A stretch of DNA of 64,000 nucleotides from contig CBDCTC010000004.1 of assembly GCA_965222125.1 (NCBI GenBank), positions 130,299 through 194,298 on the forward strand. Direction: 5' to 3'. The notes under the pieces are model-generated. The model searched no databases. It had not been told where the DNA came from and saw only the letters and a list, made by a program, of their open reading frames with translations. The position numbers were made by a program, and so were the translations under genes. The stretch comes from Dehalococcoidia bacterium (lineage in GTDB: Bacteria; Chloroflexota; Dehalococcoidia; Lucifugimonadales; CAZENU01). Below are positions 1 through 64,000 of the stretch, piece after piece. Every line of letters begins with the position of its first letter. Positions within the stretch are counted from its first letter, which is position 1.

Positions 1-34
1 TTGACCTTGACCTCTTCGATCTCTCCCCACCCCT

Positions 35-63
35 GGATTCCGGCCCGGGGGCCGGAATGACGG
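35..63. repeat. REP-like palindromic unit, variant form (ATTCCGGCC-CGGG-GGCCGGAAT followed by GACGG)
   Basis: Near-perfect palindrome with the same GGAATGACGG tail as the ATTCCCGC-N4-GCGGGAAT-GACGG units elsewhere in the window. Confidence 0.5.
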
Positions 64-231
64 GTATGCCCCACTCTGGAGACGGACAAGCCTGCCTTCA
101 TGGCTATGCGACGCCCGATTGCCGAGCGTCCCCCGAGCGCCGGTGACCGCCGCACTCCCGGCCACTGGGAGGCGGACCTGATGCTGTTCAGGACATATGG
201 ACAATCCACCTTCCCGCCTGCGCGGGAATGA
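61..231 (+). pseudogene. Possible IS30-like transposase remnant (internal fragment only)
   Basis: The frame-1 translation ...AMRRPIAERPPSAGDRRTPGHWEADLMLFRTYGQ... resembles the conserved ...ERP...R..PGHWEGDL... segment of IS30-family transposases. There is no plausible N-terminus or catalytic core. The fragment is bounded on both sides by palindromic repeat units. Confidence 0.3.
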
Positions 232-327
232 CGGTTGCAGAGGTCTCGGTGCGCGGGAAGGACGGCTGTGCAAAGGTCTCCCTGCGCGGAAGGACGGTTG
301 TGCAAAGGTCTCCCTGCGCGGGAATCC
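211..327. repeat. REP-like repeat cluster: palindrome TTCCCGC-CTGC-GCGGGAA, then about 3 tandem 31-33 bp units (CGCGGGAAkGACGGyTGtGCAAAGGTCTCcctg)
   Basis: Units were read at 221-251, 252-284 and 285-316, with a partial unit at 317-327. The same unit occurs inverted at 1959-1986 and 3456-3485. Confidence 0.8.
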
Positions 328-441
328 AGTGGTTTGGAGGGGGCACCTCCCAACGGCCCACAGCCAGGCGCGCGGATGGTGCGCCGGCCGCGTCCGAGTG
401 ATAAGCTGAGCGCGCGAACGTCACCGGAGAGAGGGAAAGAC

Positions 442-1956
442 ATGGCCCTGATCGACATCGGCTCCAAGAAGCAGCTATTCCTCGACGACTACCTCGTCGA
501 GAGCATGACCGACGCCAGGAAGGGTGTGAACCCCGCGGTGAAGGTCGACCACAACCCGGTCCTCAGGGCCGAGCGGCCTTGGGAGGGCAACCACATCGCG
601 GGGGGCAAGGTCATCTACGATGAGGACGAGGGTCTGTTCAAGATGTGGTACAGCGGCACCAACCTGCGCGTCGACCCGGAGAGGAAGACAGGCGGGGCGT
701 GGGGCATACAACTCCTCGGCGAGGACGAAGCCGTGAAGTGCCTCGCGACGTCCGAAGACGGCATCCACTGGGAGCGGCCCACGCTCGGACTGGTGGAGTT
801 CCAGGGGTCGAAGGAGAACAACATCCTGCCGCCGGGCGCCATGACCCCGACGTTCAGGGACGCCCACGAAACAGACCCTTCGAAGCGCTACAAGCACCTC
901 AACTGGACCAAGGACACCACGGCGCCCATGGTGGGCGACCTCTACTACTCGCCGAACGGGTTCGAGTGGACGCCCTACGAGGGCAACCCGATCATCGACA
1001 CGACGCCGATCATCGGCCGCTGGGGCCCTACCTACTTCATGGGCTGGGACCCCATCCGGCAGACCTACGCCGCCTACGTGGAGAACACTCACCACATGCG
1101 GGGCCCCCTCGGCAAGCGGATCACAGGCCGCGCCGAGAGCCCGGACGCCATTCACTGGAGCGACCCGGAGACCGTCCTGCTGCAGGACGAGCTCGACTAC
1201 CCGGACACCGAGTTCTACGAGCTGAACGTGACGCCCTACGAGGGCATGTACCTCGGGATGCTCTGGATATTCCGAACCACAAACCTGACCCATCATCCCG
1301 AGCTGGTCGTCAGCCGCGACGGCGTCCACTTCGAGCGCAACTACCGCGAGCCGTTCGTCTACCGCGGAGGCCGGCGCGTCGACTTCGACCACGACAGCAT
1401 CTACCTGACCGAGGTGGTACCGCACGGTGACAAGGTCCTCTGCTACTACAACGGCACCAACTGCCGCTCGCCGGAGCACATGATCGAGCTGGGCGACGAC
1501 GCCACCATGGCCATAGGCCTGGCCGTGTCGCGCCTCGACGGCTTCGTATCCGTGGACAGCGGCAAGGGCTGGATCCAGGGCGACGAAACCGACGACGTGC
1601 TCCGGACGATCACCGGCACCCCGCACCTGGAGCAGGTGTCCCAGGGCCCCCGGTCGTTCGGCCAGCTCGTCACACGCTCCTTCAGCTTCAGCGGCTCTCA
1701 GTTGCACCTGAACTGGACGCGCGCGCCGATCGCGGCCGGACCCGGCCACGGCGAGTTGCGCGTCGAGCTGCTCACCTTCAACCACCGGAAGATCGAGGGC
1801 TTCACCTTCGACGACGCCGACCCGATCTTGGACTCGGGGCTCGACCAGGTCGTCTCGTGGAACGGCGATTCCGACCTGAGCCGCCTCGCCGGCCAGGCGA
1901 TCAAGCTCCGCTTCTACCTGAAAAACTCCAAGCTCTACTCGTTCCAGTTCCGATAG
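442..1956 (+). CDS. Glycoside-hydrolase-like beta-propeller protein, family not assignable by eye; paralog of 7033..8397
   Basis: Track ORF 235..1956 was trimmed to ATG 442 because the upstream part runs through the repeat cluster and a purine-rich GAGAGAGGGAAAG tract lies just upstream. The N-terminus KKQLFLDDYLVESM and the C-terminus LRFYLKNSKLYSFQFR mirror RQLFVDDFWIEES and LRFVIKDADLYAFKFR of the paralog. Confidence 0.75.
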   Translation: MALIDIGSKKQLFLDDYLVESMTDARKGVNPAVKVDHNPVLRAERPWEGNHIAGGKVIYDEDEGLFKMWYSGTNLRVDPERKTGGAWGIQLLGEDEAVKCLATSEDGIHWERPTLGLVEFQGSKENNILPPGAMTPTFRDAHETDPSKRYKHLNWTKDTTAPMVGDLYYSPNGFEWTPYEGNPIIDTTPIIGRWGPTYFMGWDPIRQTYAAYVENTHHMRGPLGKRITGRAESPDAIHWSDPETVLLQDELDYPDTEFYELNVTPYEGMYLGMLWIFRTTNLTHHPELVVSRDGVHFERNYREPFVYRGGRRVDFDHDSIYLTEVVPHGDKVLCYYNGTNCRSPEHMIELGDDATMAIGLAVSRLDGFVSVDSGKGWIQGDETDDVLRTITGTPHLEQVSQGPRSFGQLVTRSFSFSGSQLHLNWTRAPIAAGPGHGELRVELLTFNHRKIEGFTFDDADPILDSGLDQVVSWNGDSDLSRLAGQAIKLRFYLKNSKLYSFQFR

Positions 1957-2124
1957 GGAGACCTTTGCATAACCGTCATTCCCGCGCAGAGCCTGCCCTC
2001 GTGAAGACGGGGGCGAGAATCCAGGGCAAGGGGTGGGGATGGGTTCCCGTCTCCACGGGAACGACGGGCGGAGGCGCCGCACCTTCACTATTACTCCCGC
2101 GAGGGGGTTACGCAAAGGTCTGAT
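1957..2124. repeat. REP-like repeat cluster (inverted unit GAGACCTTTGCATAACCGTCATTCCCGCG, a 48-bp hairpin module, and a terminal unit ...CCCGCGAGGGGGTTACGCAAAGGTCT)
   Basis: It fills the 198-bp spacer between two + strand genes. It contains CCGTCATTCCCGCG at 1973-1986. Module 2029-2076 is identical to 3599-3646. Confidence 0.8.
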
Positions 2125-2154
2125 AGGCGGGAACGACATGGGAGGATCGCCCGG

Positions 2155-3366
2155 ATGAAGATCACCGACCTGAAGTGCGCCATCATCGGCGGCAACCCCG
2201 TCGTCCGGATCACCACGGACGAGGGGATCGACGGCCTCGGACAGGCGGAGTGGGCCAAGCCGTACCTGAAACCTCACGTCCTCTTCTACCGCGACTACGT
2301 CGTCGGACAGGACCCGACCAACGTCGAGGGCGTCATGCGCAGGATCAGGCGCCTCGGCAGCTTCAAGCCCTGGGGCGCGGCCGTCAGCGCAATCGAGGTC
2401 GCCCTGTGGGACATAGCCGGCAAGGCCGCCGGCGTTCCGGTGTACAAGCTGCTCGGCGGCAAGGTCCGCGACAGCGTGAAGGTCTATAACGGCGGCGTCA
2501 GGTTCCCGCTCGCCGGGCAGTCCCCCGACGACTACGCCGACAACATGCGCAGGATGAAGGAGTCGCCGGAGGGCTTCTCGATCATCAAGATGGGCATCGC
2601 CTTCCACTCCCAGATGGTCGAGCAGGTCCCCGACTTCGCCTACAGCGGCCCCGAGGTCTCAGGCCGGATCGAGGGCGGGGGACCGCTCCTCGTACACGGC
2701 GGACTGATGACCGAGCGCGGCATGCGCCATGTCGTCGAGTGCGTCGAGGCGATGAAGGATGTGCTGGGAGACGAGATCGGCCTCGCGCTCGACTGCGGGC
2801 CGGGCTTCACCGTGCCCGACGCGATCAGGCTGGCGAAGGCGCTCGAGCCGCTGAACGTCATGTGGCTGGAAGACATGATCACCGGCGACTACACGCCCTA
2901 CGTCCTCGCCGATCTGTACCGCGAGGTGACGCGGAGCACGTCGACGCCGATCCACACCGGCGAGCAGATATACCTGAGGCACCACTTCAAGGACCTGTTT
3001 GAGCGCAAGGCGGTCAACGTGATCGGGCCGGACCCGCTGGACGTCGGCGGCCTCGCCGAGATGAAATGGATCGCCGAGTACGCGGATCTGCACGGCATAC
3101 TGATCGCCCCGCACGGCGTCGCCGACGGCCTCATCGGCCTCGCCGCGCACGTGCATCTGGCCGCGACCCTGCCGTCAAACTACATTGCCCTCGAGTACCC
3201 GGTTGCCAACCCCGACTGGTGGCGCGACATCGTCCGCGGCCTCCCGGACCCGATCGTCGAGAACAGCGCCATACGCGTCTGGGACACTCCCGGCCTCGGT
3301 ATTGAGCTCGACGCCGACGCCGCGGCCCCGTACCTGCAAGAAGAGGACGCCGACTTCTTCGACTAA
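2155..3366 (+). CDS. Enolase-superfamily enzyme (mandelate racemase/muconate lactonizing family; probable sugar-acid dehydratase)
   Basis: 403 aa with RBS GGGAGGA upstream. The N-terminal capping domain reads MKITDLK...VRITTDEGIDGLGQAE. Candidate metal ligands sit in LALDCGPG, VMWLEDM and IHTGEQ, as expected for the MR/MLE barrel. Confidence 0.85.
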   Translation: MKITDLKCAIIGGNPVVRITTDEGIDGLGQAEWAKPYLKPHVLFYRDYVVGQDPTNVEGVMRRIRRLGSFKPWGAAVSAIEVALWDIAGKAAGVPVYKLLGGKVRDSVKVYNGGVRFPLAGQSPDDYADNMRRMKESPEGFSIIKMGIAFHSQMVEQVPDFAYSGPEVSGRIEGGGPLLVHGGLMTERGMRHVVECVEAMKDVLGDEIGLALDCGPGFTVPDAIRLAKALEPLNVMWLEDMITGDYTPYVLADLYREVTRSTSTPIHTGEQIYLRHHFKDLFERKAVNVIGPDPLDVGGLAEMKWIAEYADLHGILIAPHGVADGLIGLAAHVHLAATLPSNYIALEYPVANPDWWRDIVRGLPDPIVENSAIRVWDTPGLGIELDADAAAPYLQEEDADFFD

Positions 3367-3425
3367 CCCGCCCCGGTAGGGCTCTCGGGCCGTACGTCCA
3401 GGGAGCCCCCTCTCTCTCGACCAGG

Positions 3426-3697
3426 CCTCTTGCATAACCGTCATTCCCGCGACACGGAGACGTTTGCACAACCGTCATTCCCGCGAAAGCGGGAATCTAG
3501 GGGTGAGTTGTCCAGCTAAGAAATCTACGTATCTCCACGACATTCGTCTCCCACAAGGGGAGTTGCGCAAAGGTCTCCGGACGCGGGAAGCAACGGCGAG
3601 GGGTGGGGATGGGTTCCCGTCTCCACGGGAACGACGGGCGGAGGCGGCGCACCCACACCGTCATTCCCGCGAGGGAAGTTACGCCAAGGTCTCTCGA
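3426..3697. repeat. REP-like repeat cluster (at least 4 units plus the 48-bp hairpin module)
   Basis: CCGTCATTCCCGCG occurs at 3438-3451, 3472-3485 and 3658-3671. A perfect hairpin ATTCCCGC-GAAA-GCGGGAAT lies at 3477-3496. The module at 3599-3646 is identical to 2029-2076. The cluster lies between convergent genes. Confidence 0.8.
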
Positions 3698-3720
3698 CAG
3701 GAGCGGGTGAGCGTGACGCG

Positions 3721-4854
3721 CTAGAGCTTCAAAATCCGGGCTGCGTTGCCGCCCAGGACGAGCGCCCGCTCTTCGTCTGTGAAAAAGTCGCAGTGGACGG
3801 CGATGTGGTCCACCGCCTGCTTATACGTGCACCAGAAGCCGGAGGCGAACGGCATGTCCGACCCCCAGGTGAAGGTCTCAACGCCGGCCTCGCCGCACAT
3901 CCGCTTGACGAACTCCTGGCCCTCCGGGTACGGGTACTCGGGCCACTTCGCGGGGTTTTGGAACTCCGCGTAGACGTCCGGGCGCTTGAGGAGAGAGATA
4001 AGCTCGGCGGGTATTCCGAGATCGTGAAAGATGATCGCCGGCACCAGGCCGTGAGTGATCAGGCTTGGTATGTCGGGGTTGGCGTCGGACCAGCGCGTCA
4101 GCTCGTCGAGCCTCTCCGTAAAGGCCTTCTTCCGGTCGCGCTTGCGCGCGTCGAGATACCACCAAACCGGGACGTCCAGTCTCCGTACCAGGTCCCACAG
4201 GCCGGTGAACTTGTCGTCCTGCAGCCGGTCCGCGTACCCGGCCATAGCCAGCGGCTCCACGCTGAAGTAGACCCCCTTGCAGCCGTACTCCCGCACGGCC
4301 ATGTCCACGCGCTCCAGCTCCTCGTCGCGGTCGGCCTCCCACTCGCGAACCTGGGCCAGCGGGGCGAACCTGCCCGGATGCTCTCTGGTCAGCCTGCCGT
4401 AGTACTCGTTGAGGTCACCGTAAACGTGGTCGCTCTGGAGCACTGCCACGTCGACGCCCGCGATGTCCATCTCGGCAACCATTCGCTCGCCCGGCGCGTC
4501 CCACGTGGTCAGATCAGGCGGGTACGCCTGCATGTAGTAGTCGACTCCGTCCCGGCTGAACTCGACCCTGCCGAACTCGGTCAGCCGGAAGCCGAGGTCG
4601 GGCATCTCGTGGATGTCGTCGGACGGGAAGTCGAGCAGGGTGGCGTCGAGACGGGCGCCGTCGGCCTTCCGCCATATGTCTCGGAAGTCCCTCATGTGGT
4701 ACTGGACGAGCCGCGTATGCACCTGCGGGTCCCAGCCGCGGGACCGCCCCAGGGGCGGGAAGCTGTGGCAGTGGGTGTCCACCACCAGGGCCGAGGCCGA
4801 GTCGACGCGCCTCCATCCGGTGCCGAAGTACCCGGTGGTCGATTCATCGCTCAT
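3721..4854 (-). CDS. Amidohydrolase-family metal-dependent hydrolase (amidohydrolase_2 / TIM barrel)
   Basis: 377 aa. It has the HxH motif in VVDTHCHSFPP and a late WGSDMPF aspartate motif, and its length fits the family. Confidence 0.75.
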   Translation of the reverse strand: MSDESTTGYFGTGWRRVDSASALVVDTHCHSFPPLGRSRGWDPQVHTRLVQYHMRDFRDIWRKADGARLDATLLDFPSDDIHEMPDLGFRLTEFGRVEFSRDGVDYYMQAYPPDLTTWDAPGERMVAEMDIAGVDVAVLQSDHVYGDLNEYYGRLTREHPGRFAPLAQVREWEADRDEELERVDMAVREYGCKGVYFSVEPLAMAGYADRLQDDKFTGLWDLVRRLDVPVWWYLDARKRDRKKAFTERLDELTRWSDANPDIPSLITHGLVPAIIFHDLGIPAELISLLKRPDVYAEFQNPAKWPEYPYPEGQEFVKRMCGEAGVETFTWGSDMPFASGFWCTYKQAVDHIAVHCDFFTDEERALVLGGNAARILKL

Positions 4855-5235
4855 GTGCTCCCTCCCGACGAACGATGGCGGCCGATACGTCGCGCCCTGT
4901 CAGACGACGTCGTGCGCCGGCGCTCGCCTCAATTACACCACGACACGGATTCGTTTTCAAAGGTGACGTGGTCTCTTCGGCTGCTCAATTGCCCCGGAGA
5001 CCCCGCATTGCCGCTGGTGGCAGAGTTGCCCGCCTTGGTGCCCAGGCCGGCCTGCACGGGACGACTCCTTCAAGAAACAACCCCCGTGGGTGCGTGGTAG
5101 ACTAGCAAGCGTCGTCGGCGCCTCTCAGCGGGGTTGGGCATCCCGCATCGTAAGAATCGTAAGAACCGAGGGGGTCGTCGCGTCACCCACGCTGCGCCGG
5201 AACGTTGCGCCGAATCGGCCGGAGGACTCTCCAAG

Positions 5236-6105
5236 ATGATAAAACTGGCGTGTAACTCGTTGATCGCGGTCGGGGACGGCCAGTCGATGGACGCCGAGGA
5301 GTTCGTCGAGCTCGCATACGAGTTGAGACTCGACGCCGTCGACTTCCAGCTCGACCGCGGGCTGCGCTCACGCGACCGCGGCTACCTGCTGCGTCTGAAG
5401 CGGGCGTGCCTGAACCGCGGCCTGCCCATAGGCTTCCTCGGCATCGGCAGCGGTTTCATCGGCTCGACCGCGCCGCCGCATCTCGGCGGCGTAGGCGCGC
5501 CGCTGCCGCGTGAGGAGCTGCGCCGGCGCATCGACGAGGCCAAAGCGGCCGTCGACGACGCGGCCTACATGGGAGCGCCGCTGATACGGATCTTCGGCGG
5601 CAGCATCCCGGAGGCCACGGAGAGACGCGACGAGCTCTGGTCGGAGATGATCGCCAGCTACCAGGAGGTCGCCGACTACGCGGCCGGCCGGGGCGTCTTC
5701 ATAGGGCTGCACAACCACCCGCCGGTCGACTCGCCGACCGGCGACGACATACTCCGCATCCTGCGAGACACCGACCGGCCCAACTTCACCTTCATACTGG
5801 ACACCGGGCGCTGGTACGGCTCCCCAGGAACGGCCCCGATGGGCGAGACGGATCCTGACGTGGACATCTACGAGTACATGGAGCAGACGGCGCCGTACGC
5901 GTCGTACGTCAGGGCGAAAATATACAAGATCGACAGCGGCCGCGAGGAGTGGATTGACTACGGTCGAGTGATGGAGGTGCTCCAGGCCGTCGGCTTCAAC
6001 GGAACGATCTCGATCGTCTACGAGGACCAGGGCAACGCCTGCGATCCCCGCGAGGCCATCGCCCTCGCGGTGGCGCACCTAAGGGACGCAATTGCGGGCG
6101 CCTGA
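5236..6105 (+). CDS. Sugar phosphate isomerase/epimerase (xylose-isomerase-like TIM barrel)
   Basis: Track ORF 5134..6105 was trimmed to ATG 5236, which has GGAGGA 10 nt upstream. Motifs include MIKLACNS..., ...IRIFGG... and ...IGLHNHP..., typical of AP-endonuclease-2/xylose-isomerase-like barrels. Confidence 0.7.
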   Translation: MIKLACNSLIAVGDGQSMDAEEFVELAYELRLDAVDFQLDRGLRSRDRGYLLRLKRACLNRGLPIGFLGIGSGFIGSTAPPHLGGVGAPLPREELRRRIDEAKAAVDDAAYMGAPLIRIFGGSIPEATERRDELWSEMIASYQEVADYAAGRGVFIGLHNHPPVDSPTGDDILRILRDTDRPNFTFILDTGRWYGSPGTAPMGETDPDVDIYEYMEQTAPYASYVRAKIYKIDSGREEWIDYGRVMEVLQAVGFNGTISIVYEDQGNACDPREAIALAVAHLRDAIAGA

Positions 6106-6165
6106 AGGTCGAAGCGCGTCGATGGCCTGCGGCCGAATGGCCGATCCCCATGCGGGGGACGTCGG

Positions 6166-6564
6166 ATGAGCGAGAAGCGCTTCACGCTGGACGAGGCCCG
6201 CGGCCTGGTTCAGTGGCTGCAGGAGACGTTCGACAGCCTGGCGCCGCTGCGCGACCGGATGCTGCGGCTCCACGGCGAGATCGACGAGATGGTCGAGCGC
6301 AGGCGGTCCAACGGGGGTAGCCACCCGGAACAGCGGCTGGACCTGAGCCGTCGCGCCCTGTCCGAGGTCGCGGAGACCCTCTCCGAAGAGCTGCGCCCCG
6401 TGCTGGAGCGCGGGATACTGGTCAGGAGCGTCGACAGGCCGCTGGTCGACTTCCCGTCGACGCGCGAGGGCCGCGAGGTGTACCTGTGCTGGCTCGGCGG
6501 CGAGACGGACATCGAGTTCTGGCACGAGACCGACACCGGTTTCGCCGAACGCCAGGCGCTGTGA
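6166..6564 (+). CDS. DUF2203-like small protein
   Basis: 132 aa. The pattern FTLDEARGLV... through ...RGILVRSVDRPLVDFPSTREGREVYLCWLGGETDIEFWHE matches what I recall for DUF2203. Confidence 0.55.
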   Translation: MSEKRFTLDEARGLVQWLQETFDSLAPLRDRMLRLHGEIDEMVERRRSNGGSHPEQRLDLSRRALSEVAETLSEELRPVLERGILVRSVDRPLVDFPSTREGREVYLCWLGGETDIEFWHETDTGFAERQAL

Positions 6565-6672
6565 CATGCGCCGTTGGGGCACCGCATTCGTCCCCCTTGC
6601 GGCAGCTTCACTCACCGTCGTCGTAGCGTGTACAATCTCGCAGGCCGCATCGATGGAGCCAAGGAGTAGCGA

Positions 6673-6969
6673 ATGATAGTCGTCCGTCGGACATACACGC
6701 CGCAGCCCGGCGGGGGTGGGCTTGTGGAGCACCTGAGGGAAGTGGGCTGGGCAACCGTGGAGGCCGGCTTTCCTCCGATCGCGATCTACCGGCGGGTGCT
6801 CGGCCCGCACGGGACGCTGGTCACCGAGCAGCGGTGGCCGTCCATCGCGGCGTACGAGGACTCGCGCAAGCGTGTCCGCGCGACGTCCGCGATCACCGAC
6901 ATATTCGGCCGCATCTACCCGCTGCTGGCGTCCACCCACGTCACCGAGATATACGAAGACGTCGACTGA
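6673..6969 (+). CDS. Hypothetical small protein (possibly a ferredoxin-like/NIPSNAP-like fold)
   Basis: 98-aa ORF on the same strand as its neighbour, with AAGGAG 7 nt upstream of the ATG. No diagnostic motif. Confidence 0.5.
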   Translation: MIVVRRTYTPQPGGGGLVEHLREVGWATVEAGFPPIAIYRRVLGPHGTLVTEQRWPSIAAYEDSRKRVRATSAITDIFGRIYPLLASTHVTEIYEDVD

Positions 6970-7032
6970 GCGCACGCCCGGCGCGTTCCGCGCCAAGCCC
7001 GCGACAGATCGGCAGGGGCGGGTGCCGCCCGG

Positions 7033-8397
7033 CTAGCGGAACTTGAACGCGTACAGGTCCGCGTCCTTGATGACGAACCGCAGCCGCACCGGCCTGCCAG
7101 CCATCGCGCTCACGTCGGTCACCCCGTTCCAGGACACCACGCGCTCTATGCTGTCGCCGTACATCGGCGAGCAATCGTCCAGCGTGTGGCCGGGCACGGG
7201 ATAGCCGTCCGGGTCCTGCATCTCGACCCGCACGGAGCCCACCGCTGACGTCGAGAAGTTGATGGTCAGGTTGCTGCGCGCGAACCGGAAGGGGCGCGTG
7301 CTGAACTCGCCGCCCGCGTATCCGGCCTGCACCGACACGAAGCCGTCCGTGCGCAGCACGTACCGCCGGATGCGCATCGAGTCCAGGTGCGAGTGTTCCA
7401 TGCCGTAGATTGACAGCTCCTCAGGCGATGTTTGCAGGATGCCGCGCTCGACGTAGATGCCGCGGTCGTGCCAGTTGTTCTTGTCCAGACCCGGCCGGAT
7501 GAACGCCTCCATGAAGCTGCGGTCGAAGTGCAGCCCGTCCCGGCTCGACATGAACACGATGTCGCTGACCCCGGTGCTGTACGTCCAGTCCGGGTCCGGC
7601 ACGCGGTCCACGACGAACCGCGACGGGAACATCAGGTACGTGCCGGGCGCGCGCTCGTACTGGACACAGGCGTTGGTGTACAGGTGCTCGAACGGCGTGT
7701 CGCCCGCGTCGATCAGCTCCAGCGGCGTCCACTCGCGGAAGTCCTTCGACGTCGTCCGCCTGATCCAGCGCACACCGCCCTTGAAGCTGCCCTTGCCGGC
7801 GACGCCCCGCGTGTATGCGACGTACTCGTTACGCCAGACGTCCCAGAACGCGATGTTGACCGAGTCGAACGGCCCGTCCGTAAGGATCGGCTCGTCCTGT
7901 ATGAGGCGCCACCGGATGCCGTCGGGCGACACGAGCGCCCGAACTACTGCGTTGCCCCGGATGATGGTCTTGTAGCGCTCGTCATCGGGAACGTCGGGAT
8001 TCGGATCGCGAAAGGGGACCATGTTGGCGCCCGGGCCCATCCAGACGAGGTTGTTGGCCGTCGAGCCGTTCACCTCGAAGAGTCCCAGGTCCGGCTTCTC
8101 CCAGTGGATTCCGTCCGCGCTCTCGGCGTAGGCCGTATCGTGGCCGCTGCGCCTGAGATGCATCGACGGATCGTGGTCGCACCGGTACCACGCCCGGAAC
8201 CTTCCGCCGTCCTCCATGAACCCCGCGCAGCAGGCGCCGGTGTCCCACGGCCGGTCGCTGGCGATCGCGACCTCCCGCCGTTCCGGGCTGTGGAGCCGCC
8301 GCTCAACGCCGCGGCTTTCCTCTATCCAGAAGTCGTCCACGAAGAGCTGCCGGTCCCTGCCGATGTCGGTAACGCTGTCGGAGGTTGTCATCTGCAT
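7033..8397 (-). CDS. Glycoside-hydrolase-like beta-propeller protein; paralog of 442..1956
   Basis: Track ORF 7033..8529 was trimmed to ATG 8397, which has AAAGGA upstream. The trim also removes the overlap with the upstream methyltransferase gene. N- and C-terminal motifs are shared with 442..1956. Confidence 0.75.
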   Translation of the reverse strand: MQMTTSDSVTDIGRDRQLFVDDFWIEESRGVERRLHSPERREVAIASDRPWDTGACCAGFMEDGGRFRAWYRCDHDPSMHLRRSGHDTAYAESADGIHWEKPDLGLFEVNGSTANNLVWMGPGANMVPFRDPNPDVPDDERYKTIIRGNAVVRALVSPDGIRWRLIQDEPILTDGPFDSVNIAFWDVWRNEYVAYTRGVAGKGSFKGGVRWIRRTTSKDFREWTPLELIDAGDTPFEHLYTNACVQYERAPGTYLMFPSRFVVDRVPDPDWTYSTGVSDIVFMSSRDGLHFDRSFMEAFIRPGLDKNNWHDRGIYVERGILQTSPEELSIYGMEHSHLDSMRIRRYVLRTDGFVSVQAGYAGGEFSTRPFRFARSNLTINFSTSAVGSVRVEMQDPDGYPVPGHTLDDCSPMYGDSIERVVSWNGVTDVSAMAGRPVRLRFVIKDADLYAFKFR

Positions 8398-8426
8398 TGG
8401 TTCCTTTCGTGTTGTCGGTAAGCTTG

Positions 8427-9131
8427 TCAGCGCCTCGTCCAGACGCCTTCCCATTGTGCCCACGAGCCACGTTCCGGGGCCTCTCGCGGTATCGTCTCCT
8501 CCGTCGGCGGCACGAGAGCCGTAAAGCACGGCGCCAGCATGCCCTCCAACTCCCCAAGAGCAAGAAAGTGGACTGCCAGGCCCGCCTTCGGGCCCTCATG
8601 ATACCTTACCGTGAAGTCGCCTTCATCGTTTCGCTCGATTACATCGTGGGCATGGTAGACGTCGGTCGACGCCGAGTTGACGCGAACGAAGAGCAGCCCA
8701 CCGTCTCTCAGCAGCGTCGCGGCGTGGGCGAACATAGCCCGCACCGTCGCTTCCGTGCCGTGCTGGAAGACCTGTATGGCGACGATGTAGTCGAACAGCC
8801 GCTCCGGATCGAAGTCCAGAAAGTCGGATTGGACCAACCGGGGCGCCAGACTCGGACGTCCAGCCCGGAGCTGAGCGAGCGCTTCCCCAGACGAGTCGAG
8901 CCCGATGACGTCCAGGCCCGCGTCGACAAGGGGAATGTAGTTTCGCCCGTTGTCGCATCCGACGTATAGTCCCTTGCCGCGCATGATCTCAGGTCGATCG
9001 CGAAGGACGTCCACGATCCGGCCGGCAAACGGAATCGGTGGCTCGTTCCGGTATCGTCCGCGCCTGTACTCGTCGTCCCAGACGGCCCCGCGCTCTCCTG
9101 ACAGCACTGCCGCATGCTCCATATTGTTCAT
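8427..9131 (-). CDS. Class I SAM-dependent methyltransferase
   Basis: 234 aa. Motif I-like LYVGCDNGRNYIPL, followed by VIGLDSS and an acidic post-I region. Confidence 0.7.
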   Translation of the reverse strand: MNNMEHAAVLSGERGAVWDDEYRRGRYRNEPPIPFAGRIVDVLRDRPEIMRGKGLYVGCDNGRNYIPLVDAGLDVIGLDSSGEALAQLRAGRPSLAPRLVQSDFLDFDPERLFDYIVAIQVFQHGTEATVRAMFAHAATLLRDGGLLFVRVNSASTDVYHAHDVIERNDEGDFTVRYHEGPKAGLAVHFLALGELEGMLAPCFTALVPPTEETIPREAPERGSWAQWEGVWTRR

Positions 9132-9266
9132 GTAGCGGCGCGGTCGTTTCCCCCGAACGCGCGCCGAGTGTAGTCAACCTGCCTTGGACTACAATGAGTG
9201 TACACGTCGGACGAATACAGCGACACCGGCCGACGCGGCCCTTGCGAGCTTTGGCGCCGTTGAAGA

Positions 9267-9602
9267 GTGGGAGAGCGGAGCGTGGTCGCTTCAGACACAG
9301 TGATTTCGACTATGGTCGACCGTATCGTCGAGCGGTTCCGACCTGAGAGTATCCTGGTCTTTGGTTCTCGGGCGCGAGGCACTGCGCACCGATGGAGCGA
9401 TGTCGACATTCTCGTCGTCTTGCCAGAGGTTCTGGACAAGCGTCGCGCCGCAATCGACATTCGCAGGCCTCTGGGGGATCTTCCGACAAGTAAAGATGTG
9501 GTGGTGACGACGCCCGAAGAAATCGAGTTGCGAGGGCATGTCGTGGGTAGCGTACTCCATGCCGCGCTCCGAGAGGGAAGGGTCGTCTATGAGCGACCCT
9601 GA
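9267..9602 (+). CDS. Nucleotidyltransferase-domain protein (MNT/MntA-like minimal NTase)
   Basis: 111 aa. It has ILVFGSRARGTAHRWSDVDILVV, the G[SG]-X9-13-DxD pattern of pol-beta-type NTases. The local GC content is lower than the surroundings. Confidence 0.7.
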   Translation: MGERSVVASDTVISTMVDRIVERFRPESILVFGSRARGTAHRWSDVDILVVLPEVLDKRRAAIDIRRPLGDLPTSKDVVVTTPEEIELRGHVVGSVLHAALREGRVVYERP

Positions 9603-9611
9603 CCTCGTCGC

Positions 9612-9890
9612 TTGATGGTCGCGTGGTATGATCAGCACTTCGGCTATCGGATCGAGCCCTACGGATCGGTCGAGGACGCTATCAAGTCGTGGTCCGCTAC
9701 AGCCCCGTGCGTTGGAGTCCGCTATGGGCACGGCAAGGTTACGGTCTACGCGCCGTACGGTCTGGCCGATTTGCTGGGGATGGTTGTCAGGCCAAACAAG
9801 GTCCAGGTCACGAAAAAGGTCTACCTGGAGAAAGCCAAGCGATGGACACGCGGTTGGCCAGACCTGCAGATCGTGGCAATGGTGAGTTGA
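9612..9890 (+). CDS. Hypothetical protein following the NTase
   Basis: 92-aa ORF starting 10 nt after the NTase stop, with a TTG/ATG start. No recognisable motif and no HEPN Rx4-6H motif. Confidence 0.35.
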   Translation: MMVAWYDQHFGYRIEPYGSVEDAIKSWSATAPCVGVRYGHGKVTVYAPYGLADLLGMVVRPNKVQVTKKVYLEKAKRWTRGWPDLQIVAMVS

Positions 9891-9909
9891 CCTGCGCCGA
9901 TACCGTCGC

Positions 9910-10884
9910 TTACGCGCCGCCGGTAACTTCGTCGACGAGGGCTTTGATGTAGCCCATAGCGTAGGCCTCAGAGGCGTACCAAGACCAGCCGGGCGAACCG
10001 ATGCCAATTGACGGCACGTGGTCCGGGATGAACGGCCCGTCGAAGCCGACCTCGTGGTAGGCGCGCATCGCCTCGAGCATGTCCACGTGGCCCTCGTCGA
10101 TGAACGTCTCCCGGAACCTCGGGATGGGGCTCGAGACGTTCCGGAAGTGGACGTAGAAGATCTTGCCCTGACCGCCGAACCGCCGGATGGCTCCGATCAC
10201 GTCTTCTGGCATCTCCGCCACGGTGCCCTGGCAGAACTCGAGGCCGCTGTAATCGCTGGATACTGTGTCGCATAGACGCTGGAGCGCGTCGTGGCTCCGC
10301 AGGATACGTGGCAGTCCAGCTAGCGGGGAGATGGGCGGATCGTCGGGGTGAACACCGATCCTGACGTCGGCCTGCTCGGCCACCGGCACGACCGCCTTCA
10401 AAAAGTACTCGTAGTTCGACCACATTTCAGCGTCCGAGACCTCGCCGTGCTCAGTCAACGGCGCGTCGCGAACGAGCTCGTAGTCGAAGCTGGAGACTCG
10501 AGAGCCGCCGCGACCGCGTGCGTCTGCTGAGGTACGCCACGCGTAGCCGGTCCTGCTGCGCATCGGCATGAAGTTGTATCCGAGAACCGGAACACCGGCC
10601 GCGCCCATATTGCGTAGCGTCTTGCAGACGTTGTCGATCTGCTGGTCCCGACCCGGTAGGCCAAGCTTGATCTTGTCCATCCACTGCTGCGGCAGGTTCT
10701 CGATGGCAGTGAGTTTCATCCCCGCGGACTCGACCCTCGTCCGTAGCCGCAGCAGGTCGAGGTACTCCCAGTGGCCCGCATCCTCCGGGAGTCCGCCGCC
10801 GATGACGTCGGTCGCTCCGAGCTGGGCACCAAACGCCAGCAACTCGTCATTCACGCCGCCGCGCGCGTCGAGACCAAGCTTCAT
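9910..10884 (-). CDS. uxuA: Mannonate dehydratase-like protein (UxuA family, xylose-isomerase-like barrel)
   Basis: Track ORF trimmed to ATG 10884, which has GAGGAG upstream. It has HPDDPPISPLAGLPRIL, the HPDDPP...GLPRI signature I associate with UxuA. Confidence 0.6.
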   Translation of the reverse strand: MKLGLDARGGVNDELLAFGAQLGATDVIGGGLPEDAGHWEYLDLLRLRTRVESAGMKLTAIENLPQQWMDKIKLGLPGRDQQIDNVCKTLRNMGAAGVPVLGYNFMPMRSRTGYAWRTSADARGRGGSRVSSFDYELVRDAPLTEHGEVSDAEMWSNYEYFLKAVVPVAEQADVRIGVHPDDPPISPLAGLPRILRSHDALQRLCDTVSSDYSGLEFCQGTVAEMPEDVIGAIRRFGGQGKIFYVHFRNVSSPIPRFRETFIDEGHVDMLEAMRAYHEVGFDGPFIPDHVPSIGIGSPGWSWYASEAYAMGYIKALVDEVTGGA

Positions 10885-10906
10885 CGAAAACTCCTCATCT
10901 GAGGTC

Positions 10907-11944
10907 CTATCCCGCCGGGACCTTCCGGTAGATCTGGAACCTGTGGCGCCGGTGCTCCAGGACATAGAGGCGCTCCTCGTCGTCCAGGATCAGCGAGGTC
11001 AGGCCCCAGAAGTAGGGCTCGATCTGGGACGACTCGTTGTTGGGGTCCTGGAGGTGCTCCGGCAGGGGAGAGTAGAGGTCGGCGATCGCCCTGGTGTCCC
11101 GCTCGTCGACGTTGGACTCGAAGAAGTCCTCGGTCCACTTCGTCAGCGTGGCCTGGCCCCGCAGCTTCTGCACGAATGCGCCATCCGGGTCCAGGACCTG
11201 GACGCGGTGGTTGCCCCAGTCGGCGATGTACATGTACCCGTCGGCGTCGACCACCACGACGGACGGCCGGTCGAGCTGGCCGTCCCCGCGACCCGACTCG
11301 CCGAAGCTGGCGACGAAGCTGCCATCCGTGGTGAATTTCTGGATCCGGTCGTTGCGCCAGTCTGCGACATACACGTTGTCCCGCGAGTCTACGGTGACGC
11401 CCCAAGGCATGTTGAACTGACCCTCGCCGCCGCCGAAGTCGCCCCACTGCCGCTGGTACTCTCCCTCGGTCGTGAAGACCTGGACGCGGTGGTTGTGCTG
11501 ATCGACGACGTATGCGTTGTCGGCCGAGTCGAAGGCGATGCTGCACGCGCCGTTCAGCTCGCCGTCGCCGCTGCCGTGCTCCCCCCACTCGCCGACGAAG
11601 CCGCCGTCCGTCGTGTAGACGAAGACCTTGTCCTTGGCTTCGTCCGCGACGTAGAGCCGCTCCCGGCCGTCGAATACCATGTCTGAGGGGGCCTGGAACT
11701 TCTGGTCGCCCTCACCCTCGCCGTACCAGGTCGCGAACTCGCCCAGGTAGTCCTCGTCGAAATTGCAGATCGTTATGCGGATAAGGTTGCGGTCCACGAC
11801 GAAGAAGCGGCCATCGGAACTGCGGGCCATCGCGTACGGAACGAGAAAGCCCCGCCCGCGGGCCACGTTGCTGATCATGCCGATCGTCTTGACGTATTCG
11901 AGGGTGAACGGCGGCGCCGTTGCCGTCGTGCTCACTGAGGTCAC
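10907..11944 (-). CDS. NHL-repeat beta-propeller protein (copy 1)
   Basis: 345 aa with repeated blades ...YVVDQHNHRVQVF..., ...YVADWRNDRIQKF..., ...YIADWGNHRVQVL.... No N-terminal signal peptide. Confidence 0.85.
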   Translation of the reverse strand: MTSVSTTATAPPFTLEYVKTIGMISNVARGRGFLVPYAMARSSDGRFFVVDRNLIRITICNFDEDYLGEFATWYGEGEGDQKFQAPSDMVFDGRERLYVADEAKDKVFVYTTDGGFVGEWGEHGSGDGELNGACSIAFDSADNAYVVDQHNHRVQVFTTEGEYQRQWGDFGGGEGQFNMPWGVTVDSRDNVYVADWRNDRIQKFTTDGSFVASFGESGRGDGQLDRPSVVVVDADGYMYIADWGNHRVQVLDPDGAFVQKLRGQATLTKWTEDFFESNVDERDTRAIADLYSPLPEHLQDPNNESSQIEPYFWGLTSLILDDEERLYVLEHRRHRFQIYRKVPAG

Positions 11945-12001
11945 CTCCGTGTTGGTGCGGCGAAGGCCTGTCGAGGCTTGCGTCCCGGTCGTCCGCGAGA
12001 C

Positions 12002-13408
12002 CTAGGCGAACTGGTACTCCGGAGACGACGCTATGAGGCTGAGCAGCTCGCCGACGCGCTTTTCGGACTCCTCGTCCCGGCCGTCTCCGAGACGCACGCC
12101 CCCTCGTCTTGAGACGTGTTCGATCAGCGACTCCCGGGTCTCGGCGGAGGCCGGCACCGGCCCTGCGAGATCCAGGCAGCCGTCGACCGTCTCTTCCGGC
12201 GACAGCGTGCCGCCGTTGCTCGAGCCCAGCCTGTCGATGATCGCGCGTACCCCCGGCTGCGACACGTCGCTCAGCTCCTTGGCGGCCAAGTTGACCCGCT
12301 CGACCACCGATCCGCTGTAGAGCCACTCCGAGCCCTCGTGCCATCCCTCAACCGATGGAGGCCGCAGGAGGCCCTGGCCCATGAAGTTGGAGGCGTCGAA
12401 CCGGCCGCCGTCGCTCGCCTTCGGGGTCTGGCAGCTCCCGGCCATGTGAATCGCGCCGACCACGAGCTCGACCGGGTTCTTGACGCGGGCGAACCGCGCG
12501 GCGTCCGACATGAAGTAGTCGGAGTTGAACATCGTACGCAGCACGGCGCGTATCTCGAACTCCGAGTCGAAATAAGACCGGACCATGTCGTCGACGAGCT
12601 CCTCGCCCTTCTCGCCGATCTCATCGGCGACGAAGTACTGGAACAGCCGGGTGCTTATGAACCGGGCGGTCGCCTCCTGTCGGACGATGATGTCGACCAC
12701 GTCCTCGCCGTTGAAGTTGCCCGTCTCTCCGAGGAACGTCTTCTCGCCGTCATCGTGGTCCTCGGGCCGGTACTCGAAGTGCCACGCGATGCGCCCGTAG
12801 GGCGAGAAGGAGTCCTTGTTGGCCTTGACAGCCATGTACTCGGCGTTGGCGATCGTCCAGCCCGTAAAGGCCCGGGCGCACTCTTTGACGTCCTGCTCCG
12901 TGTACGAGCCGATGCCCATGGCGAACAGCTCGAGCAGCTCGCGACCGTAGTTCTCGTTGACCGAGCCCTTCTTGTTGTCGTTGTTGTCCAGCCAGAAGAT
13001 CATCGCCGGGTCGCGGGACAGCTCGATCAGCAGGTCGCGGAAGCTGCCCAGCGAGTTCTCCCGGAACTTCTGGATCTGGTTGAGCTGCGACCGCGCCTGG
13101 TTGCCCTTCGCGTAGCCGACGGCGAACAGCCCGTGCCAGAAGAGCGTGATCTTCTCCTCCAGCGGGTTGCTCGTCGTAAGCATCCGGTAGGTCCAGTCGA
13201 TGGCTCCGCCTCCGGCGCCCTCGTCGTTCGCGAGGAAGACCCGTCGGATGATGTCCTCGGGCATCGTGTTCGGCTCGCCGGGATAGAGCAGGTCCTCCAC
13301 AGTCGCGTCGTAACCCCTGGCGACTTTGGCTTCGAGCTCGTCCCGCGTCGCGCCGAAGCCGGCGCGGCGCATCAGATGTGCCATCAACGCTATCCGGTCG
13401 TCTGCCAT
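12002..13408 (-). CDS. DUF1800-family protein (copy 1)
   Basis: 468 aa. The N-terminus ...LMAHLMRRAGFGATRDELE... and ...FWHGLFA..., ...MIFWLDN..., ...NENYGRELLELF are characteristic of DUF1800. No signal peptide. Confidence 0.85.
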   Translation of the reverse strand: MADDRIALMAHLMRRAGFGATRDELEAKVARGYDATVEDLLYPGEPNTMPEDIIRRVFLANDEGAGGGAIDWTYRMLTTSNPLEEKITLFWHGLFAVGYAKGNQARSQLNQIQKFRENSLGSFRDLLIELSRDPAMIFWLDNNDNKKGSVNENYGRELLELFAMGIGSYTEQDVKECARAFTGWTIANAEYMAVKANKDSFSPYGRIAWHFEYRPEDHDDGEKTFLGETGNFNGEDVVDIIVRQEATARFISTRLFQYFVADEIGEKGEELVDDMVRSYFDSEFEIRAVLRTMFNSDYFMSDAARFARVKNPVELVVGAIHMAGSCQTPKASDGGRFDASNFMGQGLLRPPSVEGWHEGSEWLYSGSVVERVNLAAKELSDVSQPGVRAIIDRLGSSNGGTLSPEETVDGCLDLAGPVPASAETRESLIEHVSRRGGVRLGDGRDEESEKRVGELLSLIASSPEYQFA

Positions 13409-13429
13409 CGTGGTCCTCCTGCGGGCGCT

Positions 13430-14563
13430 CTAGGCGGCGAAAAGGTCGAAGGCCTCGTACCTGCCGTTGACTATCGGCGCGGCGTCGAGGCTGAGCCACT
13501 GCTCCAGGACGGACGTGTAGGTGGAGCGGAAGTCGTTGTTGTAGTGCAGGTCGCCCTCGAGCTGGTCGTCATCGGCCAGAGACGGGTACTCGCCGTACAT
13601 GCCGCCCTTGACCGAGTCTCCGATGAGCATCGCCATGCCGCCCGAGCCGTGGTCGGTCCCCGAGCCGTTGTCCTTGATCCGGCGGCCGAACTCCGAGTAC
13701 AGGAACATCACCGTGTCCTCGTTGCGGCCGTGCTCGACGAGGTCGTCATAGAAGTCGCCGACGGCCGGCGCCACCTCGTTCCATAGCATCTCGTGCTTGA
13801 ACAGCTCGCCGGAGTGCGTGTCGAAGCTGCCGTGCTGCGTGAAGTAGACCCGCGTTCCGAAATCCGCGAACATCACCTGCGCCGCGCTCTTGAGGGACTG
13901 CGCCATGGGGTTGGCCGCGTACTCGACAGTCGACTCGTACGTCCCGGGCGCGGTCCTCAGGATGTCCGCTCCCCGGAGCGCGTCGAGGCCGGTCTGGCCC
14001 AGGAAGCCCATCACGGCATCCTTGCCCTCCGCCCCGCCATACATCTTGCCGAACGTCTCCAGCGCGTACTCCCTCAGCGCCTGGTCCTGCATGTCCGGGA
14101 ACAGGCCATACGTCTCCAGGTTGCCGACCGAGGCCACGGGCACTCCCGGGCAGCCCATCGCCCGCGGCAGGCCGCGGCCGAAGTTGACGCCTGCCAGCAC
14201 GTTCTCGCCGTTGGGGTCGATGTCGCGAATCGCCCTGCCGAGCCAGCCCTCGGTGCCGACCTCCTCGGCCAGCGCGGTGTGCCAGACGTCCATCGACCTG
14301 AAGTGGGACCGGTTCGGGTTCGGGTATCCGATGCCGTTGATGATGGCGACCTTGCCCTCGTCCCACAACCGTTTGATCGGCTCCAGGCCCGGCCTGAAGC
14401 CGACCTGGTCGTCGATCTTGATCACCGATTCGGGATCGATCGCGATCTCGGGGCGGGAGTCGTAGTAGAGCCCGTTGCCGTAGGGTACCAGCGTGTTCAT
14501 GTAGTCGTTTCCGCCGGACATCTGGACGATGACTAGGTTGCGGTCCCGGTTCGTGGTGGTCAT
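13430..14563 (-). CDS. DUF1501-family protein (sulfatase/alkaline-phosphatase-like; copy 1)
   Basis: Track ORF trimmed to ATG 14563, which has GAGGAGG upstream. Motifs include ...VIVQMSGGNDYMNTLVP..., ...GIGYPNPNRSHF..., ...YSEFGRR...GSGTDHGSGG. No twin-arginine or hydrophobic leader. Confidence 0.85.
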   Translation of the reverse strand: MTTTNRDRNLVIVQMSGGNDYMNTLVPYGNGLYYDSRPEIAIDPESVIKIDDQVGFRPGLEPIKRLWDEGKVAIINGIGYPNPNRSHFRSMDVWHTALAEEVGTEGWLGRAIRDIDPNGENVLAGVNFGRGLPRAMGCPGVPVASVGNLETYGLFPDMQDQALREYALETFGKMYGGAEGKDAVMGFLGQTGLDALRGADILRTAPGTYESTVEYAANPMAQSLKSAAQVMFADFGTRVYFTQHGSFDTHSGELFKHEMLWNEVAPAVGDFYDDLVEHGRNEDTVMFLYSEFGRRIKDNGSGTDHGSGGMAMLIGDSVKGGMYGEYPSLADDDQLEGDLHYNNDFRSTYTSVLEQWLSLDAAPIVNGRYEAFDLFAA

Positions 14564-14793
14564 GTCAGGCCTCCTCGTGGGGCTGTGACTGGCGACGCCG
14601 TGCCCGACGCGGCCCATCGGGCTTCAACGGATTGTATCAGAACAGTTATCCGTAGTCATGCCCTGTGGGCCCCTTATTTTCACGCCGTCGCGAGCCCCTG
14701 AGGCAAGAGACGAGCCCGCTTGTTTCCTCGCGTCATCCTCCGGTCGATTCCGGCGATGGAGCGGCTCGCTGCCTGGGGAAGGCCGGCGGAAAC

Positions 14794-15807
14794 CTACACG
14801 GTGTCCTGCGTCGGTACTCTGGGCGGTGGGGCCATCTGTGTCTCGTCCAGGGGGATGGCGTCCTTTTGGTAGACCTGCACGCGGGAGTGGCCGCTGTCGA
14901 TCACGACCATGCGGCCCCGCGTGTCGACGGTCAGCGAGGTGGGCCCAATGAAAGATTTCTCCGGCTCGAGGTCGGCCATCGAGCGGAGCCTCAGGACCTT
15001 GGCGTTCGCCAGAGTGTACTGTCGGGCCGACTTCGACAGCGTCCCGTCCCCCGTGAAGCTCTGAAGGTAACGGCCGCCGCGGTCGAACATCTGGACCCTG
15101 TGGTTGCCCAGGTCTGCCACGTACACGTCGCCATCCCCATCCGCGGCGATGCCGGCAGGCCGGTTGAACTGGCCGGCGCCCGCGCCCGTACCGCCGAATT
15201 CTCGAATGAAACGCCCCTCAGAGTCGAACTTCTGCACGCGGTCGTTGCGCCAGTCGACGACATACACGTCGCCGACCGGGTCCACGGCCATCCCCCACGG
15301 CATGTTGAGCTGGCCTGGCCCGGCGCCGAAGCTGCCCCACGCCGACAGAAATCGCCCGTCCTTCGTGAAGCGCTGGACGCGGTGGTTGAGCGTGTCGGAG
15401 ACGTACAGGTTCCCCTCGAGATCGAGCGCGATTCCCGAAGGTCCGTTCAGCTCCCCATGTTCTTCTCCGCGCTCGCCCCAAGACCACAGGAGCCTGCCGT
15501 CGCTGGTGATGACCGTAATGCGGTGGGCCGCCTCGTCGGAGACGTAGATGTTGTCCTCGGCGTCCATGGCGATCGCCACCGGCCACTGGAAGGCGGCCTC
15601 CGGTGCGCCTACCGGGCCCAGGAAATCGTCGTCCCACGTGAGCTTCCTGATCGGTGAGGAGCCCGGGAGCCGGCCAAGGACGTAGACGTTGTCGTCGGAG
15701 CCCACCGCCACGTCGACCGGCGCGTCGGTGACGCGCCTCATTCCCAGAGTCTTGACGTACGGAAACCCCGCCCTTAGCAGCGCGTACGGCATCGCCATGT
15801 CCGTCAC
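14794..15807 (-). CDS. NHL-repeat beta-propeller protein (copy 2)
   Basis: 337 aa with blades ...YVSDTLNHRVQRF..., ...YVVDWRNDRVQKF..., ...YVADLGNHRVQMF.... Paralog of 10907..11944. Confidence 0.85.
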   Translation of the reverse strand: MTDMAMPYALLRAGFPYVKTLGMRRVTDAPVDVAVGSDDNVYVLGRLPGSSPIRKLTWDDDFLGPVGAPEAAFQWPVAIAMDAEDNIYVSDEAAHRITVITSDGRLLWSWGERGEEHGELNGPSGIALDLEGNLYVSDTLNHRVQRFTKDGRFLSAWGSFGAGPGQLNMPWGMAVDPVGDVYVVDWRNDRVQKFDSEGRFIREFGGTGAGAGQFNRPAGIAADGDGDVYVADLGNHRVQMFDRGGRYLQSFTGDGTLSKSARQYTLANAKVLRLRSMADLEPEKSFIGPTSLTVDTRGRMVVIDSGHSRVQVYQKDAIPLDETQMAPPPRVPTQDTV

Positions 15808-15829
15808 CTCGTCCCGCGGCCCGGATGTT

Positions 15830-16978
15830 CTATCTGAAGGGACTGATCTGCTCGAAGGCTCCGGAGACGATGGGCACGGGGTCCAGACCCATCCACTGCT
15901 CTATGAGCGTCCCATACACTCCCCGGAAGTCGATGGTGTGCTTCAGGTCCTCGCCGCGCTCCCACCGGGCCGGGTCCAGGGGCGGATACTCGGCGTACAG
16001 TCCGCCCTCGACGCGGTCGCCGATCAGGAAGGCCCCGCCGCCGGACCCGTGGTCCGTGCCGGTGCCGTTGTCCTGCATGCGTCGGCCGAACTCGGTGAAG
16101 ACCAGCATTATGACCTCTTCGGACGCGTCGTGGTCCCGGAGGTCCTGGAAGAAGTCCATGATCGCCGCGGACAGGTCTGTCCACAGGGTCGCGTGAGTCG
16201 GCAGCTCGTTCGCGTGTGTGTCGTATCCCCTGGTGCCGCCGTGGATGACGTAGAAGATGCGCGTTCCCAGGCCCGCCAGGTGTACGCGCGCCACGTCCCG
16301 GAGGCTCTGCGCGATGGGGTTCGCGGCGTACTCCACCTCGGACGCGTACTGTCCCGGTACGTCCTTGAGGATGTCGGCGCCTCCCATGACGTTGACGACC
16401 GTCTGCCGGATGTAGTCCACCACCGGGCCAGTCCCGATTGCGGGGGCGTACATCTCTTTGAATACCCGCATCGCGTCGTTACGCTGGGTCTCCTCCGCTA
16501 TCGGCGTCATCAGGCCGTAGCTCTCGAGGTCGCCTACCGACGTAACCGGCACGTCCTGGGCAGCCATCGCGCGCGGCAGGCCCCTGCCGAAACTGACGCC
16601 GGTGAGTACGTTCTCTCCCCTGGGGTCGAGGTCCCTGATCGCCTTTCCCAGCCAGCCCTCGTAGACGAGCCGCTCGGGCTCGCACGTATGCATAATGTCC
16701 ATGCCGCGGAAGTGGGAGCGGTCGGCGTTGGGGTATCCGATGCCCTGGACGACCGCCACGTTTCCGCTGTCGTACATCTCCTTGAAGAGAGCGGCATTCG
16801 GGTGAAAGCCGAGCGTGTCGTTGATCGGCAGCACTTTGTCCTCGGGGATGCGCACCGTCGGGCGCGTGTCGTGGTACACGCCGCTGGTGAACGGGATCAG
16901 CGTGTTCATGAAGTCGTTGCCGCCGCTCTGCTGGACGACGACGAGGACGGGCGGCTTACCGTTTCCGTTGACTCTCAT
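15830..16978 (-). CDS. DUF1501-family protein (copy 2)
   Basis: The 794-aa track ORF (15830..18214) was trimmed to ATG 16978, which has GGGAGG upstream. Upstream of that point the frame overlaps the real DUF1800 gene. Motifs include VVVQQSGGNDFMNTLIP, GIGYPNADRSHF and FTEFGRR...GTGTDHGSGG. Confidence 0.85.
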   Translation of the reverse strand: MRVNGNGKPPVLVVVQQSGGNDFMNTLIPFTSGVYHDTRPTVRIPEDKVLPINDTLGFHPNAALFKEMYDSGNVAVVQGIGYPNADRSHFRGMDIMHTCEPERLVYEGWLGKAIRDLDPRGENVLTGVSFGRGLPRAMAAQDVPVTSVGDLESYGLMTPIAEETQRNDAMRVFKEMYAPAIGTGPVVDYIRQTVVNVMGGADILKDVPGQYASEVEYAANPIAQSLRDVARVHLAGLGTRIFYVIHGGTRGYDTHANELPTHATLWTDLSAAIMDFFQDLRDHDASEEVIMLVFTEFGRRMQDNGTGTDHGSGGGAFLIGDRVEGGLYAEYPPLDPARWERGEDLKHTIDFRGVYGTLIEQWMGLDPVPIVSGAFEQISPFR

Positions 16979-17040
16979 CCTCACAGACCTCCCGATAGCG
17001 CTACCTGCCGCATCCGCCTGTCGACAACGTCCGACCGGTC

Positions 17041-18414
17041 CTATGCGAACTGGAACTCCGCGGTGGAGACGATTAGCTGAAGCATGCGAACGGCCCTGGC
17101 GGTACTGCTCTCGCGATCGGAGTCGGTCTCGAAGCTCAGCGGGCCGCCGGCCCGGGCGTGCTCCAGCAGCGCGGTCCTCGTGACGTTCTCGACCGCCATC
17201 GGGCCCACCAGATCGAGGCATCTGTCGACGAACTCCTCCGGCTGAAGGGGAGACGCTTTGTCGAGCCGGCCCACTATCACAGCGACGCCCGGCTTGGCGG
17301 GATCTCCGAACTCTTTGACGGCGAAGTTGATGCGCTCGGTCATGGCGCCGCCGTCTATCCACTCGCGGCCGGTGTGCCAGCCCTCCACCGTGGGCGGGTT
17401 CATCAGCTCCTGCCCCATCGTCATGGCTGCGTCGGCGTACGCGCCGATGCCCGGGTGGGGGAACCGGTGCGTGCCCAGCAGCTTGACAACTCCGGCCACC
17501 AGCTCGGCCGGGCTCTTGACCCGCTTGAAGCGCGCCTCCTTGAAGAACTCGGAGTTGAACAGCACCCTCATCATGGCCCGGACCTCGCCGCCGGTGTCCA
17601 CGTAGGTCTCGACCAGCGCGTCGATGGCGTCCGGGTCCTGGGGAGGTTCGAGCTGCCACGCCGGCACCTGCGGCTCGTCGGCCACGAAGAAGTTGTACAG
17701 GTGCCGCGAGAGGAACTTCGCGGTCGCCTCCTGCCTCACGATGATCTCTATGATCTGCTCGCCGTTCAGGTTGCCGCTGTGGCCCAGGAAGGTCTTGAAG
17801 CCGTTGTCGTGCAGCTCCTCGCGGTAGACGAAGTCCGACCTGGTCTGGTTGGTGGGGTACTCGGGGATCGGCTGTGTTATCGTCCAGCCTGTGAACGCCC
17901 GGGCCGCGCTCTTGATGTCGTCCTCTGTGTAGTTGCCGACGCCCATCGAGAAAAGCTCCAGCAGCTCCCGCCCGTAGTTCTCGTTCGGCTGGCCATTCAC
18001 GTTCTCGTTGTTGTCGAGCCAGAAGATCATGGCCGGGTCCCGCGACAGGTCGGTCAGGATGGTCTTCATGTCGGAGAGGCCGTTTCTCCGGAACATGTCG
18101 ATCTGGTCGGCCACGTGACTGGCCTTGGTGTTGGCCGTCGCGAAGACGTGGTGCCAGAAGAGCGCCATCTTCTCTTCGAGCGGACGCCGGGAGTTGACCA
18201 TCCGGTATATCCACTGGTTCTTGCTGCCGAACCTGATACCGAAGTAGCGCTCGGCGATATCTTCGTCAATGTCGGGGAAACGCTCCGGGTGGAGGAGGTC
18301 GTCGACGACAGCCTCGTAGCTCCTAGAGGACAGGAGCTCAAGCTCGTCGCGGGTGGCGCCGAACCCGGCCCGGCGCATCAGATGGGCGATCAGATCAAGG
18401 TCGGACTCCTGCAC
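17041..18414 (-). CDS. DUF1800-family protein (copy 2)
   Basis: 457 aa. Motifs include ...LIAHLMRRAGFGATRDELE..., FWHHVFA, MIFWLDN and NENYGRELLELF. Paralog of 12002..13408. Confidence 0.85.
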   Translation of the reverse strand: MQESDLDLIAHLMRRAGFGATRDELELLSSRSYEAVVDDLLHPERFPDIDEDIAERYFGIRFGSKNQWIYRMVNSRRPLEEKMALFWHHVFATANTKASHVADQIDMFRRNGLSDMKTILTDLSRDPAMIFWLDNNENVNGQPNENYGRELLELFSMGVGNYTEDDIKSAARAFTGWTITQPIPEYPTNQTRSDFVYREELHDNGFKTFLGHSGNLNGEQIIEIIVRQEATAKFLSRHLYNFFVADEPQVPAWQLEPPQDPDAIDALVETYVDTGGEVRAMMRVLFNSEFFKEARFKRVKSPAELVAGVVKLLGTHRFPHPGIGAYADAAMTMGQELMNPPTVEGWHTGREWIDGGAMTERINFAVKEFGDPAKPGVAVIVGRLDKASPLQPEEFVDRCLDLVGPMAVENVTRTALLEHARAGGPLSFETDSDRESSTARAVRMLQLIVSTAEFQFA

Positions 18415-18524
18415 AGCGCACCTCCCTGCGACGAGGCTCGGCCAATCCCCGACATTCTAGGCCTGGGTCACTGCAATCGCAATACTTCCAAAGCGCCGCG
18501 GCGTAGATCCATGCGCCGATCCGA

Positions 18525-18552
18525 TTGACCAGGCGCTGCACATAGCGATAAT
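18525..18552 (+). promoter_or_regulatory. Candidate sigma70-type promoter (TTGACC-N16-GATAAT) for the FAD oxidoreductase gene
   Basis: The hexamers were read at 18525-18530 and 18547-18552 in the divergent intergenic region. Sequence match only. Confidence 0.3.
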
Positions 18553-18713
18553 CGTCGTCCCGAACAAGGCGAAAGGCCCAGGATCACCGGGACCCACACG
18601 GCCTTGCCAAGCCCGTGTCAGAGCACGACAATGGGTCGAAGCCGGCGGCAATACACATCGGAACGTGGCCGCGCCGGCGGCCACGCGCCAGATTCCGGAG
18701 AGCACGCAAGCCC

Positions 18714-19853
18714 ATGACCAGTAGCTCCTCAGACGTCGTGATAGTAGGCGGCGGCATCGTCGGCGCCGCCACCGCCTACTACCTCGCCTGCCGCGGCATC
18801 GCCAGCACGGTGGTGGAGCGCGACAGGGTGGCGGCGCACGCCTCCGGCTTCTCGTACGCGGCGCTCGGCACCTTCGACGAGGCCGGGATGGACGGCGCGC
18901 ACTTCGACGTGGCGTCTGAGGGGATGCGACTACACCGAGAGCTGGCCGACCTCCTTCCGGCGGAGACGGGGACGCAGACCGATTTCCGCAACCGTCCGCA
19001 GCTCTGGCTCGCCTTTACCGACGAGGAGATGGAAGAGGCGCGCAACCCGACCGGCTGGGCCAAGCGAAAGCAGGAATGGGAGGTCGAAGACCAGGGCCAG
19101 CGCGTCCGCATCGTCGACGCGGACGAGGCGAGGAGGATCGAGCCCCGCATCACGCCGTCCGCACTCGGAGCCGTCTACACGGAGGGCACGGCCGACGTGA
19201 ACGCCCATCGGCTGACCGTCGCGCTGGCGGCAGCCGCCGAAAAGCGCGGGGCCACGATACGCACCGGCGCCGTGGCCGACGTCGAGCGCAGCGGAGGCCG
19301 AGTCACCGGCGTCGTCCTGGAAAGCGGCCGAATCGACTGCGGCAGCGTCGTCGTGGCGATGGGCCCGTGGAGCGAGTTGGCCTCGGACTGGCTCGGCGTA
19401 CCGATTCGGATGAGCCCGTGGAAGGGCCAGATCCTGAGGCTCCGCCTCCCCGGTCCACCCATCGAGTGCTCGGTGGCCGGCTACGACCATTTCGCGTCGA
19501 CGAAGCCCGACGGCCTCGTGTGGGTCGGCCCGACCTTCGAGGACGCCGGCATCGACGAGACGACGACCCCCGAGGGCCGCGAGGAGATCATGGCGGAGGT
19601 GGTCAAGATCGTCCCGTCCCTTGCAGAAGGCGAGCTCGCGCTCCATACGGCGTGCGTGCGCCCGTTGTCCGCAGACCGCAAGCTCATTCTGGGGAAAGTC
19701 CCGGGCCTCGAAGGCGCATACGCGGCCACGGGCGGCGGACGGCTCGGCCTGATGATGGGCCCGGCGATGGGGTCGCTGACGGCGGAGCTGATCTCGACCG
19801 GCTCGACCTCGGTCCCACTGAACGAGTTCGACCCGGGGCGATTCGCCGAATAG
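18714..19853 (+). CDS. FAD-dependent oxidoreductase (DAO / glycine-sarcosine oxidase-like family)
   Basis: Track ORF trimmed to ATG 18714. The N-terminal dinucleotide-binding motif is DVVIVGGGIVGAATAYYLA, and the length (~380 aa) fits the family. Confidence 0.8.
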   Translation: MTSSSSDVVIVGGGIVGAATAYYLACRGIASTVVERDRVAAHASGFSYAALGTFDEAGMDGAHFDVASEGMRLHRELADLLPAETGTQTDFRNRPQLWLAFTDEEMEEARNPTGWAKRKQEWEVEDQGQRVRIVDADEARRIEPRITPSALGAVYTEGTADVNAHRLTVALAAAAEKRGATIRTGAVADVERSGGRVTGVVLESGRIDCGSVVVAMGPWSELASDWLGVPIRMSPWKGQILRLRLPGPPIECSVAGYDHFASTKPDGLVWVGPTFEDAGIDETTTPEGREEIMAEVVKIVPSLAEGELALHTACVRPLSADRKLILGKVPGLEGAYAATGGGRLGLMMGPAMGSLTAELISTGSTSVPLNEFDPGRFAE

Positions 19854-19950
19854 AAATCCTCCCCAGAGGGCGACGCCCACCGTTCGGTGCGACTCGCTGC
19901 CGCTCCGCCCGCAAGTTGCGCGAACATCGGCCTTGTGGCACGATGGGACG

Positions 19951-20871
19951 ATGAGGATAGGAGCGTTCGAGGTCATCGAGCCGGTCCCTGAGCTTGTAGA
20001 CCCGTGCGCGATTTCGATGCTGCGGCCCTGGATCGACGTGGGCCGCGTCGGGACGCTCGCCCTGAACGTACTGGAGCGGCATCTTGGCGCCGTCGAGCTG
20101 GGCAGGCTCGCCCGTCCGGGCACCTACCTCGACTTCACCCGCGAGCGTCCGCGAATGCGCATCGTCGACGGCAGGCGCCGGCTTTCCACGCCCAACACCG
20201 TCGTCCGCTTCGCCAAGACCGGCGGCGACCGCGACTTCCTCTTACTGCACCTGCGAGAGCCGCACGCGATGGCCGAGGACTACACCGACTCCATCGTAGA
20301 GCTCCTCAGCTACTTCGGAGTCACGGAGTACTGCCGGATCGGCGGCATGTTCGACACCCAGCCGCACACGCGCCCCCTCGTCGTAACCGGCACGCTTAGC
20401 GACGACCACTCCGAACGCGTGAAGGGCCTCGTATCTGCCAGAGCGGGCAAGTACCAGGGACCGACCAGCATCGTGAACCTGGTGACCGAGTCCCTGCAGG
20501 ACGAGGACGTCGTCAACTCCAGCCTGATGGTGCACATCCCGCAGTACGTCCAGCTGGAAGAGGACCACATGGGAGCGGCCCGCCTCGTCGAGGTGCTCTG
20601 CGCGATGTACGGCTTCCCCGACGCGCTGGCCGACACTACTCGCGGTCGTTTGCAGTACCAGGAGATAGAAAAGGCCGTCGAGAACAACCCGCAGGTCGCC
20701 CGGTTCGTCAAGCAGTTGGAGGCCGAGTACGACCGCGTTCGCGCGGAGCCGACCGGCGGGGAGCCCGCGGATGGCGCCGAGCTTGCCCCCGAGGTCGAGG
20801 ACTTCCTGAGACAGATGGGGCAGAGACTCGACGACGGCGCCGGCGATCAGAGAGGCGCTGCGTCCGGCTAG
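19951..20871 (+). CDS. PAC2-family protein (proteasome-assembly-chaperone-like)
   Basis: Trimmed to ATG 19951. Motifs ...MLRPWIDVGRVG..., ...DFTRERPRM... and ...QPHTRPLVVTG... fit the bacterial PAC2-family pattern as I recall it. Confidence 0.55.
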   Translation: MRIGAFEVIEPVPELVDPCAISMLRPWIDVGRVGTLALNVLERHLGAVELGRLARPGTYLDFTRERPRMRIVDGRRRLSTPNTVVRFAKTGGDRDFLLLHLREPHAMAEDYTDSIVELLSYFGVTEYCRIGGMFDTQPHTRPLVVTGTLSDDHSERVKGLVSARAGKYQGPTSIVNLVTESLQDEDVVNSSLMVHIPQYVQLEEDHMGAARLVEVLCAMYGFPDALADTTRGRLQYQEIEKAVENNPQVARFVKQLEAEYDRVRAEPTGGEPADGAELAPEVEDFLRQMGQRLDDGAGDQRGAASG

Positions 20872-20933
20872 CCGCCTCGTCTCGGACTATTGCCCGCACA
20901 GCCCGATACCACCGTACGCCCACAGGACTTCCA

Positions 20934-21773
20934 ATGCGCGCCATAGACATGCACGTTCACGTACCGAGACAGCCGGGCCTGCCCGAGATCGGCATCGAAG
21001 AGGGCCTGAGACGGTTCTTCCGCATGCGGTCCGGGCCCGAGAGCGCGGCCGAGATGGCCGCGACATACGAAGAGTTGGACCTGCTTGGTGTGATATTCAG
21101 CGTAGACACCCAGACGACCACGGGCGATCCGCCCGACTCCAACGATTACGTCGCGGGGATCGTTCGGGAGTACCCGGAGCGGTTCATCGGGTTCGCGTCC
21201 GTCGATCCGTGGAAGGACGGGGCCGTCGACGAGCTGGAGCGCGCGGTCGGCGATCTCGGTCTGAGGGGCCTGAAGCTGCATCCGATACACCAGGCGTTCT
21301 TTCCCAACGACCCGCGCTTCTACCCGCTGTACTCGACGTGCAGCGCGCTCGGCGTTCCGGTGCTGTTCCACAGCGGCTTCGGGGCCGCCGGCGCGGGGCT
21401 GCCGGGCGGGGGAGGGCTGAAGCTCAAGCACGCTGCGCCCATCCCCGGCATCGACGACGTCGCGGCCGACTTCCCCGACCTGACGGTCATCATGGCCCAC
21501 CCTGCGTGGCCGTGGGTCGAGGAGCAGATCGCGGTCGCGCTGCACAAGCCGAACGTCTTCCTGGACCTGTCCGGCTGGGCCCCGAAGTACATCCCGGAGC
21601 CGATCATCCGGGAGACCAACACGCGGCTCCGAGACAAGGTGCTGTTCGGCTCGGACTACCCCTACATGCCGCCGGACCGGTGGCTGAGCGAGTTCGAGGA
21701 GCTGCCGATCCGCGACGAGATCCGCCCGAAGGTCCTGCTGGAGAACGCCCGAAGAGCCCTCAGCCTCGACTAG
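20934..21773 (+). CDS. Amidohydrolase-family protein (amidohydrolase_2)
   Basis: 279 aa. MRAIDMHVHVP provides the HxH motif, and ...LKLHP..., ...HSG... and ...FGSDYPY follow. Confidence 0.8.
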   Translation: MRAIDMHVHVPRQPGLPEIGIEEGLRRFFRMRSGPESAAEMAATYEELDLLGVIFSVDTQTTTGDPPDSNDYVAGIVREYPERFIGFASVDPWKDGAVDELERAVGDLGLRGLKLHPIHQAFFPNDPRFYPLYSTCSALGVPVLFHSGFGAAGAGLPGGGGLKLKHAAPIPGIDDVAADFPDLTVIMAHPAWPWVEEQIAVALHKPNVFLDLSGWAPKYIPEPIIRETNTRLRDKVLFGSDYPYMPPDRWLSEFEELPIRDEIRPKVLLENARRALSLD

Positions 21774-21942
21774 GGCGTGCTAACGCTACCACTAATCAGA
21801 TACAACATCCGGGAGAATCGGGGGCGCGTGGCCGGGATTCCAGTGCCCCCAGGCTATCTGGATCTGGCTCTCCGGGTGATAAGCGTGAACAGGCCCTAGC
21901 AGAGGGGATGCATCCCGACCGCAACTGGCTACGGGAGAGCCG

Positions 21943-22662
21943 CTAGGTGCCCAGCTCCGCGAGGAGCTCCTGGATCATCTTCTCGGTCTCGAAGTAGCCG
22001 CCGGAGCCGAAGTGGGAGTAGCGTATGACGCTGTCCTTGTCGACCAGGTAGAGTGTCGGCCAGGCTACCGTGCCGAAGGCGCGCCAAGTCTTGAAGTCGT
22101 TGTCCTGGGCCACCGGGTACTTCAAGCCGTGCTCGGCAACCGCCTCCAGGACCTTCTCGCGCCGCTTTTCCGCCCTCATCTCAGGTGAGTGGACCCCGAT
22201 GATCACAAGACCCTGGTCCGTGTACTTGTCGTACCACTCCTTCATGTACGGCAGCGTCCAGACGCAGTTGATGCAGCTATAGGTCCAGAAGTCGACCAGC
22301 ACGACGTTGCCCCGCAGCTCCTCCAGGGTCAGCGGCTCGGAGTTGATCCAGGACGCGATCCCCACGAATGCGGGCTCCGGGTGGACCTTGCCGGTCTTGG
22401 GCGAGAACGGAGACTGACGGCTGTCGCCCCAGAACGTCCCCGGTAGCGCGTCCTGAGCGAACACCTGGTCGCCCGGCCGGACAATGTAGTCTTCGACATT
22501 CGGCTCGTCATATTCGAGGTACGGCGTAGGTTCAGGGGTCTGGGTCGGGAATACCCTCGCGGTCGCGGCGGCTTCTGTCTCGTTGGAGCCGACGCAGGCG
22601 GCCAGCAGCAGGATGGAAAGCAGCGCGGCGGACAACCCGTATGTGAGAAAAGCCTTTTTCAC
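21943..22662 (-). CDS. Secreted thioredoxin-fold thiol:disulfide oxidoreductase (TlpA/DipZ C-terminal-like), probable lipoprotein
   Basis: The hydrophobic leader ends ...LLLAAC. The redox motif is VLVDFWTYSCINCVWTLPY (CxxC), typical of redoxin/DipZ-type domains. Confidence 0.75.
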   Translation of the reverse strand: MKKAFLTYGLSAALLSILLLAACVGSNETEAAATARVFPTQTPEPTPYLEYDEPNVEDYIVRPGDQVFAQDALPGTFWGDSRQSPFSPKTGKVHPEPAFVGIASWINSEPLTLEELRGNVVLVDFWTYSCINCVWTLPYMKEWYDKYTDQGLVIIGVHSPEMRAEKRREKVLEAVAEHGLKYPVAQDNDFKTWRAFGTVAWPTLYLVDKDSVIRYSHFGSGGYFETEKMIQELLAELGT

Positions 22663-22733
22663 GGCGTAAAGTCCTTTCCCTGGAATTGGGCTCTACATCA
22701 GTTCGATGCCGTTTTCCGCGCCGCGATTCCGGG

Positions 22734-23096
22734 CTACTGGACGCGCACGACCTCGACGGCGTTCGACCACGCCTCCTCAATCCTGTAGAAGTCGCGCTCC
22801 TCCGGCCCCAGGATGTGGACGATGATGTCGCTGAAGTCCAGGAGGACCCAGCCGCTGTTGGGGCTGCCCTCCCTATGGTGCAGCGCCGCGCCTTCGGCCT
22901 TCAGCGCCGTCTCGAGGGCCTCGGCTAGCGCCGAGACCTGACGGCCGGAATCGGCGGACATGATGACGAAGTAGTCGGCGAAGCTGCACACCGCTCCGAT
23001 GTCGAGCATGACGATGTCGGCCGCCAGTTTGTCGGATGCGACGTCGACCGCCAGCCTTGCGTAGTCCGCCGATGACAGTGAGGTTTTCGTAGCCAC
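22734..23096 (-). CDS. rsfS: Ribosome silencing factor RsfS (iojap family)
   Basis: 120 aa. Motifs ...DIVMLDI...FADYFVIMSADSGRQV...WVLLDFSDIIVHIL...ERDFYRIEEAW are typical of RsfS. Confidence 0.85.
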   Translation of the reverse strand: MATKTSLSSADYARLAVDVASDKLAADIVMLDIGAVCSFADYFVIMSADSGRQVSALAEALETALKAEGAALHHREGSPNSGWVLLDFSDIIVHILGPEERDFYRIEEAWSNAVEVVRVQ

Positions 23097-23214
23097 TATT
23101 CCATATTATAATAACCGCGTCAGAATATGGTCAAACCCCAGAGTCCCCACCTGATTGGGAAGGCCGGCATGACGGACTGCTTCCGGTGTCATGGTGGCCC
23201 ACCCTGTCGGGGAT

Positions 23215-23244
23215 GGATTCCCGCGTTCGCGGGAATGACGGAGG
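23215..23244. repeat. REP-like palindromic unit (GGATTCCCGCGTTCGCGGGAATGACGGAGG)
   Basis: Perfect ATTCCCGCG-TT-CGCGGGAAT palindrome with the GACGG tail, in an intergenic region. Confidence 0.75.
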
Positions 23245-23280
23245 TGGGGGATTTGGGAAACGGGAACAGGAGGACTTAGC

Positions 23281-23526
23281 GTGTCGAACCTGAGCCACAC
23301 ACCCGGTCCGTGGAACTATAACGACAGGAGCGCCAACCGGGTACTCGGTCCGGACAACCAGGTAGTAGCCGCTACCTACGGCGGCGCCGTCGGAGACGCG
23401 GAGCAGGCGGCCAACACACGCCTGATCGCGGCCGCGCCCGCCATGTACGAATATCTCACCGGCAGGGCGGCTGCGGGTGACTCGGAGGCCGGCGAGATTC
23501 TCGCGACGCTCGACGAGACGCAATGA
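23281..23526 (+). CDS. Small hypothetical protein (phage-like TPGPW...ANxRLIAAAPxMYE motif)
   Basis: 81 aa with a GTG start and AGGAGGA upstream. I have seen this motif pattern in small phage-associated proteins of unknown function. Confidence 0.5.
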   Translation: MSNLSHTPGPWNYNDRSANRVLGPDNQVVAATYGGAVGDAEQAANTRLIAAAPAMYEYLTGRAAAGDSEAGEILATLDETQ

Positions 23527-23580
23527 CGTCGGTCTACCGGCGAAGCCGATCGTAGGTCCCCCGGCAAGGAGCAGGCAATC

Positions 23581-24360
23581 TTGGAACTGAAGCCTCTAGG
23601 AAATACTGGCGAGCTGATCGCGGAGATCGGCCTCGGCACCGCGTCCTACTCCGGCGGCGACGAGCCGCTGCGCAAGGGCATATCGCTGGGCGCCACCCAC
23701 ATTGATACCGCGGAGATCTACGGCACCGAGGAGGCGGTCGGCCGCGCCATCCGGGACCTGCGGAGCCGCGTCTTCCTGACGACCAAGGTGGCGCCCGATC
23801 ACTTTCGCTACGATCAGGTGATCGAGGCCGCGGAGGGCAGCCTGCGGCGTCTGGGCACTGACCGGATCGACCTGTATCTGCTTCACTGGTCCAACCCGGA
23901 CATCCCGATAGGGGAGACGATGAGCGCCATGGACCGGCTGGTGGCGGACGGGAAGGTGCGCCACGTGGGCGTCAGCAATTTCTCGGTGGCCCAGCTCGAG
24001 GAGGCGCAGAGCGTGTCCGGGAACCCGATCGTGACCAACCAGGTCAAGTACAGTCTGACGGCCCGCGACATCGAGACCGACCTGGTACCGTACTGCCAGC
24101 GGAACGGCGTCACGGTCACGGCCTACAGCCCTCTGAACCGGCTCTGGAGCGAGGCTGGGCCGAGGCTGGCGGCCGCGCTGAAGCGCGTCGCGAACGCGTC
24201 CGGGAAGACGGAAGCGCAGGTCGCCCTGAACTGGTGCACGGTCAAAGAGGGCGTCATCGCGATACCGCGGTCCAGCTCGCTCCAGCGCACCGTGGAGAAC
24301 TGCGGCGCCTCGGGCTGGCGATTGTCCGCGGAGCAGATAGCCGAACTAGAGGCCGCCTAG
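23581..24360 (+). CDS. Aldo/keto reductase
   Basis: 259 aa. Motifs ...IDTAEIYGTEE..., ...DLYLLHW... and ...IAIPRSS... fit the AKR family. Confidence 0.85.
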   Translation: MELKPLGNTGELIAEIGLGTASYSGGDEPLRKGISLGATHIDTAEIYGTEEAVGRAIRDLRSRVFLTTKVAPDHFRYDQVIEAAEGSLRRLGTDRIDLYLLHWSNPDIPIGETMSAMDRLVADGKVRHVGVSNFSVAQLEEAQSVSGNPIVTNQVKYSLTARDIETDLVPYCQRNGVTVTAYSPLNRLWSEAGPRLAAALKRVANASGKTEAQVALNWCTVKEGVIAIPRSSSLQRTVENCGASGWRLSAEQIAELEAA

Positions 24361-24361
24361 C

Positions 24362-25420
24362 CTACTCTACCCGGTGGTAGATGAACGGCGACCCCGACAG
24401 GATTTCCAAGTCCTGCTCGGTCAGATAGGTCTCTGGATAGTCCCAGAAGTACCCCAACCACATCAGGGCCCAGGTGTCGCACGTCTCTAGTCCTTCGTCG
24501 CATCCCGCTGGGTGACGGAGCCCAAGGGCGTGACCTAGCTCGTGGGCAAGACCGCCTATCCAGCCGTATGTGCCTCGCGGGCCGGACGCGCACTGTTCGT
24601 AGTTGTCGGGGTCCACGAGGCCCATCAGGTCGCCCCTGTGGACTATTGTGATTCCCTGGCCCCCCTGCCCCAGCGTGCTCGTGCCGTCGCACCTGAACTT
24701 CACGTCGGCGTAGATGGCCCATACGTACTCCGGTGATTGGCGTCTCGGAGCCGGCTGGCAGCCCGCCAGATCGGACAGAACCCGCGAATATCCCCGCTCG
24801 GCCTCGTAGTGCGTCGATGGGTTCTCGAGCGAGCATACCTGCGGCACGTCGCCCACGATTCTGAATGTGGGGCCGTCGAGTTGCTCCGCGTACCAGCACT
24901 GGACGTGATAGGCCGCGTACCTGATCGCCTCTCGGTAGTGGTCTTGCATTTCGCGGTCAGACGGCACGGCGTAAATGACGCGCACGGCCGGGCCGGGCGT
25001 CGGGGTGACGGTTGGCGTCAGACATGGAATCGGCGTCGCGGTCGGCGTTGGCGTCGCGGTTGGGGTAGCAGTCGGCGTAGGCGTCGAGGTAGGAGTCGGA
25101 GTGGCGGTCGGCGACGGCGTAGGGGTCGGCGACGGAGTCGGAGTGGCAGTTGGCGTCCGAGTTGGCGTCGCGGTTGGGGTAGCCGGCGGCGTAAGGGTCG
25201 GCGTGCGCGTCGGGGTCGGGGTTGACGTGGGTGTCGCGGTCGGGGCGACCGTCGCAGTTGGCGTGGCTGACGGCGACGGTGTAGCTGTCGGCACAGACGT
25301 AGCGGTGACAGCTACCGCCAGCGGGCTGGGGTGCTCGACCACGTCGTCGCCGCCGCAGGCAAACGACACCGCAGCCGACACGTAGAAAAGCGCGAGCAGA
25401 GTCCTCGTGGGTTGCCACAC
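24362..25420 (-). CDS. Secreted zinc metalloprotease-like protein with a long Pro/Thr-rich linker
   Basis: The N-terminal hydrophobic leader ends ...AVSFACGG. An ~85-aa (T/S/A)P repeat linker follows. The C-terminal domain carries [11 protein letters not shown] (HExxHxxGxxH, metzincin-type). Confidence 0.75.
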
Positions 25421-25429
25421 CCTTGGACT

Positions 25430-25587
25430 ACCTTATCGTAGCGAGCGGTGAACTCCGTCATGTCCAACTGGTCCACCATGTCGGATATGAAGTAGGCCAG
25501 ATGGTCGTCAGGCAGCCACTCCTGCAACGCCGCTGGCAACAGCAACTGCTGGTCGGGTTCGTAGGGAAGGTAGGTCTTGCTTATCAA
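25430..25587 (-). pseudogene. IS1182/IS5-type transposase N-terminal fragment
   Basis: MISKTYLPYEPDQQLLLPAALQEWLPDDHLAYFISDMVDQLDMTEF matches the N-terminal (DUF772-type) region of IS1182/IS5-like transposases. The similarity ends after about 52 aa and no DDE domain follows. Confidence 0.6.
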
Positions 25588-25723
25588 CGACTCCCCGCTA
25601 CTGGACTGGGCCCATCATAACCCAAACACTCGCCAACCGTGTTTGTCGGACAGGCTGCTAGCTGCGCACAGGCCCATGCGCACGGGCTGGGCTCTGAGCG
25701 GGTCCGCCGACCCGACTATCCGG

Positions 25724-26173
25724 TTACTCGTATATCCAGCGGTCGGCGTCTCGGTTGTACGACAGGATCTCGCTGGGCTGGAAGAACAGGTCGATCTCGC
25801 GGGAGGCCGATTCGAGGGAGTCGGAGCCGTGGACCAGGTTCATCCCGATCGACATCGCCAGGTCACCCCGTATCGTGCCGGGCGCCGCGTTCAGTGGATT
25901 TGTCGCGCCGATGACCCGCCGCACGACCTCTACTGCGTTCTCGCCCTCGGCGACGATGGCGACGACGGGCGAGGAGGTTATGAAGTCGACGAGCCCGTCG
26001 AAGAACGGCTTGCCGACGTGCTCGCCGTAATGGCGGTTCGCCAGATCGCGGTCGACCGCGATCAGCTTCATCCCCGCCAGCTTCAGTCCTTTGGCCTCGA
26101 GTCGCGATATGAGTCCGCCGACCAGGCCGCGCTGGACGGCGTCGGGCTTCAACAGTACGAGCGTTCTCTCCAT
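25724..26173 (-). CDS. ndk: Nucleoside diphosphate kinase
   Basis: Trimmed to ATG 26173, which has AAGGAG upstream. Motifs: MERTLVLLKPDAVQRGLVG...NLVHGSDS. Confidence 0.9.
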   Translation of the reverse strand: MERTLVLLKPDAVQRGLVGGLISRLEAKGLKLAGMKLIAVDRDLANRHYGEHVGKPFFDGLVDFITSSPVVAIVAEGENAVEVVRRVIGATNPLNAAPGTIRGDLAMSIGMNLVHGSDSLESASREIDLFFQPSEILSYNRDADRWIYE

Positions 26174-26174
26174 G

Positions 26175-26879
26175 TCAGCTCCTTGGTGTCGACGCCGCGC
26201 GGGCCTTCTGGGCGCGCTGGACCTGAGAACCCCGCATGTACAGCGGCTCCAGCACCTCGGGCGAGTCGACTTCTCCTCTGGTGAATCTTCTGTAGGCCAA
26301 TTCCGCGATGGCGGCCGGGCTTCTGGTCGGCGGCGGCGCTCCGACGGCTCGCGTGCGCAGATGGCCCTGTTCCGCCAACGCGCCGGCCACGGCGGCAGCG
26401 CTCTCGCCGCACACCAACGTCCCATCCTCGATCACGGTCGACAGCTCGTCCCAAGCGACGACGCGGTACCCCGTTTCGCCGGCGCCGTCAGGCGTCTCCT
26501 GATCGTACACCCCGACGTACAGCGCGCGGCGCCCCGCCTCTATCGCGGCGCAGACGGGGCGGCCGGACTCCAGGTAGGGCAGCGCTTCAGCGTCCAACGT
26601 ACCAACACCCACCAGGGGAGCGCCGGTCGCCATTGCCAACGACTTGGCGAAGCTGATCCCTACGCGCAGCGCGCTGAACCCTCCCGGGCCGCGGGCCACG
26701 AACACGGCGTCGAGATCGTCCATCGCGGCGTCGGCCCGATCCATGACCAGCCTGAGCGCGTCTACCAGCTCAACCGAGTGATTGCGGGCCGACCTCCACG
26801 ATAGCTGGGTGGTTATGGCGCCGTCCCTCGAGACCGCCACGGAGGCGTACCTAGTCGACGTGTCGATACAGAGCTCCAC
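26175..26879 (-). CDS. tsaB: tRNA t6A biosynthesis protein TsaB
   Basis: 234 aa. Motifs: MELCIDTST...ARGPGGFSALRVGISFAKSLA. It lies adjacent to tsaE. Confidence 0.8.
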   Translation of the reverse strand: MELCIDTSTRYASVAVSRDGAITTQLSWRSARNHSVELVDALRLVMDRADAAMDDLDAVFVARGPGGFSALRVGISFAKSLAMATGAPLVGVGTLDAEALPYLESGRPVCAAIEAGRRALYVGVYDQETPDGAGETGYRVVAWDELSTVIEDGTLVCGESAAAVAGALAEQGHLRTRAVGAPPPTRSPAAIAELAYRRFTRGEVDSPEVLEPLYMRGSQVQRAQKARAASTPRS

Positions 26880-26881
26880 GC

Positions 26882-27367
26882 CTATCCTCCGGGCGCCGCA
26901 GCCGCTACCGCGTCCATGACGGCGCCGTATCTCGCATCGTTGGTCGACAGTGTGAGCCTGCGATCGTCCTCACCCAGCCGCTCGAAGCGGACCTCGAGAC
27001 GCGGGACTCCTTCGAGGTAGCGCAACGCTCTGTCCGCCCACTCGACCGCGCACGCCCCGTCACCGAAGAGATACTCGTCCAGGCCGAGATCGACGACCTC
27101 GGTCTCCGAGTCGAGCCGGTAGAGGTCTATGTGGTAGAGCGGTATGCGGGCAGCGTACTCGGACATCAGGACGAATGTCGGACTTCGCGCGAACTCGTCG
27201 CCGCCAAGGCCCCACAGTATCCCCTGGGTCAGGCACGTCTTTCCGGCGCCGAGCTCGCCGAAGAGGAGGTACACGTGCCCCGGCTCGGCGTGCGAACCGA
27301 GAGCGCGCCCGACATCCTGGGTCTCCCCGGCGGTATGGGTGACGACCTCGACGTGGCTGTCGTGCAA
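26882..27367 (-). CDS. tsaE: tRNA t6A biosynthesis ATPase TsaE
   Basis: 161 aa. It has the Walker A motif GELGAGKTCLTQGI and ...YHIDLYRL. Confidence 0.8.
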   Translation of the reverse strand: MHDSHVEVVTHTAGETQDVGRALGSHAEPGHVYLLFGELGAGKTCLTQGILWGLGGDEFARSPTFVLMSEYAARIPLYHIDLYRLDSETEVVDLGLDEYLFGDGACAVEWADRALRYLEGVPRLEVRFERLGEDDRRLTLSTNDARYGAVMDAVAAAAPGG

Positions 27368-27483
27368 ATTCGTTAAGACCGGCTCCGGAGCGCCGCGTCT
27401 GGAGGGTCGGGAATGCGTGGCGCCGAATGGCTCGTGTATTATAGTCAGATAGGATACGCAGCCTCAAGGCCGGGAAGAAGGGG

Positions 27484-27647
27484 GTAACTGTTCAGACTCG
27501 GTGAGGGGAATACTCCGCCCCTGGATACCCGCCTTCGCGGGTATGACGGAGGGGACGTTGCGCGCGCCCTTCGATACGCGCCGGTCAAGGCACCGGCGCT
27601 ACTCAGGGTGAGCGGGTTGGGTGGGCCACTCAAGTCTGAACAGTTAC
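27484..27647. mobile_element. MITE (164 bp) with perfect 15-bp TIRs and an 8-bp target-site duplication
   Basis: TIRs are GTAACTGTTCAGACT (27484-27498) and AGTCTGAACAGTTAC (27633-27647). The direct repeat AGAAGGGG lies at 27476-27483 and 27648-27655. The interior has no ORF and carries a REP-like palindrome (27523-27552). Confidence 0.85.
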
Positions 27648-27660
27648 AGAAGGGGCCGGA

Positions 27661-28392
27661 TTGCGCGCGCTGATCGTCTCCGACATACACTCGAATCTGG
27701 AGGCGTTCCAAGCCGTGCTCGGCGACGCCGAGAACAGAGGCGGATTCGACCAGATCTGGTCACTCGGTGACCTCGTCGGCTACGGCCCCGACCCGGGGCC
27801 GTGTGTCGACCTCATCCGCCAGCACGACGGCGTCGCCGTGGCCGGCAACCACGACCTCGCAGCGGTAGGGAAGCTGGGCACCGAGGCGTTCAACGACTAC
27901 GCGGCGGCCGCCGTCCACTGGACCGCCGCGCAGCTCGGCGAGGAGCAGAAGAGCTACCTGCGCCAGCTGCCCCTCAAGACCGAGGTAGACAACTTCACTC
28001 TGGCCCACGGCAGTCCGCGAAACCCTGTCTGGGAGTACGTGGTCACGCCGCGGTCGGCGGCGGCCAACTTCCGGTATTTCCGGACCGAGCGGTGCCTCGT
28101 CGGGCACTCGCACATCCCGTTCATCTGCCGACCAAGGGAAGACACCGCTGTGTTCGGCCCGTTTCCGTTGGACGAGGCCGTGGCGCTGGGCCCGGGACGA
28201 GTGATCGTCAACCCCGGAGGGCTGGGACAGCCGCGCGATGGAGACCCGCGGGCGACATACGCGGTCTACGACGCGGACGCCGGTGCCGTCTACCACCACA
28301 GGGTCGAGTACGACATCCCGAAGACCCAGGAAAAGATCGTCGAGCGCGGGCTGCCGATGTTCCTGGCGCTCCGGCTCGCTAGCGGCAGGTAG
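27661..28392 (+). CDS. Metallophosphoesterase (calcineurin-like, YfcE/MJ0936-type)
   Basis: 243 aa with a TTG start. Motifs: MRALIVSDIHSN, ...LGDLVGYGP..., ...GNHD..., ...GHSH.... Confidence 0.8.
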   Translation: MRALIVSDIHSNLEAFQAVLGDAENRGGFDQIWSLGDLVGYGPDPGPCVDLIRQHDGVAVAGNHDLAAVGKLGTEAFNDYAAAAVHWTAAQLGEEQKSYLRQLPLKTEVDNFTLAHGSPRNPVWEYVVTPRSAAANFRYFRTERCLVGHSHIPFICRPREDTAVFGPFPLDEAVALGPGRVIVNPGGLGQPRDGDPRATYAVYDADAGAVYHHRVEYDIPKTQEKIVERGLPMFLALRLASGR

Positions 28393-28422
28393 GCCGCCCG
28401 CCGCGAGGCGGGTCAGGCGGGC

Positions 28423-29187
28423 CTACTCGTCGTCATGGTAGTAGTCGTCGTCATCCTCAATCGACGCGCCAGGTACCAGGGCATCGCTGCGTCGGCGGCG
28501 AGACGGCCGCTTCCGCAACGAGCGTATCGCCGCGGCGGTCTTCTCGGCTCGCGCTGCGGGCGGCACGTCCACGATCAGCCCTTCCACGCCGAGGTTCCGC
28601 ACGGTTTCCACGTCGGCCTTTTCGAGACCTTCGGGCGCCTCTACGACGAACGGTTGCCCCGCAAGGCGTCTGACTCTCTGTACCGCGACAAGGTCGCTCA
28701 GGGCCAGCCGTCCCTTCCCGACGCCGGGGCGGAACAGCACCGCGCCGAACGGCAGGTCCGCGACGACGCGCCCGACCTCTTCGTCAACGTCGGCGTCGAG
28801 GGTGACGATCTTTCCCAGATCGTCGTCGTTGAGCACGGCGGCCTCGGTGTCCATAGACTCGAAGACGACGAAGTCGCAGCCCTGCTCAACCAGCGCCTCC
28901 ACCTGCTCGACGGTGTAAGCCGACGGTGAAGGAGTAAGCCTGACGCCCCAAAGCCGGTCCTTCAGCGCCTCGGCGGCGGCGTCGGGCAGAGGGTACTCTG
29001 TCTCGACCAGCAGCGCCGCGGCATCGGCTGCAGCGACTTCCGGGCCATCCGTCAGGTCGCCGGCTAGAACCCGAGCGGCCAACACTATCTGCGGCGCCGC
29101 GGCGGCACGGCCCGTCGCGGCGGCGAATCCCAGCGGGGCGGGCGCCGTCTCTCCGACCCTCTCCAAAAGCTCAATGAATCTGCTCAT
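28423..29187 (-). CDS. Hypothetical protein with a basic-then-acidic C-terminal tail
   Basis: 254-aa ORF with coding-like composition. No motif recognised. The tail reads ...RKRPSRRRRSD...IEDDDDYYHDDE. Confidence 0.5.
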   Translation of the reverse strand: MSRFIELLERVGETAPAPLGFAAATGRAAAAPQIVLAARVLAGDLTDGPEVAAADAAALLVETEYPLPDAAAEALKDRLWGVRLTPSPSAYTVEQVEALVEQGCDFVVFESMDTEAAVLNDDDLGKIVTLDADVDEEVGRVVADLPFGAVLFRPGVGKGRLALSDLVAVQRVRRLAGQPFVVEAPEGLEKADVETVRNLGVEGLIVDVPPAARAEKTAAAIRSLRKRPSRRRRSDALVPGASIEDDDDYYHDDE

Positions 29188-29313
29188 CTTGACCTCGTGC
29201 GTAGTTTGGCACCGTGTAGGAGCCGGAGCGATTCTAATGAATCGCGGCCTCCGCCATCAACGGGGACGCATCTGCTACCATTCGCGAATCGCCGGGAGGA
29301 TGCCGCAGACGGG

Positions 29314-29997
29314 ATGAGACTGAGAGAGCACGAAGACGGCGCACTGCGCTACGTGACAGTCGAGCCGGACGATTATGTGGACGGCGCGTCGTACCCTCTC
29401 GTCGTGCTGCTGCACGGGTACGGGGCTCACATGGGCGACCTCGCGTCCATAGCCCCTGAAATCGATTCGGACGGGTACGTCTACGCCTTCCCCAACGCGC
29501 CCCATCCTCTCGAAACCGGGTTGGGCCCGGTCGGCTTCGCCTGGGCCTTCTTTCCGCCCACCGAAGACGACGACGCGGCCTTCGAGTCCGAGAGCCTGCT
29601 CACAGACTTCATCGACGACGTGGAGGACCGGCTGCAGGTGCCCGACGGGCGGATTGTGCTGGGCGGCTTTTCGCAGGGAGGCATGATGACGCTTCGCGTC
29701 GGCCTCAGATCGCCGGACCGCTTCCGCGGCCTGGCGGTCCTGAGCGGCAGACTGATGGACGACGACACTTTGGACGACCTGTCGGAGCGTCCCACGCAGT
29801 CCATCTTCCTCGCCCACGGCGCCGACGACGATATCATCGCGGTGGCGGAGGGCCGCCGAACGCGCGATTCTCTTCGGCAGCGCGGGTACGCGCCCGAATA
29901 CCACGAGTACGCGATGGCGCACGAGATCAGCCCGCACGAGATCTCCGACTTGACCCGGTGGCTGCACGCCGTGCTGCCGCCCGGCGGAAGCCTCTAG
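29314..29997 (+). CDS. Alpha/beta hydrolase (phospholipase/carboxylesterase family)
   Basis: Trimmed to ATG 29314. Motifs: ...PLVVLLHGYGA..., the nucleophile elbow GGFSQGG, and ...LAHGADDDII.... Confidence 0.75.
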   Translation: MRLREHEDGALRYVTVEPDDYVDGASYPLVVLLHGYGAHMGDLASIAPEIDSDGYVYAFPNAPHPLETGLGPVGFAWAFFPPTEDDDAAFESESLLTDFIDDVEDRLQVPDGRIVLGGFSQGGMMTLRVGLRSPDRFRGLAVLSGRLMDDDTLDDLSERPTQSIFLAHGADDDIIAVAEGRRTRDSLRQRGYAPEYHEYAMAHEISPHEISDLTRWLHAVLPPGGSL

Positions 29998-30677
29998 TCG
30001 GCTTCGTCCCGGCCCTCGGATTCGGCCGAAGTCTCCGGTTCTTCCTCGGTCGCGGTCGCCGGCGCCGGGGCGCGCATCCAGTCTTCGATCCAGCGCTTCA
30101 GCCGGTCGAGCGCCGGCGGTGCCACGTAGAAGATCCGGATGTCAGACGGGAACTGGATCCCGTGTTCTTCACGTATGAACAGCACGCCGGCTTCGCCTTC
30201 GCCGATCGCCTCGTCCACCCGCGCCGCGATATGCTCGTAGCGGCGGCTCGTGGCCTCCCGGAAGCCGTCGATGGCCGTCGAGCGGACCACGCTGCTCATC
30301 AGGCCTATGGAGAGACAGCGCTGCCAATCGGCACTCTGCTCCAACGCGTCGAGGTCCTCCGTGGGCTCCAGGCGAGCGTCCGAGTGGCACATCGCCTGAA
30401 TGAAGGAGCTGCCCTGGGGGTTGCCCTGCTGCAGCAGGGCAACCCCCTCTTCGCCGCCCACGTGCAGCGCCTCGTGAAAGACGTGCGTGATCTTTCCGAG
30501 GGACCGCTCCAGGCCCTCTATCTGGTCGCGCACCTCCGACCAGAACCGCTCCAGAAGCTCTCGCCCGCCTTCCGGCGGCTGCGGCGGCATGGGGACGTTC
30601 GGCACTAGAAACAGCTTGCGGCCCTCTTTGAACTGCCCGGCCTCGGGCTTCGGGATCCGGGTTATGGGGGTGGTCAT
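29994..30677 (-). CDS. Hypothetical protein
   Basis: 227-aa ORF whose end overlaps the end of the convergent hydrolase gene by 4 nt. The C-terminus is acidic. No recognised motif. Confidence 0.5.
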   Translation of the reverse strand: MTTPITRIPKPEAGQFKEGRKLFLVPNVPMPPQPPEGGRELLERFWSEVRDQIEGLERSLGKITHVFHEALHVGGEEGVALLQQGNPQGSSFIQAMCHSDARLEPTEDLDALEQSADWQRCLSIGLMSSVVRSTAIDGFREATSRRYEHIAARVDEAIGEGEAGVLFIREEHGIQFPSDIRIFYVAPPALDRLKRWIEDWMRAPAPATATEEEPETSAESEGRDEAD

Positions 30678-30846
30678 CCTTCGTACCGTCTCCTGCGGAG
30701 TCGCTGGCGTGCGGGGGCGTCGAAAACCTCTCCGCCTAGGATATCAGGAAGCCGCCGCGGGCTGCGGGTGCGCCGCCCGAGAACGGCGCGGGTCGAGCGG
30801 GGAGTGATGACTCCCGCGGCAATGGCGCCAAGGGGGCGTCCGCCGG

Positions 30847-33564
30847 CTATCGCCGTCTACGGCGCGGCGCGCCGGGCTTCTCCAGCCGTACCGCGCAGAC
30901 CTTGTACTCCGGTATCTTGGAGTTCGGGTCGAAGGCCGAGTTGGTCAGGAAATTGGCGGCATGCTCCTGCAGCTTGACGAAGGGCACGAAAACCTCTCCG
31001 GCGCGCATCTTCTCGGTGTAGGTCGCCCGGCCTTCCAGCTCGCCGCGCCTCGAGAGCACCCGCACCCATTCGCCGTCGGCGACGCCGTAGCGCTCGCCGT
31101 CCTCGGCGCTGATGGAGACCTCCAGCTCGGGAAACCTGGCTAGCAGATTGTCGGCCCGCTGCGTGATCGTCCCGCCGTGCCAGTGGTAGAGGACTCGCCC
31201 CGTGTTGAGGATCAGCGGAAAGCGCTTGCTGGGAAGCTCTGCCGCCTGCGGCCCCTGTTCGAACGGTACGAATCTCGCCCTGGGCCCTCGGGGGAAGTCG
31301 CTCTCGTACAGCAGCCGCGTACCGGGATGGTCCGGCGTGGGGCAGGGCCACTGCAGACCGCCCTCGTCGTCGAGCCGCCCGTAGGAGATCCCGGCCAGAC
31401 TCGGCGTGAGCCGCGCCATCTCGTCCCATATCTGCGACGGATGATCGTAGCTGAACTCGCTCTCCACGTCGAGCCCCAGCCGCCCGCTGATGCGCCGGGC
31501 CAGATCGCACACGATTTCCCAGTCGGGGCGGCTCTGGCCCACCGGCTCAATGACTTTGCGGACGCGCTGCACCCTGCGCTCGCTGTTGGTGAAGGTGCCG
31601 TCCTTTTCGGCGAACGTCGTCGCGGGGAGCACGACGTCGGCGACCTGCGCGGTCTCGTGCATGAAGATGTCCTGCACGACGAGGAACTCCAGGTTGTTGA
31701 AGGCCTTCTCGGCATGGTGGAGGTCCGGCTCGCTCAGCAGCGGGTTCTCTCCCGTGATGTACATGGCCTTGATGCGGCCGTCCAGAGCCGCTTCGACCAT
31801 GTCGGTCACCACCATGCCGGCCTCCGAGGGGAGGGGATTGTTCCCCCAAGCGTCCCCGAACTTGCGCACCGACTCCGGGCCTATTCGCTGATAGCCGGTG
31901 AAGAAGTCGGGAATGCATCCGGCGTCGCCGCAGCCCTGGACGTTGTTCTGGCCCCTGAGCGGCGAGACGCCGCTGCCCGGCTTGCCGATCTGTCCCGCCG
32001 CGAGCGCGAGGTTGAGGAGCCCGTGCACGTTCGCGGTGCCGTTGGTGTGCTGCGTTATTCCCATGCCCCAGATCAGGCATGATCCGCCAAACGGCGGCCT
32101 GGCGTACATGCGCGCGGCGTCGGCGATATCGGCCGCCGGGACGCCGGTGATCTTCTCGGCGTACTCCAGATCGTACTTTTCGACGACCGCCAGCCACTCC
32201 TCGAACCCCTCGGTCCGCTCCTCGACGAACCGAGTGTCGACCAGGTTCTCGTCCAGGATGACCTTGGCCATCGCGTTCAGCAGGGCCACGTCGGTCCCCG
32301 GGCGCTCTCGGATCCACAGGTCGGCGTAGTCGCACATGCCGATGCGCCGGGGGTTGATCACGATCAGCTTCGCGCCGCGCTCGACGACGGCGCGCCTCAT
32401 GCGGGCGGCCGCCACGGGATGGTTCGAGTCGGCGTCCGAGCCTATGATGACGAGGCAGCCCGCCTCCTCGTAGTCGACGTACGAGTTGCTGGTGGCGCCG
32501 CTGCCCAGCGCCGAGAGCATCGCCTCGACCGACGGAGAGTGGCACAGGCGCGTGCAGTGGTCTATGTGGTTGGACTGCATCACGAGGCGGGCGAGCTTCT
32601 GCTGCACGTACCCGTCTTCGTTGGTTGCCTTCGCCGAGCACAGCGTGGCGAAGGCGTCACCCCGGTACTGGATCAGGCGGTCGGCGACGAGGTCCAGCGC
32701 CTCGTCCCACGTCGCGGTCCTGAAGGCGCCGTCCTCCTTGATCAGCGGCTCGGTCAGCCGGTCCTCGTGGTGGACGAACGTGTAGCCGAAGCGGCCCTTG
32801 ACGCACAGCATCCCCATGCTGGAGCGGTTGTCCGGGTCGTCCAGCATCTGGATGATGCGGTCGCGCTCGTCCACCTCGGCCCTGATGCCGCAGCCCACGC
32901 CGCAGTAGGGGCAGGTGGTGGTCACGGTCTTCGTCTTGCTCGCCGCCGGGACCTTCAGCTCTATCGCGCCCGTGGGGCAGACCGACAGACATTGGCCGCA
33001 GGTGGTGCAGATCGACTCGATCAGCGGAGCGTCCATGAAGGTGCCGATGCGGCTGCCCAGACCGGCGCCGAGGAAGTCGATCGCGCCGATGAACTGCGCT
33101 CCGTCCTGGCACCCCTGGGCGCACCGTCCGCAGAGGATGCAGTCCCGCATGGCGATGTCGAAGACGGGGCTGCTGGTATCCGTAGGCTCGCGCTGTCGAC
33201 CGTCCCACCGTGCCCGGTCGAGGCCGTGATGTTTGGCGGCAACCGTGAGCTCACGGTAGTCCTTCGAGCCGTTGCCGTTGACCATGGCCATCGTCAACTC
33301 GATCACGCCTCTTCGCACGCGCTCAACGTCCGGCGCGTCGGTGCGCACGCTCATGCCGGGCGCCGCGGGCATCGTGCATGAGGCCGGGAACCCGCGGGCG
33401 CCCTCCACCTCCACAAGGCAGGTCCGGCACGCCGCGTTGGGCCCCATGTCGGGGTCCTTGCAGAGCTGCGGGACGTACGCGCCGGAGGCGTTCACCGCGT
33501 CCAGCACGGACGAGCCTTCGGGTACCTCTATGTCGTGGCCGTTGACGTGCAGTGTTATAGCCAC
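30847..33564 (-). CDS. fdsA: NAD-linked formate dehydrogenase alpha subunit (molybdopterin; NuoG-like N-terminal Fe-S domains); cysteine type
   Basis: 905 aa with a GTG start and AGGAGG upstream. The N-terminal 2Fe-2S/4Fe-4S cysteine clusters are followed by a molybdopterin oxidoreductase domain. The active-site region is HCTRLCHSPSV (Cys, with no in-frame TGA). Confidence 0.9.
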   Translation of the reverse strand: MAITLHVNGHDIEVPEGSSVLDAVNASGAYVPQLCKDPDMGPNAACRTCLVEVEGARGFPASCTMPAAPGMSVRTDAPDVERVRRGVIELTMAMVNGNGSKDYRELTVAAKHHGLDRARWDGRQREPTDTSSPVFDIAMRDCILCGRCAQGCQDGAQFIGAIDFLGAGLGSRIGTFMDAPLIESICTTCGQCLSVCPTGAIELKVPAASKTKTVTTTCPYCGVGCGIRAEVDERDRIIQMLDDPDNRSSMGMLCVKGRFGYTFVHHEDRLTEPLIKEDGAFRTATWDEALDLVADRLIQYRGDAFATLCSAKATNEDGYVQQKLARLVMQSNHIDHCTRLCHSPSVEAMLSALGSGATSNSYVDYEEAGCLVIIGSDADSNHPVAAARMRRAVVERGAKLIVINPRRIGMCDYADLWIRERPGTDVALLNAMAKVILDENLVDTRFVEERTEGFEEWLAVVEKYDLEYAEKITGVPAADIADAARMYARPPFGGSCLIWGMGITQHTNGTANVHGLLNLALAAGQIGKPGSGVSPLRGQNNVQGCGDAGCIPDFFTGYQRIGPESVRKFGDAWGNNPLPSEAGMVVTDMVEAALDGRIKAMYITGENPLLSEPDLHHAEKAFNNLEFLVVQDIFMHETAQVADVVLPATTFAEKDGTFTNSERRVQRVRKVIEPVGQSRPDWEIVCDLARRISGRLGLDVESEFSYDHPSQIWDEMARLTPSLAGISYGRLDDEGGLQWPCPTPDHPGTRLLYESDFPRGPRARFVPFEQGPQAAELPSKRFPLILNTGRVLYHWHGGTITQRADNLLARFPELEVSISAEDGERYGVADGEWVRVLSRRGELEGRATYTEKMRAGEVFVPFVKLQEHAANFLTNSAFDPNSKIPEYKVCAVRLEKPGAPRRRRR

Positions 33565-33619
33565 GGCAACCTCCTGCGTTTCGTGCGGGGTTATCGCTTC
33601 CGGAGGGAAGTGGCCCAGC

Positions 33620-33913
33620 TCATAGACGGAATTGCCACCTTCGAGGGTTGCGATGTATGTGCATGCAGGCTATTACTACGATTTGCCCCGAGTTTACCTG
33701 ATAGAACAGCGCGTACGGAAATCGCCGCACTAGAACTCTTCGCGTGCCGCGATGCATTACGGGATGGGCGTGCGGGTGATCGACCGTCCAGTCGATCGCG
33801 CCCTGAAGCGAGTCCAAGAATTCGTCCCCAAGTCCTCGGCGTTGCTTCTCGTACCACTCGAACGCCTCCTCGATGTCTCCCCGCGGCTGAGGGTCGGACT
33901 ACAACCGATTCAT
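33620..33913 (-). pseudogene. parE: ParE/RelE-family toxin gene with an in-frame amber codon at codon 5
   Basis: The ATG at 33913-33911 overlaps the antitoxin stop (ATGA). The gene reads M N R L TAG(33901-33899) S D P Q P R G D I E E A F E W Y E K Q R R G L G D E F L D S L Q G A I D W...FPYALFYQV...VVIACMH, a typical ParE-like sequence. Confidence 0.7.
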
Positions 33914-34131
33914 GCCCGCCTGCCCTTGATCTCGTCAAGTACGTCCCCCCACGGGATCCCTACGGGACCCTCGTGCTCCAACTCGTCTATCCTTCGGTCC
34001 AGCTCTTCCCGTTGGCCGTCTGTAAGAGGAATATGGGTCGACGTTCTGGCGAGACTGTTCCAAACACGTTCAATGAGGGAAAGGCGCTCCTCGACCGACA
34101 GCGTCTCTATGTCGCGTTCACTCAGGGTCAT
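33910..34131 (-). CDS. Addiction-module antitoxin (putative addiction module component family)
   Basis: 73 aa. ...LSVEERLSLIERVWNSL...LTDGQREELDRRIDELE... matches this antitoxin family as I recall it. It is translationally coupled to the parE-like gene. Confidence 0.65.
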   Translation of the reverse strand: MTLSERDIETLSVEERLSLIERVWNSLARTSTHIPLTDGQREELDRRIDELEHEGPVGIPWGDVLDEIKGRRA

Positions 34132-34139
34132 GGTCTCTC

Positions 34140-34298
34140 CTATTCTGCCTGGAGCGCCAAGATCTCTTCCAGCGTTACCCTGAGTGTCTCTCGCAATTCC
34201 TCATAGGTCACTTCCTGGCAGTTCACGCCCGGGACCTCCTCGATCCAACCTATCCACCAGTCTCCGTCGCGCTTTATCACGGCGGTGTACTCGTTCAT
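34140..34298 (-). CDS. HicB-family (UPF0150-type) short antitoxin, orphan
   Basis: This ORF is absent from the track because it is under 60 aa. ATG 34298 has GAGGAGG upstream. The 52-aa product is MNEYTAVIKRDGDWWIGWIEEVPGVNCQEVTYEELRETLRVTLEEILALQAE. No hicA gene is adjacent. Confidence 0.6.
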   Translation of the reverse strand: MNEYTAVIKRDGDWWIGWIEEVPGVNCQEVTYEELRETLRVTLEEILALQAE

Positions 34299-34329
34299 AG
34301 CCGCCTCCTCTGCCATCTGACGCTCCCGG

Positions 34330-35910
34330 CTATTCTACCAGCGCCGTCATCTCGTCGGCGAAGAAGTGCAGAGCGCTGTTTATTGGGCCGCCGGCCGCCT
34401 GGCCGAGACCGCACAGGGACGCGAGGCCAACCACCTCGGCCAGGTAGCGGAGGTCCTCGATCGCCGCCGGGTCGCCGTTGGTCATCAGCCGGTCCAGCGC
34501 CTCCACGATGCGCGGCGTGCCCTCGCGGCATGGGGTGCACTTGCCGCACGACTCGTCCGCGTTGTACGCCGTCAGCCCTCGGACGACCTCCGGGAAGGAC
34601 GCGCGGTCGTCCAGCGCGACCACGCCGCCTGCGCCGAGCATGACGCCCGACTCGTGCAGCATGCCGGGAGCGATCGCCGTGTCGAGCATCGACGGCGGCA
34701 GGACGCCGCTGGAGGGCCCGCCGACGGCGACGCCGGCAAGTGTGCGTCCGGCCTCCATCCCGCCGCCTACCGCGTCGACTATCTCGCGCAGCGAGGTGCC
34801 CATCGGTACCTCGGCTACCCCCGACCGGCGCACCGACCCGCTGACGCTGACCAGCTTGGTGCCCGTGGCCCGCTCGCTGCCGACCGCCGCGAAGGCCGCG
34901 GCGCCTTCGACCATGATGAACGGGACGTTGGCCAGAGTCTCCGCGTTGTTCACCACGGTGGGATTGGCCCACAGGCCGGCGTCCGTAGGGTAGGGAGGCC
35001 TGAAGCGAGGCTCACGCCGGAGGCCTTCCATCGTGTTGAGCAGAGTCGTCTCCTCGCCGCAGACGTAGCCGCCCGCGCCGCGCAGTATCTCCACCTCCAG
35101 GCTGAAGTCGGCGCCCAGCACGTCGTCCCCGAGCAGACCGGCTTCGCGGGCCTGATCGACCGCCCGCACGACTCTCTGGGCCGAGAGGTCGGCCTCGGCG
35201 TTGATGTAGACGTAGGCGCGCTGTACCGCAGAGGCGTACGCGGCTATCGCCATCCCTTCGATCAACCGATGGGGGACGCCCTCCATAATGTGGCGGTCCT
35301 TGAAGATGCCGGGCTCGCCCTCCTCCGCGTTGACGACGAGATACCGGGTCCTGCCGCCGCGGCGTACGCTGTCCCACTTCGCGCCCGCCGGGAAGTAGGC
35401 GCCGCCGCGGCCCAGCAGCCCGGCGTTCCGGACCTCCTCGGCGACGGCCTCCGGAGACATGGCAAGTGCGGTCGCGAGGCCGCCGTAGCCGCCTCGAAGC
35501 AGGTAGTCGTCGAGGCCGTTGGCGTCCATCTCGCCGCAGCCGTCGAGGACGATGCGCCGCTGGGCGGCGAAGAAACCGGCGGCCCCGGACGGAGGGACCG
35601 GCTCGCCGGCGGCGATACGGGCGGCGGATTCCGGGTCGACCCGACCGAACACCTGAGGCGCGCCGTCCATTCCGTCTGCGTAGACCCTGGGGCCGTCGTG
35701 GCACGCCCCGTCGCAGCCGGCGACCACGACGTGGCAGTCTTCAGGGGCTGCGGCGCGGACCGCGTCCGCGACCTCGGCGGCGCCTACCGCCTGGGAGCAG
35801 TGACCCACCTGTACGACTATTCGCCTCTTCCCGGCGCGCTCAGCGTCGTGACGCTCCCTCGCCGCCTGGCGGAGAGACTCGAGCGCGTCCTGTGGGCGTA
35901 CCGTGCTCAT
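34330..35910 (-). CDS. fdsB: NAD(H)-binding FMN/Fe-S subunit (NuoF/FdsB-like) of formate dehydrogenase
   Basis: Trimmed to ATG 35910, which overlaps the fdsG stop (ATGA). Motifs: ...GLLGRGGAYFP..., ...NAEEGEPG..., ...ESCGKCTPCREG.... Confidence 0.85.
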   Translation of the reverse strand: MSTVRPQDALESLRQAARERHDAERAGKRRIVVQVGHCSQAVGAAEVADAVRAAAPEDCHVVVAGCDGACHDGPRVYADGMDGAPQVFGRVDPESAARIAAGEPVPPSGAAGFFAAQRRIVLDGCGEMDANGLDDYLLRGGYGGLATALAMSPEAVAEEVRNAGLLGRGGAYFPAGAKWDSVRRGGRTRYLVVNAEEGEPGIFKDRHIMEGVPHRLIEGMAIAAYASAVQRAYVYINAEADLSAQRVVRAVDQAREAGLLGDDVLGADFSLEVEILRGAGGYVCGEETTLLNTMEGLRREPRFRPPYPTDAGLWANPTVVNNAETLANVPFIMVEGAAAFAAVGSERATGTKLVSVSGSVRRSGVAEVPMGTSLREIVDAVGGGMEAGRTLAGVAVGGPSSGVLPPSMLDTAIAPGMLHESGVMLGAGGVVALDDRASFPEVVRGLTAYNADESCGKCTPCREGTPRIVEALDRLMTNGDPAAIEDLRYLAEVVGLASLCGLGQAAGGPINSALHFFADEMTALVE

Positions 35911-36374
35911 TCGCTCTCTGTCGCGGCTATCAGCCGGCGGACCGACTCCTCGGTCGCGCGTCCGATCCAGCGTCCGTCCCACTGGACCGCCGGCGCGACG
36001 CCGCACAGGAACCCGCAGGCGGTCTCCGACACGGTAGTGTCGCCGGCGGGGCGATTCCCGTCGAGCGCCTCGTTGACGGTTTCGAGCAGCTCTCCGGCCC
36101 CGCGAAGCGAACAGCCGAGGCCGGTGCAGACTCTCAGTGTGTGCCGCCCCGGCCGCTCCAGGGTCAGCTCGGAGTAGCTGGTTGCCGCTCCGTACACCTC
36201 GCTTTTCGCCACGCGGAGGTGACGGGCGACCGTCTCCATCGCCCAGTCGGGCAGGTAGCCAAACTCGTGCTGTACGTGGTGAAGCGCCGGCAGCAGGTGC
36301 CCCCGCTCTCTCGTAAATCGTTCGGAGAGGGCGTGTCGGAGGGCCTTGCTCTCGTCATCGCCGCGAGCGTTCAC
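35907..36374 (-). CDS. fdsG: 2Fe-2S subunit (NuoE/FdsG-like)
   Basis: 155 aa. Motifs: ...LLPALHHVQHEFGYLP..., ...LRVCTGLGCSLRGA..., ...CGFLCGVAP. Confidence 0.8.
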   Translation of the reverse strand: MNARGDDESKALRHALSERFTRERGHLLPALHHVQHEFGYLPDWAMETVARHLRVAKSEVYGAATSYSELTLERPGRHTLRVCTGLGCSLRGAGELLETVNEALDGNRPAGDTTVSETACGFLCGVAPAVQWDGRWIGRATEESVRRLIAATESE

Positions 36375-36389
36375 ACTCCTCCTCGTTAC

Positions 36390-38255
36390 CTATCGGGCGG
36401 CCAGCGGCTCGGACCGCGGCCCGTTCGACGCGAGTGAGGACTCCGGGACCGCGTCCGCCAGGTCGAGCGCCTCAATCTTCGGCTGAGGGACCAAGCCGTC
36501 CGTCGTCCATCCCCGCGCACGGTAGTAGCCGTCGACCATCATGTCTAGGTCGCTCCGGGACAGACCGACACCCCGGGCCACGCCGTCCTCGAGTTTTTCG
36601 TCGAGGATCCTCGGCGGGAGGGTGTCGTCGGTGCGGGCCCAGCCCTCGCGGATGTTGAACAGCTTCTTCAGGTTGTTGATGCGCTCCCCGGCGAGCCTCA
36701 GGTCGGCTCCGTTCATCGACATGCCGGTCACGCGTTCGTAGATGTCGGCCGACTCCTCGTAGAAGTCGTCGAAGGCCTTGCGCAGGAACTTACACCATAT
36801 CAGGGAGTCCATGACGGCGGAGACGTCCTCGCCCTCCATCGCAATGCGGCCGCGCTGCTCGTCCGCCTTCAGCCGGTCCACCACGGACGAGAAGTCCGCG
36901 TCGTAAGCGGACGACCTGTTGTGGCAGGCGCCGCGTGGGCTGACGGCCAGGCCCAGCGCCATCGTCTTGAGGCTTCGCGGCTCGTAGCCCGGCATCTCGA
37001 GACCCTTGACGTGCATGGCCCAGTCGCCGGAGCCCCGGCCCACCACCTCCGACGCCCTCCGGCTGCCCTCCGAGAGCAGGTCGCCCAGGCCTTCCCGGCC
37101 GGCTATGGCATGCAGCGTCTCCAGGACGGCGTCGCCGTTGCCGAAACGCAGGTCGATGCCGCCGGTATCGCCCCTGGTCAGGAGACCGCGTTCGAAGCAC
37201 TCCATGGCCCAGGCGACGGTGCCGCCCGCGCTGATCGTGTCCATGCCCATCTCGTCGCACAGCCGCGAGGCCTGGATTATCCTGTTCGGATCGTCGACGC
37301 CGACCAGCGACCCCAGGGCAAATGCGCTCTCGTACTCCACTCTACCGGCGACCCCGCCGTCGGTCGAGGCCATGATGTGGGTGCATCCGATGGTGCAGTT
37401 GGCGCAGTGGGCCGTGCTGACCTTGTGCGACTTGACGAACTCCTCGCCGCTGATCCGGTCCGACCCCTCGAAGGTCGACTTGCGAAAGTTGCGGGTTGGC
37501 AGCGTCCCCAGCCGATCGAATACCGACACGTTGGCGATCGTGCCCAGTGTGCGGTATTTCTCAGTTGCAGGGCCCAGGCTACGCCTGGTCATCTCTATGC
37601 CGATCTCGCGGAGGACATCAGGCTCGGCGACCGGAACCGGGTTGCCGCCTCGGACGGCAACGGCCTTGAGATTCTTCGAGCCCATCACCATGCCGGGCCC
37701 CGTGCGGCCGGCGTGACGGCCACCGTCGTTGCTGATGCTTGCGAACCGGACCAGCCTCTCGCCGGCCGGACCGATGCAGGCCACCCGGACTCCCGGGATC
37801 AGAGCCTTCACGGCGGCTTCGGTTTCGGACGTCGACTTGCCCATCAGGCCGGTCGCGTCGAGAAACTCCACGCCGCCGTCCGCAATCGACAGCAGGGTAG
37901 GGCCGTGCGCCCGCCCTTTGATCACCAGCGCGTCGCACCCAGCCTTCTTCAGCTCCGGCGCCAGGAAGCTGGACGACAGCGAGTCTCCGACGAAGCCGGT
38001 CAGCGGCGACTTGGTCACCACGGCGAACTTGCTCGAGGTGGTCAGCCGGCTGCCGACCAGCGGGCTGGTCACGAATATCAGGGGGTTGTAAGGGGACACG
38101 GGGTCCGCGCCAGCCGGACAGTGCCGGTGAAGCAGGTAGACGCCGAGCCCGTCGCCGCCGACGAAGCGGCGGAGCACGTCTTCGGCAAGAGGCTCCCACC
38201 ACGAGTCGCGCGTGGACAGATCGACTACCAGAGCACGGCCGTTGTACCCGAACAC
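36390..38255 (-). CDS. aor: Aldehyde:ferredoxin oxidoreductase (tungstopterin AOR family)
   Basis: 621 aa. MFGYNGRALVVDLS...FVGGDGLGVYLL is the typical AOR N-terminus, and the internal ...CANCTIGC... motif is present. Confidence 0.85.
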   Translation of the reverse strand: MFGYNGRALVVDLSTRDSWWEPLAEDVLRRFVGGDGLGVYLLHRHCPAGADPVSPYNPLIFVTSPLVGSRLTTSSKFAVVTKSPLTGFVGDSLSSSFLAPELKKAGCDALVIKGRAHGPTLLSIADGGVEFLDATGLMGKSTSETEAAVKALIPGVRVACIGPAGERLVRFASISNDGGRHAGRTGPGMVMGSKNLKAVAVRGGNPVPVAEPDVLREIGIEMTRRSLGPATEKYRTLGTIANVSVFDRLGTLPTRNFRKSTFEGSDRISGEEFVKSHKVSTAHCANCTIGCTHIMASTDGGVAGRVEYESAFALGSLVGVDDPNRIIQASRLCDEMGMDTISAGGTVAWAMECFERGLLTRGDTGGIDLRFGNGDAVLETLHAIAGREGLGDLLSEGSRRASEVVGRGSGDWAMHVKGLEMPGYEPRSLKTMALGLAVSPRGACHNRSSAYDADFSSVVDRLKADEQRGRIAMEGEDVSAVMDSLIWCKFLRKAFDDFYEESADIYERVTGMSMNGADLRLAGERINNLKKLFNIREGWARTDDTLPPRILDEKLEDGVARGVGLSRSDLDMMVDGYYRARGWTTDGLVPQPKIEALDLADAVPESSLASNGPRSEPLAAR

Positions 38256-38262
38256 TCGGTCG

Positions 38263-38583
38263 CTAGCCTCCCGCCTGGCTGGAGAATAGAAGGAGCCTAT
38301 CCCCAGGGCCTATGTCGAGCCGCCCGCCGTCGACGAAGGCGGTGCCGTTCACGTTGAGCACGTGGCTCTCGAGCAGTCCCGTCCCGTCCTTGTCGATCAC
38401 GCTGCCGACCAGCGCGGGACACGCTCCCGCGATGGCGGCCACCACGTCGCTTGCCCTCGGCTCGCCGACCACCTCGATGGTGAGCTCTCGACGACCCGCC
38501 GCAAGGCGCGCCGTGCCAAACAGCTCCACCTGCAGTGTGAGGGCTGCGCCCGCGCCGCCGATTGGCCGAATCACCTTGACCAC
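38263..38583 (-). CDS. MoaD/ThiS-family ubiquitin-like sulfur carrier
   Basis: 106 aa ending in ...SSQAGG (C-terminal Gly-Gly). It lies between aor and mobA. Confidence 0.65.
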   Translation of the reverse strand: MVKVIRPIGGAGAALTLQVELFGTARLAAGRRELTIEVVGEPRASDVVAAIAGACPALVGSVIDKDGTGLLESHVLNVNGTAFVDGGRLDIGPGDRLLLFSSQAGG

Positions 38584-38694
38584 GGCCCCATTCTACCACC
38601 ACTCGAATTCGAGCCAGCCCAGCCACAGTCAGCCCAACAACGCGGCTTTCCCTGAGTGCGCCGATTTGAGTCGACTCAAATCGGCGCGAAGACG

Positions 38695-39312
38695 TCAGTG
38701 ACCCGCCTCAACGAGCGCGAGGGCCCGCTCCAAGTCGTCCGGTGTGTTGACATTGAGGAAGCTCAGCCGGCCGGGGTCTATGTCGTCGACCGCCGCCTCG
38801 GGCACCAGTCTGACCCTGACGTCGTCGAAGAAGCCCGCGATCTTCAGCTCCCGCGCCCTCAGACGCCGCTCAATGGGAGAAAGGCATGCCTTGGAGTACG
38901 CTGCGTGGGTGGGCTCCGGACGCCCATCTAGCACGGGCACCACTGCGTCGTATTCGCCACGTTCATCCAGGATGTGCCTCAGCAGTCGCCGGTTGAGGAA
39001 CGGCATGTCGCAGGCGACGACGAGCCCCCAATCGGCAGAGGCCGCCGACAGGCCGGTGAATATGCCGCCCAGGGAGCCGCAGTCGGGGTACGCGTCCACG
39101 ATGACTTGGGTAGAGTCGGGTAGGGGAAGCCGTTCGGCCTGTTCCAGGTCCGCGACGACGACGACCGTCTGATCGACCACGTCGGCGAGGCGGTCGATGA
39201 CCCTCCGCACCAGGGGCTTGCCCCCGAGCAGCTCCACGGCCTTGTTGCGCCCCAGTCTCCGGCTCCTGCCGCCGGCGAGGACTATTCCTGCAACGTCTAT
39301 ACTGTCCGTCAT
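38695..39312 (-). CDS. mobA: Molybdenum cofactor guanylyltransferase MobA
   Basis: ...GIVLAGGRSRRLGRNKAVELLGGKPL... and ...VVACDMPF.... The start is either ATG 39312 or ATG 39354. Confidence 0.8.
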   Translation of the reverse strand: MTDSIDVAGIVLAGGRSRRLGRNKAVELLGGKPLVRRVIDRLADVVDQTVVVVADLEQAERLPLPDSTQVIVDAYPDCGSLGGIFTGLSAASADWGLVVACDMPFLNRRLLRHILDERGEYDAVVPVLDGRPEPTHAAYSKACLSPIERRLRARELKIAGFFDDVRVRLVPEAAVDDIDPGRLSFLNVNTPDDLERALALVEAGH

Positions 39313-39399
39313 GAAGGCACCATCCCGTCCGGCCGCATTGGCCCTGTGGAACATCCTTCCATCGGTGCGTCCACGGGAGTACGGTGCCGGGATCCGACT

Positions 39400-41352
39400 T
39401 CAGCCGACATTTGCGACTATCTCCCCCATGCCTGAAACGTCGTAGCCGCCCAGCTCCTCGACTTGGGACCTGAAACCGTCGTCACGCAGGAGCTCGAGCA
39501 TCGGCCGCAGCAGGTCGCTATCGTGGACCTCACGCGGCATCACCAGGTCGTACCGCTCGTTCCGCAGCGGCACGAAGTCGAGCCCGACGGCCTTTGCAGC
39601 TGAGAAGACGCCCATGCCCGTGTCCACGCGTCCAGCGGAAACGGCCGCCGCCACGGCCAGGTGGCTGTACTCCTCCCGATCATAACCGCGTACCCGGCGC
39701 GAGTCCAGCCGCGCCTCTCGCAGCATGTAGTCGAACAGCACGCGGGTGCCGGAGCCTCGCTGCCGATTGACGTACCTGATGTCGCCGCGCAGCGTGTCGT
39801 CCAGACCCGCGATCGACTTGGGATTGCCCGGCGCGACGATGAGCCCCTGAACGCGGTGGGTCAGGTTGACCAGCACGACGTCGCCCTCGACGTATCGCCG
39901 CACGAAGGCGACGTTGTACTCCCCGGTGCGCTCGTCCAGCAGGTGACTGCCGGCGACGTGCGCCTCTCCGCGTTTCAGGGCCAACAGACCGCCCAGGCTG
40001 CCGACGTTGGACGACGCCAGCGTCGTCGCGGGGTCCACGCGGCGCAGCTCGCTGGCGAGCAGGTCAAGGACGATGTCGTGACTCCCGGATGCGACTATCG
40101 TGCGCTCCAGCTCGTGAGCCGGCCGCAGCAGGGCGGCGCGGACTTCGCTGCCTGCGTCGAGTCCCTCGGAGAACCGCGGTATGCGCACGAGTCCGTCGGC
40201 CCGGACCATCGACGTGATTACGCCCGCGCCGCGCTGCAACGGTGTCGCGACCATCTTCCCGCGCACGCGCCCGAGCCTCACGCGCAGGTAGTCGTCCTCA
40301 CCCATCGGCGAGCTCACCTTTCGGCTGATCGTCGCGGCGATGGACTGGCGTTCGGAGGGTGGCAGCCCAAGCATGTGCTCGACGAGCGGACGGACGATGA
40401 TCTCGCACGTGATCGCGGCCGACACCGAGTAGCCCGGTATGCCGATCACCGGCGTATCCCGCACGACGCCCAGCACGACGGGATGACCGGGCCGCACGGC
40501 GATCCCGTGGACCAGCAGCTCTCCCATCTCCTCGACGACCGCCGCGGTGTAGTCCTCAGAACCCGCGGACGAGCCGGCGTTGACCAGCACCACGTCGGCG
40601 GTCTCCAGGGCGTCGGCCAGCGCAGACTTGAGGTTGCCGCGGTCGTCCGGAACGGGCGGCCGCCGGTCGGCGTCCGCGCCCCACTCTTCGACCATAGCGC
40701 CGAGCATCAGCCCGTTCGACTCGATGATCTCAGATGGGCCGGGCGTGCTGCCCACGGCCACGAGCTCGTTGCCCGTTGGCATGACAGCGACCTTCGGATG
40801 GCGTCGCACGTCGACGTGGCTCAGCCCGGCCGCCGCGCACGCGGCCAGGTCCTGAGGCCTGAGCCGATGCCCGCCGGGAAGCAGCAGCTCTGTGGCCGCT
40901 ATGTCCTCGCCCAGCGCCCTGACGTGCTGGTAGGGCGGTACCGCTGCCTGGACCTCGATCGTCCGCTCGTCGACCTGATGGATGACCTCGATCATGATGA
41001 CCGCGTCGAACTCGTCGGGTATCGGGTCGCCGGTGTCGACCCAGGTCCCCTGACGGCCGATCTCGAGCCGTACCGGCGAGGTCTCCGTCGCGCCGACGGT
41101 GTCTGCGGAGCGCACCGCCGCCCCGTCCATCGCTGACGAGTCGTAGTGAGGCGAAGAGAGCAGGGCGGTGACCGGCCCCGCGGTCACGCGGCCGGCGGCT
41201 GCTTCCAGGTGCACGGCCTCGGCTGCGGTGCGTTCGCGTCCGCCGACTCTGTCCAGCGCCGCGTGGAACTTGGAAACCGCCTCGTGCAGAGGGACGTCCT
41301 GCAGGTAGTACCGTCGACCGGTGCGCGGCATCTCAGTACACCCTGACGTCAA
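39400..41352 (-). CDS. moeA: MoeA-type molybdopterin molybdo/tungstotransferase fused to a C-terminal periplasmic-binding-protein-like (molybdate/tungstate-binding type) domain
   Basis: 650 aa. The N-terminal ~400 aa read as MoeA (...SPHYDSSAMDGAAV..., ...NAGSSAGSEDY...). The ~240-aa C-terminal extension is PBP-like (...IVASGSHD...GSGTR...). Confidence 0.75.
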   Translation of the reverse strand: MTSGCTEMPRTGRRYYLQDVPLHEAVSKFHAALDRVGGRERTAAEAVHLEAAAGRVTAGPVTALLSSPHYDSSAMDGAAVRSADTVGATETSPVRLEIGRQGTWVDTGDPIPDEFDAVIMIEVIHQVDERTIEVQAAVPPYQHVRALGEDIAATELLLPGGHRLRPQDLAACAAAGLSHVDVRRHPKVAVMPTGNELVAVGSTPGPSEIIESNGLMLGAMVEEWGADADRRPPVPDDRGNLKSALADALETADVVLVNAGSSAGSEDYTAAVVEEMGELLVHGIAVRPGHPVVLGVVRDTPVIGIPGYSVSAAITCEIIVRPLVEHMLGLPPSERQSIAATISRKVSSPMGEDDYLRVRLGRVRGKMVATPLQRGAGVITSMVRADGLVRIPRFSEGLDAGSEVRAALLRPAHELERTIVASGSHDIVLDLLASELRRVDPATTLASSNVGSLGGLLALKRGEAHVAGSHLLDERTGEYNVAFVRRYVEGDVVLVNLTHRVQGLIVAPGNPKSIAGLDDTLRGDIRYVNRQRGSGTRVLFDYMLREARLDSRRVRGYDREEYSHLAVAAAVSAGRVDTGMGVFSAAKAVGLDFVPLRNERYDLVMPREVHDSDLLRPMLELLRDDGFRSQVEELGGYDVSGMGEIVANVG

Positions 41353-42565
41353 CCTCGTCGCCGGCGTAGAGCCCTCCGGCGTCCAGGGGCACCCGGACGA
41401 CGCCGGACGCCCGCACCATCGTGTAGATCAGATTCGACTTGCCGAAGATGGGCTCCGCGGACAGCGAGCCACCATCATCGGTCAACTTCACCTGAACGTA
41501 GTCCTCCCGGCCGGCAACCGACGAAATGTCGCGGGAAAGGCGGGCCCGCGCCGTCGGCAGCCGCGGAGGGGGATTGCAACCGCTCAGGGCGTATATCGTC
41601 GGCCGCACGATCAGGTCGAATACCACGACGGCCGACACCGGGTTGCCCGGCAGTCCGAACGCTGGCTTGCCGTCGATGAGCGCGATTATGGTCGGCTTGC
41701 CCGGCTTGACCGAGATCCCGTGTACGAGGACCCCGGGCGGCCCCAGCTCGTCGAAGACCCGCGCGGTCATGTCGCGGCTGCTGACCGAGCTGCCGGCGGA
41801 GAAGACCAGCACGTCGCCCCCTGCCAGACCGGCCTGGGCAGCCGCGCGCTGCGCCTCGTAGTCGTCCCCGACCAGCGCGACCGCAATCGGGGTCCCGCCG
41901 CAGTCCTCCACGAGCGCGGAGATCGTGGAGGTGTTGATGTCCCGCGTCTGGCCGTGCGCCGGCGGGGTGCGCGGAGGCACAAGCTCGTCGCCGGTCGATA
42001 CGATGGACACGACCGGCCTTCGGGATACGGTGAATTCGTCAATGCCCAGCGCCAGGAGTCCGCCTATGTCCTGGGGCCGCAGCAAATGTCCGGATGGCAA
42101 GACCGCCGCTCCGGTGCGCGCGTCCTCCCCTGGCTGGATGACGTTCTCGCCGGGGGCGACCGGTCGCACGACCTCGATCGCGGAGTCGTCCAGTTGCTGT
42201 GTGTGCTCGACCATGACCACCGCGTCTGCGCCGTCCGCCAGCATCCCGCCCGTGAAGGCGACGGCAGCCTGGCCGTCGAGAAGGCTGACCTCGGGCGGTC
42301 GGCCCATCGCCACCTCGCCGACGACGTCGAAATAGGCGGGCAGGCTCTCCGAAGCGCCGAACGTGTCCCCGGCACGGACCGAGTAGCCGTCCATGGCGGA
42401 ACGCGGGAAGGCCGGGAGGTCTTCCGGCGATACGATGGCGGCGCCGGTCACGCGCCCCACGGCGTCGGGGGTGGGCAGACGCTCCGTCTCCACCCGGGAC
42501 ACGCCGCAGTCGTGCAGGGCACGGAGCGCGTCGTCGGGAGGCAGGACGTTGAAGAACTGAGGCAT
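41333..42565 (-). CDS. moeA: Molybdopterin molybdotransferase MoeA (stand-alone)
   Basis: Track ORF trimmed to ATG 42565. Motifs: ...FPRSAMDGYSV..., ...FSAGSSVSSRD..., ...GLPGNPVSA.... Its 3' end overlaps the next moeA start by 20 nt. Confidence 0.85.
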   Translation of the reverse strand: MPQFFNVLPPDDALRALHDCGVSRVETERLPTPDAVGRVTGAAIVSPEDLPAFPRSAMDGYSVRAGDTFGASESLPAYFDVVGEVAMGRPPEVSLLDGQAAVAFTGGMLADGADAVVMVEHTQQLDDSAIEVVRPVAPGENVIQPGEDARTGAAVLPSGHLLRPQDIGGLLALGIDEFTVSRRPVVSIVSTGDELVPPRTPPAHGQTRDINTSTISALVEDCGGTPIAVALVGDDYEAQRAAAQAGLAGGDVLVFSAGSSVSSRDMTARVFDELGPPGVLVHGISVKPGKPTIIALIDGKPAFGLPGNPVSAVVVFDLIVRPTIYALSGCNPPPRLPTARARLSRDISSVAGREDYVQVKLTDDGGSLSAEPIFGKSNLIYTMVRASGVVRVPLDAGGLYAGDEVDVRVY

Positions 42566-42675
42566 GGCGCGCCTTCCATCGTTAGATTGCCCATTATAGC
42601 GGCCGCGCGCGGGCGGCCTTCCGGAGTGGCACGCCTCCCGACCGGCCTCGATGCCGGTGACGCGGCTGCGGCAGG

Positions 42676-43596
42676 CTAGACGGGCATCGTGCGGCCGGTC
42701 AGCTTTCGGCCGGCGTCCGGCAGCTTCCGGTCCGGCGTGCCGACGATCTTGGCGCCGATCTCCTCGATGATGAACCGTGCCCGCTCCTCGGCTGTCATCG
42801 ACGGGTCGCCCCAGCCGAACGACATCGTGACCCCGGCCTGGTTGCAGGCGTCGCGCACCGTGTCCATCGCGCTGCGAAGCTCTCGCAGTTTCGGGTCGGT
42901 CTCGCCCTCCCGGTCGAAATAGCCCTTGTAGTCGAGGATGCCGTGGGACATCGCCATGTCGCCCGGGCCCCACTCGCAGTAGTAGATGCCGGGAGTCGCC
43001 GCGATCGCGTGGGCGTTCTGCACGCCGTGCCTGTCCTCGATCTTGATGCCGAGCAGCAACTCCCCGTCAGGGTTCAGGGGCCAGGCGTCGGCCTTGTGCA
43101 GGTACTCCTGTGGGCTGACTCCCCAAATCGACGCCGCGAACTCCGTGTCTCCCTGGCCCCGCAGGCCTTCGGGCAGGCCTTGGTCTCGACCTATGGTCTG
43201 GAAGGGATATCTGCACGCCGCCACAAAAGCGCGAACGGCGTCGGGGTCGCGCGCGTGGTCGACCCACAGGCCGTGGACGCCGGCGGCGAGTATTTGCCGC
43301 GCCTGCCAGGTGTTGGCCATGATCTCCTCGCGCGTCACGGCGTTCGCCGGAAGGGACGCCAGCACGGCGGGCGTCTGGTGGCCGCTGGCAGTCGGGCCGC
43401 CGTCCTTCAGGCCCTGCATGAACTGCGAGAGGCCCTTGGGGTCGAACGGCTGGTGCTCGAACCCGATCAGCATGACGTCCGCCCACGTCCCGGCCCACTC
43501 CAGACCCGTCTCATACCTCAGATCGTGGGTCGGGCCCTGAGTGATGTAGGCCGGCTGGCCCTGCTCGATCAGGTCAATGACCTTGTTGACTCGCAT
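42676..43596 (-). CDS. HpcH/HpaI aldolase-family-like protein (divergent)
   Basis: 306 aa. ...MLIGFEHQPFD..., ...CRYPFQ... and ...GIKIEDRHGVQNAHAIAATPGIYYCEWGPGDMAMS... follow the HpcH/HpaI layout, but the sequence is divergent. Confidence 0.5.
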   Translation of the reverse strand: MRVNKVIDLIEQGQPAYITQGPTHDLRYETGLEWAGTWADVMLIGFEHQPFDPKGLSQFMQGLKDGGPTASGHQTPAVLASLPANAVTREEIMANTWQARQILAAGVHGLWVDHARDPDAVRAFVAACRYPFQTIGRDQGLPEGLRGQGDTEFAASIWGVSPQEYLHKADAWPLNPDGELLLGIKIEDRHGVQNAHAIAATPGIYYCEWGPGDMAMSHGILDYKGYFDREGETDPKLRELRSAMDTVRDACNQAGVTMSFGWGDPSMTAEERARFIIEEIGAKIVGTPDRKLPDAGRKLTGRTMPV

Positions 43597-43651
43597 GACG
43601 ACGCGCCTCCGTAAGTTACCCGCCCGGCCGCCGTCGGCGAGCGGGCCGATG

Positions 43652-45307
43652 TTATAGACCGAGGATGTTCCCCTCGTCGTCTACGTCCAACTCCCGCGGG
43701 GAGCCGGGTAGGCCCGGCATCGTCATCATCGTTCCCGCGATGGGGTAGATGAACCCGGCGCCGACGGACGCCCTGACGTCGTTGACCTCGAACGTGTAAC
43801 TGGAAGGGCGCGCCTTGAGCGTGGGCTTGTGGGACAGCGACAGGTGGGTCTTCGCCATGCAGACCGGCAGGCCGCCCCAACCCAGCTTTTCGAACTGCCT
43901 CAGCTTGCGCCGCGCGGCGGCGTCCCACGTCACCGACTCCGCGCCGTAGACCTTAGTCGCCAGCGCCCGGACCTTGTCCTGGATGCCGGCGTCTTCAGGA
44001 TAGAGATACGTGACCTCTATCCCGTCGCCGCTTGCCGCGTCCGCGACGGCCATCGCCAGATCGGTGCCGCCGGCTCCGCCATCCTCGAAGACGTTGCTCT
44101 CGACGGCAGCCTGCGCACCGGCGGCCTCCGCCCTGGACTTGAGGATAGCCACCTCGGCCGGCGTATCCGTGGGGAAACGGTTGATCGCCACGACCACCGG
44201 CAGACCGAAGGCCCGCACCAGCTCCACGTCGTGCTCGACGTTCGCCACGCCCTTCTCGACCGCGCCCTCGTCGGGCGTGTCCAGCTCCCGGAACCTCACT
44301 CCGCCGTGGGACTTGACCGCTCTGACCGTCGAGACGAGCACCACGGCACTGGGCTCCAGGTCGTTGAACCGCGCCTTGATGTGCATGAACTTCTCGAAGC
44401 CCAGGTCGGCGCCGAAACCGGCCTCCGTCACGACGAAGTCCGAGTAGCCGAGAGCGAGCCTGTCGGCGACGACGGAGTTACAGCCGTGCGCGATGTTTCC
44501 AAACGGCCCGGTGTGGACCAGTACCGGCTGACCCTCCAGGGTCTGTACCAGATTGGGCTGGATGGCGTACCTGAGCAGCGACATCATCGACCCGACGGCC
44601 CGGACGTCCGAGGCGGTAACCGGCCCGTCGTCGCCGAACCCGACTATCATTCGGCCCAGCCTGTCGCGAAGGTCGGCCAGGTCGGACGACAGGGCGAGTA
44701 CGGCCATTACCTCAGAGGCCGTGACAATGTCGAAGCCGGTCTCGCGGACCGGCGCGTTGTTGGGGCCGCCGATCCCGGTAATGATCGTGCGAAGCGCTCT
44801 CTCTTCGACGTCGACGACCCGGCGCCACGTTATGTCTTCGGGCGCGAAGCCTGGAAGCTGGCCTCGATAGGCCGCGTTGTCGGTCAGCGCCGCGAGCAGG
44901 TTGTGTGCCGACCCGACGGCGTGGGCGTCCCCGGTGAAGTGGATGTTGATCTCGTCCTCGGGAACGACAATAGCGGCCCCTCCACCGGTGCCGCCGCCCT
45001 TGATGCCGAATATCGGGCCCAGCGACGGCTCGCGCAGTGTGGCGGCAGCGCGGTAGCCGAGGCGGCCGAGGGCCTGTGTAAGGCCCACCGTGGTCGTGGT
45101 CTTGCCTTCGCCGGCGCGCGTGGGGGTCATGCCGGTGACCAGGACCAGCTTGCCGCGAGGGCCATCGGTGCGAATCGCGTCGAGGGCTATCTTGGCCTTG
45201 TGCCTGCCGTAGGGGATGACGTGCTCTGGGGCCAGGCCCATCGAATCCGCAATCTCGGCAATGGGGCGCATATCTTCCTCCTGGACCGGGCGCGAAAGAC
45301 GGCCCAA
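43652..45307 (-). CDS. fhs: Formate--tetrahydrofolate ligase
   Basis: 551 aa. Motifs: ...KLVLVTGMTPTRAGEGKTTTTVGL..., ...PSLGPIFGIKGGGTGGG.... The start is either ATG 45307 or ATG 45271. Confidence 0.9.
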   Translation of the reverse strand: MGRLSRPVQEEDMRPIAEIADSMGLAPEHVIPYGRHKAKIALDAIRTDGPRGKLVLVTGMTPTRAGEGKTTTTVGLTQALGRLGYRAAATLREPSLGPIFGIKGGGTGGGAAIVVPEDEINIHFTGDAHAVGSAHNLLAALTDNAAYRGQLPGFAPEDITWRRVVDVEERALRTIITGIGGPNNAPVRETGFDIVTASEVMAVLALSSDLADLRDRLGRMIVGFGDDGPVTASDVRAVGSMMSLLRYAIQPNLVQTLEGQPVLVHTGPFGNIAHGCNSVVADRLALGYSDFVVTEAGFGADLGFEKFMHIKARFNDLEPSAVVLVSTVRAVKSHGGVRFRELDTPDEGAVEKGVANVEHDVELVRAFGLPVVVAINRFPTDTPAEVAILKSRAEAAGAQAAVESNVFEDGGAGGTDLAMAVADAASGDGIEVTYLYPEDAGIQDKVRALATKVYGAESVTWDAAARRKLRQFEKLGWGGLPVCMAKTHLSLSHKPTLKARPSSYTFEVNDVRASVGAGFIYPIAGTMMTMPGLPGSPRELDVDDEGNILGL

Positions 45308-45505
45308 ATTGTAGCACAGGCCCTTGTCTTCCCAATTCGGGCCGCTACGTCTTACGTCTGAATACCAAGGTCCTTCACACGATCGAACGGCTGGTTCGAA
45401 CCCCGATACGGTGCCGACATCCGGTTACTCACTGGCGCAGTATGGGTCGGTGGCATAGCAGCCTGCGTCTTCTGAGGCGTGCGCTTTGCCGTCCAAGCCG
45501 GGGAG

Positions 45506-45727
45506 CTACAGTAGCTCCGTAAACCGCGCTACGTCCAATCCTGCTTGCCTGATGATGGCCCGCAGGGTGCCTCTGTCCAGTTCCTTATGGTCGGGAACGA
45601 CGAGTTGACCGAAGGGCTCGTCTCGGCGCAATATGACATGACTGCCACGTTGTCGCCTAGTGTAGAATCCGATTCTAAGAAGAGCTTTTGCACAATCCCG
45701 CCCCGAAATGCGAGGCAACCCGCTCAT
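45506..45727 (-). CDS. hicA: HicA mRNA-interferase toxin
   Basis: Track ORF trimmed to ATG 45727, which overlaps the hicB stop (ATGA). The 73-aa product reads ...ISGRDCAKALLRIGFYTRRQRGSHVILRR...VPDHKELDRGTLRAIIRQAGL. Confidence 0.8.
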   Translation of the reverse strand: MSGLPRISGRDCAKALLRIGFYTRRQRGSHVILRRDEPFGQLVVPDHKELDRGTLRAIIRQAGLDVARFTELL

Positions 45728-45930
45728 ACGGCCACTAGTAGCGCCTCGAAATGTTCTTCCGGGACCGGTATGCCGTCGTCCTCCAGAGCTGCGACATATT
45801 CGATAATCGCCTCTCTGATATTGGCAATGGCCGCTTCCTTGGTCTTCCCTTGGCTGATGCACCCAGCCAAGCTCGGGCATTCAGCGACCCAATAGCCATC
45901 TTCACCCGGATAGAGAACCACCTGTCGCAT
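45724..45930 (-). CDS. hicB: HicB antitoxin (short UPF0150 type)
   Basis: 68 aa. ...YPGEDGYWVAECPSLAGCISQGKTKEEAIANIREAI... is a typical HicB N-domain. Confidence 0.8.
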   Translation of the reverse strand: MRQVVLYPGEDGYWVAECPSLAGCISQGKTKEAAIANIREAIIEYVAALEDDGIPVPEEHFEALLVAV

Positions 45931-46015
45931 CGTTTGCCTCTCTTGACTAGCTGGAAATCGCCTTCCAGAATATCACGGGCCACTCATCGCCGCATCAAGT
46001 CAGGACATTCTGTCT

Positions 46016-47341
46016 CTATACGGCCGACGTGATGGCTTTCAGGACGTCGTCGTACGCTCCAGGCAGCTCCACGGGCCGGTTGACCAGCTTTGACCCGACC
46101 CCCGGCAGTGAGTCGGCCTGGTAGCCGATCTTGAACTCGCCGAACTTCAGCCCGTTCGCGGTGGATATCACGATGACCCGGTCCGATGGCTGAATCACAT
46201 TTCGCTCGACCAGCTTGATCAGGGCCGCCAGCGCCACTCCCGTCTGCGGGCAGCTATAGAGCCCCGTTCGGTCGGCCAGCGCGGCCGCGTGGGAAAGCTC
46301 GCTTTCGGTCGCCTGTTCCACGATTCCGTCGTGCGTCCTGAGCACGTCGATGGCTCTCTTGGCGCTCACCGGATTGCCGATCTGAATCGCGGAGGCCAGG
46401 GTCGATCGCGCTGCCACCGGCTCGAAGCGCTCGAAGCCGTCCAGGTAGCTCAGATAGAGCGGGTTGGCGTTGGCCGCCTGGGCGCAGACGAGCCGCGGCA
46501 GCTGCTGGATGATTCCGAGGGCCTCCATCATCTGGAATCCGAGGCCGATGGCGGTCACGTTGCCCAGATTGCCGCCGGGAACGATCACCCAGTCCGGCAC
46601 CTCCCAGTCGTCCTGTTGCACCATTTCGATGCTGACAGTCTTCTGTCCCTCGATGCGCAGCGGATTGACCGAGTTGGCCAGATAGAACCGGTTGTCGCGA
46701 CTCAGCCTCTGGACAATCGCCATGCAGCCGTCGAAATCGGTGTCCAGCGCCAGGGTCACCGCGCCGTTGGCTATGGGCTGGTTGAGCTGAGCCGGCGAGA
46801 TCTTGTCCTTCGGCAGCACCACGACGGACGGAATACCGGCGGAGGCGCAGTAGGCCGCCACCGACGCGGAGGTGTCCCCGGTCGAGGCGCAGACGACGGC
46901 CCGTACGTCGGTGCCCCGGCTCATCATTTCCTTGACGGCCGACACGAGCACCGTCATGCCCAGGTCCTTGAAGGAGCCTGTGTGGCTGTTGCCGCACTGC
47001 TTGACCCAGAGGTCCTCCAGCCCAAGCGACGCGCCGAAGCGCTCGGCCCGGAACAGGTTCGTGCCACCTTCGTAGAGCGACACGACGTTCGCGTTGTCGA
47101 GGTTGGGGTAGACGAGCTCCTTCTTTCCCCAGACTCCGCTGCCGTAGGGAAACTGGGTCCTCATGTACCGCTGGTCGAACAGGCTCATCCACGCCGCCGG
47201 ACTACGCCGTTTGAGCCGGTCGACGTCGTGGCCCACCTCGAGCAGCCCCTGGCAGCGAGGACACCGGTAGACGATCTCCGTCAGCTCGTAGCGGCCGTCG
47301 CAGCCGCTGGTGCACCGGAACCACGAGTCATAAGACGGCAT
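46016..47341 (-). CDS. thrC: Threonine synthase (long form with an N-terminal zinc-ribbon)
   Basis: 441 aa. ...RCTSGC...YRCPRCQG... is followed by the PLP lysine region ...GNSHTGSFKDLGM.... Confidence 0.85.
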   Translation of the reverse strand: MPSYDSWFRCTSGCDGRYELTEIVYRCPRCQGLLEVGHDVDRLKRRSPAAWMSLFDQRYMRTQFPYGSGVWGKKELVYPNLDNANVVSLYEGGTNLFRAERFGASLGLEDLWVKQCGNSHTGSFKDLGMTVLVSAVKEMMSRGTDVRAVVCASTGDTSASVAAYCASAGIPSVVVLPKDKISPAQLNQPIANGAVTLALDTDFDGCMAIVQRLSRDNRFYLANSVNPLRIEGQKTVSIEMVQQDDWEVPDWVIVPGGNLGNVTAIGLGFQMMEALGIIQQLPRLVCAQAANANPLYLSYLDGFERFEPVAARSTLASAIQIGNPVSAKRAIDVLRTHDGIVEQATESELSHAAALADRTGLYSCPQTGVALAALIKLVERNVIQPSDRVIVISTANGLKFGEFKIGYQADSLPGVGSKLVNRPVELPGAYDDVLKAITSAV

Positions 47342-47437
47342 CGTACATCTCCGATGGCGTAGAGTCGGGTCGCGCGCCTCGGCTCATTGTAGCGTGATGC
47401 AGGGCGGATGGCCTCGGCTGCCGGGACGTTCCGGCCG

Positions 47438-48802
47438 TTAGCGCAGGTCGCGCAGCCGCTTGTGCGTGAAGAGCATCGCCAGCGAGCACAGCGTGAGCAG
47501 CAGGCCCATGGATCCGACCGTCAGCTGGCTGCCCAGTACGTCGATCGCCACCCCGGATACGAGCAGGCTGGCGGGCAACAGACCGGAGGCCATGTAGTAG
47601 ACGCTCATGACTCGGCCCAGGTAGGCGTCTTCCACTTCCTCCATGAGGATCGCGTTGGAGTGAGTCCTGCGCGCGGCGTCCGTCAGTCCCACGACTACGA
47701 ATAAGGCCAGACCAGCATAGTAGTAGGGGAGCACGGCCACCCCCAGGAGCGCCAGGCCGCCGCACAGGGCCGCGCCGATGAGCACGAGCCCCGGCCTCCA
47801 TCGCTTCGTGCCCGCTATGGCTACCGATCCGATCAGCGAGCCGAGTCCCAACGCGCTCAGGAGCAGGCCGAACGCTCCCGAATCGCGACCGTATACCTCG
47901 ACCACCATGACGGGCAGCAAGAACGGCAGCGACTGCACGAGAAGCAGCGTTACGACGACCATCGTCACTACGCCGACGAGCAAGTCGCTGCGAAACACGT
48001 AGGCGATCCCGGATCGTATGTCCGCCATCATCGGCGACCCGGTGGGCTCGACCTTGCCGACGCCCCTGCTGATCATAAACGTGAAGGCGAGCGCGGCGAA
48101 CCCCAATCCTGAGCCGACGAAGTACGCACCGTCGGGCCCAACGGTCGCGTACAGGATGCCGCCCGCCGCGGGGGCCAGCAGCGCCTGCGCGCTCATTCCG
48201 GACGCCTGGAGCGCCACCGCGTTCGCAACGCGCCGACGCCCCACCAACGACTTGACAAGAGCGTTCCGCGCCGGCATGGCGAACGAGAAGGTGGTGCCGT
48301 ACACGACGGCCGCGAGCAACAGATAGCCCCAGGTAATCGTACCCGTCGCGATCGACACTGCCACGAGCAGTCCTGTCAACGCGGTGATGGCCTGGAACAC
48401 GATGACCAGCCGCCGACGCTCGATCCGGTCCGCGATCGCGCCGCCTATGGGCGACAGCGCCAGAACGGGGGCGACTTGTGCCGAGCTCACAAGCGCCAGG
48501 ATCTTGCCGGACACGGTTATGTCGTATACCAGGAAGCTGCGAGCCGCCATCTGGATGAGCATCCCGGCCATCATCAACTGGGTGCCGATCCAGAGATATC
48601 GGAAGTCCGGGACCTCGAGGGCGATCAGCGCCCTCGGCCACCCGGTCCGGCTGGATGTGCCTCGGCCGAGTTCGGCGGCGCGACCGGAGTCGTCGGCTGG
48701 GCTGGCGGCTGCCGGCGGTTCGGCGTTGCGTCCCACTCTTGGCTCCGTGCGCCGTGGTTGGCCGGAGGCGAAAGAGGCCCCCAGGCTACGCGCGGCTCTC
48801 AT
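47438..48802 (-). CDS. MFS transporter
   Basis: Multiple hydrophobic helices and ...FRYLWIGTQL... near the N-terminus. The start is uncertain: ATG 48802 lies inside a repeat element, and GTG 48736 (GGAG upstream) is an alternative. Confidence 0.75.
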   Translation of the reverse strand: MRAARSLGASFASGQPRRTEPRVGRNAEPPAAASPADDSGRAAELGRGTSSRTGWPRALIALEVPDFRYLWIGTQLMMAGMLIQMAARSFLVYDITVSGKILALVSSAQVAPVLALSPIGGAIADRIERRRLVIVFQAITALTGLLVAVSIATGTITWGYLLLAAVVYGTTFSFAMPARNALVKSLVGRRRVANAVALQASGMSAQALLAPAAGGILYATVGPDGAYFVGSGLGFAALAFTFMISRGVGKVEPTGSPMMADIRSGIAYVFRSDLLVGVVTMVVVTLLLVQSLPFLLPVMVVEVYGRDSGAFGLLLSALGLGSLIGSVAIAGTKRWRPGLVLIGAALCGGLALLGVAVLPYYYAGLALFVVVGLTDAARRTHSNAILMEEVEDAYLGRVMSVYYMASGLLPASLLVSGVAIDVLGSQLTVGSMGLLLTLCSLAMLFTHKRLRDLR

Positions 48803-48950
48803 CGGCCGAAACGGATGGTACTCCTTGGTGGTGTTACGGCCGCGCCCGCATTCCCCTCGTGGAGCCTTCGCCGTTTCGCCGTCTTCGGCCCAGTCTGAGC
48901 GCGACTACGGCGGGCGTCGCGATGATACCACGCGGCCTGGGCAGGCGGTA
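48768..48950 (+). repeat. ~180-bp intergenic element, copy A (homologous to 50733..50911); the ends are complementary
   Basis: By-eye alignment to copy B: GCGAAAGrGGCCC..GGCTACGmGCGGC.CTCATC.GCCGAArCGGAwGGTACTC...TTCGCC.TTCGCCG...CCACGC.GCCTGGG.AG..GGTA. The 5' CCCAGGC..CGCG..GG..TCATCG can pair with the 3' CGATGA..CC.CGCG.GCCTGGG. Confidence 0.7.
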
Positions 48951-49185
48951 TCGAGTCGGCCCGAGTTGTTGTCGCGCCTATTCCCCTTTCGTCCGCGGAC
49001 CGAGTCCTCCAACTTTGCCTGCCTGCCCGGACCCCGCAGCCGGCCGACGGTGATGATCGGCTTTGACGTGGGCCATGCCGGACACGGCGTCCCACACAGT
49101 ACATCCTGTTACAATCCCGCCCGACGTGGCCAGGCCTGCGAACGGGTCGACTTCGACTTACCAGGCCTTGCATGGGAGATGGGCG

Positions 49186-50658
49186 ATGTTAGTTCCCAAG
49201 GTGATGAGCACGCAGCACCCGGACAACGCGGCGCCGGCCCCTTTTGCCGACGATAGAGGAGTCCTGAAGGGGGACGGCGAGGTGGACGAGGCCGTCGACG
49301 TGTTCGCCCTGGGTTGCGACGAGCAGATGTGGGACTCTGAGGGGAAGGAAGCCGACAGCCAGGTCGTCCGAAAGCTCCTCACGGGATACCCCGACTTCTT
49401 TCAGGGCGATCTCCAGCTCGGCCGCGACATCGCGCTGACGCTGCGCGTGCCCAATCCTCGCATCGAACACGACATGCGTAAGTCCATGGTCGAGGCGCTT
49501 CAGAGCATCCCATCGGCCTGGGACATGGCGCATGGCTTCTACGGCGACGAGCACGTCCCCCCGATTCAGGAGGTCATCCTCCCCTTCACGACTTCCGCCG
49601 AAGAGATTTCCCTGGTAGAGGAGTACTATCGAAAGATTATCGTCGGCCAGGAAGACCGGAAGCTGCTCGGCGGCCAGTCGGTCAGCGACTGGGTGGGGGA
49701 GTTCTTCCCAAAGAGTATCCGTGTGATCCCGCTCATCGAGGACATGGAACACCTGCTCCATTGCGACCAAATCGTCGAGGAGTACGTGCGGCAGAGAGAT
49801 CTTTCCGGCCAGCGAGTGTTCCTCGCCCGGAGCGATCCGGCGCTCAACTACGGCGTCGTGGCGACCGAGCTGGTCCTGAAGGTCGGGCTGCGCCGCCTCC
49901 ACGAGCTCGAAGGGCGGTTGGGGCTGCCTCTGTTTCCGATTATCGGGGCCGGTTCCGTGCCCTTCAGGGGCCACCTGACGCCCGTCAACGTCGAGCGCGT
50001 TCTGATCGAGTACCCCAGCGCCCATACGTTCACGGTCCAGTCCGCCTTCAAGTACGACTATGACAAGGAGACTGTCCGCGACGGCATCGCGCAGATCCGC
50101 GCCCACGAGCGCGGCGAGCCCATGACCGTCGCACTCGGTCCCGCGCTCAAAATAGTAGACAAGACCACCGCCGAGTATCAGGCACATGTACAGCGGTTAA
50201 CCGACGTCATCAGGGCCGTGTCCGCTCACGTGCCCAAGCGACGCGAGCGCAAGATGCACGTCGGCCTTTTCGGCTACGGACGCTCCCTGGGCGGCGTGGG
50301 TGGAGTGACCCTCCCGCGCGCCATCGGGTTCGCCGCTTCGATGTACTCCATAGGCGTCCCGCCGGAGCTGCTGGGCCTGGCGTCCCTGACCCAGGATGAC
50401 CTCGCTTTCGTGCGGGAGGTCTACCCCAGTCTGGACGGCGATCTCCGCGCGGCCCTGCGCTTCGCCAACGAAGGTCACGTGAAGGAATTGCTGGGCGAAC
50501 CGTACTCGAAGCTACTCGGCGAGTTCACCGACGAGATAGATCGAGTCCACGAGGGGCTGACCAGTGCGATCTGGGCCAGCATCAACAGCGGCAACACGTC
50601 CGTGAACGTCCTCCGCTACGTCGAAGAGGCCGCCCACCTTCGCCGCTCTCTGGGCTAG
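49186..50658 (+). CDS. ppcA: Archaeal-type phosphoenolpyruvate carboxylase
   Basis: Trimmed to ATG 49186. MLVPKVMSTQHPDNA... is the hallmark N-terminus of atPEPC, and the ~490-aa length fits. Confidence 0.8.
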   Translation: MLVPKVMSTQHPDNAAPAPFADDRGVLKGDGEVDEAVDVFALGCDEQMWDSEGKEADSQVVRKLLTGYPDFFQGDLQLGRDIALTLRVPNPRIEHDMRKSMVEALQSIPSAWDMAHGFYGDEHVPPIQEVILPFTTSAEEISLVEEYYRKIIVGQEDRKLLGGQSVSDWVGEFFPKSIRVIPLIEDMEHLLHCDQIVEEYVRQRDLSGQRVFLARSDPALNYGVVATELVLKVGLRRLHELEGRLGLPLFPIIGAGSVPFRGHLTPVNVERVLIEYPSAHTFTVQSAFKYDYDKETVRDGIAQIRAHERGEPMTVALGPALKIVDKTTAEYQAHVQRLTDVIRAVSAHVPKRRERKMHVGLFGYGRSLGGVGGVTLPRAIGFAASMYSIGVPPELLGLASLTQDDLAFVREVYPSLDGDLRAALRFANEGHVKELLGEPYSKLLGEFTDEIDRVHEGLTSAIWASINSGNTSVNVLRYVEEAAHLRRSLG

Positions 50659-50732
50659 AGGGCCAGGTCACCGCATTTGGCGGTCGCTTGCCCAGCGAGG
50701 ACGGCTGCGAGCGCGAGTGGCTAGCGGCAGCC

Positions 50733-50911
50733 GCGAAAGGGGCCCGGGCTACGAGCGGCGCTCATCCGCCGAAGCGGAAGGTACTCGCAGGTGTTGCAAC
50801 CCGGACCCGTATTCCCTGGTGGGGCTTTCGCCATTCGCCGACCGCTTCCCCGGGCGGAGCCGGGTGCGGCGACTGGGCCGCGACAATGCCACGCAGCCTG
50901 GGTAGATGGTA
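50733..50911 (+). repeat. ~180-bp intergenic element, copy B (homologous to 48768..48950)
   Basis: See copy A. It has the same orientation and lies between ppcA and aroC. Confidence 0.7.
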
Positions 50912-51047
50912 GCATAGACGCCACACGATAACCGTCCAGAGTCCAGGCTTCCGCGAGTCCGCTCACCCCGAGTAACGCCATCGGCGCATTCGGATTGAGG
51001 AGCGCGCGCGAGGCCTCACGACACGTGGACAGATACACGATAGGGCT

Positions 51048-52136
<1,089 letters not shown>

Positions 52137-52530
52137 GCGCCACCAACTCCGGGCTCAGGAATCGCGGGTGCCAGACGCGTGCTGGGTCGAGATCAGATAT
52201 AGAGTAGCTGACCTTGCATCTCGTCTGCGGTAAGCGTGTTGAGCAGCACGAACAACCGGCGAGCTAGAAACTCGGACGGAAACCCCGATTCTTCCCAAGC
52301 CGTCGTTGGCTTACCGTCGACTGTCTATGTAATAGTGGGTTTGTGAAACGCAATTCATATATTCCCATGTCGTATAAGACCGTAATACGTCTGCTTTGGG
52401 TAGTGCGAAACCCAGCCAATGACTTTCCGGCCATACTTCTAGGGGAACCTCTGGACAACTGAGTGTGTCTCGTATGTGATGGACAGTAAGGGGACTTTCA
52501 GAGGTGGTTTTTCCTCTTGTGGTGTGTCGA

Positions 52531-53623
52531 TAGAGGTTTTGTGGTACTGAAACGGCTCTGCTAAGGCGTATCTCCGCTCGTTGTTCTGGTTTGGGCGCAC
52601 TTCGCCCATGTCAGGATGCCAAGTATCCCTCTGTCGTTATCAAGTTCGTCATCCCCAGCAGCAACATCAGCCGTTGTGTGTTCTTTGCCAGCCCACGGTA
52701 GCGCACCTTGGCGTAGCCAAAGTGCCGCTTCACGTACAGGAACAGATGCTCCACCTTCGCCCTGGTCGACGCCTTGCGCTTCTCCATAAGCGCCTCATAG
52801 CTTCCCGGCTCCAGTTGCCGACGTCTCCCGGGCCTCATCGCCACCAACCACTCGACATCCGACTCTCGATTCTCCAATCGCTTGTCGACTCCCTGATACC
52901 CCGCATCGCCCCACACCCGATTCTCTCCACCGTGCAGCAGCTGGTGAGCCTCCGTCACGTCATGAACGTTCGCAGGTGTCGTTCTTACGCTATGTACTAC
53001 TCCCGTCTCAGCGTCCGCTCCGATGTGTACCTTCATCCCGAAGTGCCACTCATTCCCCTTCTTCGTCTGACGCATCTCAGGGTCTCGCTTTCCTGAACGA
53101 TTCTTCGTCGACGATGGCGCCTCAATAATGCTCGCGTCCACGATCGTTCCCTCCCGAAGCCGCAGTCCCTGGGACTCCAGATGACGGTTGATCTCCTCGA
53201 ACATACCTTGCCCCAACTCGTGCTCTTCCAGCAGATGGCGGAAGTTCAGAATCGTCGTCTCGTCCGGGAGCGGGCCCGACAGCCTCAACCCTACGAACCG
53301 CCTCACCGACTCGACCTCATAGAGCATGTCTTCCATTCCAGGATCACTGAGGTTGTAGAACAACTGCACACAGTGTATCCGCAGCATCGCAGACAACTCA
53401 TAGGGGCGCCGGCCACGGCCCGCCTTGGGATAGAACCGGCGGAAGCGCTCTTCGAGCCGTTCCCACGGGATCAGACCATCCATGCGCTCAAGGAATATCT
53501 CCCGACGGGTCTTGCGCTTCTTGCTCTCGTATTCCAACTCGGCAAATGTTGGCTGGTCCATCGTGTCTTCACCCCAAACATTTCTGTCTTCCTAGTGGCA
53601 TAGTACTATGCCACAACACACTA
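52531..53623 (-). mobile_element. IS5-family insertion sequence (boundaries approximate)
   Basis: The transposase CDS is 52611..53561. The candidate imperfect terminal repeats are TAGAGGTTTTGTGG (52531-) and the reverse complement of CCACAACACACTA (-53623). The local GC content is clearly lower than the flanks. Confidence 0.55.
52611..53561 (-). CDS. IS5-family DDE transposase
   Basis: 316 aa. Motifs ...FAELEY..KKRKTRREIFLERMDGLIPWE..., ...GTIVDASIIEAPSSTKN..., ...HFGMKVHIGAD..., ...WGDAGYQG... and ...KVEHLFLYVKRHFGYAKVRYRGLAKN match the IS5/InsH-like pattern. Confidence 0.9.
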   Translation of the reverse strand: MDQPTFAELEYESKKRKTRREIFLERMDGLIPWERLEERFRRFYPKAGRGRRPYELSAMLRIHCVQLFYNLSDPGMEDMLYEVESVRRFVGLRLSGPLPDETTILNFRHLLEEHELGQGMFEEINRHLESQGLRLREGTIVDASIIEAPSSTKNRSGKRDPEMRQTKKGNEWHFGMKVHIGADAETGVVHSVRTTPANVHDVTEAHQLLHGGENRVWGDAGYQGVDKRLENRESDVEWLVAMRPGRRRQLEPGSYEALMEKRKASTRAKVEHLFLYVKRHFGYAKVRYRGLAKNTQRLMLLLGMTNLITTEGYLAS

Positions 53624-53851
53624 GGCTTGTTCAGAGTGTCCCTAGATCGTCGTTCGGTCCGGGCGACTGGCGCGACAGAGGCGGGGAGTACGTACCATAT
53701 TGTAGCAAGTGTGTGGCCCAGAGCGAGACCTCGCCGGGGTCGAAGCTTCTGGGAGACGTTGCGGTCAGCACCGACCCCACCGGTCTGATCGCGGCTCCGA
53801 CGACCTGCCGATCGGGTCTGGTCACTCTCTAATTCGTGCTAAAGCGGTTCC

Positions 53852-55538
53852 TCAGGACACGATCAGCCCCTCCTGAGGCTGTGTCCAGGGCAGATTGTAG
53901 ACAAACGCGATCTGCGGCGCGCGCGGTATCAACATTTCTCCGAAGGGCACGTCGATGACCACGGGCGCCTTGCGTTGCAGGGCGAGCGGAATCAACGTTC
54001 CCAGCTCCAGGGGGTCGTTTGCCCTCATGCCGACTGCGCCGAACGACTCGGCGAACTTGACGAAGTCCGGGTTGTGCAGGTCGGTCCCGTACGTTCCGCC
54101 AAACATCTCATTCAAGTCGCGGGCAACGTTGCCGTAGGAGTCGTTTCTGAAGACCACGACTACTACGTTGATCCCGTACTTGACCGCAGTAGCGAGCTCG
54201 ACCGCGTTGAACATGAACCCCCCGTCGCCGGCCATGCAGACCACGGGGCGGTCGGGCCTGGCCACCTTCGCGCCCAGAGCGGTCGGGAAGGCGTAGCCGA
54301 GATTGAACGAGTAGCCGGAGTCGACGTACGTCTTTGGGCGGCTCACCTTGTAGTGGGTGCGGGCGTAGTAGCCGAACTGCGTGACGTCCCAGATCACGAA
54401 GGCGTCCTCTGGAATCGCGTCTTGTATCGCCTCCAGGACGGCGTACTGGGGCTCCTTGAGGCGGATGTCGTAGTAGGCTATGAGGCTGCGGGCCGCTGCG
54501 ACCGCTTCCGCGGGTGACGAGCGCTCCCCGGCCCCGGTCTCTATCAGGAGCGGGATCAGGGCTTCGGTCGTGGCTTTGGCGTCGCCGTGGAGGGGTATGG
54601 TGTTGGACTGGACCCTCGTGAGCTCAGCGTCGTCTATGTTGATGTTCACCAGAGTGGACGACTCTCCGGCGGGATTGCCCAGCGAAAAGCGTGCGCCGAT
54701 ACCTATCACCACGTCCGCGGACTGCATCACTTCGTAGAGCCGGTTCATCTCCTGTCTGTCGCCCCGGGGGCTGAAACAGGAGCCGTAAGACAGCGGATGG
54801 CTGTCCGGTATGGTTCCCTTGCCGCCGCTGGAGGTAACAACGGGTATGTTCGTCGACTCCGCCAGCTTGACGAGGGCCTCTTCTGCGTCGGACCTCGCGA
54901 CTCCTCCGCCCGCGAATATCAGTGGCGAGCGAGACCTGGCGATGATCTTGGCGGCTTCTCTCAGGTCTTCCTGGCTTGGGACGATTCGTGAGATGCGGGC
55001 AGGATTTCGCAGCTCGACCTCTTCTCGCTCCACACCGGTGTCAGGCGGAATCTCAAGTAGAACGGGACGAGGACGGCCGGTGCGCATCTGCCTGAACGCT
55101 TCGAACACGGCGTCCGGGATCTCCCGGGGCCGGGGCGCAAGTCGCTGCCACTTGGTCACGGAGCGCACCGCGTCCGCCTGGTTGGCGATTTCGTGAACGG
55201 CCCCCAAGTTCTTGCCGATCGCGCCGCGCGGGATCTGGCCCGCAACGAGCAGCACGGGCGTGGACCGAGAGTATGCGTTGGTCAAACCGGCCGCGGCGTT
55301 GTAGAGACCGGCACCCGGCACCACCAGCGCTACCCCCGGCTTTCCCGATGCGCGCATAGCCGTCTGCCATGTACGTCGTGGCCTGTTCGTGGCGGGTCGT
55401 GATCATGCGAATGCCCGGCTCGTCCCGCAGCGCGGCGACAATGCCGTAGATCTGGATACCTGGGATCCCGAATACGACTTCGACGCCTTCCCTCACGAGC
55501 GATTTCACCAGGGCTTCGCCCCCGCTCATTTTGACCAT
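53852..55538 (-). pseudogene. Thiamine-pyrophosphate-dependent enzyme (acetolactate synthase large-subunit-like), frameshifted
   Basis: The N-terminal part is in ORF 55053..55538 (MVKMSGGEALVKSLVREGVEVVFGIPG...TTYMADGYAR). The continuation ...ASGKPGVALVVPGAGLYNAA...GDGGFMFN... is in ORF 53852..55357. The frames switch at the GCGCGC run near 55349-55356. The total span is 1687 nt, which is not a multiple of 3. Confidence 0.8.
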
Positions 55539-55642
55539 GATTCGTTCCCTCCATAAGAACAGACTCGCTAACCTCCGGCGGCCTGGCGGTCAGCCGGTAT
55601 GGCTAGGAGCCAAACGCGTGTGTCAAATAGAGACGTTCCAAG

Positions 55643-55788
55643 GGACTGTTCAGACTCGAGGAGATGGACTCGGCGCGGGGCACCACCAACCATGAAAATG
55701 AGGCTGCACCGGTAGGGGCGGGTTTCAAACCCGCCCCTACGCCAAGTCGGCCAGGGGTTATTTTCAGAGAAAGTCTGAACACCTACCT
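55643..55788. mobile_element. MITE, second copy of the CTGTTCAGACT-TIR family (degenerate ends)
   Basis: CTGTTCAGACT lies at 55646-55656 and AGTCTGAACA at 55772-55781. TTCCAAG flanks the element at 55636-55642 and 55789-55795. The interior carries the perfect palindrome GTAGGGGCGGGTTTCAAACCCGCCCCTAC (55712-55740). Confidence 0.7.
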
Positions 55789-55927
55789 TTCCAAGTCCCC
55801 GATGCGCCCCCGCCGCGAATTCTCCATCACGGCTTAGGACCCAAGGTCCGCCTTGTCGCTTACCGTTCCGTGGCTGTAAGGCCGTTAAGTGCCAGGCACT
55901 GGAGCGATTACGCTTCCGAGAGGTGGG

Positions 55928-56228
55928 TTACAAGCCCTCGACGACCACCATGTTGATGTTGGATGATCTGGAGCGGACGTCATGGAGCGACGTGTGCTCA
56001 GGCGAGTTGAGCCAGGCGTGGACCTGCGGGACGTCGTCGAATTCAAGTACGGCGAGGCGATCGGGCGTCCAGGTCCCCGATACGACCTCGACCTCACCAC
56101 CGCGCGCGACAAACGCGCGCGACAAATTTGCCGCCGTGACTCTCAACCGTGCTCGCTACACGCTCGAGAAACTGTCCATAGAGATCCGCATCCGTTACCT
56201 CGACGTCTGTTATTACGTTTGCTGACAT
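55928..56228 (-). pseudogene. DUF1330-family gene disrupted by a 13-bp tandem duplication
   Basis: From ATG 56228 the gene reads MSANVITDVEVTDADLYGQFLERVASTVESHGGKFVAR and then shifts frame. The + strand CGCGCGCGACAAA occurs twice in tandem (56101-56113 and 56114-56126). Removing one copy restores ...GGKFVARGGEVEVVSGTWTPDRLAVLEFDD...VVVEGL, a 95-aa product with typical DUF1330 length and pattern. Confidence 0.8.
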
Positions 56229-56288
56229 AGGTACGTCTTCTTTGAGGATGATGCTTGTCCGAAGTTCAACGTCATTCTACCGCTCCCT

Positions 56289-58271
56289 TCAGACAGGCTG
56301 TATCGCTTCGGACATTGCCGCGTCGTAGCGGCGGGCGCAGGCGTCGACCACCACGTCGACGTCCTCTTCGAGCAGGTATCGCTCACCGGCCAGGCGCAGG
56401 GCGTGCTCGCGGACCAGGCCGAGGTACTCGTCGCGGCTGCCGTACCGCTCCCGCAGCGACGGGCGGCTGTCTCCGGCGGCCTTCCGGGAGTCGGCCTCTG
56501 GCGCGAAGAATAACGTGAGCCCCTGCATCGGCACGATCTGCTCGGGAGCGCCGGTCTCGGGCGCGCGAGTGTTCCAGCCTGCATGGGTCGCGACCGGTAC
56601 CAGGATGTCCGGAAGTCGCACGCCGGCCGTCTCGTTTCCATCGGAGTCGACTGCCGACACGAAACTCGGATAGACTCGACCCTCGCTCACGGGGTAGGCG
56701 CCGACGCCCCTGTCGGCCTCCGGGCCGAGGTCGACTTCCCGGAGCACCCACAGCCTCTCCGGGTCCGGCTTTACATCGTCCGGGACCGGGCCATAGGACG
56801 CCAACACCTCTTCGCGGGTGACGGCGGTGCCGTCGTCGAGCCTCGGATGGCTGTTCGGCGGCGGCTCCACGCCTTCCGCTACCCAGCGGTCGAGGTTGAC
56901 GAGGGCCGCGCGAAGGAGCGGCCGGTAGTCGACGACGTTGAACCCGTGGCGGCCACGACAGCCGTCCGTCGCGTTGACACGGCCCTGCGGCAGCGAGCCC
57001 GGACCGTGCTGCGTGCCCCCGAGGTGGTAGACCCGCGTGCCCTCCGCCTGGTCCAGGTCGCATCCCGCGAGCCCGTTGATGTGCACCAGGGAGCCGTCGC
57101 CGCGCCAGTATTCGGCCGACGTGTTCGTGTAGAAGATCTTCGGCACGCCGCCCTGCTCTGCCTGACGGCTGAGCAGGCCGGAGCGCCGGCCGGTGTGCGG
57201 GTCGGACGTCTCGGTGTCCGCGAACGGGAACAGGTGCCCGAATCCGGGCGTCGACTGGACCGACGGTTGGGCGAACCGGTGGTTGAACTCCCCGCGCCGC
57301 CCGCCGGCCACGTGGGGCATGAGCCCGTCGAAGACGGGCCTTCCGTCCTCGTCCAGGTTCAGGCCAAGCGAGACGAAGTGCCTGAGCAGCCGGCCCGTCT
57401 GGGACGAGCCGAACGCGTAGGCCCGGTCGAACCCGCCGTCGACCGGGTTCAGAGGCGACGGGTCTCTCAGCCACGTTGCGGCTTCCCGCACCGCGAGCAG
57501 TCCGGCGCCGACGACGGGCGCCCGCTCGGTGGTGTAGACGAGGTGGTAGATCCTGCCGGGCTGGAACCCCGACTCAAGGTAGACGTGCTCCGCGCTGGGG
57601 ACGACGCCGTCGGCCGTCTCTTGCGCGAACCTCCACTCCGAGGGCGGTACCGGGGTGTCGGGACCGTCCTCCCAGTCACGCACGAAGAGCGCGGCCTCGG
57701 GCTTCCCCATGTCCGCGACAGGGTAGGGGTGGTGGACGCGGTCGGCCAGCAGCCAGGTGCGTTGGACGTCGTTGGGCCAGATCTGTACGACCGTCTGGCC
57801 GCGGACGGGTTTCCCGTCTATTTGAGCGCGAGGGGCCTCCAGCCCGATCAGTCCCTCGCTCCGGAACACGTCCCACTGCCATCCGATCGAGACGGTCGAG
57901 TAGCCTCCGCGGTATAGGAACCCGTCGCCGGCCGGTATTTCCCCCGAGCCCTCGGGCGGCGCGTCGCCCACGTTGAACATGGAACTCATGCCGTACCGGC
58001 GGCCGCGGTTGACCACGTCCACGATGAGGCCGCGGTTGCCGCGGTCCGGCTCCTCCGGCGCGAGCAGCGTGAAGTCGGACCGGAACAGGACGCGGCCATC
58101 GCCGTCCCGAGGCGCGAGGCCGAGGTCGACGATTGGGCTGTTGGCCCTGTTGTCGGGGTCTACGCCGAACGTGACTACGCCATCGGTCCGCCGGTACGGG
58201 CCGGCGCGCCCGAACGACTTGCCCCCGGCGAACGGTCCGCTGTGGGTCGTCTCTACGTTGACGACGGCCAT
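56289..58271 (-). CDS. Large conserved hypothetical protein (possibly an alpha/beta-hydrolase-domain family)
   Basis: 660-aa uninterrupted ORF with coding-like composition. I recall the N-terminal pattern ...GPFAGGKSFG.AGPY...G...F.VDP... from uncharacterised hydrolase-like proteins, but I cannot confirm this. Confidence 0.6.
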   Translation of the reverse strand: MAVVNVETTHSGPFAGGKSFGRAGPYRRTDGVVTFGVDPDNRANSPIVDLGLAPRDGDGRVLFRSDFTLLAPEEPDRGNRGLIVDVVNRGRRYGMSSMFNVGDAPPEGSGEIPAGDGFLYRGGYSTVSIGWQWDVFRSEGLIGLEAPRAQIDGKPVRGQTVVQIWPNDVQRTWLLADRVHHPYPVADMGKPEAALFVRDWEDGPDTPVPPSEWRFAQETADGVVPSAEHVYLESGFQPGRIYHLVYTTERAPVVGAGLLAVREAATWLRDPSPLNPVDGGFDRAYAFGSSQTGRLLRHFVSLGLNLDEDGRPVFDGLMPHVAGGRRGEFNHRFAQPSVQSTPGFGHLFPFADTETSDPHTGRRSGLLSRQAEQGGVPKIFYTNTSAEYWRGDGSLVHINGLAGCDLDQAEGTRVYHLGGTQHGPGSLPQGRVNATDGCRGRHGFNVVDYRPLLRAALVNLDRWVAEGVEPPPNSHPRLDDGTAVTREEVLASYGPVPDDVKPDPERLWVLREVDLGPEADRGVGAYPVSEGRVYPSFVSAVDSDGNETAGVRLPDILVPVATHAGWNTRAPETGAPEQIVPMQGLTLFFAPEADSRKAAGDSRPSLRERYGSRDEYLGLVREHALRLAGERYLLEEDVDVVVDACARRYDAAMSEAIQPV

Positions 58272-58302
58272 GAGTACTCCTTCGGCCGGACTGCGCTCGG
58301 CG

Positions 58303-59073
58303 CTACTGGCCGAACTCCTCGCGGAGCTCGGCGAAGATGCGCGTCGACGCGATGGTGCCGAGTGCGAGGACGCTGCTCACGTTCATCATGCGGTAGCCCT
58401 CGCCGATCCACCGTCTGCAGTCGTCCACGTCGGCGAAGGTGCTGGCGAGCGCCTTGCCCGTGCCCTGGATCTTCTGGGCCACGTCCAGCATAGCGTTCTC
58501 GACCCTGGCGTGGTGGATCTGTCCAGGCACTCCCAGGGACGCAGCAAGGTCCGACGGCCCCACGAGCAGGACTTCGAAGTCTTTGATCTTCAGCGTCTCG
58601 TCGATATTCCCGTAGGCCTCGGCGCTCTCCATCTGAATGATGAGCATCGTCTCGTCGTTGGCGTTGGCGAGGACATCGGCCGGGGCGACGCCCATCGACA
58701 TCGCGAACCACGGGGCGATGCCGCGCTCTCCTTTCGGCGGGTACTTGGCATAGCTGATCGCTTCCCGGACCTCCTCGGGGTTGTCGACCTGGGGCACCAT
58801 CACGCCCACGGCCCCGACGTCGTAGGCCTTCTTTATGTCGCCCGGCGTGTTCCAGGGCACCCGGATGACAGCCGCGACGCCGGCCTGACGAGCCATGATG
58901 CATGTCATGCCGACCGACTCGATGCCCCACGGGGAGTGCTCGTTGTCGATCCACACCCAATCCGGGTTCGTCTGGTAGATGGCCGCGGCGACGTGTGGCT
59001 CACGGCCGAACATCGCCGTGCCCAGCAGCAGGTCGTTGGCGGCGATGCGCTTTCTTATCGTGCTCGGATACAT
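58303..59073 (-). CDS. HpcH/HpaI-family aldolase
   Basis: 256 aa. Motifs: ...WIDNEHSPW..., ...VIRVPWN..., ...GVMVPQVDNPEE..., ...YPPKGERG..., ...QMESAEA.... Confidence 0.8.
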   Translation of the reverse strand: MYPSTIRKRIAANDLLLGTAMFGREPHVAAAIYQTNPDWVWIDNEHSPWGIESVGMTCIMARQAGVAAVIRVPWNTPGDIKKAYDVGAVGVMVPQVDNPEEVREAISYAKYPPKGERGIAPWFAMSMGVAPADVLANANDETMLIIQMESAEAYGNIDETLKIKDFEVLLVGPSDLAASLGVPGQIHHARVENAMLDVAQKIQGTGKALASTFADVDDCRRWIGEGYRMMNVSSVLALGTIASTRIFAELREEFGQ

Positions 59074-59316
59074 GTGGTCAATGCTCCTTGTCTGTCTCGC
59101 TTGGGGTTGAAGCCGTCGCCGCCGAAGTTTACCACCGGCGGGCGTAGAGGGATACCGGACGAGGTCGGAAGACCGCCAGGTCGACGGTCCGGTCGACGCG
59201 GTCCGGCGCCGCTGATAGACCGGGATCGGCAGACATCGCGGCAGGCTACGAGGAACGGTGAGGAGTGGACGGGGCCGGACGTCCCGGCGCCGTCAGAGCG
59301 CGGCAGGAGCGCTGGC

Positions 59317-59874
59317 TCAGCTACGGTCCTCCGACGAAGCGGGACCGTCTTCCGACGGGCCGTCCTCCGCGGGTTCCGTGGATTCGTCCGTCGGTGTACT
59401 GGCGTCGATGAGCCCCTGGATCAACGAGCCCAGATCGTGCAGGGAGGCGACGTACTGAAGACTGGCCACGGCGCCGTTGTCCAGCATGACGTCGACCTTC
59501 TGGTATCCAAGCGACTTGCCGAACATGCCGAAACGAGACCGGACGTCTCGCAGCGTCGATATCGGCACCTCGTACTTCTGGGCGCCCGCCAAGCCGCCCT
59601 GCTGATAGAACAGCGTGTCCCTTGTGAGCACGTACTCGGTTCGGCGCCACCTCAAATATCTGGGCACCACGATGACGACGATGAAGAGCGTCAGCAGGAT
59701 CGGGTCGTCCAATATCGGAAGGCCCGAAACGACCAGGATGACCGCTAGGACCAACCACGGCATCGACGACCACACCCAAGCCCATGGGACCTGTTTGATG
59801 ACCAGACCGTCTTCGGGAATACGGTCTCGGGGATCGAACTCGGCCGGCTCGGATCGCGACTCGTCGGTGCTCAT
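59317..59874 (-). CDS. Membrane protein with a bacterial PH (bPH_2/YdbS-like) domain
   Basis: Trimmed to ATG 59874. Two hydrophobic helices are followed by ...RYLRWRRTEYVLTRDTLFYQQG.... Confidence 0.55.
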   Translation of the reverse strand: MSTDESRSEPAEFDPRDRIPEDGLVIKQVPWAWVWSSMPWLVLAVILVVSGLPILDDPILLTLFIVVIVVPRYLRWRRTEYVLTRDTLFYQQGGLAGAQKYEVPISTLRDVRSRFGMFGKSLGYQKVDVMLDNGAVASLQYVASLHDLGSLIQGLIDASTPTDESTEPAEDGPSEDGPASSEDRS

Positions 59875-59973
59875 GCCGAAAGTATACATGAAAGACGGGT
59901 GGGAACAGGAGTGGGGTCGACAGAGCGAGCGGAGATTCACTGATAGGCCCACTGGGCCCGTGAAGCGGGTCGT

Positions 59974-60309
59974 CTATGTCGACGCTGCGTCCAGCTCGCG
60001 TCTGAGGCTGTCGTTCTCGGCGGTCAGGCGCTGGACCTCGGCCTCGGCCCTCTCGACGCGCTCCATGAGCTTGAGTGCGACCTCGACGCCCGCGAGATTC
60101 AACCCCCAGTCCTCCATGTAGTGCCTGATGCGCCTCAGACGGTCGACGTCGCGGCGGGAGAAGATGCGCTGCCTGCCGGGTCGTCTCGGACTGACGAGGC
60201 CCTGCCGCTCGTAGTAGCGCAGGGTCTGCGTGCGGACGCCGAGCATCCGCGCCGCCACGCTGATGACGAAGACCGGCTCGTCGTAGTCGAGCAATTCGTC
60301 GTTTGTCAT
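59974..60309 (-). CDS. hspR: MerR-family heat-shock repressor HspR
   Basis: 111 aa. The sequence ...PVFVISVAARMLGVRTQTLRYYERQGLVSPRR...RIFSRRDVDRLRRIR... fits HspR. It lies immediately downstream of a J-protein gene, as in hspR operons. Confidence 0.8.
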   Translation of the reverse strand: MTNDELLDYDEPVFVISVAARMLGVRTQTLRYYERQGLVSPRRPGRQRIFSRRDVDRLRRIRHYMEDWGLNLAGVEVALKLMERVERAEAEVQRLTAENDSLRRELDAAST

Positions 60310-60332
60310 GAGAACTTCCTCGTCCGTGAGGC

Positions 60333-61217
60333 TCAGGTAGCGCGCTTGCCGCGCAGCTCCTTCAGCCTGCGGAACAGCTCCTGCTCCTCGTCGCTGAGAT
60401 TCCCGGGCAATATGGGCCGCACTGTCACCAATAGATCGCCCACGGACTCAGGAGATCCCAGCCGCGGCATGCCCTGGCCCTTCAGGCGTATCTTCTGGCC
60501 GTTCTGGCTCTCGGGCGGTATCTTCAGGCTCAGCTTGCGCCGGAGCGTCTGCACGTTCACCTCGCCGCCGAGCACCGCGTCCTCCAGCGGTACCTCGACC
60601 TCGGTGTGCAGGTCGTCGCCTTCGCGGGTGAACTGCACGTGAGGGGTAACCTCGATGTTGAGATCGACCTCCTGACCCTGCCCCGGGTTCACGCGCACCA
60701 CGGAGCCGGTCTTGACCCCGGACGGGATGGTGACCTCCAGCCGGCGCTCGCCGCCGCGGGTGGTGATCGTCACGGTTCGCGTGGTCCCGGCCATCGCCTC
60801 TTCGAGGCTGACCGTCACCGAGGTCTCCAGCCGGGTTGGGCCCGCGCTGCCGTGGCCGAACGGGGAGCTCCCCAGGAGGTCGTCGAAGTCCACGGACTGG
60901 CCGCCGAAGCCGCCCGCGCCCCTGTGGGCACGCCCGGTCCAGGTGAACGGGGGCTCGTACCCTCCAGCCGCGTCCCCCATGCGGTCGACGTCCCGCCAGT
61001 TCGCCCCGTAGCGGTCGTACTTCTTCCGGCTGTCCGGGTCCGAGAGTACCTCGTATGCCTCGTTGACCTTCTTGAACCGGTCCTCGGCCCCCTTGTCGTC
61101 CGGGTTCAGGTCGGGGTGGTGCTTGCGCGCGAGCCGTCGATAGGCCTGCTTGATCTGCTTCTCGTCGGCGTCTCTGGGTACGCCGAGCTCGCTGTAGTAG
61201 TCCTGAGCGGGTGCCAT
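60333..61217 (-). CDS. cbpA: J-domain co-chaperone, type II (CbpA-like, no zinc-finger region)
   Basis: 294 aa. The J domain reads [34 protein letters not shown]. No Cys-rich CxxCxGxG repeats are present. Confidence 0.8.
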
Positions 61218-61321
61218 GGGATGCTCTTGTCACTCCGTAGACGCTGCCGTTCTGGTATGGGTAGAATAGCACAAATGCCACAGTGGTTCGAATAGATCAT
61301 ATGCGTAGCGCAGCATATATA

Positions 61322-61351
61322 TTGACACGTCTATGATCATTTAACTATAAT
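61322..61351 (+). promoter_or_regulatory. Near-consensus sigma70-type promoter TTGACA-N18-TATAAT upstream of hsp20
   Basis: TTGACA at 61322-61327 and TATAAT at 61346-61351, in an AT-rich divergent spacer. The ATGATCAT palindrome (61333-61340) sits in the promoter spacer. The hsp20 RBS AGGAGG is at 61411-61416. Confidence 0.55.
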
Positions 61352-61422
61352 GCGATCAGCGCTGAGGCGGCCCACCCTCACGACAGAAAAGAAGGACGAA
61401 GCAGCATAACAGGAGGTGCGCA

Positions 61423-61863
61423 ATGGTTTTGCAGAGATGGTACCCACTGGCGAGCAGGCGAATCGATCACGACCCCTTCGACCGGCTATGGAATGGCTTC
61501 TTCACCCCAGCCGGCCCAACGACGGGAAGCTTCGACCGGACGGCTCCCCTGGACGTGCGTGAGACCGACGAAGAGATCGTCGTCACGGCCTCTCTTCCCG
61601 GCGTAGCGCCCGAGGACATCGATGTGACGATCGAGGACCGCGTTCTGTCCATCCGGGCCGGTTCGGCTGCAGAGGACGAGAGCGAGGAGGGCAGCTACCT
61701 GGTCCGAGAGCGCCGGACCGGCTCCTACCGCCGCGCGCTCCGGCTCCCGGGGTCCGTGGACGCCGAGAAGGTCGTGTCCGGCTACGAGCACGGCGTCCTG
61801 ACGATCACCTTGCCCAAGCGCGAGGAGGCGCAGGCCCGTCGAATCGAGGTCAAGGTAGCCTAG
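61423..61863 (+). CDS. Hsp20/alpha-crystallin small heat-shock protein
   Basis: 146 aa. Motifs: ...PLDVRETDEEIVVTASLPGV..., ...SYRRALRLP..., ...GVLTITLPK.... Confidence 0.85.
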   Translation: MVLQRWYPLASRRIDHDPFDRLWNGFFTPAGPTTGSFDRTAPLDVRETDEEIVVTASLPGVAPEDIDVTIEDRVLSIRAGSAAEDESEEGSYLVRERRTGSYRRALRLPGSVDAEKVVSGYEHGVLTITLPKREEAQARRIEVKVA

Positions 61864-61898
61864 CGCGGCTGACCTGACGACCGCTCGGTCTACCCGTG

Positions 61899-61937
61899 AG
61901 GCCCCTCCGCCCAGTATGGCGGAGGGGCCTCTTTTTT
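61899..61937 (+). terminator. Rho-independent terminator after hsp20
   Basis: The stem AGGCCCCTCCGCC (61899-61911) pairs with GGCGGAGGGGCCT (61918-61930) and is followed by CTTTTTT. Confidence 0.8.
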
Positions 61938-62014
61938 CGTCGGCGCCTGCTACCGGGGGCGGCTTGGGGCGCGGTCTCGGCTGCTATAATCGGCCTTGGT
62001 TCGGGAGGTCGACG

Positions 62015-62581
62015 ATGCCGAAGGTGTACACGCGCCGGGGAGATGCCGGGGAGACCGGTCTGCTCTTCGGAGGCCGCGTCGCCAAGGACGACCCCAGGTG
62101 CGAAGCCTACGGCACGGTCGATTCCGCCCTGTCGGCCATGGGACTCGCCCGCGCCCTATGCCGGGACCCCTGGGTGAAGAGCGTCCTACTGGACGTACAG
62201 CGGGACATGTTCGTCGTCGGGTCCGAGCTGGCCACCGACCCGGCCGATCACGCCAGGCTCGAAGCGACGTTCGCGGTTGTGACCGCCGACATGGTGAAGA
62301 AACTCGAGGAGCTCATAGACAGGGTGAACACCCAGATCGACCTGCCCGCCGCCTTCATCGTACCCGGCGGCTCCGCGGCGTCCGGAGCGCTCGACCTCGC
62401 GCGCACGCTGGTGCGGGAGAGCGAGCGCCGAGTCGTGTCGCTGAGAGGCGGACCGGCGGAGCCCGATCCCCAAGTGCTGCGATATCTCAACCGGCTGTCG
62501 GACCTTCTTTTCATGCTGGCCCGGTTCGAGGACAGGGACCTGCCGGCCGAGCTCTCGTCCGGGGAGGAGCGGGCCCTGTGA
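62015..62581 (+). CDS. PduO-type ATP:cob(I)alamin adenosyltransferase
   Basis: Trimmed to ATG 62015, which has GGGAGG upstream. MPKVYTRRGDAGETGL... is the hallmark N-terminus. Confidence 0.8.
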   Translation: MPKVYTRRGDAGETGLLFGGRVAKDDPRCEAYGTVDSALSAMGLARALCRDPWVKSVLLDVQRDMFVVGSELATDPADHARLEATFAVVTADMVKKLEELIDRVNTQIDLPAAFIVPGGSAASGALDLARTLVRESERRVVSLRGGPAEPDPQVLRYLNRLSDLLFMLARFEDRDLPAELSSGEERAL

Positions 62582-62597
62582 CCCGGGCCCGCGAACG

Positions 62598-63224
62598 ATG
62601 AGCGCCCCCAGGATCGCCGTCGTCGACTACCAGGCCGGCAACCTGAGGAGCGTCGTGAAGGCCCTCCAGCGATTCGGCGCCGATACGGTGGTGACAAGTG
62701 ACAGCGACGAGGTTGCCGGCGCCGACGCGCTCGTCTTCCCCGGGCAGGGCGCCAACGACTCGTCGATGCGCCATCTGAAATCGAGTGGGCTGGTGGAGCC
62801 GATCAAGGAGTTCGTTCGCAGCAACAGGCCGTTTCTCGGTGTCTGCCTCGGCCTGCAGCTCCTGTTCGAAGGCTCGGACGAGGGAGTCGAGCCCGGCCTA
62901 GGCCTGCTCGCGGGTTGGGTCAGGCGTCTCCCCGGCGACGTCAAGGTGCCGCACATGGGTTGGAACCGGGTCCACCTGCAGGCCGACCATCCTGTGTTCG
63001 ACGGCGTTGCCAGCGGCAGCTACTTCTATTTCGTTCACAGCTACTACCCCGACCCGGCGGACGAAACGCTCGCGACCGGCACGACCAGCTACGGGGTGCG
63101 GTTCTGCAGCGCGGTCTCATGGGCCAACGCGGCGGCCGTCCAGTTCCACCCCGAGAAGAGCGGCGTGACCGGACTGCGTATCTACGAGAACTTTGTCAAG
63201 CTGGCCGGCGGCGCGGCGGGATAG
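62598..63224 (+). CDS. hisH: Imidazole glycerol phosphate synthase, glutaminase subunit HisH
   Basis: 208 aa. Motifs: ...IAVVDYQAGNLRSV..., ...FLGVCLGLQLL..., ...QFHPEKS. Confidence 0.9.
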   Translation: MSAPRIAVVDYQAGNLRSVVKALQRFGADTVVTSDSDEVAGADALVFPGQGANDSSMRHLKSSGLVEPIKEFVRSNRPFLGVCLGLQLLFEGSDEGVEPGLGLLAGWVRRLPGDVKVPHMGWNRVHLQADHPVFDGVASGSYFYFVHSYYPDPADETLATGTTSYGVRFCSAVSWANAAAVQFHPEKSGVTGLRIYENFVKLAGGAAG

Positions 63225-63229
63225 CTCCG

Positions 63230-63946
63230 ATGGAAGTGATCCCGGCGATAGACATTCGCGGCGGCCGATGCGTCCGGCTCTACCAGGGCGACTACGATCG
63301 CGAGACGGTCTTCTCCGACAACCCGGTCGACATGGCCGTCCGCTGGGCTGAGATGGGCGCGCGCCGGCTCCACGTCGTTGATCTCGACGCCGCCCGTTCG
63401 GGCAAGCCCGAGAATCTGCCGGTGGTCAGCAGGATAGCCTCCGCTGTCACCACGCCCGTTCAGACCGGAGGCGGCATACGCGGCCCGGAGGCGGCGAGGG
63501 CCGCAGTCGATGCCGGGGTCGACCGCGTCATCATCGGTACGGCCGCCGTGGAGGACCCCGAAATGCTGCGGTCGGTGTGCGCCGAGGTCGGTTCGGAGCG
63601 CGTCGTCGTCAGCCTGGACGCGCGGGACGGCTACGCCGCCACCCGCGGCTGGACAGAGACCAGCGGCCGCCCCGTGGCCGACGTGGCGGCCGACGTTCGG
63701 GCGACGGGGGTGCACCGCATCGTCTATACTGACATCTCCAGGGACGGCACACAGACAGAGCCCAACTTCGCCGCGGTCGCGGCGCTGGCCGCCTCGGTCG
63801 GCCTCGGTCTGCTGGTCGCCGGCGGAATCGCCTCGATCGAGCACTTGGTCGAGTTATCTCGGATCGGCGTCGAAGGGGCGATAGTCGGGACAGCCGCCTA
63901 CACCGGCCGCATCGATATGGCGAGGGCGTTTCGGACCGTGGGCTAG
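63230..63946 (+). CDS. hisA: ProFAR isomerase HisA
   Basis: Track ORF 62915..63946 trimmed to ATG 63230. Motifs: [22 protein letters not shown]..., ...LHVVDLDAA..., ...QTGGGIR.... Confidence 0.9.
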
Positions 63947-64000
63947 GGCGCGAGACCGGGTGCCTGAGCCTGAAACCAAACGCTAGAGGTAGGAGCGCAA

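Follow-up and report, generated by a model that had tools for sequence, protein, structure and literature searches.

Operon pairs of exported DUF1800 and DUF1501 proteins have already been described in Proteobacteria and other bacteria (PMC5122149), and Planctomycetes and Verrucomicrobia are known to contain modules of DUF1501 with PSCyt/PSD1 proteins (PMC3542564). For SAR202, Saw et al. 2020 reported COG3391, COG4102 and COG5267 to be correlated, highly abundant and uncharacterised in the pangenome (PMC6946804). Clade and families coincide with those studied here, but that analysis is a correlation of COG counts, without analysis of operons or leaders. A previous sequence-only reading of the present locus had considered the linkage of DUF1501 and DUF1800 to an NHL propeller as undescribed. 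The co-variation of the three COGs was already on record, whereas their operons and leaders had not been analysed. New here are the operon structure, the gene-order types, the leaderlessness, the contrast to Tat-type relatives and the links to Actinobacteria and to transporters.

The window, a 64-kb stretch of a marine SAR202 (Chloroflexota) genome, contains two adjacent DUF1800/DUF1501/NHL triplets comprising six minus-strand genes (Table 1; gene order is given as A, DUF1800; B, DUF1501; C, NHL). All six open reading frames were found at the coordinates claimed by the sequence-only reading, and Pfam profile scores above the gathering values of 26.1 (PF08811), 27 (PF07394) and 20 (PF01436) confirmed the family placement. 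The PF08811 alignments cover profile positions 1-418 of 419. For PF07394, just positions ~228-347 of 390, the C-terminal third, were aligned; homology to classic DUF1501 is nevertheless full-length, as phmmer aligned query residues 1-371. Genes within a set are separated by 62 and 22 nt (set 1) and by 21 and 57 nt (set 2), and a GGAGG-like Shine-Dalgarno sequence precedes every called start. NHL-1 would possibly comprise 334 aa if started at the ATG at 15798. Pairwise alignment clearly demonstrated that the paralogs are related, with 47% identity for DUF1800, 50% for DUF1501 and 39% for NHL between the two sets. A third copy of the module genes was not found elsewhere in the 64-kb window.

Table 1. 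Features of the tandem module locus and its surroundings in the window
Feature	Position	Strand	Remarks
Promoter-like site upstream of set 1	18454..18482	-	9/12 consensus matches; consensus match only
DUF1800-1, set 1 gene 1 (order A-B-C)	17041..18414	-	457 aa; PF08811, 330.5 bits, full length
DUF1501-1, set 1	15830..16978	-	382 aa; PF07394, 64.5 bits; leaderless, predicted alkaline-phosphatase-superfamily subunit
NHL-1 beta-propeller, set 1 gene 3	14794..15807	-	337 aa; PF01436, 134.6 bits, 5 repeats scored
Spacer between sets	14564..14793	-	230 nt; contains the following site
Promoter-like site in inter-set spacer	14659 to 14631	-	9/12 consensus matches + TG extension; consensus match only
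DUF1501-2, set 2 gene 1 (order B-A-C)	13430..14563	-	377 aa; PF07394, 89.4 bits
DUF1800-2, set 2	12002..13408	-	468 aa; PF08811, 346.3 bits
NHL-2 beta-propeller, set 2	10907..11944	-	345 aa; PF01436, 89.0 bits, 3 repeats scored
UxuA-like / xylose-isomerase-like TIM-barrel gene	9910..10884	-	PF03786, 222.5 bits, partial; 22 nt downstream of NHL-2
Terminator-like hairpin	9840-9823		beyond UxuA-like gene

Both the A-B-C and the B-A-C set have orthologues in further SAR202 genomes, DUF1800-1 being 62-63% identical to its counterparts in other A-B-C modules. Complete modules (n = 126) occur in four orders, BAC (71), ABC (43), ACB (11) and CBA (1), and gene order tracks the paralog type for all three genes. 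Over these 126 modules the three genes co-diverge, with Mantel r values of 0.83 (A-B), 0.81 (B-C) and 0.91 (A-C), each with p = 0.001. Judged by these sequence comparisons, the two sets represent ancient module types, the order of genes being fixed within each type, and not a recent scrambled duplication, in agreement with the earlier statement that the locus is not a simple block duplication.

In species-representative genomes, DUF1800 follows 61 of 73 DUF1501 anchors, and NHL then follows in all 61. The proposed dedicated linkage of the propeller was also observed in 24 of the 26 metagenome loci whose flanks were long enough and in 3/3 actinobacterial loci; the NHL gene is present in the distant leaderless loci L088, L089, L098 and L099, but absent from all five Tat-type DUF1501-DUF1800 loci sampled. 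Leaderless triplets outside Chloroflexota were detected in Actinobacteria, e.g., Micromonospora musae and Mycobacterium sp. SM1; as far as the compared loci tell, the system is thus not confined to Chloroflexota and is conserved in SAR202 and Actinobacteria. In the remaining 12 of 73 cases DUF1501 stands alone, and extra DUF1800-NHL pairs lacking their own DUF1501 are found at some loci, so that neither the stoichiometry nor an obligate partnership is strict. One might argue that the three genes are mere inherited neighbours without functional coupling and that the tandem is a chance juxtaposition of abundant paralogs. Chance adjacency is not negligible, given that the three families rank among the most abundant COGs of SAR202 (PMC6946804). 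However, same-strand adjacency in 61/61 pairs, the persistence of the trio through four gene orders and in a second phylum, and the co-segregation of paralog types (Mantel r 0.81-0.91) render this explanation extremely improbable.

As the sequence-only reading had claimed, none of the six proteins has a Sec or Tat leader; inspection of in-frame starts and stops revealed none that fits. Upstream of the called start the frame is shut without an alternative start at 14 codons for DUF1800-1, 31 for NHL-1, 7 for DUF1800-2 and 19 for NHL-2. For DUF1501-2 it is shut 20 codons upstream, and the single ATG there would add 18 polar residues. Only the frame of DUF1501-1 is open upstream, where its earlier starts fall within DUF1800-1, which is read in a different frame. 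The 80 codons directly preceding the called start are Arg/Gly/Pro-rich, with no hydrophobic run found; in the protein itself, 11 residues come ahead of beta strand 1 and the GGND motif. Either a stop in frame or the overlapping gene upstream leaves no space for a signal peptide. The same pattern was observed across SAR202, where the first conserved motif lies a median of 38 residues (DUF1501) or 26 residues (DUF1800) behind the upstream in-frame stop. Only one of ~245 SAR202 proteins showed a hydropathy >2.0 in a 12-residue N-terminal stretch; this was a DUF1501, in which the region scored takes in beta strand 1. Tat leaders of the classic form are lacking from the DUF1501 proteins of the window and family-wide in SAR202.

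Like the locus, the exported relatives have the two Pfam families side by side and in the same orientation. The DUF1501 proteins of the window are 35-42% identical to the exported ones over the full length, and the core motifs GGxD, SHF, DTH, SEFGRR and TDHG are invariant in both groups. The exported pairs differ by an RRxFL Tat leader and the lack of NHL, whereas the proteins of the window are leaderless and accompanied by the propeller. Among the nearest representatives outside the clade, 127 of 139 have a leader of at least 25 residues and 120 of 139 an RRxFL Tat leader. In three of the five exported pairs sampled the leader is on DUF1501 only, which is consistent with co-export of a folded DUF1501-DUF1800 pair. 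A leaderless DUF1800 is thus not unusual by itself; what sets the module apart is that DUF1501 lacks a Tat leader. The proteins might still be exported, through missed starts, by hitch-hiking or by a non-classical route, as parts of an ordinary DUF1800/DUF1501 envelope system, since most of the family is Tat-exported and DUF1800 travels without its own leader in some pairs. We consider this highly improbable, as leaders are excluded by in-frame stops in five of the six genes, the ~245 SAR202 proteins and the actinobacterial proteins are likewise leaderless, other gene callers yield equal homologue lengths (~377, ~470 and ~340 aa), and no subunit of the trio has a Tat leader for the others to ride on. 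Judging from the reading frames, the module appears to work inside the cell, unlike its exported relatives.

DUF1501-2, for which thousands of homologues of ~377 aa exist, was modelled with AF2 (pLDDT 62.5, pTM 0.73, active-site loops <50). Foldseek with this model retrieved sulfatases, LtaS/LtaP, PbgA/YejM, MCR-1 and phosphonate monoester hydrolase with E ~1e-5; of 61 PDB matches with E <= 1e-3, the best 50 all belong to the alkaline-phosphatase superfamily. The Foldseek probability for the predicted fold is 0.9-1.0, the TM-scores are 0.27-0.42 for a model of mediocre confidence, and the identity is only 7-17%; a sequence-level match to PDB chains was not found. By motif position, further putative likenesses to this superfamily, which includes type I sulfatases and EptA/MCR-1, are an Asp behind the first strand, a residue in the nucleophile place where a helix begins, and a D-H-G motif. 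Invariance across 77 diverse DUF1501 members pointed to D20, S86-H87, D248, H250, E291, R294-R295 and D304-H305 (DUF1501-2 numbering) as candidate metal-binding and nucleophile residues, except that S86 is kept in at least 90% of the members but not invariant. Because of the low model confidence and the low TM-scores, the assignment of putative catalytic residues rests on motif position and not on geometry.

Carrageenan, ulvan, steroid and choline sulfatases are among these structural matches, and SAR202 is known for sulfatase expansions (PMC6946804). DUF1501 might be a sulfatase of the formylglycine type with sulfated organic matter of the sea as its substrate, a role proposed for other SAR202 sulfatases. 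This is very unlikely in our view. The nucleophile position reads P-N-R-S-H-F-R-S where the C/S-x-P-x-R formylglycine motif of type I sulfatases would be expected, and no Pfam Sulfatase match was obtained even at E <= 10. Moreover, a formylglycine-maturase family was found neither among the recurrent neighbour families nor among the Pfam-annotated genes of the loci looked up, and the phosphotransferases LtaS, MCR-1 and PbgA match equally well. Since the nucleophile region contains serine and histidine and lacks the formylglycine motif, a phospho-ester is favoured over a sulfate ester.

The AF2 model of DUF1800-2 is all-alpha (pLDDT 70, pTM 0.75) and is without a match in the PDB. A weak match of DUF1800-2 to PSD2 (E = 0.015) and precomputed PF07624 matches of several homologues recall the PSCyt/PSD1 modules, in which DUF1501 is also multiplied many-fold per genome and always paired with a large uncharacterised partner protein. 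That partner carries cytochrome-c motifs and signal peptides, and an envelope location is predicted for the system, whereas the module of the window has no heme motifs and no leaders and includes a propeller as third gene. The NHL proteins have their best PDB sequence matches in the NHL domains of TRIM71, TRIM2 and PknD. Their conservation is only repeat-structural, with no obvious catalytic motif; NHL evolves fastest of the three and co-diverges most tightly with DUF1800.

We propose, with a probability of roughly 60%, that the locus comprises two anciently diverged tandem copies of an autonomous three-gene module, each encoding a cytoplasmic hetero-oligomeric metallo-hydrolase. The description as a candidate cytoplasmic three-component enzyme system given by the sequence-only reading is fair. 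The physical complex, the catalytic residues, the hydrolase chemistry and the substrate class are what we infer. DUF1501 would be the catalytic subunit, with a predicted alkaline-phosphatase/sulfatase-superfamily fold, and is proposed to differ from that superfamily in needing at least one separate partner protein. DUF1800 would be its obligate all-alpha partner, the pair being presumably ancestral and Tat-exported in other bacteria. The propeller would be a third subunit restricted to the leaderless form, probably for substrate recognition or as adaptor. An imported small organic ester is the likely substrate, and the multiplication of the module in SAR202 presumably allows different substrates to be used.

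In all three actinobacterial loci, the leaderless trio directly follows genes for FecCD, an ABC ATPase and Peripla_BP_2, i.e., an ABC importer of the heme/B12/siderophore class; the Peripla_BP_2 and DUF1800 genes overlap in two of them (L089, L098). Among proteins of solved structure, heme-binding proteins come nearest to these binding proteins (E 1e-12 to 1e-16), and the L098 permease is closest to BtuC (309.6 bits). In addition, a cobalamin riboswitch (RF00174, 70.2 bits; gathering 31.5) heads a transporter operon in the marine locus L159, followed by genes for a binding protein, FecCD, ABC ATPase, a leaderless DUF1501 (64% identical to DUF1501-2), NrdR and class II ribonucleotide reductase. 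The module might therefore serve cytoplasmic processing or salvage of BtuCDF/Hmu-type importer cargo (corrinoid, heme or siderophore), for example as a phosphodiesterase opening the cobamide nucleotide loop or as a metal-releasing enzyme, the copies of the window having become uncoupled from transporters. This explanation is unlikely. L159 carries DUF1501 alone, without DUF1800 or NHL, and was the sole match of a consensus-based cobalamin model over ~2.4 Mb of related loci. Riboswitches were not found in L098, L099, L089 or L035, and the whole 64-kb window gave neither any Rfam match at the gathering threshold nor a match to the cobalamin model R1. FecCD or Peripla_BP_2 genes were absent near 80 SAR202 genome loci, a search for an IdeR box found none, and several paralogs per genome sit badly with a single cofactor-salvage role. 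More speculatively, and rather doubtful at present, leaderless DUF1501(-DUF1800-NHL) might represent a previously unrecognised cytoplasmic processor of such cargo, e.g., a new cobamide/tetrapyrrole remodelling or salvage phosphodiesterase, which SAR202 would have diversified into a set of many paralogs that act on refractory dissolved organic matter of the sea, namely on its phospho-ester or metal-chelate components.

Genes outside the trio are not conserved, the commonest neighbour family occurring in 23 of 81 loci. The sugar-acid catabolic context suggested earlier did not hold: a UxuA-like gene behind NHL-2 is limited to the closest relatives (L008, L010), and it is absent from the L001 contig, where the block is otherwise identical, and from the remaining loci. 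Its identity as mannonate dehydratase UxuA was not supported, as it scores below the NCBIfam cut-offs (176.6 vs 191 bits for PRK03906, 115.2 vs 199.55 for TIGR00695) and the Pfam match is partial. By its distribution among the loci, the gene is a strain-variable passenger outside the conserved module. A consensus scan of positions 9500-19000 detected just two minus-strand promoter-like sites, one upstream of each set, and the tandem sets are probably transcribed separately. The site of set 1 is located between this set and a divergently oriented DAO-family gene (18615-19853).

All six open reading frames of the two proposed three-gene sets were confirmed on the minus strand with unchanged coordinates. 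Pfam placed each of the six proteins in DUF1800, DUF1501 or NHL. NCBIfam holds no model for DUF1501 or DUF1800, and its matches to the two propellers were ScyF/ScyE-like and all below threshold. Pairwise alignment of set 1 with set 2 yielded identities of 47% for DUF1800, 50% for DUF1501 and 39% for NHL. The two triplets seen in the sequence-only reading are real and well beyond chance. The intergenic distances, in gene order and ending at the UxuA-like gene, are 62, 22, 230, 21, 57 and 22 nt; no further copies of the three families were found elsewhere in the 64-kb window. Between 9.5 and 19 kb only two promoter-like sites were detected on the minus strand by consensus matching, one before each set.

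Coordinates of the genes and loci discussed
Feature	Location	Position	Strand	Assignment
DUF1800-1	window	17041-18414	-	Pfam DUF1800, 330.5 bits, full length
DUF1501-1	window	15830-16978	-	Pfam DUF1501, 64.5 bits, C-terminal third of profile aligned only
NHL-1	window	14794-15807	-	Pfam NHL repeat, 134.6 bits
DUF1501-2	window	13430-14563	-	Pfam DUF1501, 89.4 bits, C-terminal third of profile aligned only
DUF1800-2	window	12002-13408	-	Pfam DUF1800, 346.3 bits, full length
NHL-2	window	10907-11944	-	Pfam NHL repeat, 89.0 bits
UxuA-like gene	window	9910-10884	-	TIM barrel
Nucleotidyltransferase	window	9267-9602		MNT-type
FAD oxidoreductase	window	18615-19853	+	DAO family
Paralog pair, first gene	window	442-1953	+	no Pfam match
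Paralog pair, second gene	window	7033-8394	-	no Pfam match
HEPN gene	L001	13695-14144		HEPN
Importer and leaderless trio	L098, Micromonospora musae RAZS01000002.1	3693-10153
Importer and leaderless trio	L099, Mycobacterium sp. SM1	2069-10147
Importer and leaderless trio	L089	145-4752
Riboswitch-headed operon	L159	4681-9110		RF00174, 70.2 bits

Gene order was found to follow paralog type. In other SAR202 genomes, modules with the order DUF1800-DUF1501-NHL have all three proteins nearest to set 1 (approximately 62-69% for DUF1800 and DUF1501, 56-57% for NHL), and in modules with the order DUF1501-DUF1800-NHL all three are nearest to set 2. Each order has orthologues of its own, consistent with the claim that the arrangement is not a simple block duplication, and the window therefore carries two old module types side by side, not a scrambled recent duplication. 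The same layout, including the UxuA-like gene, is present in two related loci, L010 (98% identical) and L008 (91%). A third order, DUF1800-NHL-DUF1501, was found in an independent sample of 80 metagenome loci. Over all loci, 126 complete modules were obtained, 71 of them DUF1501-DUF1800-NHL, 43 DUF1800-DUF1501-NHL, 11 DUF1800-NHL-DUF1501 and one NHL-DUF1501-DUF1800. Distances within one gene order were smaller than those between orders for all three families, and Mantel correlations across the 126 modules reached 0.83 for DUF1800 with DUF1501, 0.81 for DUF1501 with NHL and 0.91 for DUF1800 with NHL (p = 0.001 each). DUF1501 is the most conserved family, followed by DUF1800 and NHL. A DUF1501 alignment scanned against one genome per species matched more than 596 relatives; the top 80 were all Dehalococcoidia or SAR202-cluster MAGs.

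Linkage of the propeller gene was evaluated at 73 DUF1501 anchors with a downstream flank of 3 kb or more. DUF1501 was followed by DUF1800 at 61 anchors, and NHL came next in all 61 cases, the other 12 being lone DUF1501 genes. These 12 leaderless genes, which have neither DUF1800 nor NHL within 10 kb, are found in L037, L041, L047, L053, L055 and L082 and as the anchors of L031, L034, L038, L042, L045 and L050. Some of them are syntenic with complete trios and seem to have lost their partners. An extra DUF1800-NHL pair, or an extra NHL gene, occurs without a second DUF1501 in about 17 loci; pairs without a DUF1501 of their own are found, for example, in L002-L007. The partnership of the three families is therefore flexible. 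In nine loci (L058, L062, L064, L067, L070-L072, L075 and L076), which also carry an extra DUF1800-NHL pair, DUF1501 and DUF1800 lie approximately 590-800 nt apart and are separated by an ORF of some 168 aa that lacks a Pfam match and could be a fourth component of that module subtype.

The absence of a Sec or Tat leader from all six proteins was upheld. The frames of five genes are closed by a stop 7-31 codons 5′ of the called start; four of the five have no alternative start, and the fifth, DUF1501-2, has one that would add just 18 polar residues. The frame of DUF1501-1 is open upstream only through its overlap with the DUF1800-1 gene, which is read in another frame, and the 80 codons inspected immediately 5′ of the called start are Arg/Gly/Pro-rich and contain no hydrophobic segment. 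All six called starts are preceded by a GGAGG-type ribosome-binding site, and homologue lengths are uniform across the clade (DUF1501 ~377 aa, DUF1800 ~470 aa). The SAR202 homologues agree: among approximately 245 proteins from 80 species-representative loci, the median distance from the upstream stop to the first conserved motif was 38 residues for DUF1501 and 26 for DUF1800, and hydropathy exceeded 2.0 in a single N-terminal 12-residue stretch, belonging to a DUF1501 whose scored region includes the first beta strand.

DUF1501 relatives numbered 12,861 among 1.84 billion representatives of 50%-identity clusters. Most of the 139 closest representatives in which a first motif could be recognised differ at the N-terminus: 127 have a leader of at least 25 residues and 120 a strict RRxFL twin-arginine motif. 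Five loci of this Tat type were traced to contigs. DUF1800 adjoins DUF1501 in all five, and an NHL gene was found next to the pair in none; the downstream gene in one of them, L092, is a PAP2/CN-hydrolase fusion. DUF1800 lacks a leader of its own in three pairs (L090, L092 and L093) and has a Tat-like or hydrophobic one in two (L095 and L097); two TatA/B/E-family genes lie nearby in L097. Such a pairing, in which one partner alone carries the Tat leader, is typical of folded complexes that are exported together. Because leaderless DUF1800 adjoins Tat-bearing DUF1501, analogy with established Tat biology suggests hitch-hiking export of a folded DUF1800-DUF1501 heterodimer, in which the two proteins would bind each other. 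The Tat-exported form consists of two components; the leaderless form has the NHL propeller as a third.

The AF2 model of DUF1501-2 (pLDDT 62.5, pTM 0.73) matches the alkaline-phosphatase superfamily with E values around 1e-5 and low TM-scores of 0.27-0.42. Matched structures include carrageenan, steroid and choline sulfatases, phosphonate monoester hydrolase, LtaS/LtaP, PbgA/YejM and MCR-1, in agreement with the Pfam clan of DUF1501. An alignment of 77 diverse members, both leaderless and Tat-type, has 24 invariant columns, among them a candidate catalytic set of D20, H87, D248, H250, E291, R294, R295, D304 and H305 (DUF1501-2 numbering); S86 is kept in at least 90% of the 77. From the alignment, these residues would correspond to the Asp that follows strand 1, the nucleophile site at the N-terminus of a helix and the D-H-G metal pair, a correspondence by position and not by geometry as the active-site loops of the model have pLDDT below 50. 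The C/S-x-P-x-R formylglycine motif is absent in DUF1501, which counts against a type I sulfatase. The identical core of exported and cytoplasmic DUF1501 implies that the chemistry is probably the same in both compartments. Searches of DUF1501 and DUF1800 against PDB chains with single sequences and with profiles of 12 and 77 sequences gave no meaningful match, and no weak cross-family Pfam match for DUF1501 appeared at E ≤ 10. The DUF1800 model is all-alpha (pLDDT 70, pTM 0.75) and had no match among PDB structures; the family has many invariant charged residues and a weak PSD2 match. In the NHL family, the search for a catalytic motif revealed repeat-structural conservation only.

Two distant leaderless representatives, L088 and L089, also carry the trio; one has named relatives in Micromonospora musae, Mycobacterium sp. 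SM1, a Mycobacterium MAG and Acidimicrobiia. In M. musae and Mycobacterium sp. SM1 the order is DUF1800-DUF1501-NHL and all three proteins are leaderless; the M. musae trio spans about 110.4-113.4 kb of RAZS01000002.1. FecCD, ABC ATPase and Peripla_BP_2 importer genes lie directly 5′ of the trio in these two and in L089; the Peripla_BP_2 and DUF1800 genes overlap in L089 and L098, and the L089 binding protein is of the lipoprotein type. The mycobacterial trio is 50%, 43-44% and 35-42% identical to the window sets, which is as close as these are to each other. On these identities, the module either predates the split between SAR202 and the actinobacterial lineage or has been transferred between them. 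The nearest solved structures to the actinobacterial binding proteins are heme-binding proteins (E 1e-12 to 1e-16), and the L098 permease is nearest to BtuC.

At L159, a marine locus, the fourth gene of an operon is a leaderless DUF1501 that shares 64% identity with DUF1501-2; it comes after genes for a Peripla_BP_2 binding protein, FecCD and an ABC ATPase, and DUF1800 and NHL are absent. A cobalamin riboswitch (RF00174, 70.2 bits, gathering threshold 31.5) heads the operon, and DUF1501 is followed by NrdR and a ribonucleotide reductase of class II (B12-dependent type). This riboswitch is the only direct regulatory evidence on function and points to corrinoid uptake for the L159 member. Rfam detected no RF00174 in the window, L098, L099, L089 or L035, and a consensus-derived cobalamin covariance model found L159 only in approximately 2.4 Mb of related loci. 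A strict regular-expression screen had returned one false positive (L035), refuted by Rfam, and loose patterns performed no better than reversed-sequence controls. FecCD or Peripla_BP_2 genes were near none of 80 SAR202 genome loci, and no IdeR iron boxes with up to 3 mismatches were found in the actinobacterial operons. The module may process the cargo of such importers (a corrinoid, tetrapyrrole or metal chelate), which is the most interesting reading; it is not ranked best because the L159 signal does not generalise to the window, the actinobacterial or the SAR202 loci.

In the dark ocean, SAR202 ranks with the most abundant clades of bacteria, and it has been implicated in turning over refractory dissolved organic carbon. 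Both DUF1501 and DUF1800 are large and widespread families that belong to the most multiplied ones of this clade, and the papers searched assign no function to either. DUF1800 and DUF1501 have been described as conserved operon partners, the latter with a Tat motif (PMC5122149), and the PVC superphylum has multiplied DUF1501 and PSCyt/PSD1 envelope modules (PMC3542564). COG3391, COG4102 and COG5267 were reported as correlated, uncharacterised and within the 50 most abundant SAR202 COGs (Saw et al. 2020, PMC6946804), so that their joint presence in SAR202 could already be seen. What this analysis adds is how the genes are arranged in operons and in distinct orders, the lack of leaders as opposed to Tat-type relatives, the confinement of NHL to leaderless forms, the members in Actinobacteria, and the connections to importers and a riboswitch. 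The core of the interpretation, a three-component cytoplasmic system whose chemistry is unknown, is supported and extended: the leaderless, propeller-bearing form is a variant of a known but uncharacterised pair. As this form exists, co-evolves as a unit, differs systematically from the Tat-exported two-component form and occurs in cultured Actinobacteria beside defined importer operons, an opaque domain pair becomes experimentally tractable, and hosts, catalytic residues and a substrate class can be put forward as candidates. The finding overturns nothing and does not itself reveal the chemistry; it marks out, in a clade of global importance, a large and abundant unknown that experiments can approach.

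Beyond the trio, no conserved neighbour was found in 81 SAR202 loci, the commonest neighbour family reaching 23. LutABC, VOC/glyoxalase, GGT, methyltransferase, HpcH aldolase and DAO genes, each present in at most 23 of the 81, were considered as functional clues and rejected; these recurrent families look like lineage synteny. The proposed context of a sugar-acid catabolic cluster was not supported, because the UxuA-like gene 3′ of NHL-2 is strain-variable, being limited to the closest relatives and absent from the otherwise identical block of L001, and scores below the NCBIfam cut-offs for mannonate dehydratase. Further genes of the neighbourhood encode an enolase-superfamily protein, Amidohydro_2 and a xylose-isomerase-like TIM barrel, a combination of multiplied enzyme families that is typical of SAR202.

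The UxuA-like gene is shared by the window, L008 and L010; L001, whose DUF1501-2 is identical to that of the window, has a HEPN gene in its place, and an MNT-type nucleotidyltransferase lies close by in the window, which suggests a toxin-antitoxin insertion hotspot (9267-10884). Divergent from set 1 is a DAO-family FAD oxidoreductase; this family turns up at nine of the 81 related loci, generally one to four genes 5′ of the DUF1501 anchor and in most cases on the other strand. The window also contains a paralog pair of approximately 450-500 aa, with the N-terminal motifs KKQLFLDDYL and DRQLFVDDFW, whose family occurs in 12 of 81 related SAR202 loci and looks like another multiplied, uncharacterised SAR202 family.

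Follow-up and report, generated by a model that had tools for sequence, protein, structure and literature searches.

A 164-bp sequence bounded by inverted repeats lies just upstream of a metallophosphoesterase gene in a genome from an uncultured Dehalococcoidia lineage, raising the questions of whether it is a mobile element, from what it might derive, and what its arrival has meant for the gene beside it. The window analysed, by which is meant the whole 64-kb stretch of DNA in which the sequence was noticed, has a G+C content of 66%. The element is referred to below as copy 1, and the positions of its parts and of its neighbours are collected in Table 1. Copy 1 is very probably a MITE that derives, as a non-autonomous form, from a single-ORF (ISBst12-type) IS of the IS66 family, a type common in Chloroflexota. 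It is well below 0.5 kb in size and has no transposase ORF, and the MITE reading, which had been put forward in a preliminary description of the locus, is supported by its TIRs, by a TSD that can be seen against an empty site, by dispersed copies, and by a transposase-encoding partner with which it shares its ends.

Table 1. Positions, within the 64-kb window, of the two elements, their parts and the neighbouring features
Feature	Position	Strand	Basis
Left TSD copy of copy 1, AGAAGGGG	27476..27483	.	Sequence; single copy at the empty sites of L134 and L135
MITE copy 1, 164 bp, IRL to IRR on the plus strand	27484..27647	+	Perfect TIR and TSD; absent from relatives
Left TIR GTAACTGTTCAGACT, IRL-like	27484..27498	+	Full-length IS66-family elements have the same ends
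Internal REP-like palindrome GGATACCCGC-CTTC-GCGGGTATGACGGAGG	27523..27552	+	Variant of the unit at about eight other window sites
Second hairpin module CCCTTCGATACGCGCCGG-TCAAGGCA-CCGGCGCTACTCAGGGTGAGCGG	27567..27615	+	Aligns with 272-301-bp L019 elements, 75-86%
Right TIR (AGTCTGAACAGTTAC on the plus strand)	27633..27647	-	In the parent IS, holds the transposase stop codon TGA
Right TSD copy of copy 1, native Shine-Dalgarno-like tract of the phosphoesterase gene	27648..27655	+	Empty-site alignment
Calcineurin-like metallophosphoesterase gene, 243 aa, TTG start	27661..28392	+	Pfam PF12850, PF00149
tsaE, divergent	26882..27367	-	Pfam PF02367; ndk-tsaB-tsaE synteny conserved
Sigma-70-like promoter match TTGAGG-18-TATAAT toward tsaE	27438..27467	-	Box conserved in all six aligned loci
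MITE copy 2, 145 bp, decayed TIRs GGGACTGTTCAGACT / GTAGGTGTTCAGACT	55642..55786	+	Two extra 15-mer matches
Left TSD of copy 2, CGTTCCAA	55634..55641	.	7/8 match to right flank
Right TSD of copy 2, CTTTCCAA	55787..55794	.	7/8 match to left flank
REP-like palindromes	51-63, 222-234, 253-265, 1973-1985, 3438-3450, 3472-3484, 3658-3670, 23215-23241

Structure of copy 1 and its empty site

Direct reading of the sequence bore out the preliminary description in its coordinates, in the sequences given for the element and its flanks, and in the perfect 15-bp TIRs and 8-bp TSD of an element that ends 13 nt before a start codon. The inverted repeat formed by the two ends is matched at 15 of 15 positions, AGAAGGGG directly abuts both of them, and the right-hand AGAAGGGG is followed by CCGGA and then by the TTG codon of the phosphoesterase gene. 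When up to three mismatches are allowed, the 15-mer at the left end matches the window four times, against 0.46 matches expected from shuffled sequences, none of which reached four; the pattern combining both TIRs matches twice, against an expectation of 0.00. As had been stated previously, no ORF lies wholly within copy 1. No promoter-like or terminator-like site was found in the element, nor any terminator-like site beside it, and searches of the whole window with curated covariance models at the gathering score, and for tRNA and tmRNA, returned no Rfam, tRNA or tmRNA matches.

The interior of copy 1 does contain the REP-like palindrome that had been reported from it, a shorter form of which (GGATACCCGC-CTTC-GCGGGTATGACGG) ends at position 27549. 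It is a variant of a unit, GGATTCCCGC-N4-GCGGGAATGACGG, found at about eight other positions in the window, all of which are outside any TIR-bounded element. More generally, a family of REP-like palindromes of the form CCCCTrGATTCCCGC-N4-GCGGGAATGACGG is scattered in the window, often clustered with a second conserved unit (..GTTGTGCAAAGGTCTCC..). The second hairpin module of copy 1 is the one part that it has in common with the longer elements of 272-301 bp, with which it clusters. As copy 1 thus carries both a REP-like palindrome and a module common to longer elements, its interior is modular. Folded as RNA, the element has a predicted free energy of -91.9 kcal/mol (z = -4.9), which no shuffled sequence equals; this is a trivial outcome of its TIRs and internal palindromes.

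The level of variation at this site was studied by comparing the window with the orthologous loci of five relatives (L134-L138), giving six aligned loci. The phosphoesterases of these relatives are 97%, 89%, 86%, 84% and 80% identical to that of the window, in the order of their numbering, and the arrangement of ndk-tsaB-tsaE and the phosphoesterase gene is kept in all five. Both L134 and L135 read ...AAGAAGGGGCCGGATTG..., with exactly one AGAAGGGG followed by CCGGA-TTG and no element, whereas at the same aligned position the window reads ...AGAAGGGG[164 bp]AGAAGGGGCCGGATTG.... Filled and empty alleles that differ by an exact 8-bp duplication are the classical signature of insertion. The preliminary description held that the MITE reading would fail if relatives carried the element without the duplicated AGAAGGGG; these two relatives carry a single AGAAGGGG and no element. 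The L137 and L138 loci are also empty, with purine tracts that have diverged (GGGAAAGG and CGGAAGGG respectively). Because the TIRs and TSD of copy 1 are perfect, and the element is absent from a relative with a 97% identical phosphoesterase, its insertion is recent.

The remaining relative, L136, carries a different member of the family at the same 8-bp target as copy 1 (L136:3779-3987). This element is 209 bp long and decayed, as are its flanks (AGAGAGGC / AGAGGGGT), and is 89% identical to one of the L019 elements, whereas its identity to copy 1, over a module of 61 nt, is no more than about 82%. Given that the closer relatives, at 97% and 89%, are empty, the L136 element is most simply explained as an independent insertion at the same site, and hence the target of copy 1 has apparently been re-used.

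A dispersed family and its IS66-type partner

The preliminary description overlooked a second member of the family, copy 2, in the same window. When the flanks of copy 2 are read in register with copy 1, they form the imperfect duplication listed in Table 1. The interiors of the two copies show no alignment beyond their ends, and clustering of interiors places copy 2 in a seven-member subfamily with 86-90% identity. Copy 2 is already present in L184, a relative with a 94% identical flanking hydrolase, which fits the decay of its ends; it is an old insertion, copy 1 a recent one. No clean empty site can be defined for copy 2, as the 94% relative is filled and the relatives at 88% and 84% are too diverged in the spacer. 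The spacer that separates copy 2 from the stop codon of the hydrolase gene includes about 460 bp (55800-56290) without a counterpart in the aligned relatives L184-L186. Downstream of copy 2, a thiamine-pyrophosphate enzyme gene on the minus strand (53852-55538) is split into overlapping ORFs of 161 aa and 501 aa, probably reflecting a frameshift or a pseudogene; only a 192-aa fragment of this gene is found in the 88% relative (L185).

A scan with the two-ended pattern TGTTCAGACT-N108-138-AGTCTGAACA, covering one genome per species, identified 41 genome loci, of which about 30 are clear members of the family. The lack of further copies, named in the preliminary description as an outcome that would tell against a MITE, is not observed: copy 2 lies in the window and the other members lie in other genomes. 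Their hosts are mostly Dehalococcoidia MAGs; a Chloroheliaceae MAG accounts for five members, and low-GC Clostridia-type MAGs contain a sister group, which has GTTAC tips. Most members can be read in register, with GTAAC tips and an 8-bp duplication that is perfect or matched at 7/8 positions, every duplication being different; in three cases (L008, L041 and L016) the duplication is of 9 bp. Taking the window and the 41 genome loci together, 42 TIR-bounded elements were recognised, with TSDs matched at 7/8 positions or better (or at least 8/9) in 29 of them, all different. Many size variants are present, ranging from 125 to 301 bp and each with a TSD, and the 15-bp tip is invariant while the interior varies between subfamilies. 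Neither the window nor the genome loci of the two-ended scan yielded another copy of this exact 164-bp sequence. Solo TIR ends in L016, L017 and L033 belong to degenerate MITEs or lie beside ordinary genes.

The sister family is represented by 147-bp elements at five loci (L001, L010, L015, L018 and L035) of the Clostridia MAG CALXCD, which has a G+C content of 29%. Their tips are GTTAC instead of GTAAC, the TGTTCAGACT core is unchanged and the 8-bp TSDs are perfect. Several of these TSDs are alike (ACTAGTTA, ACTAGATA, AACTAGTA), a possible sign of a favoured target or of insertion within some other repeat. BLAST searches of the low-GC relatives L020 and L001 against plasmids returned nothing informative. 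The scan of viral contigs with the 15-mer gave 92 single matches, judged to be at about the level of chance, and an apparent pair of TIRs 2.6 kb apart (L057, L086) was discarded, as it lies within phage portal and capsid genes.

In agreement with the preliminary description, the 64-kb window has no transposase with matching ends. The window does contain an IS5-family transposase gene (52611-53561, minus strand; PF01609, PF05598), just past which, at 53625-53645, lies GGCTTGTTCAGAGTGTCC, a sequence that has GTTCAGAGT in common with variant IS66-type TIRs. Periodic direct repeats of 12 and 18 nt, in 14 overlapping copies (repeat-scan family D1), occupy 24996-25307.

The family yields an extended end consensus, GTAACTGTTCAGACT-YNNK-GAG, and a metagenome scan with GTAACTGTTCAGACTNNNNGAG as the query detected 36 loci. 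At 16-17 metagenome loci, inverted pairs of 15-bp TIRs identical to those of copy 1 stand 1404-1495 bp apart, and a single ORF of 438-487 aa lies within each pair. This ORF encodes an IS66-family transposase, matching the NCBIfam equivalog model NF033517 at 277 and 247 bits (cut-off 180) as well as the Pfam families PF03050 (DDE_Tnp_IS66) and PF13005 (zf-IS66). The closest protein, P0121, is named by NCBI as 'IS66 family transposase [Chloroflexi bacterium]', and the transposase family comprises 6,097 proteins at E <= 1e-40. As a length of 1.4-1.5 kb leaves no room for tnpA or tnpB, these elements are of the single-ORF ISBst12 type. An autonomous partner with the same TIRs can therefore be found, in both metagenome and long-read contigs, among IS66-family elements of 1.40-1.50 kb. 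Of the three families to which the 8-bp TSD had originally been considered to point, IS66 is upheld, while IS256 and ISL3 are not, the enclosed transposases all being of IS66 type. A further candidate partner, L032:5396-6890, was rejected on finding it to be a long member of this MITE family split by an IS110-family element (378-aa DEDD transposase; PF01548, PF02371); IS110 elements are known to target repeated sequences.

Nine of the full-length copies (L175-L183) are on long-read contigs of 0.5-3.8 Mb. These are 1432-1452 bp in length, and perfect 8-bp TSDs, all different, flank eight of the nine. On short metagenome contigs, only one full-length copy has a TSD, which is attributed to chimeric assembly across repeats because the copies on megabase contigs do have them. 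The transposase ORF ends inside the right TIR, 8 nt before the end of the IS (...CAA GTC TGA ACAGTTAC). The similarity extends beyond the TIR: the left end of copy 1 agrees with IRL at 27 of 35 positions and its right end with IRR at 25 of 35, implying that copy 1 runs from IRL to IRR on the plus strand. In all full-length copies (L141-L183; for instance L148:12837-12865), the right TIR encodes the last residues of the transposase and its stop codon, and MITE copies retain the stretch that holds this codon.

In the ISfinder table, the ISBst12 group is characterised by GTAA termini and an 8-9-bp duplication. GTAA termini and TSDs of 8 bp, sometimes 9 bp, are likewise common to the present family, of which the window holds the non-autonomous form only. 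With GTAAC tips, 8-9-bp TSDs and a single ORF for an IS66-type DDE transposase, the parent of copy 1 is of the ISBst12-type branch of the IS66 family. This group is defined by its single ORF (cited in PMC12898284), and the transposition of such elements has been observed experimentally only recently (PMC12898284). One published member, ISDge4 of Deinococcus geothermalis, encodes a transposase of 449 aa and makes a direct repeat of 8 bp (PMC12898284). Its TIR, GTAACTGCTCAGCA, agrees with the corresponding GTAACTGTTCAGAC of copy 1 at 12 of 14 bases, and the full-length partners resemble ISDge4 in having a single transposase ORF of similar length. Whereas ISDge4 is an autonomous IS from Deinococcus, copy 1, in a Dehalococcoidia genome, is a derivative without coding capacity whose direct parents are the Chloroflexota elements described above.

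The Correia and Nezha elements are bacterial MITEs, as are MITEPsy1 and MITEPsy2 of Pseudomonas syringae (PMC3189936). The present family resembles all of these in consisting of small, non-coding elements with TIRs and a TSD, in being dispersed in many copies, in sharing its ends with an autonomous IS, in its intergenic positions near gene starts and in its strong predicted hairpin. It differs from them in having an IS66/ISBst12 parent, a Dehalococcoidia host and a modular interior of REP-like hairpins. No paper linking MITEs with Dehalococcoidia was found in the literature searched, and the family is of a known kind, although as a family it has apparently gone undescribed.

Alternative origins of copy 1

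Several other explanations for copy 1 can be weighed against this evidence. The one with most in its favour, albeit unlikely, is that copy 1 is an in situ remnant of a longer member of the family or of a full-length IS, shortened in place and never itself transposed. The failure to recover a second identical 164-bp copy is consistent with this, as is the greater length of the closest relatives, with which only one module is held in common. However, the perfect TIRs and TSD, together with the empty site in the 97% relative, leave little time for the interior to have decayed without decay of the termini. The interior also contains no remnant of a transposase gene beyond the last codons within IRR, and the many size variants in the family, each with its own TSD, also speak against it. 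It is much less probable that copy 1 is a structured host element, whether a REP/BIME-like unit, a cis-regulatory 5'-UTR RNA or a small RNA gene, with a terminal stem and flanking repeat that arose by chance or are structural. Its strong fold, its position in a 5' leader and its palindrome, repeated elsewhere in the window, are all in keeping with such an element. Against this stand the presence/absence polymorphism with an exact 8-bp duplication, the dozens of copies at unrelated sites, each with its own TSD, and ends that are common to transposase-encoding ISs; furthermore, there is no Rfam match and the fold follows trivially from the TIRs and palindromes. A REP or BIME would have neither TIR nor TSD, and only the internal palindrome of 27-30 nt can be described as REP-like, rather than the element as a whole.

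Derivation from another IS family with 8-bp duplications (IS1182, IS256 or ISL3) is the least credible of these alternatives. The transposon TnCO-1 of Thermoanaerobacter kivui has a junction reading ...gccCTGTTCAGACTgttgacaaaat beside an IS1182-type transposase (PMC12056078), and a match in Bacillus (L020) has TGTTCAGACTGTTGACAAACG at both ends, both of which might suggest such an origin. The ends of L020 and of the T. kivui element nevertheless show neither a GTAAC tip nor an in-register TSD, while the full-length elements between GTAACTGTTCAGACT ends all encode an IS66-family transposase, never one of IS1182, IS256 or ISL3, and the GTAA termini and 8-9-bp TSD match those of the ISBst12-group element ISDge4. 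An IS1182 origin in particular was rejected, as the resemblance of CTGTTCAGACT at the IS1182-like junction in T. kivui (PMC12056078) is confined to a motif of 10-11 nt and the full-length elements are of IS66 type. The reading of copy 1 as an ISBst12-type MITE is therefore retained below.

Mechanism, flanking genes and choice of target

As a MITE of this type, copy 1 carries the two ends of its parent, namely the 15-bp TIR and about 10-15 bp of subterminal sequence, but not the transposase, its interior being assembled from short hairpin modules of which the REP-like palindrome is one. On sequence grounds, it is taken to have been mobilised in trans by an IS66-type transposase, a DDE enzyme whose binding to the ends would lead to insertion at a staggered cut of 8 bp. 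The target was AGAAGGGG, a Shine-Dalgarno-like tract 5 nt upstream of the phosphoesterase TTG codon, which was duplicated on insertion. This start codon is supported by the homologues of the phosphoesterase, nearly all of which are 243 aa in length. The preliminary description regarded the promoter and RBS context of the gene as either derived from the element or displaced by it; for the RBS, derivation from the element is contradicted by the relatives: because the purine tract before the TTG is present as a single copy in the empty sites, it is, as judged from the alignment, the gene's own Shine-Dalgarno-like sequence, only duplicated by the insertion and not part of the element.

The RBS of the phosphoesterase gene, its 5-nt spacer and its start are thus unchanged, and the copy of the RBS is unpaired in the predicted RNA fold. 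What has changed is the length of the 5' spacer, which measures 293 bp here against about 121 bp in L135, the 172-bp increase being made up of the 164-bp element and the 8-bp duplication. The sole sigma-70-like match in this spacer is on the minus strand and directed toward tsaE, the insertion being 9 bp beyond the -35 box of this putative promoter; the same scan of the spacer identified no plus-strand promoter for the phosphoesterase gene. Since the only match points to tsaE, the displacement of a phosphoesterase promoter can only be put conditionally: any such promoter upstream would now be 172 bp farther off and would have to read through strongly folding sequence, and a transcript starting there would include that sequence in its leader. 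A more modest proposal is that copy 1, which lies close to the RBS, may have been recruited by the phosphoesterase gene as a regulator in its 5' leader.

The insertion of copy 1 at an RBS is not an instance of a general rule: systematic targeting of such sites was rejected, since just 4-5 of 29 insertions lie no more than 16 nt before what could plausibly be a gene start. A different pattern emerges from the positions of elements relative to one another. Six end-to-end junctions with spacers of 7-10 bp were found among about 90 elements in 584 kb of DNA (L019:6433-7166; L032:6890-6899; L155:607-616; L029:5749-5760; L031:585-593), against about 0.15 expected under uniform placement, or about 1 if placement is only intergenic, these expectations being rough estimates made without a formal test. 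At L019, three different elements have been inserted successively into one CCTCCGTC target, and at L155 a full-length IS adjoins another element across an 8-bp spacer. This suggests that the family tends to insert into the duplication beside a resident copy. In view of the 8-bp target shared by copy 1 and the L136 element, the six close junctions and the abutting IS at L155, it can tentatively be proposed, as a possibility rather than a probability, that targeting is end-directed or TSD-directed, with the transposase favouring, besides a few preferred sites, either the terminus of a resident copy or the target duplicated around it. Such behaviour would be loosely comparable to that of IS30, which targets IRs. 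To our knowledge, end-directed or TSD-directed targeting has not been described for IS66/ISBst12 elements.

The current understanding of transposons is unchanged by these results, which instead provide a fully worked case of a MITE, comprising the element, its empty site and its parent IS, in an uncultured Dehalococcoidia lineage. The family links MITEs to the single-ORF (ISBst12-type) elements, a branch of the IS66 family that has been little studied, and the 15-bp tip of the family is a simple marker with which these repeats can be annotated in Chloroflexota MAGs; the same tip is of use for spotting breakpoints in assemblies and recent polymorphisms between strains. Copy 1 illustrates how a gene whose ribosome-binding site is hit by an element can retain that site thanks to an 8-bp duplication, and the apparent preference for re-insertion beside resident copies points to a possible targeting mechanism.

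Follow-up and report, generated by a model that had tools for sequence, protein, structure and literature searches.

A probable minus-strand small RNA gene in an MFS–aroC control region duplicated and split by ppcA in Dehalococcoidia

In a Dehalococcoidia bacterium, the phosphoenolpyruvate (PEP) carboxylase gene ppcA is bracketed by two similar stretches of non-coding DNA, raising the question of what these stretches are, how they came to lie on both sides of the gene, and what they may encode. An earlier note on the window (the whole 64,000-nucleotide stretch of DNA analysed here) had described them as direct repeats of about 180 bp, leaving three options: a MITE-like family, a structured RNA, or recombination substrates around a horizontally acquired gene. 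Their position and full-length alignment in the same orientation were borne out by a blastn self-comparison, which extended the repeat by about 30 nt leftward of the earlier limits. Copy A (48741..48950) and copy B (50703..50911), neither assigned to a strand, are 72% identical over 218 columns (E 8.6e-21), in line with the "roughly three-quarters" judged by eye. All four shared blocks listed earlier were found; the 40-nt degenerate block has two exact matches in 64 kb, where none is expected, and degenerate-pattern and covariance-model searches of the 64-kb window found no copy beyond A and B. The neighbouring genes are those named before: an MFS transporter gene (MFS_3/MFS_1, Pfam PF05977/PF07690; 47438..48736, minus strand), ppcA, encoding an archaeal-type PEP carboxylase (49186..50658, plus strand; PF14010, found on orthologs), and aroC, encoding chorismate synthase (51048..52136, plus strand; PF01264). 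The MFS gene likely starts at GTG 48736, GGAG at 48743-48746 serving as its ribosome-binding site, and this start region is conserved in the related locus L019 and in the flanks of copy A. In an exact look-up of the PpcA and AroC proteins of the window, neither was on record.

We compared the locus with its counterparts in related genomes. In 15 related Dehalococcoidia loci, the repeat region occupies one fixed site per genome, always just upstream of aroC, and the hairpin RNA that it contains (the core, described below) lies 120–240 nt upstream of aroC in every relative. The earlier note had proposed checking whether ppcA is present or absent in relatives: in those without ppcA at this site (L019, L017, L021 and others), a single copy separates the MFS gene from aroC, and each of the nine non-redundant loci that do not belong to the ppcA clade has one copy (L002, L006, L009, L017, L019, L020, L021, L034 and L037, from GTDB and ENA). 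The ppcA clade (the window, L007, L013, L015, L016 and L032) has ppcA at the site and the region on both sides; it is monophyletic in aroC, with single-copy L019 as its sister lineage. The single region of L019 aligns collinearly with copy A in its left flank and with copy B in its core and right flank, and the native-like parts are spread over both copies: copy A has them in its left flank, its variable part and box 2, and copy B in its core and box 1 (for the boxes, see below). The left end of copy A adjoins the MFS ribosome-binding site and start codon, and its right end breaks inside box 1. These comparisons show that a stretch of about 210 bp, which starts at the MFS ribosome-binding site and reaches halfway into box 1, came to lie on both sides of ppcA. 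We propose that, in the clade ancestor, ppcA with its own promoter would have been inserted into a native divergent MFS–aroC intergenic region, replication template-switching being one possible mechanism of the duplication, and that the duplicates would then have degenerated in complementary ways, sharing out the ancestral parts. The family was seen in a single Dehalococcoidia lineage, a narrow sampling; a first pattern scan of metagenome contigs gave no match and a second gave three chance matches, all lacking the outer stem of the core, and this collection says little about distribution because it also missed JGI contig L019, which carries the pattern of the first scan.

The conserved part of the repeat is a hairpin of about 80 nt read from the minus strand. 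The intact core lies in copy B (50732..50814, minus strand; covariance-model match 100.4 bits, E 6e-25) and follows a variable 5′ part of the RNA. Its roughly 26 base pairs form an outer stem, P1 (50800-50808 paired with 50740-50748), and a bulged inner helix closed by a UUCG loop, with a conserved 5′ bulge, UUGCAACAC, that corresponds to an invariant 9-nt bulge (UUGnAACAC). Among the homologs, 97.8% of 364 pair cells are paired, compared with 33–45% in slid controls, and five pairs, one of them in P1, carry compensatory double changes, a modest covariation since the sequences are related and 13 of the 26 pairs show no variation. Two registers are equally compatible with the middle helix, the 3′ GYAG pairing either with CUGC or with YUG. 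The hairpin holds 38 invariant columns, whereas the flanking intergenic sequence is too diverged to align. The strand is marked by G·U pairs: read on the plus strand, 32 G·U cells would turn into A·C, so that pairing is 98.1% on the minus and 88.8% on the plus strand. The MFE z-score of the intact core is −2.9 on the minus and 0.0 on the plus strand (overall, −2.9 to −5.3 and 0), and plus-strand covariance-model scores reach 12–22 bits. Indels of 1–2 nt inside the core agree with the earlier statement that the element is not coding. The conserved structure, the compensatory changes and the G·U strand asymmetry support a structured non-coding RNA on the minus strand. The suggestion of a structured RNA was thus right as to a conserved fold, but this fold covers about 80 nt in the left 40% of the repeat, is intact in copy B only, and reads from the strand opposite to the one assumed.

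Directly after P1 comes a U-rich tail (50733..50739, minus strand; RNA ...CCCC-UUUCGC), seen in homolog alignments. It is present in 13 of 14 aligned homologs, with five to seven U in L002, L019, L034 and L037 and UUU only in the window clade. The GC-rich basal stem and the U-tract probably terminate the transcript. A strict consensus scan of 48600-51100 returned no promoter or terminator; the hairpin is far larger than the terminator model of that scan. The complementary repeat termini pointed out earlier (CCCrGGCTACG and CGC.GCCTGGG) do exist in both copies in the window, but their pairing seems incidental, because the 3′ partner, located in the spacer that separates box 2 from box 1, is different in L032, L019, L017, L009, L002 and L021. 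A fold of the whole repeat of about 190 nt was set aside as well: on the plus strand it is no better than shuffled sequence, and on the minus strand its MFE relied on the termini helix, which relatives do not conserve.

In line with the earlier note, which had found no matching structured RNA among those it considered, the element matches no Rfam family: a search of the 64-kb window against Rfam 15 at the gathering threshold gave no match, and when the threshold was relaxed to E<=10, unrelated matches of 11–15 bits were all that came up for the window copy and L021, and there were none for L002. Resemblance to SRP, 6S, hammerhead, K-turn and TRAP-site RNAs was rejected by eye only, their defining motifs being absent, and a literature search turned up no description of this hairpin RNA. 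On this sequence evidence, the hairpin defines a candidate small RNA family from Dehalococcoidia that is new to Rfam.

Two promoter-like boxes lie beside the core. Box 1 is a palindrome, ATGGTAGCAT (50906..50915, assigned to neither strand), found in all 15 loci (as a variant in L021). It reads as an extended −10 element on both strands, TGGTAGCAT on the plus strand towards aroC and TGCTACCAT on the minus strand towards the RNA, and this symmetric reading holds in all loci. With 12 occurrences in the window, most of them a short way upstream of ORF starts, the motif TGNTANNAT exceeds the 4.9 expected. Box 2, an extended −10 element directed towards the MFS gene, is represented in copy A by TGGTATCAT (48922..48930, minus strand) and in copy B by a decaying relic, TGGCATTGT (50883..50891, minus strand), which is lost in L015 and L032. 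The inserted gene has its own extended −10 element, TGTTACAAT (49107..49115, plus strand), conserved in all ppcA-clade loci. We infer from motif conservation that boxes 1 and 2 act as promoters, and one or two palindromic boxes (ATGnTAnCAT / TGnTAnnAT) may be able to fire both ways. By the definition given in PMC10268837 and PMC12825309, divergent start sites of pseudo-symmetric promoters lie 7–25 bp apart, and in the canonical bidirectional promoter they are separated by 18 bp, −7T pairing reciprocally with −11A (Warman et al. 2021, cited in PMC10268837). Box 1 resembles these promoters in being a palindrome with TGnTAnnAT on both strands, and its geometry predicts start sites about 23 bp apart, inside that range as the two sources state it; it differs in that its two hexamers have an overlap of just 2 bp and depend on the TG extensions.

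The two copies have since taken different paths. In copy A, a degenerate relic of the hairpin remains (48767..48853, minus strand), scoring 20 bits (E 0.011) against 100 bits for copy B; its consensus fold is lost (MFE z +1.3), and an ATG at 48802 sits within its GAUGAG motif. A comparison of the window with L007 gives identity at 82 of 82 positions for the core of copy B, 75.6% identity for that of copy A and 86–92% for the neighbouring spacers. The copy A core is deleted altogether in four relatives (L013 and L015/L016/L032), which on sequence comparison represents two independent deletions; box 2 is nevertheless retained in copy A of all six ppcA-clade genomes. Copy A thus keeps box 2 together with the leader and ribosome-binding site of the MFS gene, and copy B keeps box 1 and the RNA. 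As in regulatory subfunctionalisation, each copy has kept a different subset of the ancestral parts, although here it was not a gene pair that was duplicated but an intergenic control region of 210 bp, which an inserted gene splits. Since the copies degenerated in complementary ways, copy B keeping the RNA and copy A the control parts of the MFS gene, the RNA would act independently of the gene downstream of it. Two further observations point the same way: the downstream neighbour on the RNA strand varies (MFS_3, an amidohydrolase gene in L020, MazE in L034, a convergent DUF3500 gene in L006, and antisense ppcA), and in three loci (L017, L021 and L037) a separate −10 hexamer for the MFS gene stands about 100–375 nt past the U-tract, 6 nt ahead of an in-frame ATG.

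We therefore consider it probable that the locus is a duplicated MFS–aroC control region, split by ppcA, that holds a minus-strand small RNA gene. This gene would be transcribed divergently from aroC and terminate itself, its product being most likely a stand-alone small RNA; the invariant bulge (UUGnAACAC) and the small bulges may bind a protein or another RNA. Like terminator-ending bacterial small RNAs, including those derived from 5′ leaders and attenuators, the predicted RNA is short and non-coding, with a conserved 3′ hairpin and a U-tract ending transcription, and its gene is intergenic, single-copy and syntenic, and leader-like before a gene in part of the clade. It differs in that its conserved part is one long bulged hairpin rather than a seed region with a small terminator behind it.

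A rather unlikely alternative, to which we nonetheless give some weight, is that the hairpin acts in cis as a transcription attenuator within the MFS_3 5′ leader, either riboswitch-like or under the control of a protein, and that a signal would allow read-through. MFS_3 is the commonest same-strand downstream gene, the unpaired nucleotides are invariant, as in ligand- and protein-binding RNAs, and the helix has two alternative registers. The distance between the U-tract and the MFS ribosome-binding site is only about 30 nt in L019 and the ppcA clade, which leaves no room for another promoter; transcription of the MFS gene there has to pass through the hairpin, and this points to a cis role. 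This reading is opposed by the exchange of the downstream gene for amidohydrolase, MazE or convergent DUF3500 genes, by the leaderless-type −10 hexamers that the MFS gene has beyond the U-tract in L017, L021 and L037, and by the history of the duplicates, in which the MFS-side copy was lost (two deletions, one decay) whereas the one that lacks a downstream gene shows perfect conservation.

It is distinctly unlikely that the hairpin is a mere terminator or insulator, stopping a divergent transcript from a symmetric bidirectional promoter. Its GC-rich basal stem and U-tract would suit that role, the palindromic box 1 would fire both ways, and pseudo-symmetric promoters commonly give rise to divergent non-coding transcripts (PMC10268837); an element of this kind would, in the ppcA clade, shield ppcA from antisense transcription. 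Terminators, however, seldom keep 38 invariant columns, a 9-nt bulge and small bulges amid diverged flanks. We regard as somewhat less probable still that the RNA is a ligand- or protein-responsive switch for chorismate or aromatic metabolism, gating an EntS-like MFS_3 exporter in L019 and the window lineage. It would then be locked to the aroC promoter, read-through of its own terminator (P1 and U-tract) would gate MFS_3, the two mutually exclusive registers would provide the switching mechanism, and the terminated product could also act in trans.

How ppcA arrived bears on a further alternative: Campbell-type or site-specific integration of a ppcA circle carrying the RNA gene, or an ancestral ppcA followed by later deletions. 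The direct-repeat flanks resemble islands at tRNA, tmRNA and small RNA genes, where repeats containing an RNA gene, one intact and one degenerate, bracket an insert, and L033 has ppcA at a different locus, with the same promoter, beside IS transposase genes. Unlike such islands, the segment between the repeats holds only ppcA and its promoter, with no integrase, mobility gene or other cargo; the repeat spans the whole RNA gene and its promoters, not a 3′ fragment; and the inserted DNA is one gene of housekeeping type that comes from the same lineage. A single crossover does not fit the mosaic in which native-like segments alternate between copies A and B, and an ancestral ppcA is opposed by the nine single-copy outside loci and the monophyly of the ppcA clade; this alternative is accordingly quite improbable. 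The earlier idea of an acquisition held in part, the repeats being a by-product of the arrival of ppcA between the MFS gene and aroC, but ppcA itself is an ordinary gene of the lineage. Its product is 98% identical to P0121/P0122 within a continuum of homologs at 75–98% (hundreds at 75–87%), and the one source-named cluster among these is called a Dehalococcoidia bacterium PEP carboxylase; its GC content (63–65%, against 64–69% in the flanks) is normal; and the only non-coding stretch shared by the window and L033 ppcA loci is window 49104-49129. Distant horizontal acquisition was rejected on these grounds (normal GC, homologs in the lineage and the same promoter elsewhere in L033). Judged from these comparisons, ppcA was relocated within the lineage, not acquired from far away, and the repeats, at 72% identity, are relics and not the active recombination substrates that had been suggested.

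A plus-strand element, either an aroC 5′ leader or riboswitch or a ppcA 3′ terminator, is very improbable. Both copies precede a plus-strand gene (ppcA or aroC), both enzymes belong to PEP-related metabolism, and linkage to aroC is absolute; but the 32 G·U cells, the shuffled-like fold and the low covariance-model scores speak against that strand, on which an A-tract stands upstream and no U-tract downstream. Moreover, because a universally conserved extended −10 element, as close as 16–17 nt to the ATG, lies between the core and aroC, the core would fall outside the aroC mRNA. That the repeat is a MITE-like or REP-like mobile family is scarcely credible: it is a non-coding repeat of about 200 bp with partly complementary ends in a window that has other repeat families, but it occurs only twice there and once per genome in relatives, at the same syntenic site, with no dispersed copies and no conserved inverted termini, and viral contigs scanned with the core pattern gave no match.

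The minus-strand RNA gene would add, for uncultured soil Dehalococcoidia, a candidate family of structured small RNAs; to our knowledge, almost no non-coding RNAs have been described from this group. Three misreadings to which gene-bracketing repeats lend themselves (mobile element, plus-strand riboswitch and horizontal-transfer scar) are corrected here. The locus offers a clean example of how insertion of a gene into a divergent promoter region can duplicate that region, the copies then dividing the ancestral functions, and a natural experiment in support of a function of the RNA, in which one duplicate is 100% conserved and the other has decayed or been deleted three times.

A blastn self-comparison of the window matched 48741-48950 to 50703-50911 over their full length and in direct orientation (72% identity over 218 columns, E 8.6e-21), bearing out the two direct copies that the earlier note had described and extending them beyond their first description. 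The block GGCTACG.GCGGC.CTCATC.GCCGAA.CGGA.GGTACTC had exactly two matches in 64 kb versus zero expected, and no third repeat copy was seen in the 64-kb window. Pfam agreed with the names given to the neighboring genes, namely a minus-strand MFS transporter gene (MFS_3/MFS_1) beside copy A, the plus-strand archaeal-type PEP carboxylase gene ppcA (PF14010) between the copies, and the plus-strand chorismate synthase gene aroC (PF01264) beside copy B. Other repeats were also found in the window. A short repeat family with GTCATTCCCGCG / CGCGGGAATGAC units (211-319, 1951-2105, 3416-3675, and 23218-23266), along with a 98-nt pair sharing 86% identity, has no relation to the ppcA repeats. Sets of three tandem 141-nt units occur twice, ~3.9 kb apart (11174-11588 and 15067-15481), and 70-85% identical blocks lie 2.4-5 kb from each other (12659-13386 versus 17713-18392; 14237-14537 versus 16646-16946); this pattern suggests that a gene cluster at 11-18 kb, containing internal protein repeats, was duplicated. 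A 12/18-nt periodic array of 14 overlapping copies at 24996-25307 probably represents a coding repeat of low complexity.

When one genome per GTDB species was scanned with a degenerate pattern, five Dehalococcoidia MAGs contained the element, with no credible match outside these five; a metagenome collection, evidently incomplete for this group, gave no true match. Further loci were obtained from contigs of aroC homologs, and all homologs belonged to a single Dehalococcoidia lineage, whose AroC proteins are 80-99% identical. The window's order of MFS, copy A, ppcA, copy B, and aroC recurred in two related loci (L007 and L013), and two copies with ppcA were present in three more (L015, L016, and L032). 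Loci without ppcA carried a single copy, immediately 5′ of aroC in L002, L009, and L006, and likewise single in L017, L019, L020, L021, L034, and L037; the comparison of relatives suggested earlier thus paired two copies with ppcA and one copy with its absence. In an aroC tree, all six ppcA-bearing loci formed one clade, with the single-copy L019 as sister. The single intergenic region of L019 was collinear both with the left flank of copy A (MFS start and ribosome-binding site) and with the core and right flank of copy B (a palindromic box, box 1, and aroC). From this collinearity and the single-copy relatives, the ancestral arrangement was a single region with MFS and aroC pointing away from it on either side. 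One ppcA insertion then left this ~210-bp region duplicated around the gene, possibly through template switching.

Outside the palindromic boxes, the intergenic flanks could be aligned across loci only over a core of ~75-80 nt (copy B, 50732-50814), whose minus-strand sequence folds into a long hairpin with bulges. It comprises a GC-rich basal stem of 9 bp (P1; GGGYCCGGG/CCCGGGCCC), a 5′ bulge of UUG(n)AACAC, an inner helix of 17 bp with small 3′ bulges, and a variable loop. In a MAFFT alignment of 14 distinct homologs, standard pairs occupied 97.8% of 364 pair cells, compared with 33-45% when the partners were slid. Double-sided changes occurred in five core pairs, three of them in the apical stem and one in P1, giving modest covariation support. 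Pairing was 98.1% on the minus strand and 88.8% on the plus strand, where 32 G·U cells become A·C, and single-sequence folds gave z = -2.9 to -5.3 on the minus strand versus 0.0 on the plus strand. A U-rich tail followed P1 in 13 of the 14 homologs, reaching U5-U7 in L002, L019, L034, and L037. Since two registers of the middle helix fit equally, we take the predicted structure to be settled for P1 and the apical stem alone. The core is not coding, as had been proposed, because it contains 1-2-nt indels; no Rfam 15 family matched it, and none attained its gathering score at any position in the 64 kb, in line with the earlier failure to recognize a known structured RNA. The structured-RNA option raised earlier is supported in the form of a conserved minus-strand core, not as a structure closed by the repeat termini. 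The complementarity of those termini exists in the window and is not kept in relatives; its 3′ half falls in the spacer between boxes 2 and 1, and the true basal helix is contained in the leftmost 80 nt of the copy.

Box 1 (50906-50915, ATGGTAGCAT; palindrome ATGnTAnCAT) was found in every locus, 16-132 nt 5′ of the aroC ATG, with TGnTAnnAT readable on both strands. A ATGATACCAT-like box 2, ~23 bp farther from aroC, was present in about two-thirds of loci. TGNTANNAT occurred 12 times in the window (9624, 14631, 29273, 34332, 38590, 45308, 48922, 49107, 50906/7, 53699, and 61982) versus 4.9 expected, mostly just 5′ of ORF starts including that of ppcA, and is probably the extended -10 consensus of this lineage. 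On this reading, the boxes appear to resemble the pseudo-symmetric bidirectional promoters summarized in PMC10268837. A strict consensus scan returned no promoter or terminator at this locus; we infer promoters, terminator, and RNA expression from sequence patterns. In several outgroup MFS genes, the ATG follows a -10 hexamer by 6 nt, which gives them a leaderless appearance.

The two copies have met different fates. Copy B retains box 1 and the RNA, and its box 2 is decaying; its core scored 100 bits with a covariance model and was identical at 82/82 positions between the window and L007, against a background of 86-92% identity in adjacent spacers and 96-98% in coding sequence. Copy A retains the MFS ribosome-binding site and leader, as well as box 2 (TGGTATCAT in minus-strand reading, 48922-48930), in all six genomes of the ppcA clade, and its box 1 was truncated by the duplication breakpoint. 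Its core is a relic: it scored 20 bits in the window and 61 bits in L007, has lost its fold (z +1.3), is 75.6% identical between these two loci, and was deleted in L013 and separately in the L015/L016/L032 branch. The duplicated control region has thus undergone complementary degeneration. The decaying core (48768-48853 versus L007 3514-3596) differs by 24% and the adjacent non-coding spacers by 8-14%; this faster-than-background divergence possibly reflects selection breaking a terminator before MFS, or gene conversion in L007. The longest MFS ORF begins at an ATG (48802) within the GAUGAG motif of the relic; judging from conservation and a GGAG ribosome-binding site, translation probably begins at GTG 48736 instead.

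As for ppcA, hundreds of homologs shared 75-98% identity, the sole source-named cluster among them being a Dehalococcoidia bacterium PEP carboxylase, and its GC content is in line with that of its flanks. A homolog (82%) in L033 lies at a different locus adjoining IS transposase genes, and its non-coding sequence has nothing in common with the window beyond the promoter-like TGTTACAAT (49104-49129). These observations rule out a distant import: ppcA moved within the lineage, carrying its own promoter, and the acquisition option raised earlier holds only for its arrival between MFS and aroC. The two DDE_Tnp_1_4 transposase genes of L033 (3085-4615), 385 nt 5′ of ppcA, hint at possible mobilization. 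In the window, an IS5-like transposase gene (52611-53561, minus strand; PF01609 and PF05598) lies just 3′ of aroC, where GC content falls to 57-59% (52000-54000) from 64-69% around it. It is absent there from L015, L016, and L032, in which aroC is followed by DUF433 and RecQ genes (L015 and L032) or RecQ alone (L016).

The RNA always lies beside box 1 of aroC, regardless of the gene downstream. Its downstream neighbor is MFS_3 in most loci, and otherwise an amidohydrolase gene (L020), mazE (L034), a convergent DUF3500 gene (L006), or, in the window's clade, antisense ppcA. In L017, L021, and L037, MFS is preceded by a -10-like hexamer of its own, 6 nt 5′ of an in-frame ATG and ~100-375 nt past the U-tract. 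Of the two duplicates in the ppcA clade, selection preserved the one without a gene downstream. On these grounds, we favor a candidate stand-alone small RNA. In the main rival reading, the hairpin would be a cis attenuator of MFS: the U-tract lies only ~30 nt from the MFS ribosome-binding site in L019 and the window's clade, where transcription of MFS must therefore pass through the hairpin. Both functions may be combined in the RNA. A role as terminator or insulator only leaves the sequence invariance unexplained, the G·U asymmetry and the location of box 1 contradict a plus-strand function, and copy number and synteny exclude the MITE-like family considered earlier. For the favored stand-alone RNA, transcription would run divergently from aroC, from box 1 and also from box 2 where present, and would end at the RNA's own P1/U-tract, with its invariant unpaired nucleotides contacting a binding partner.
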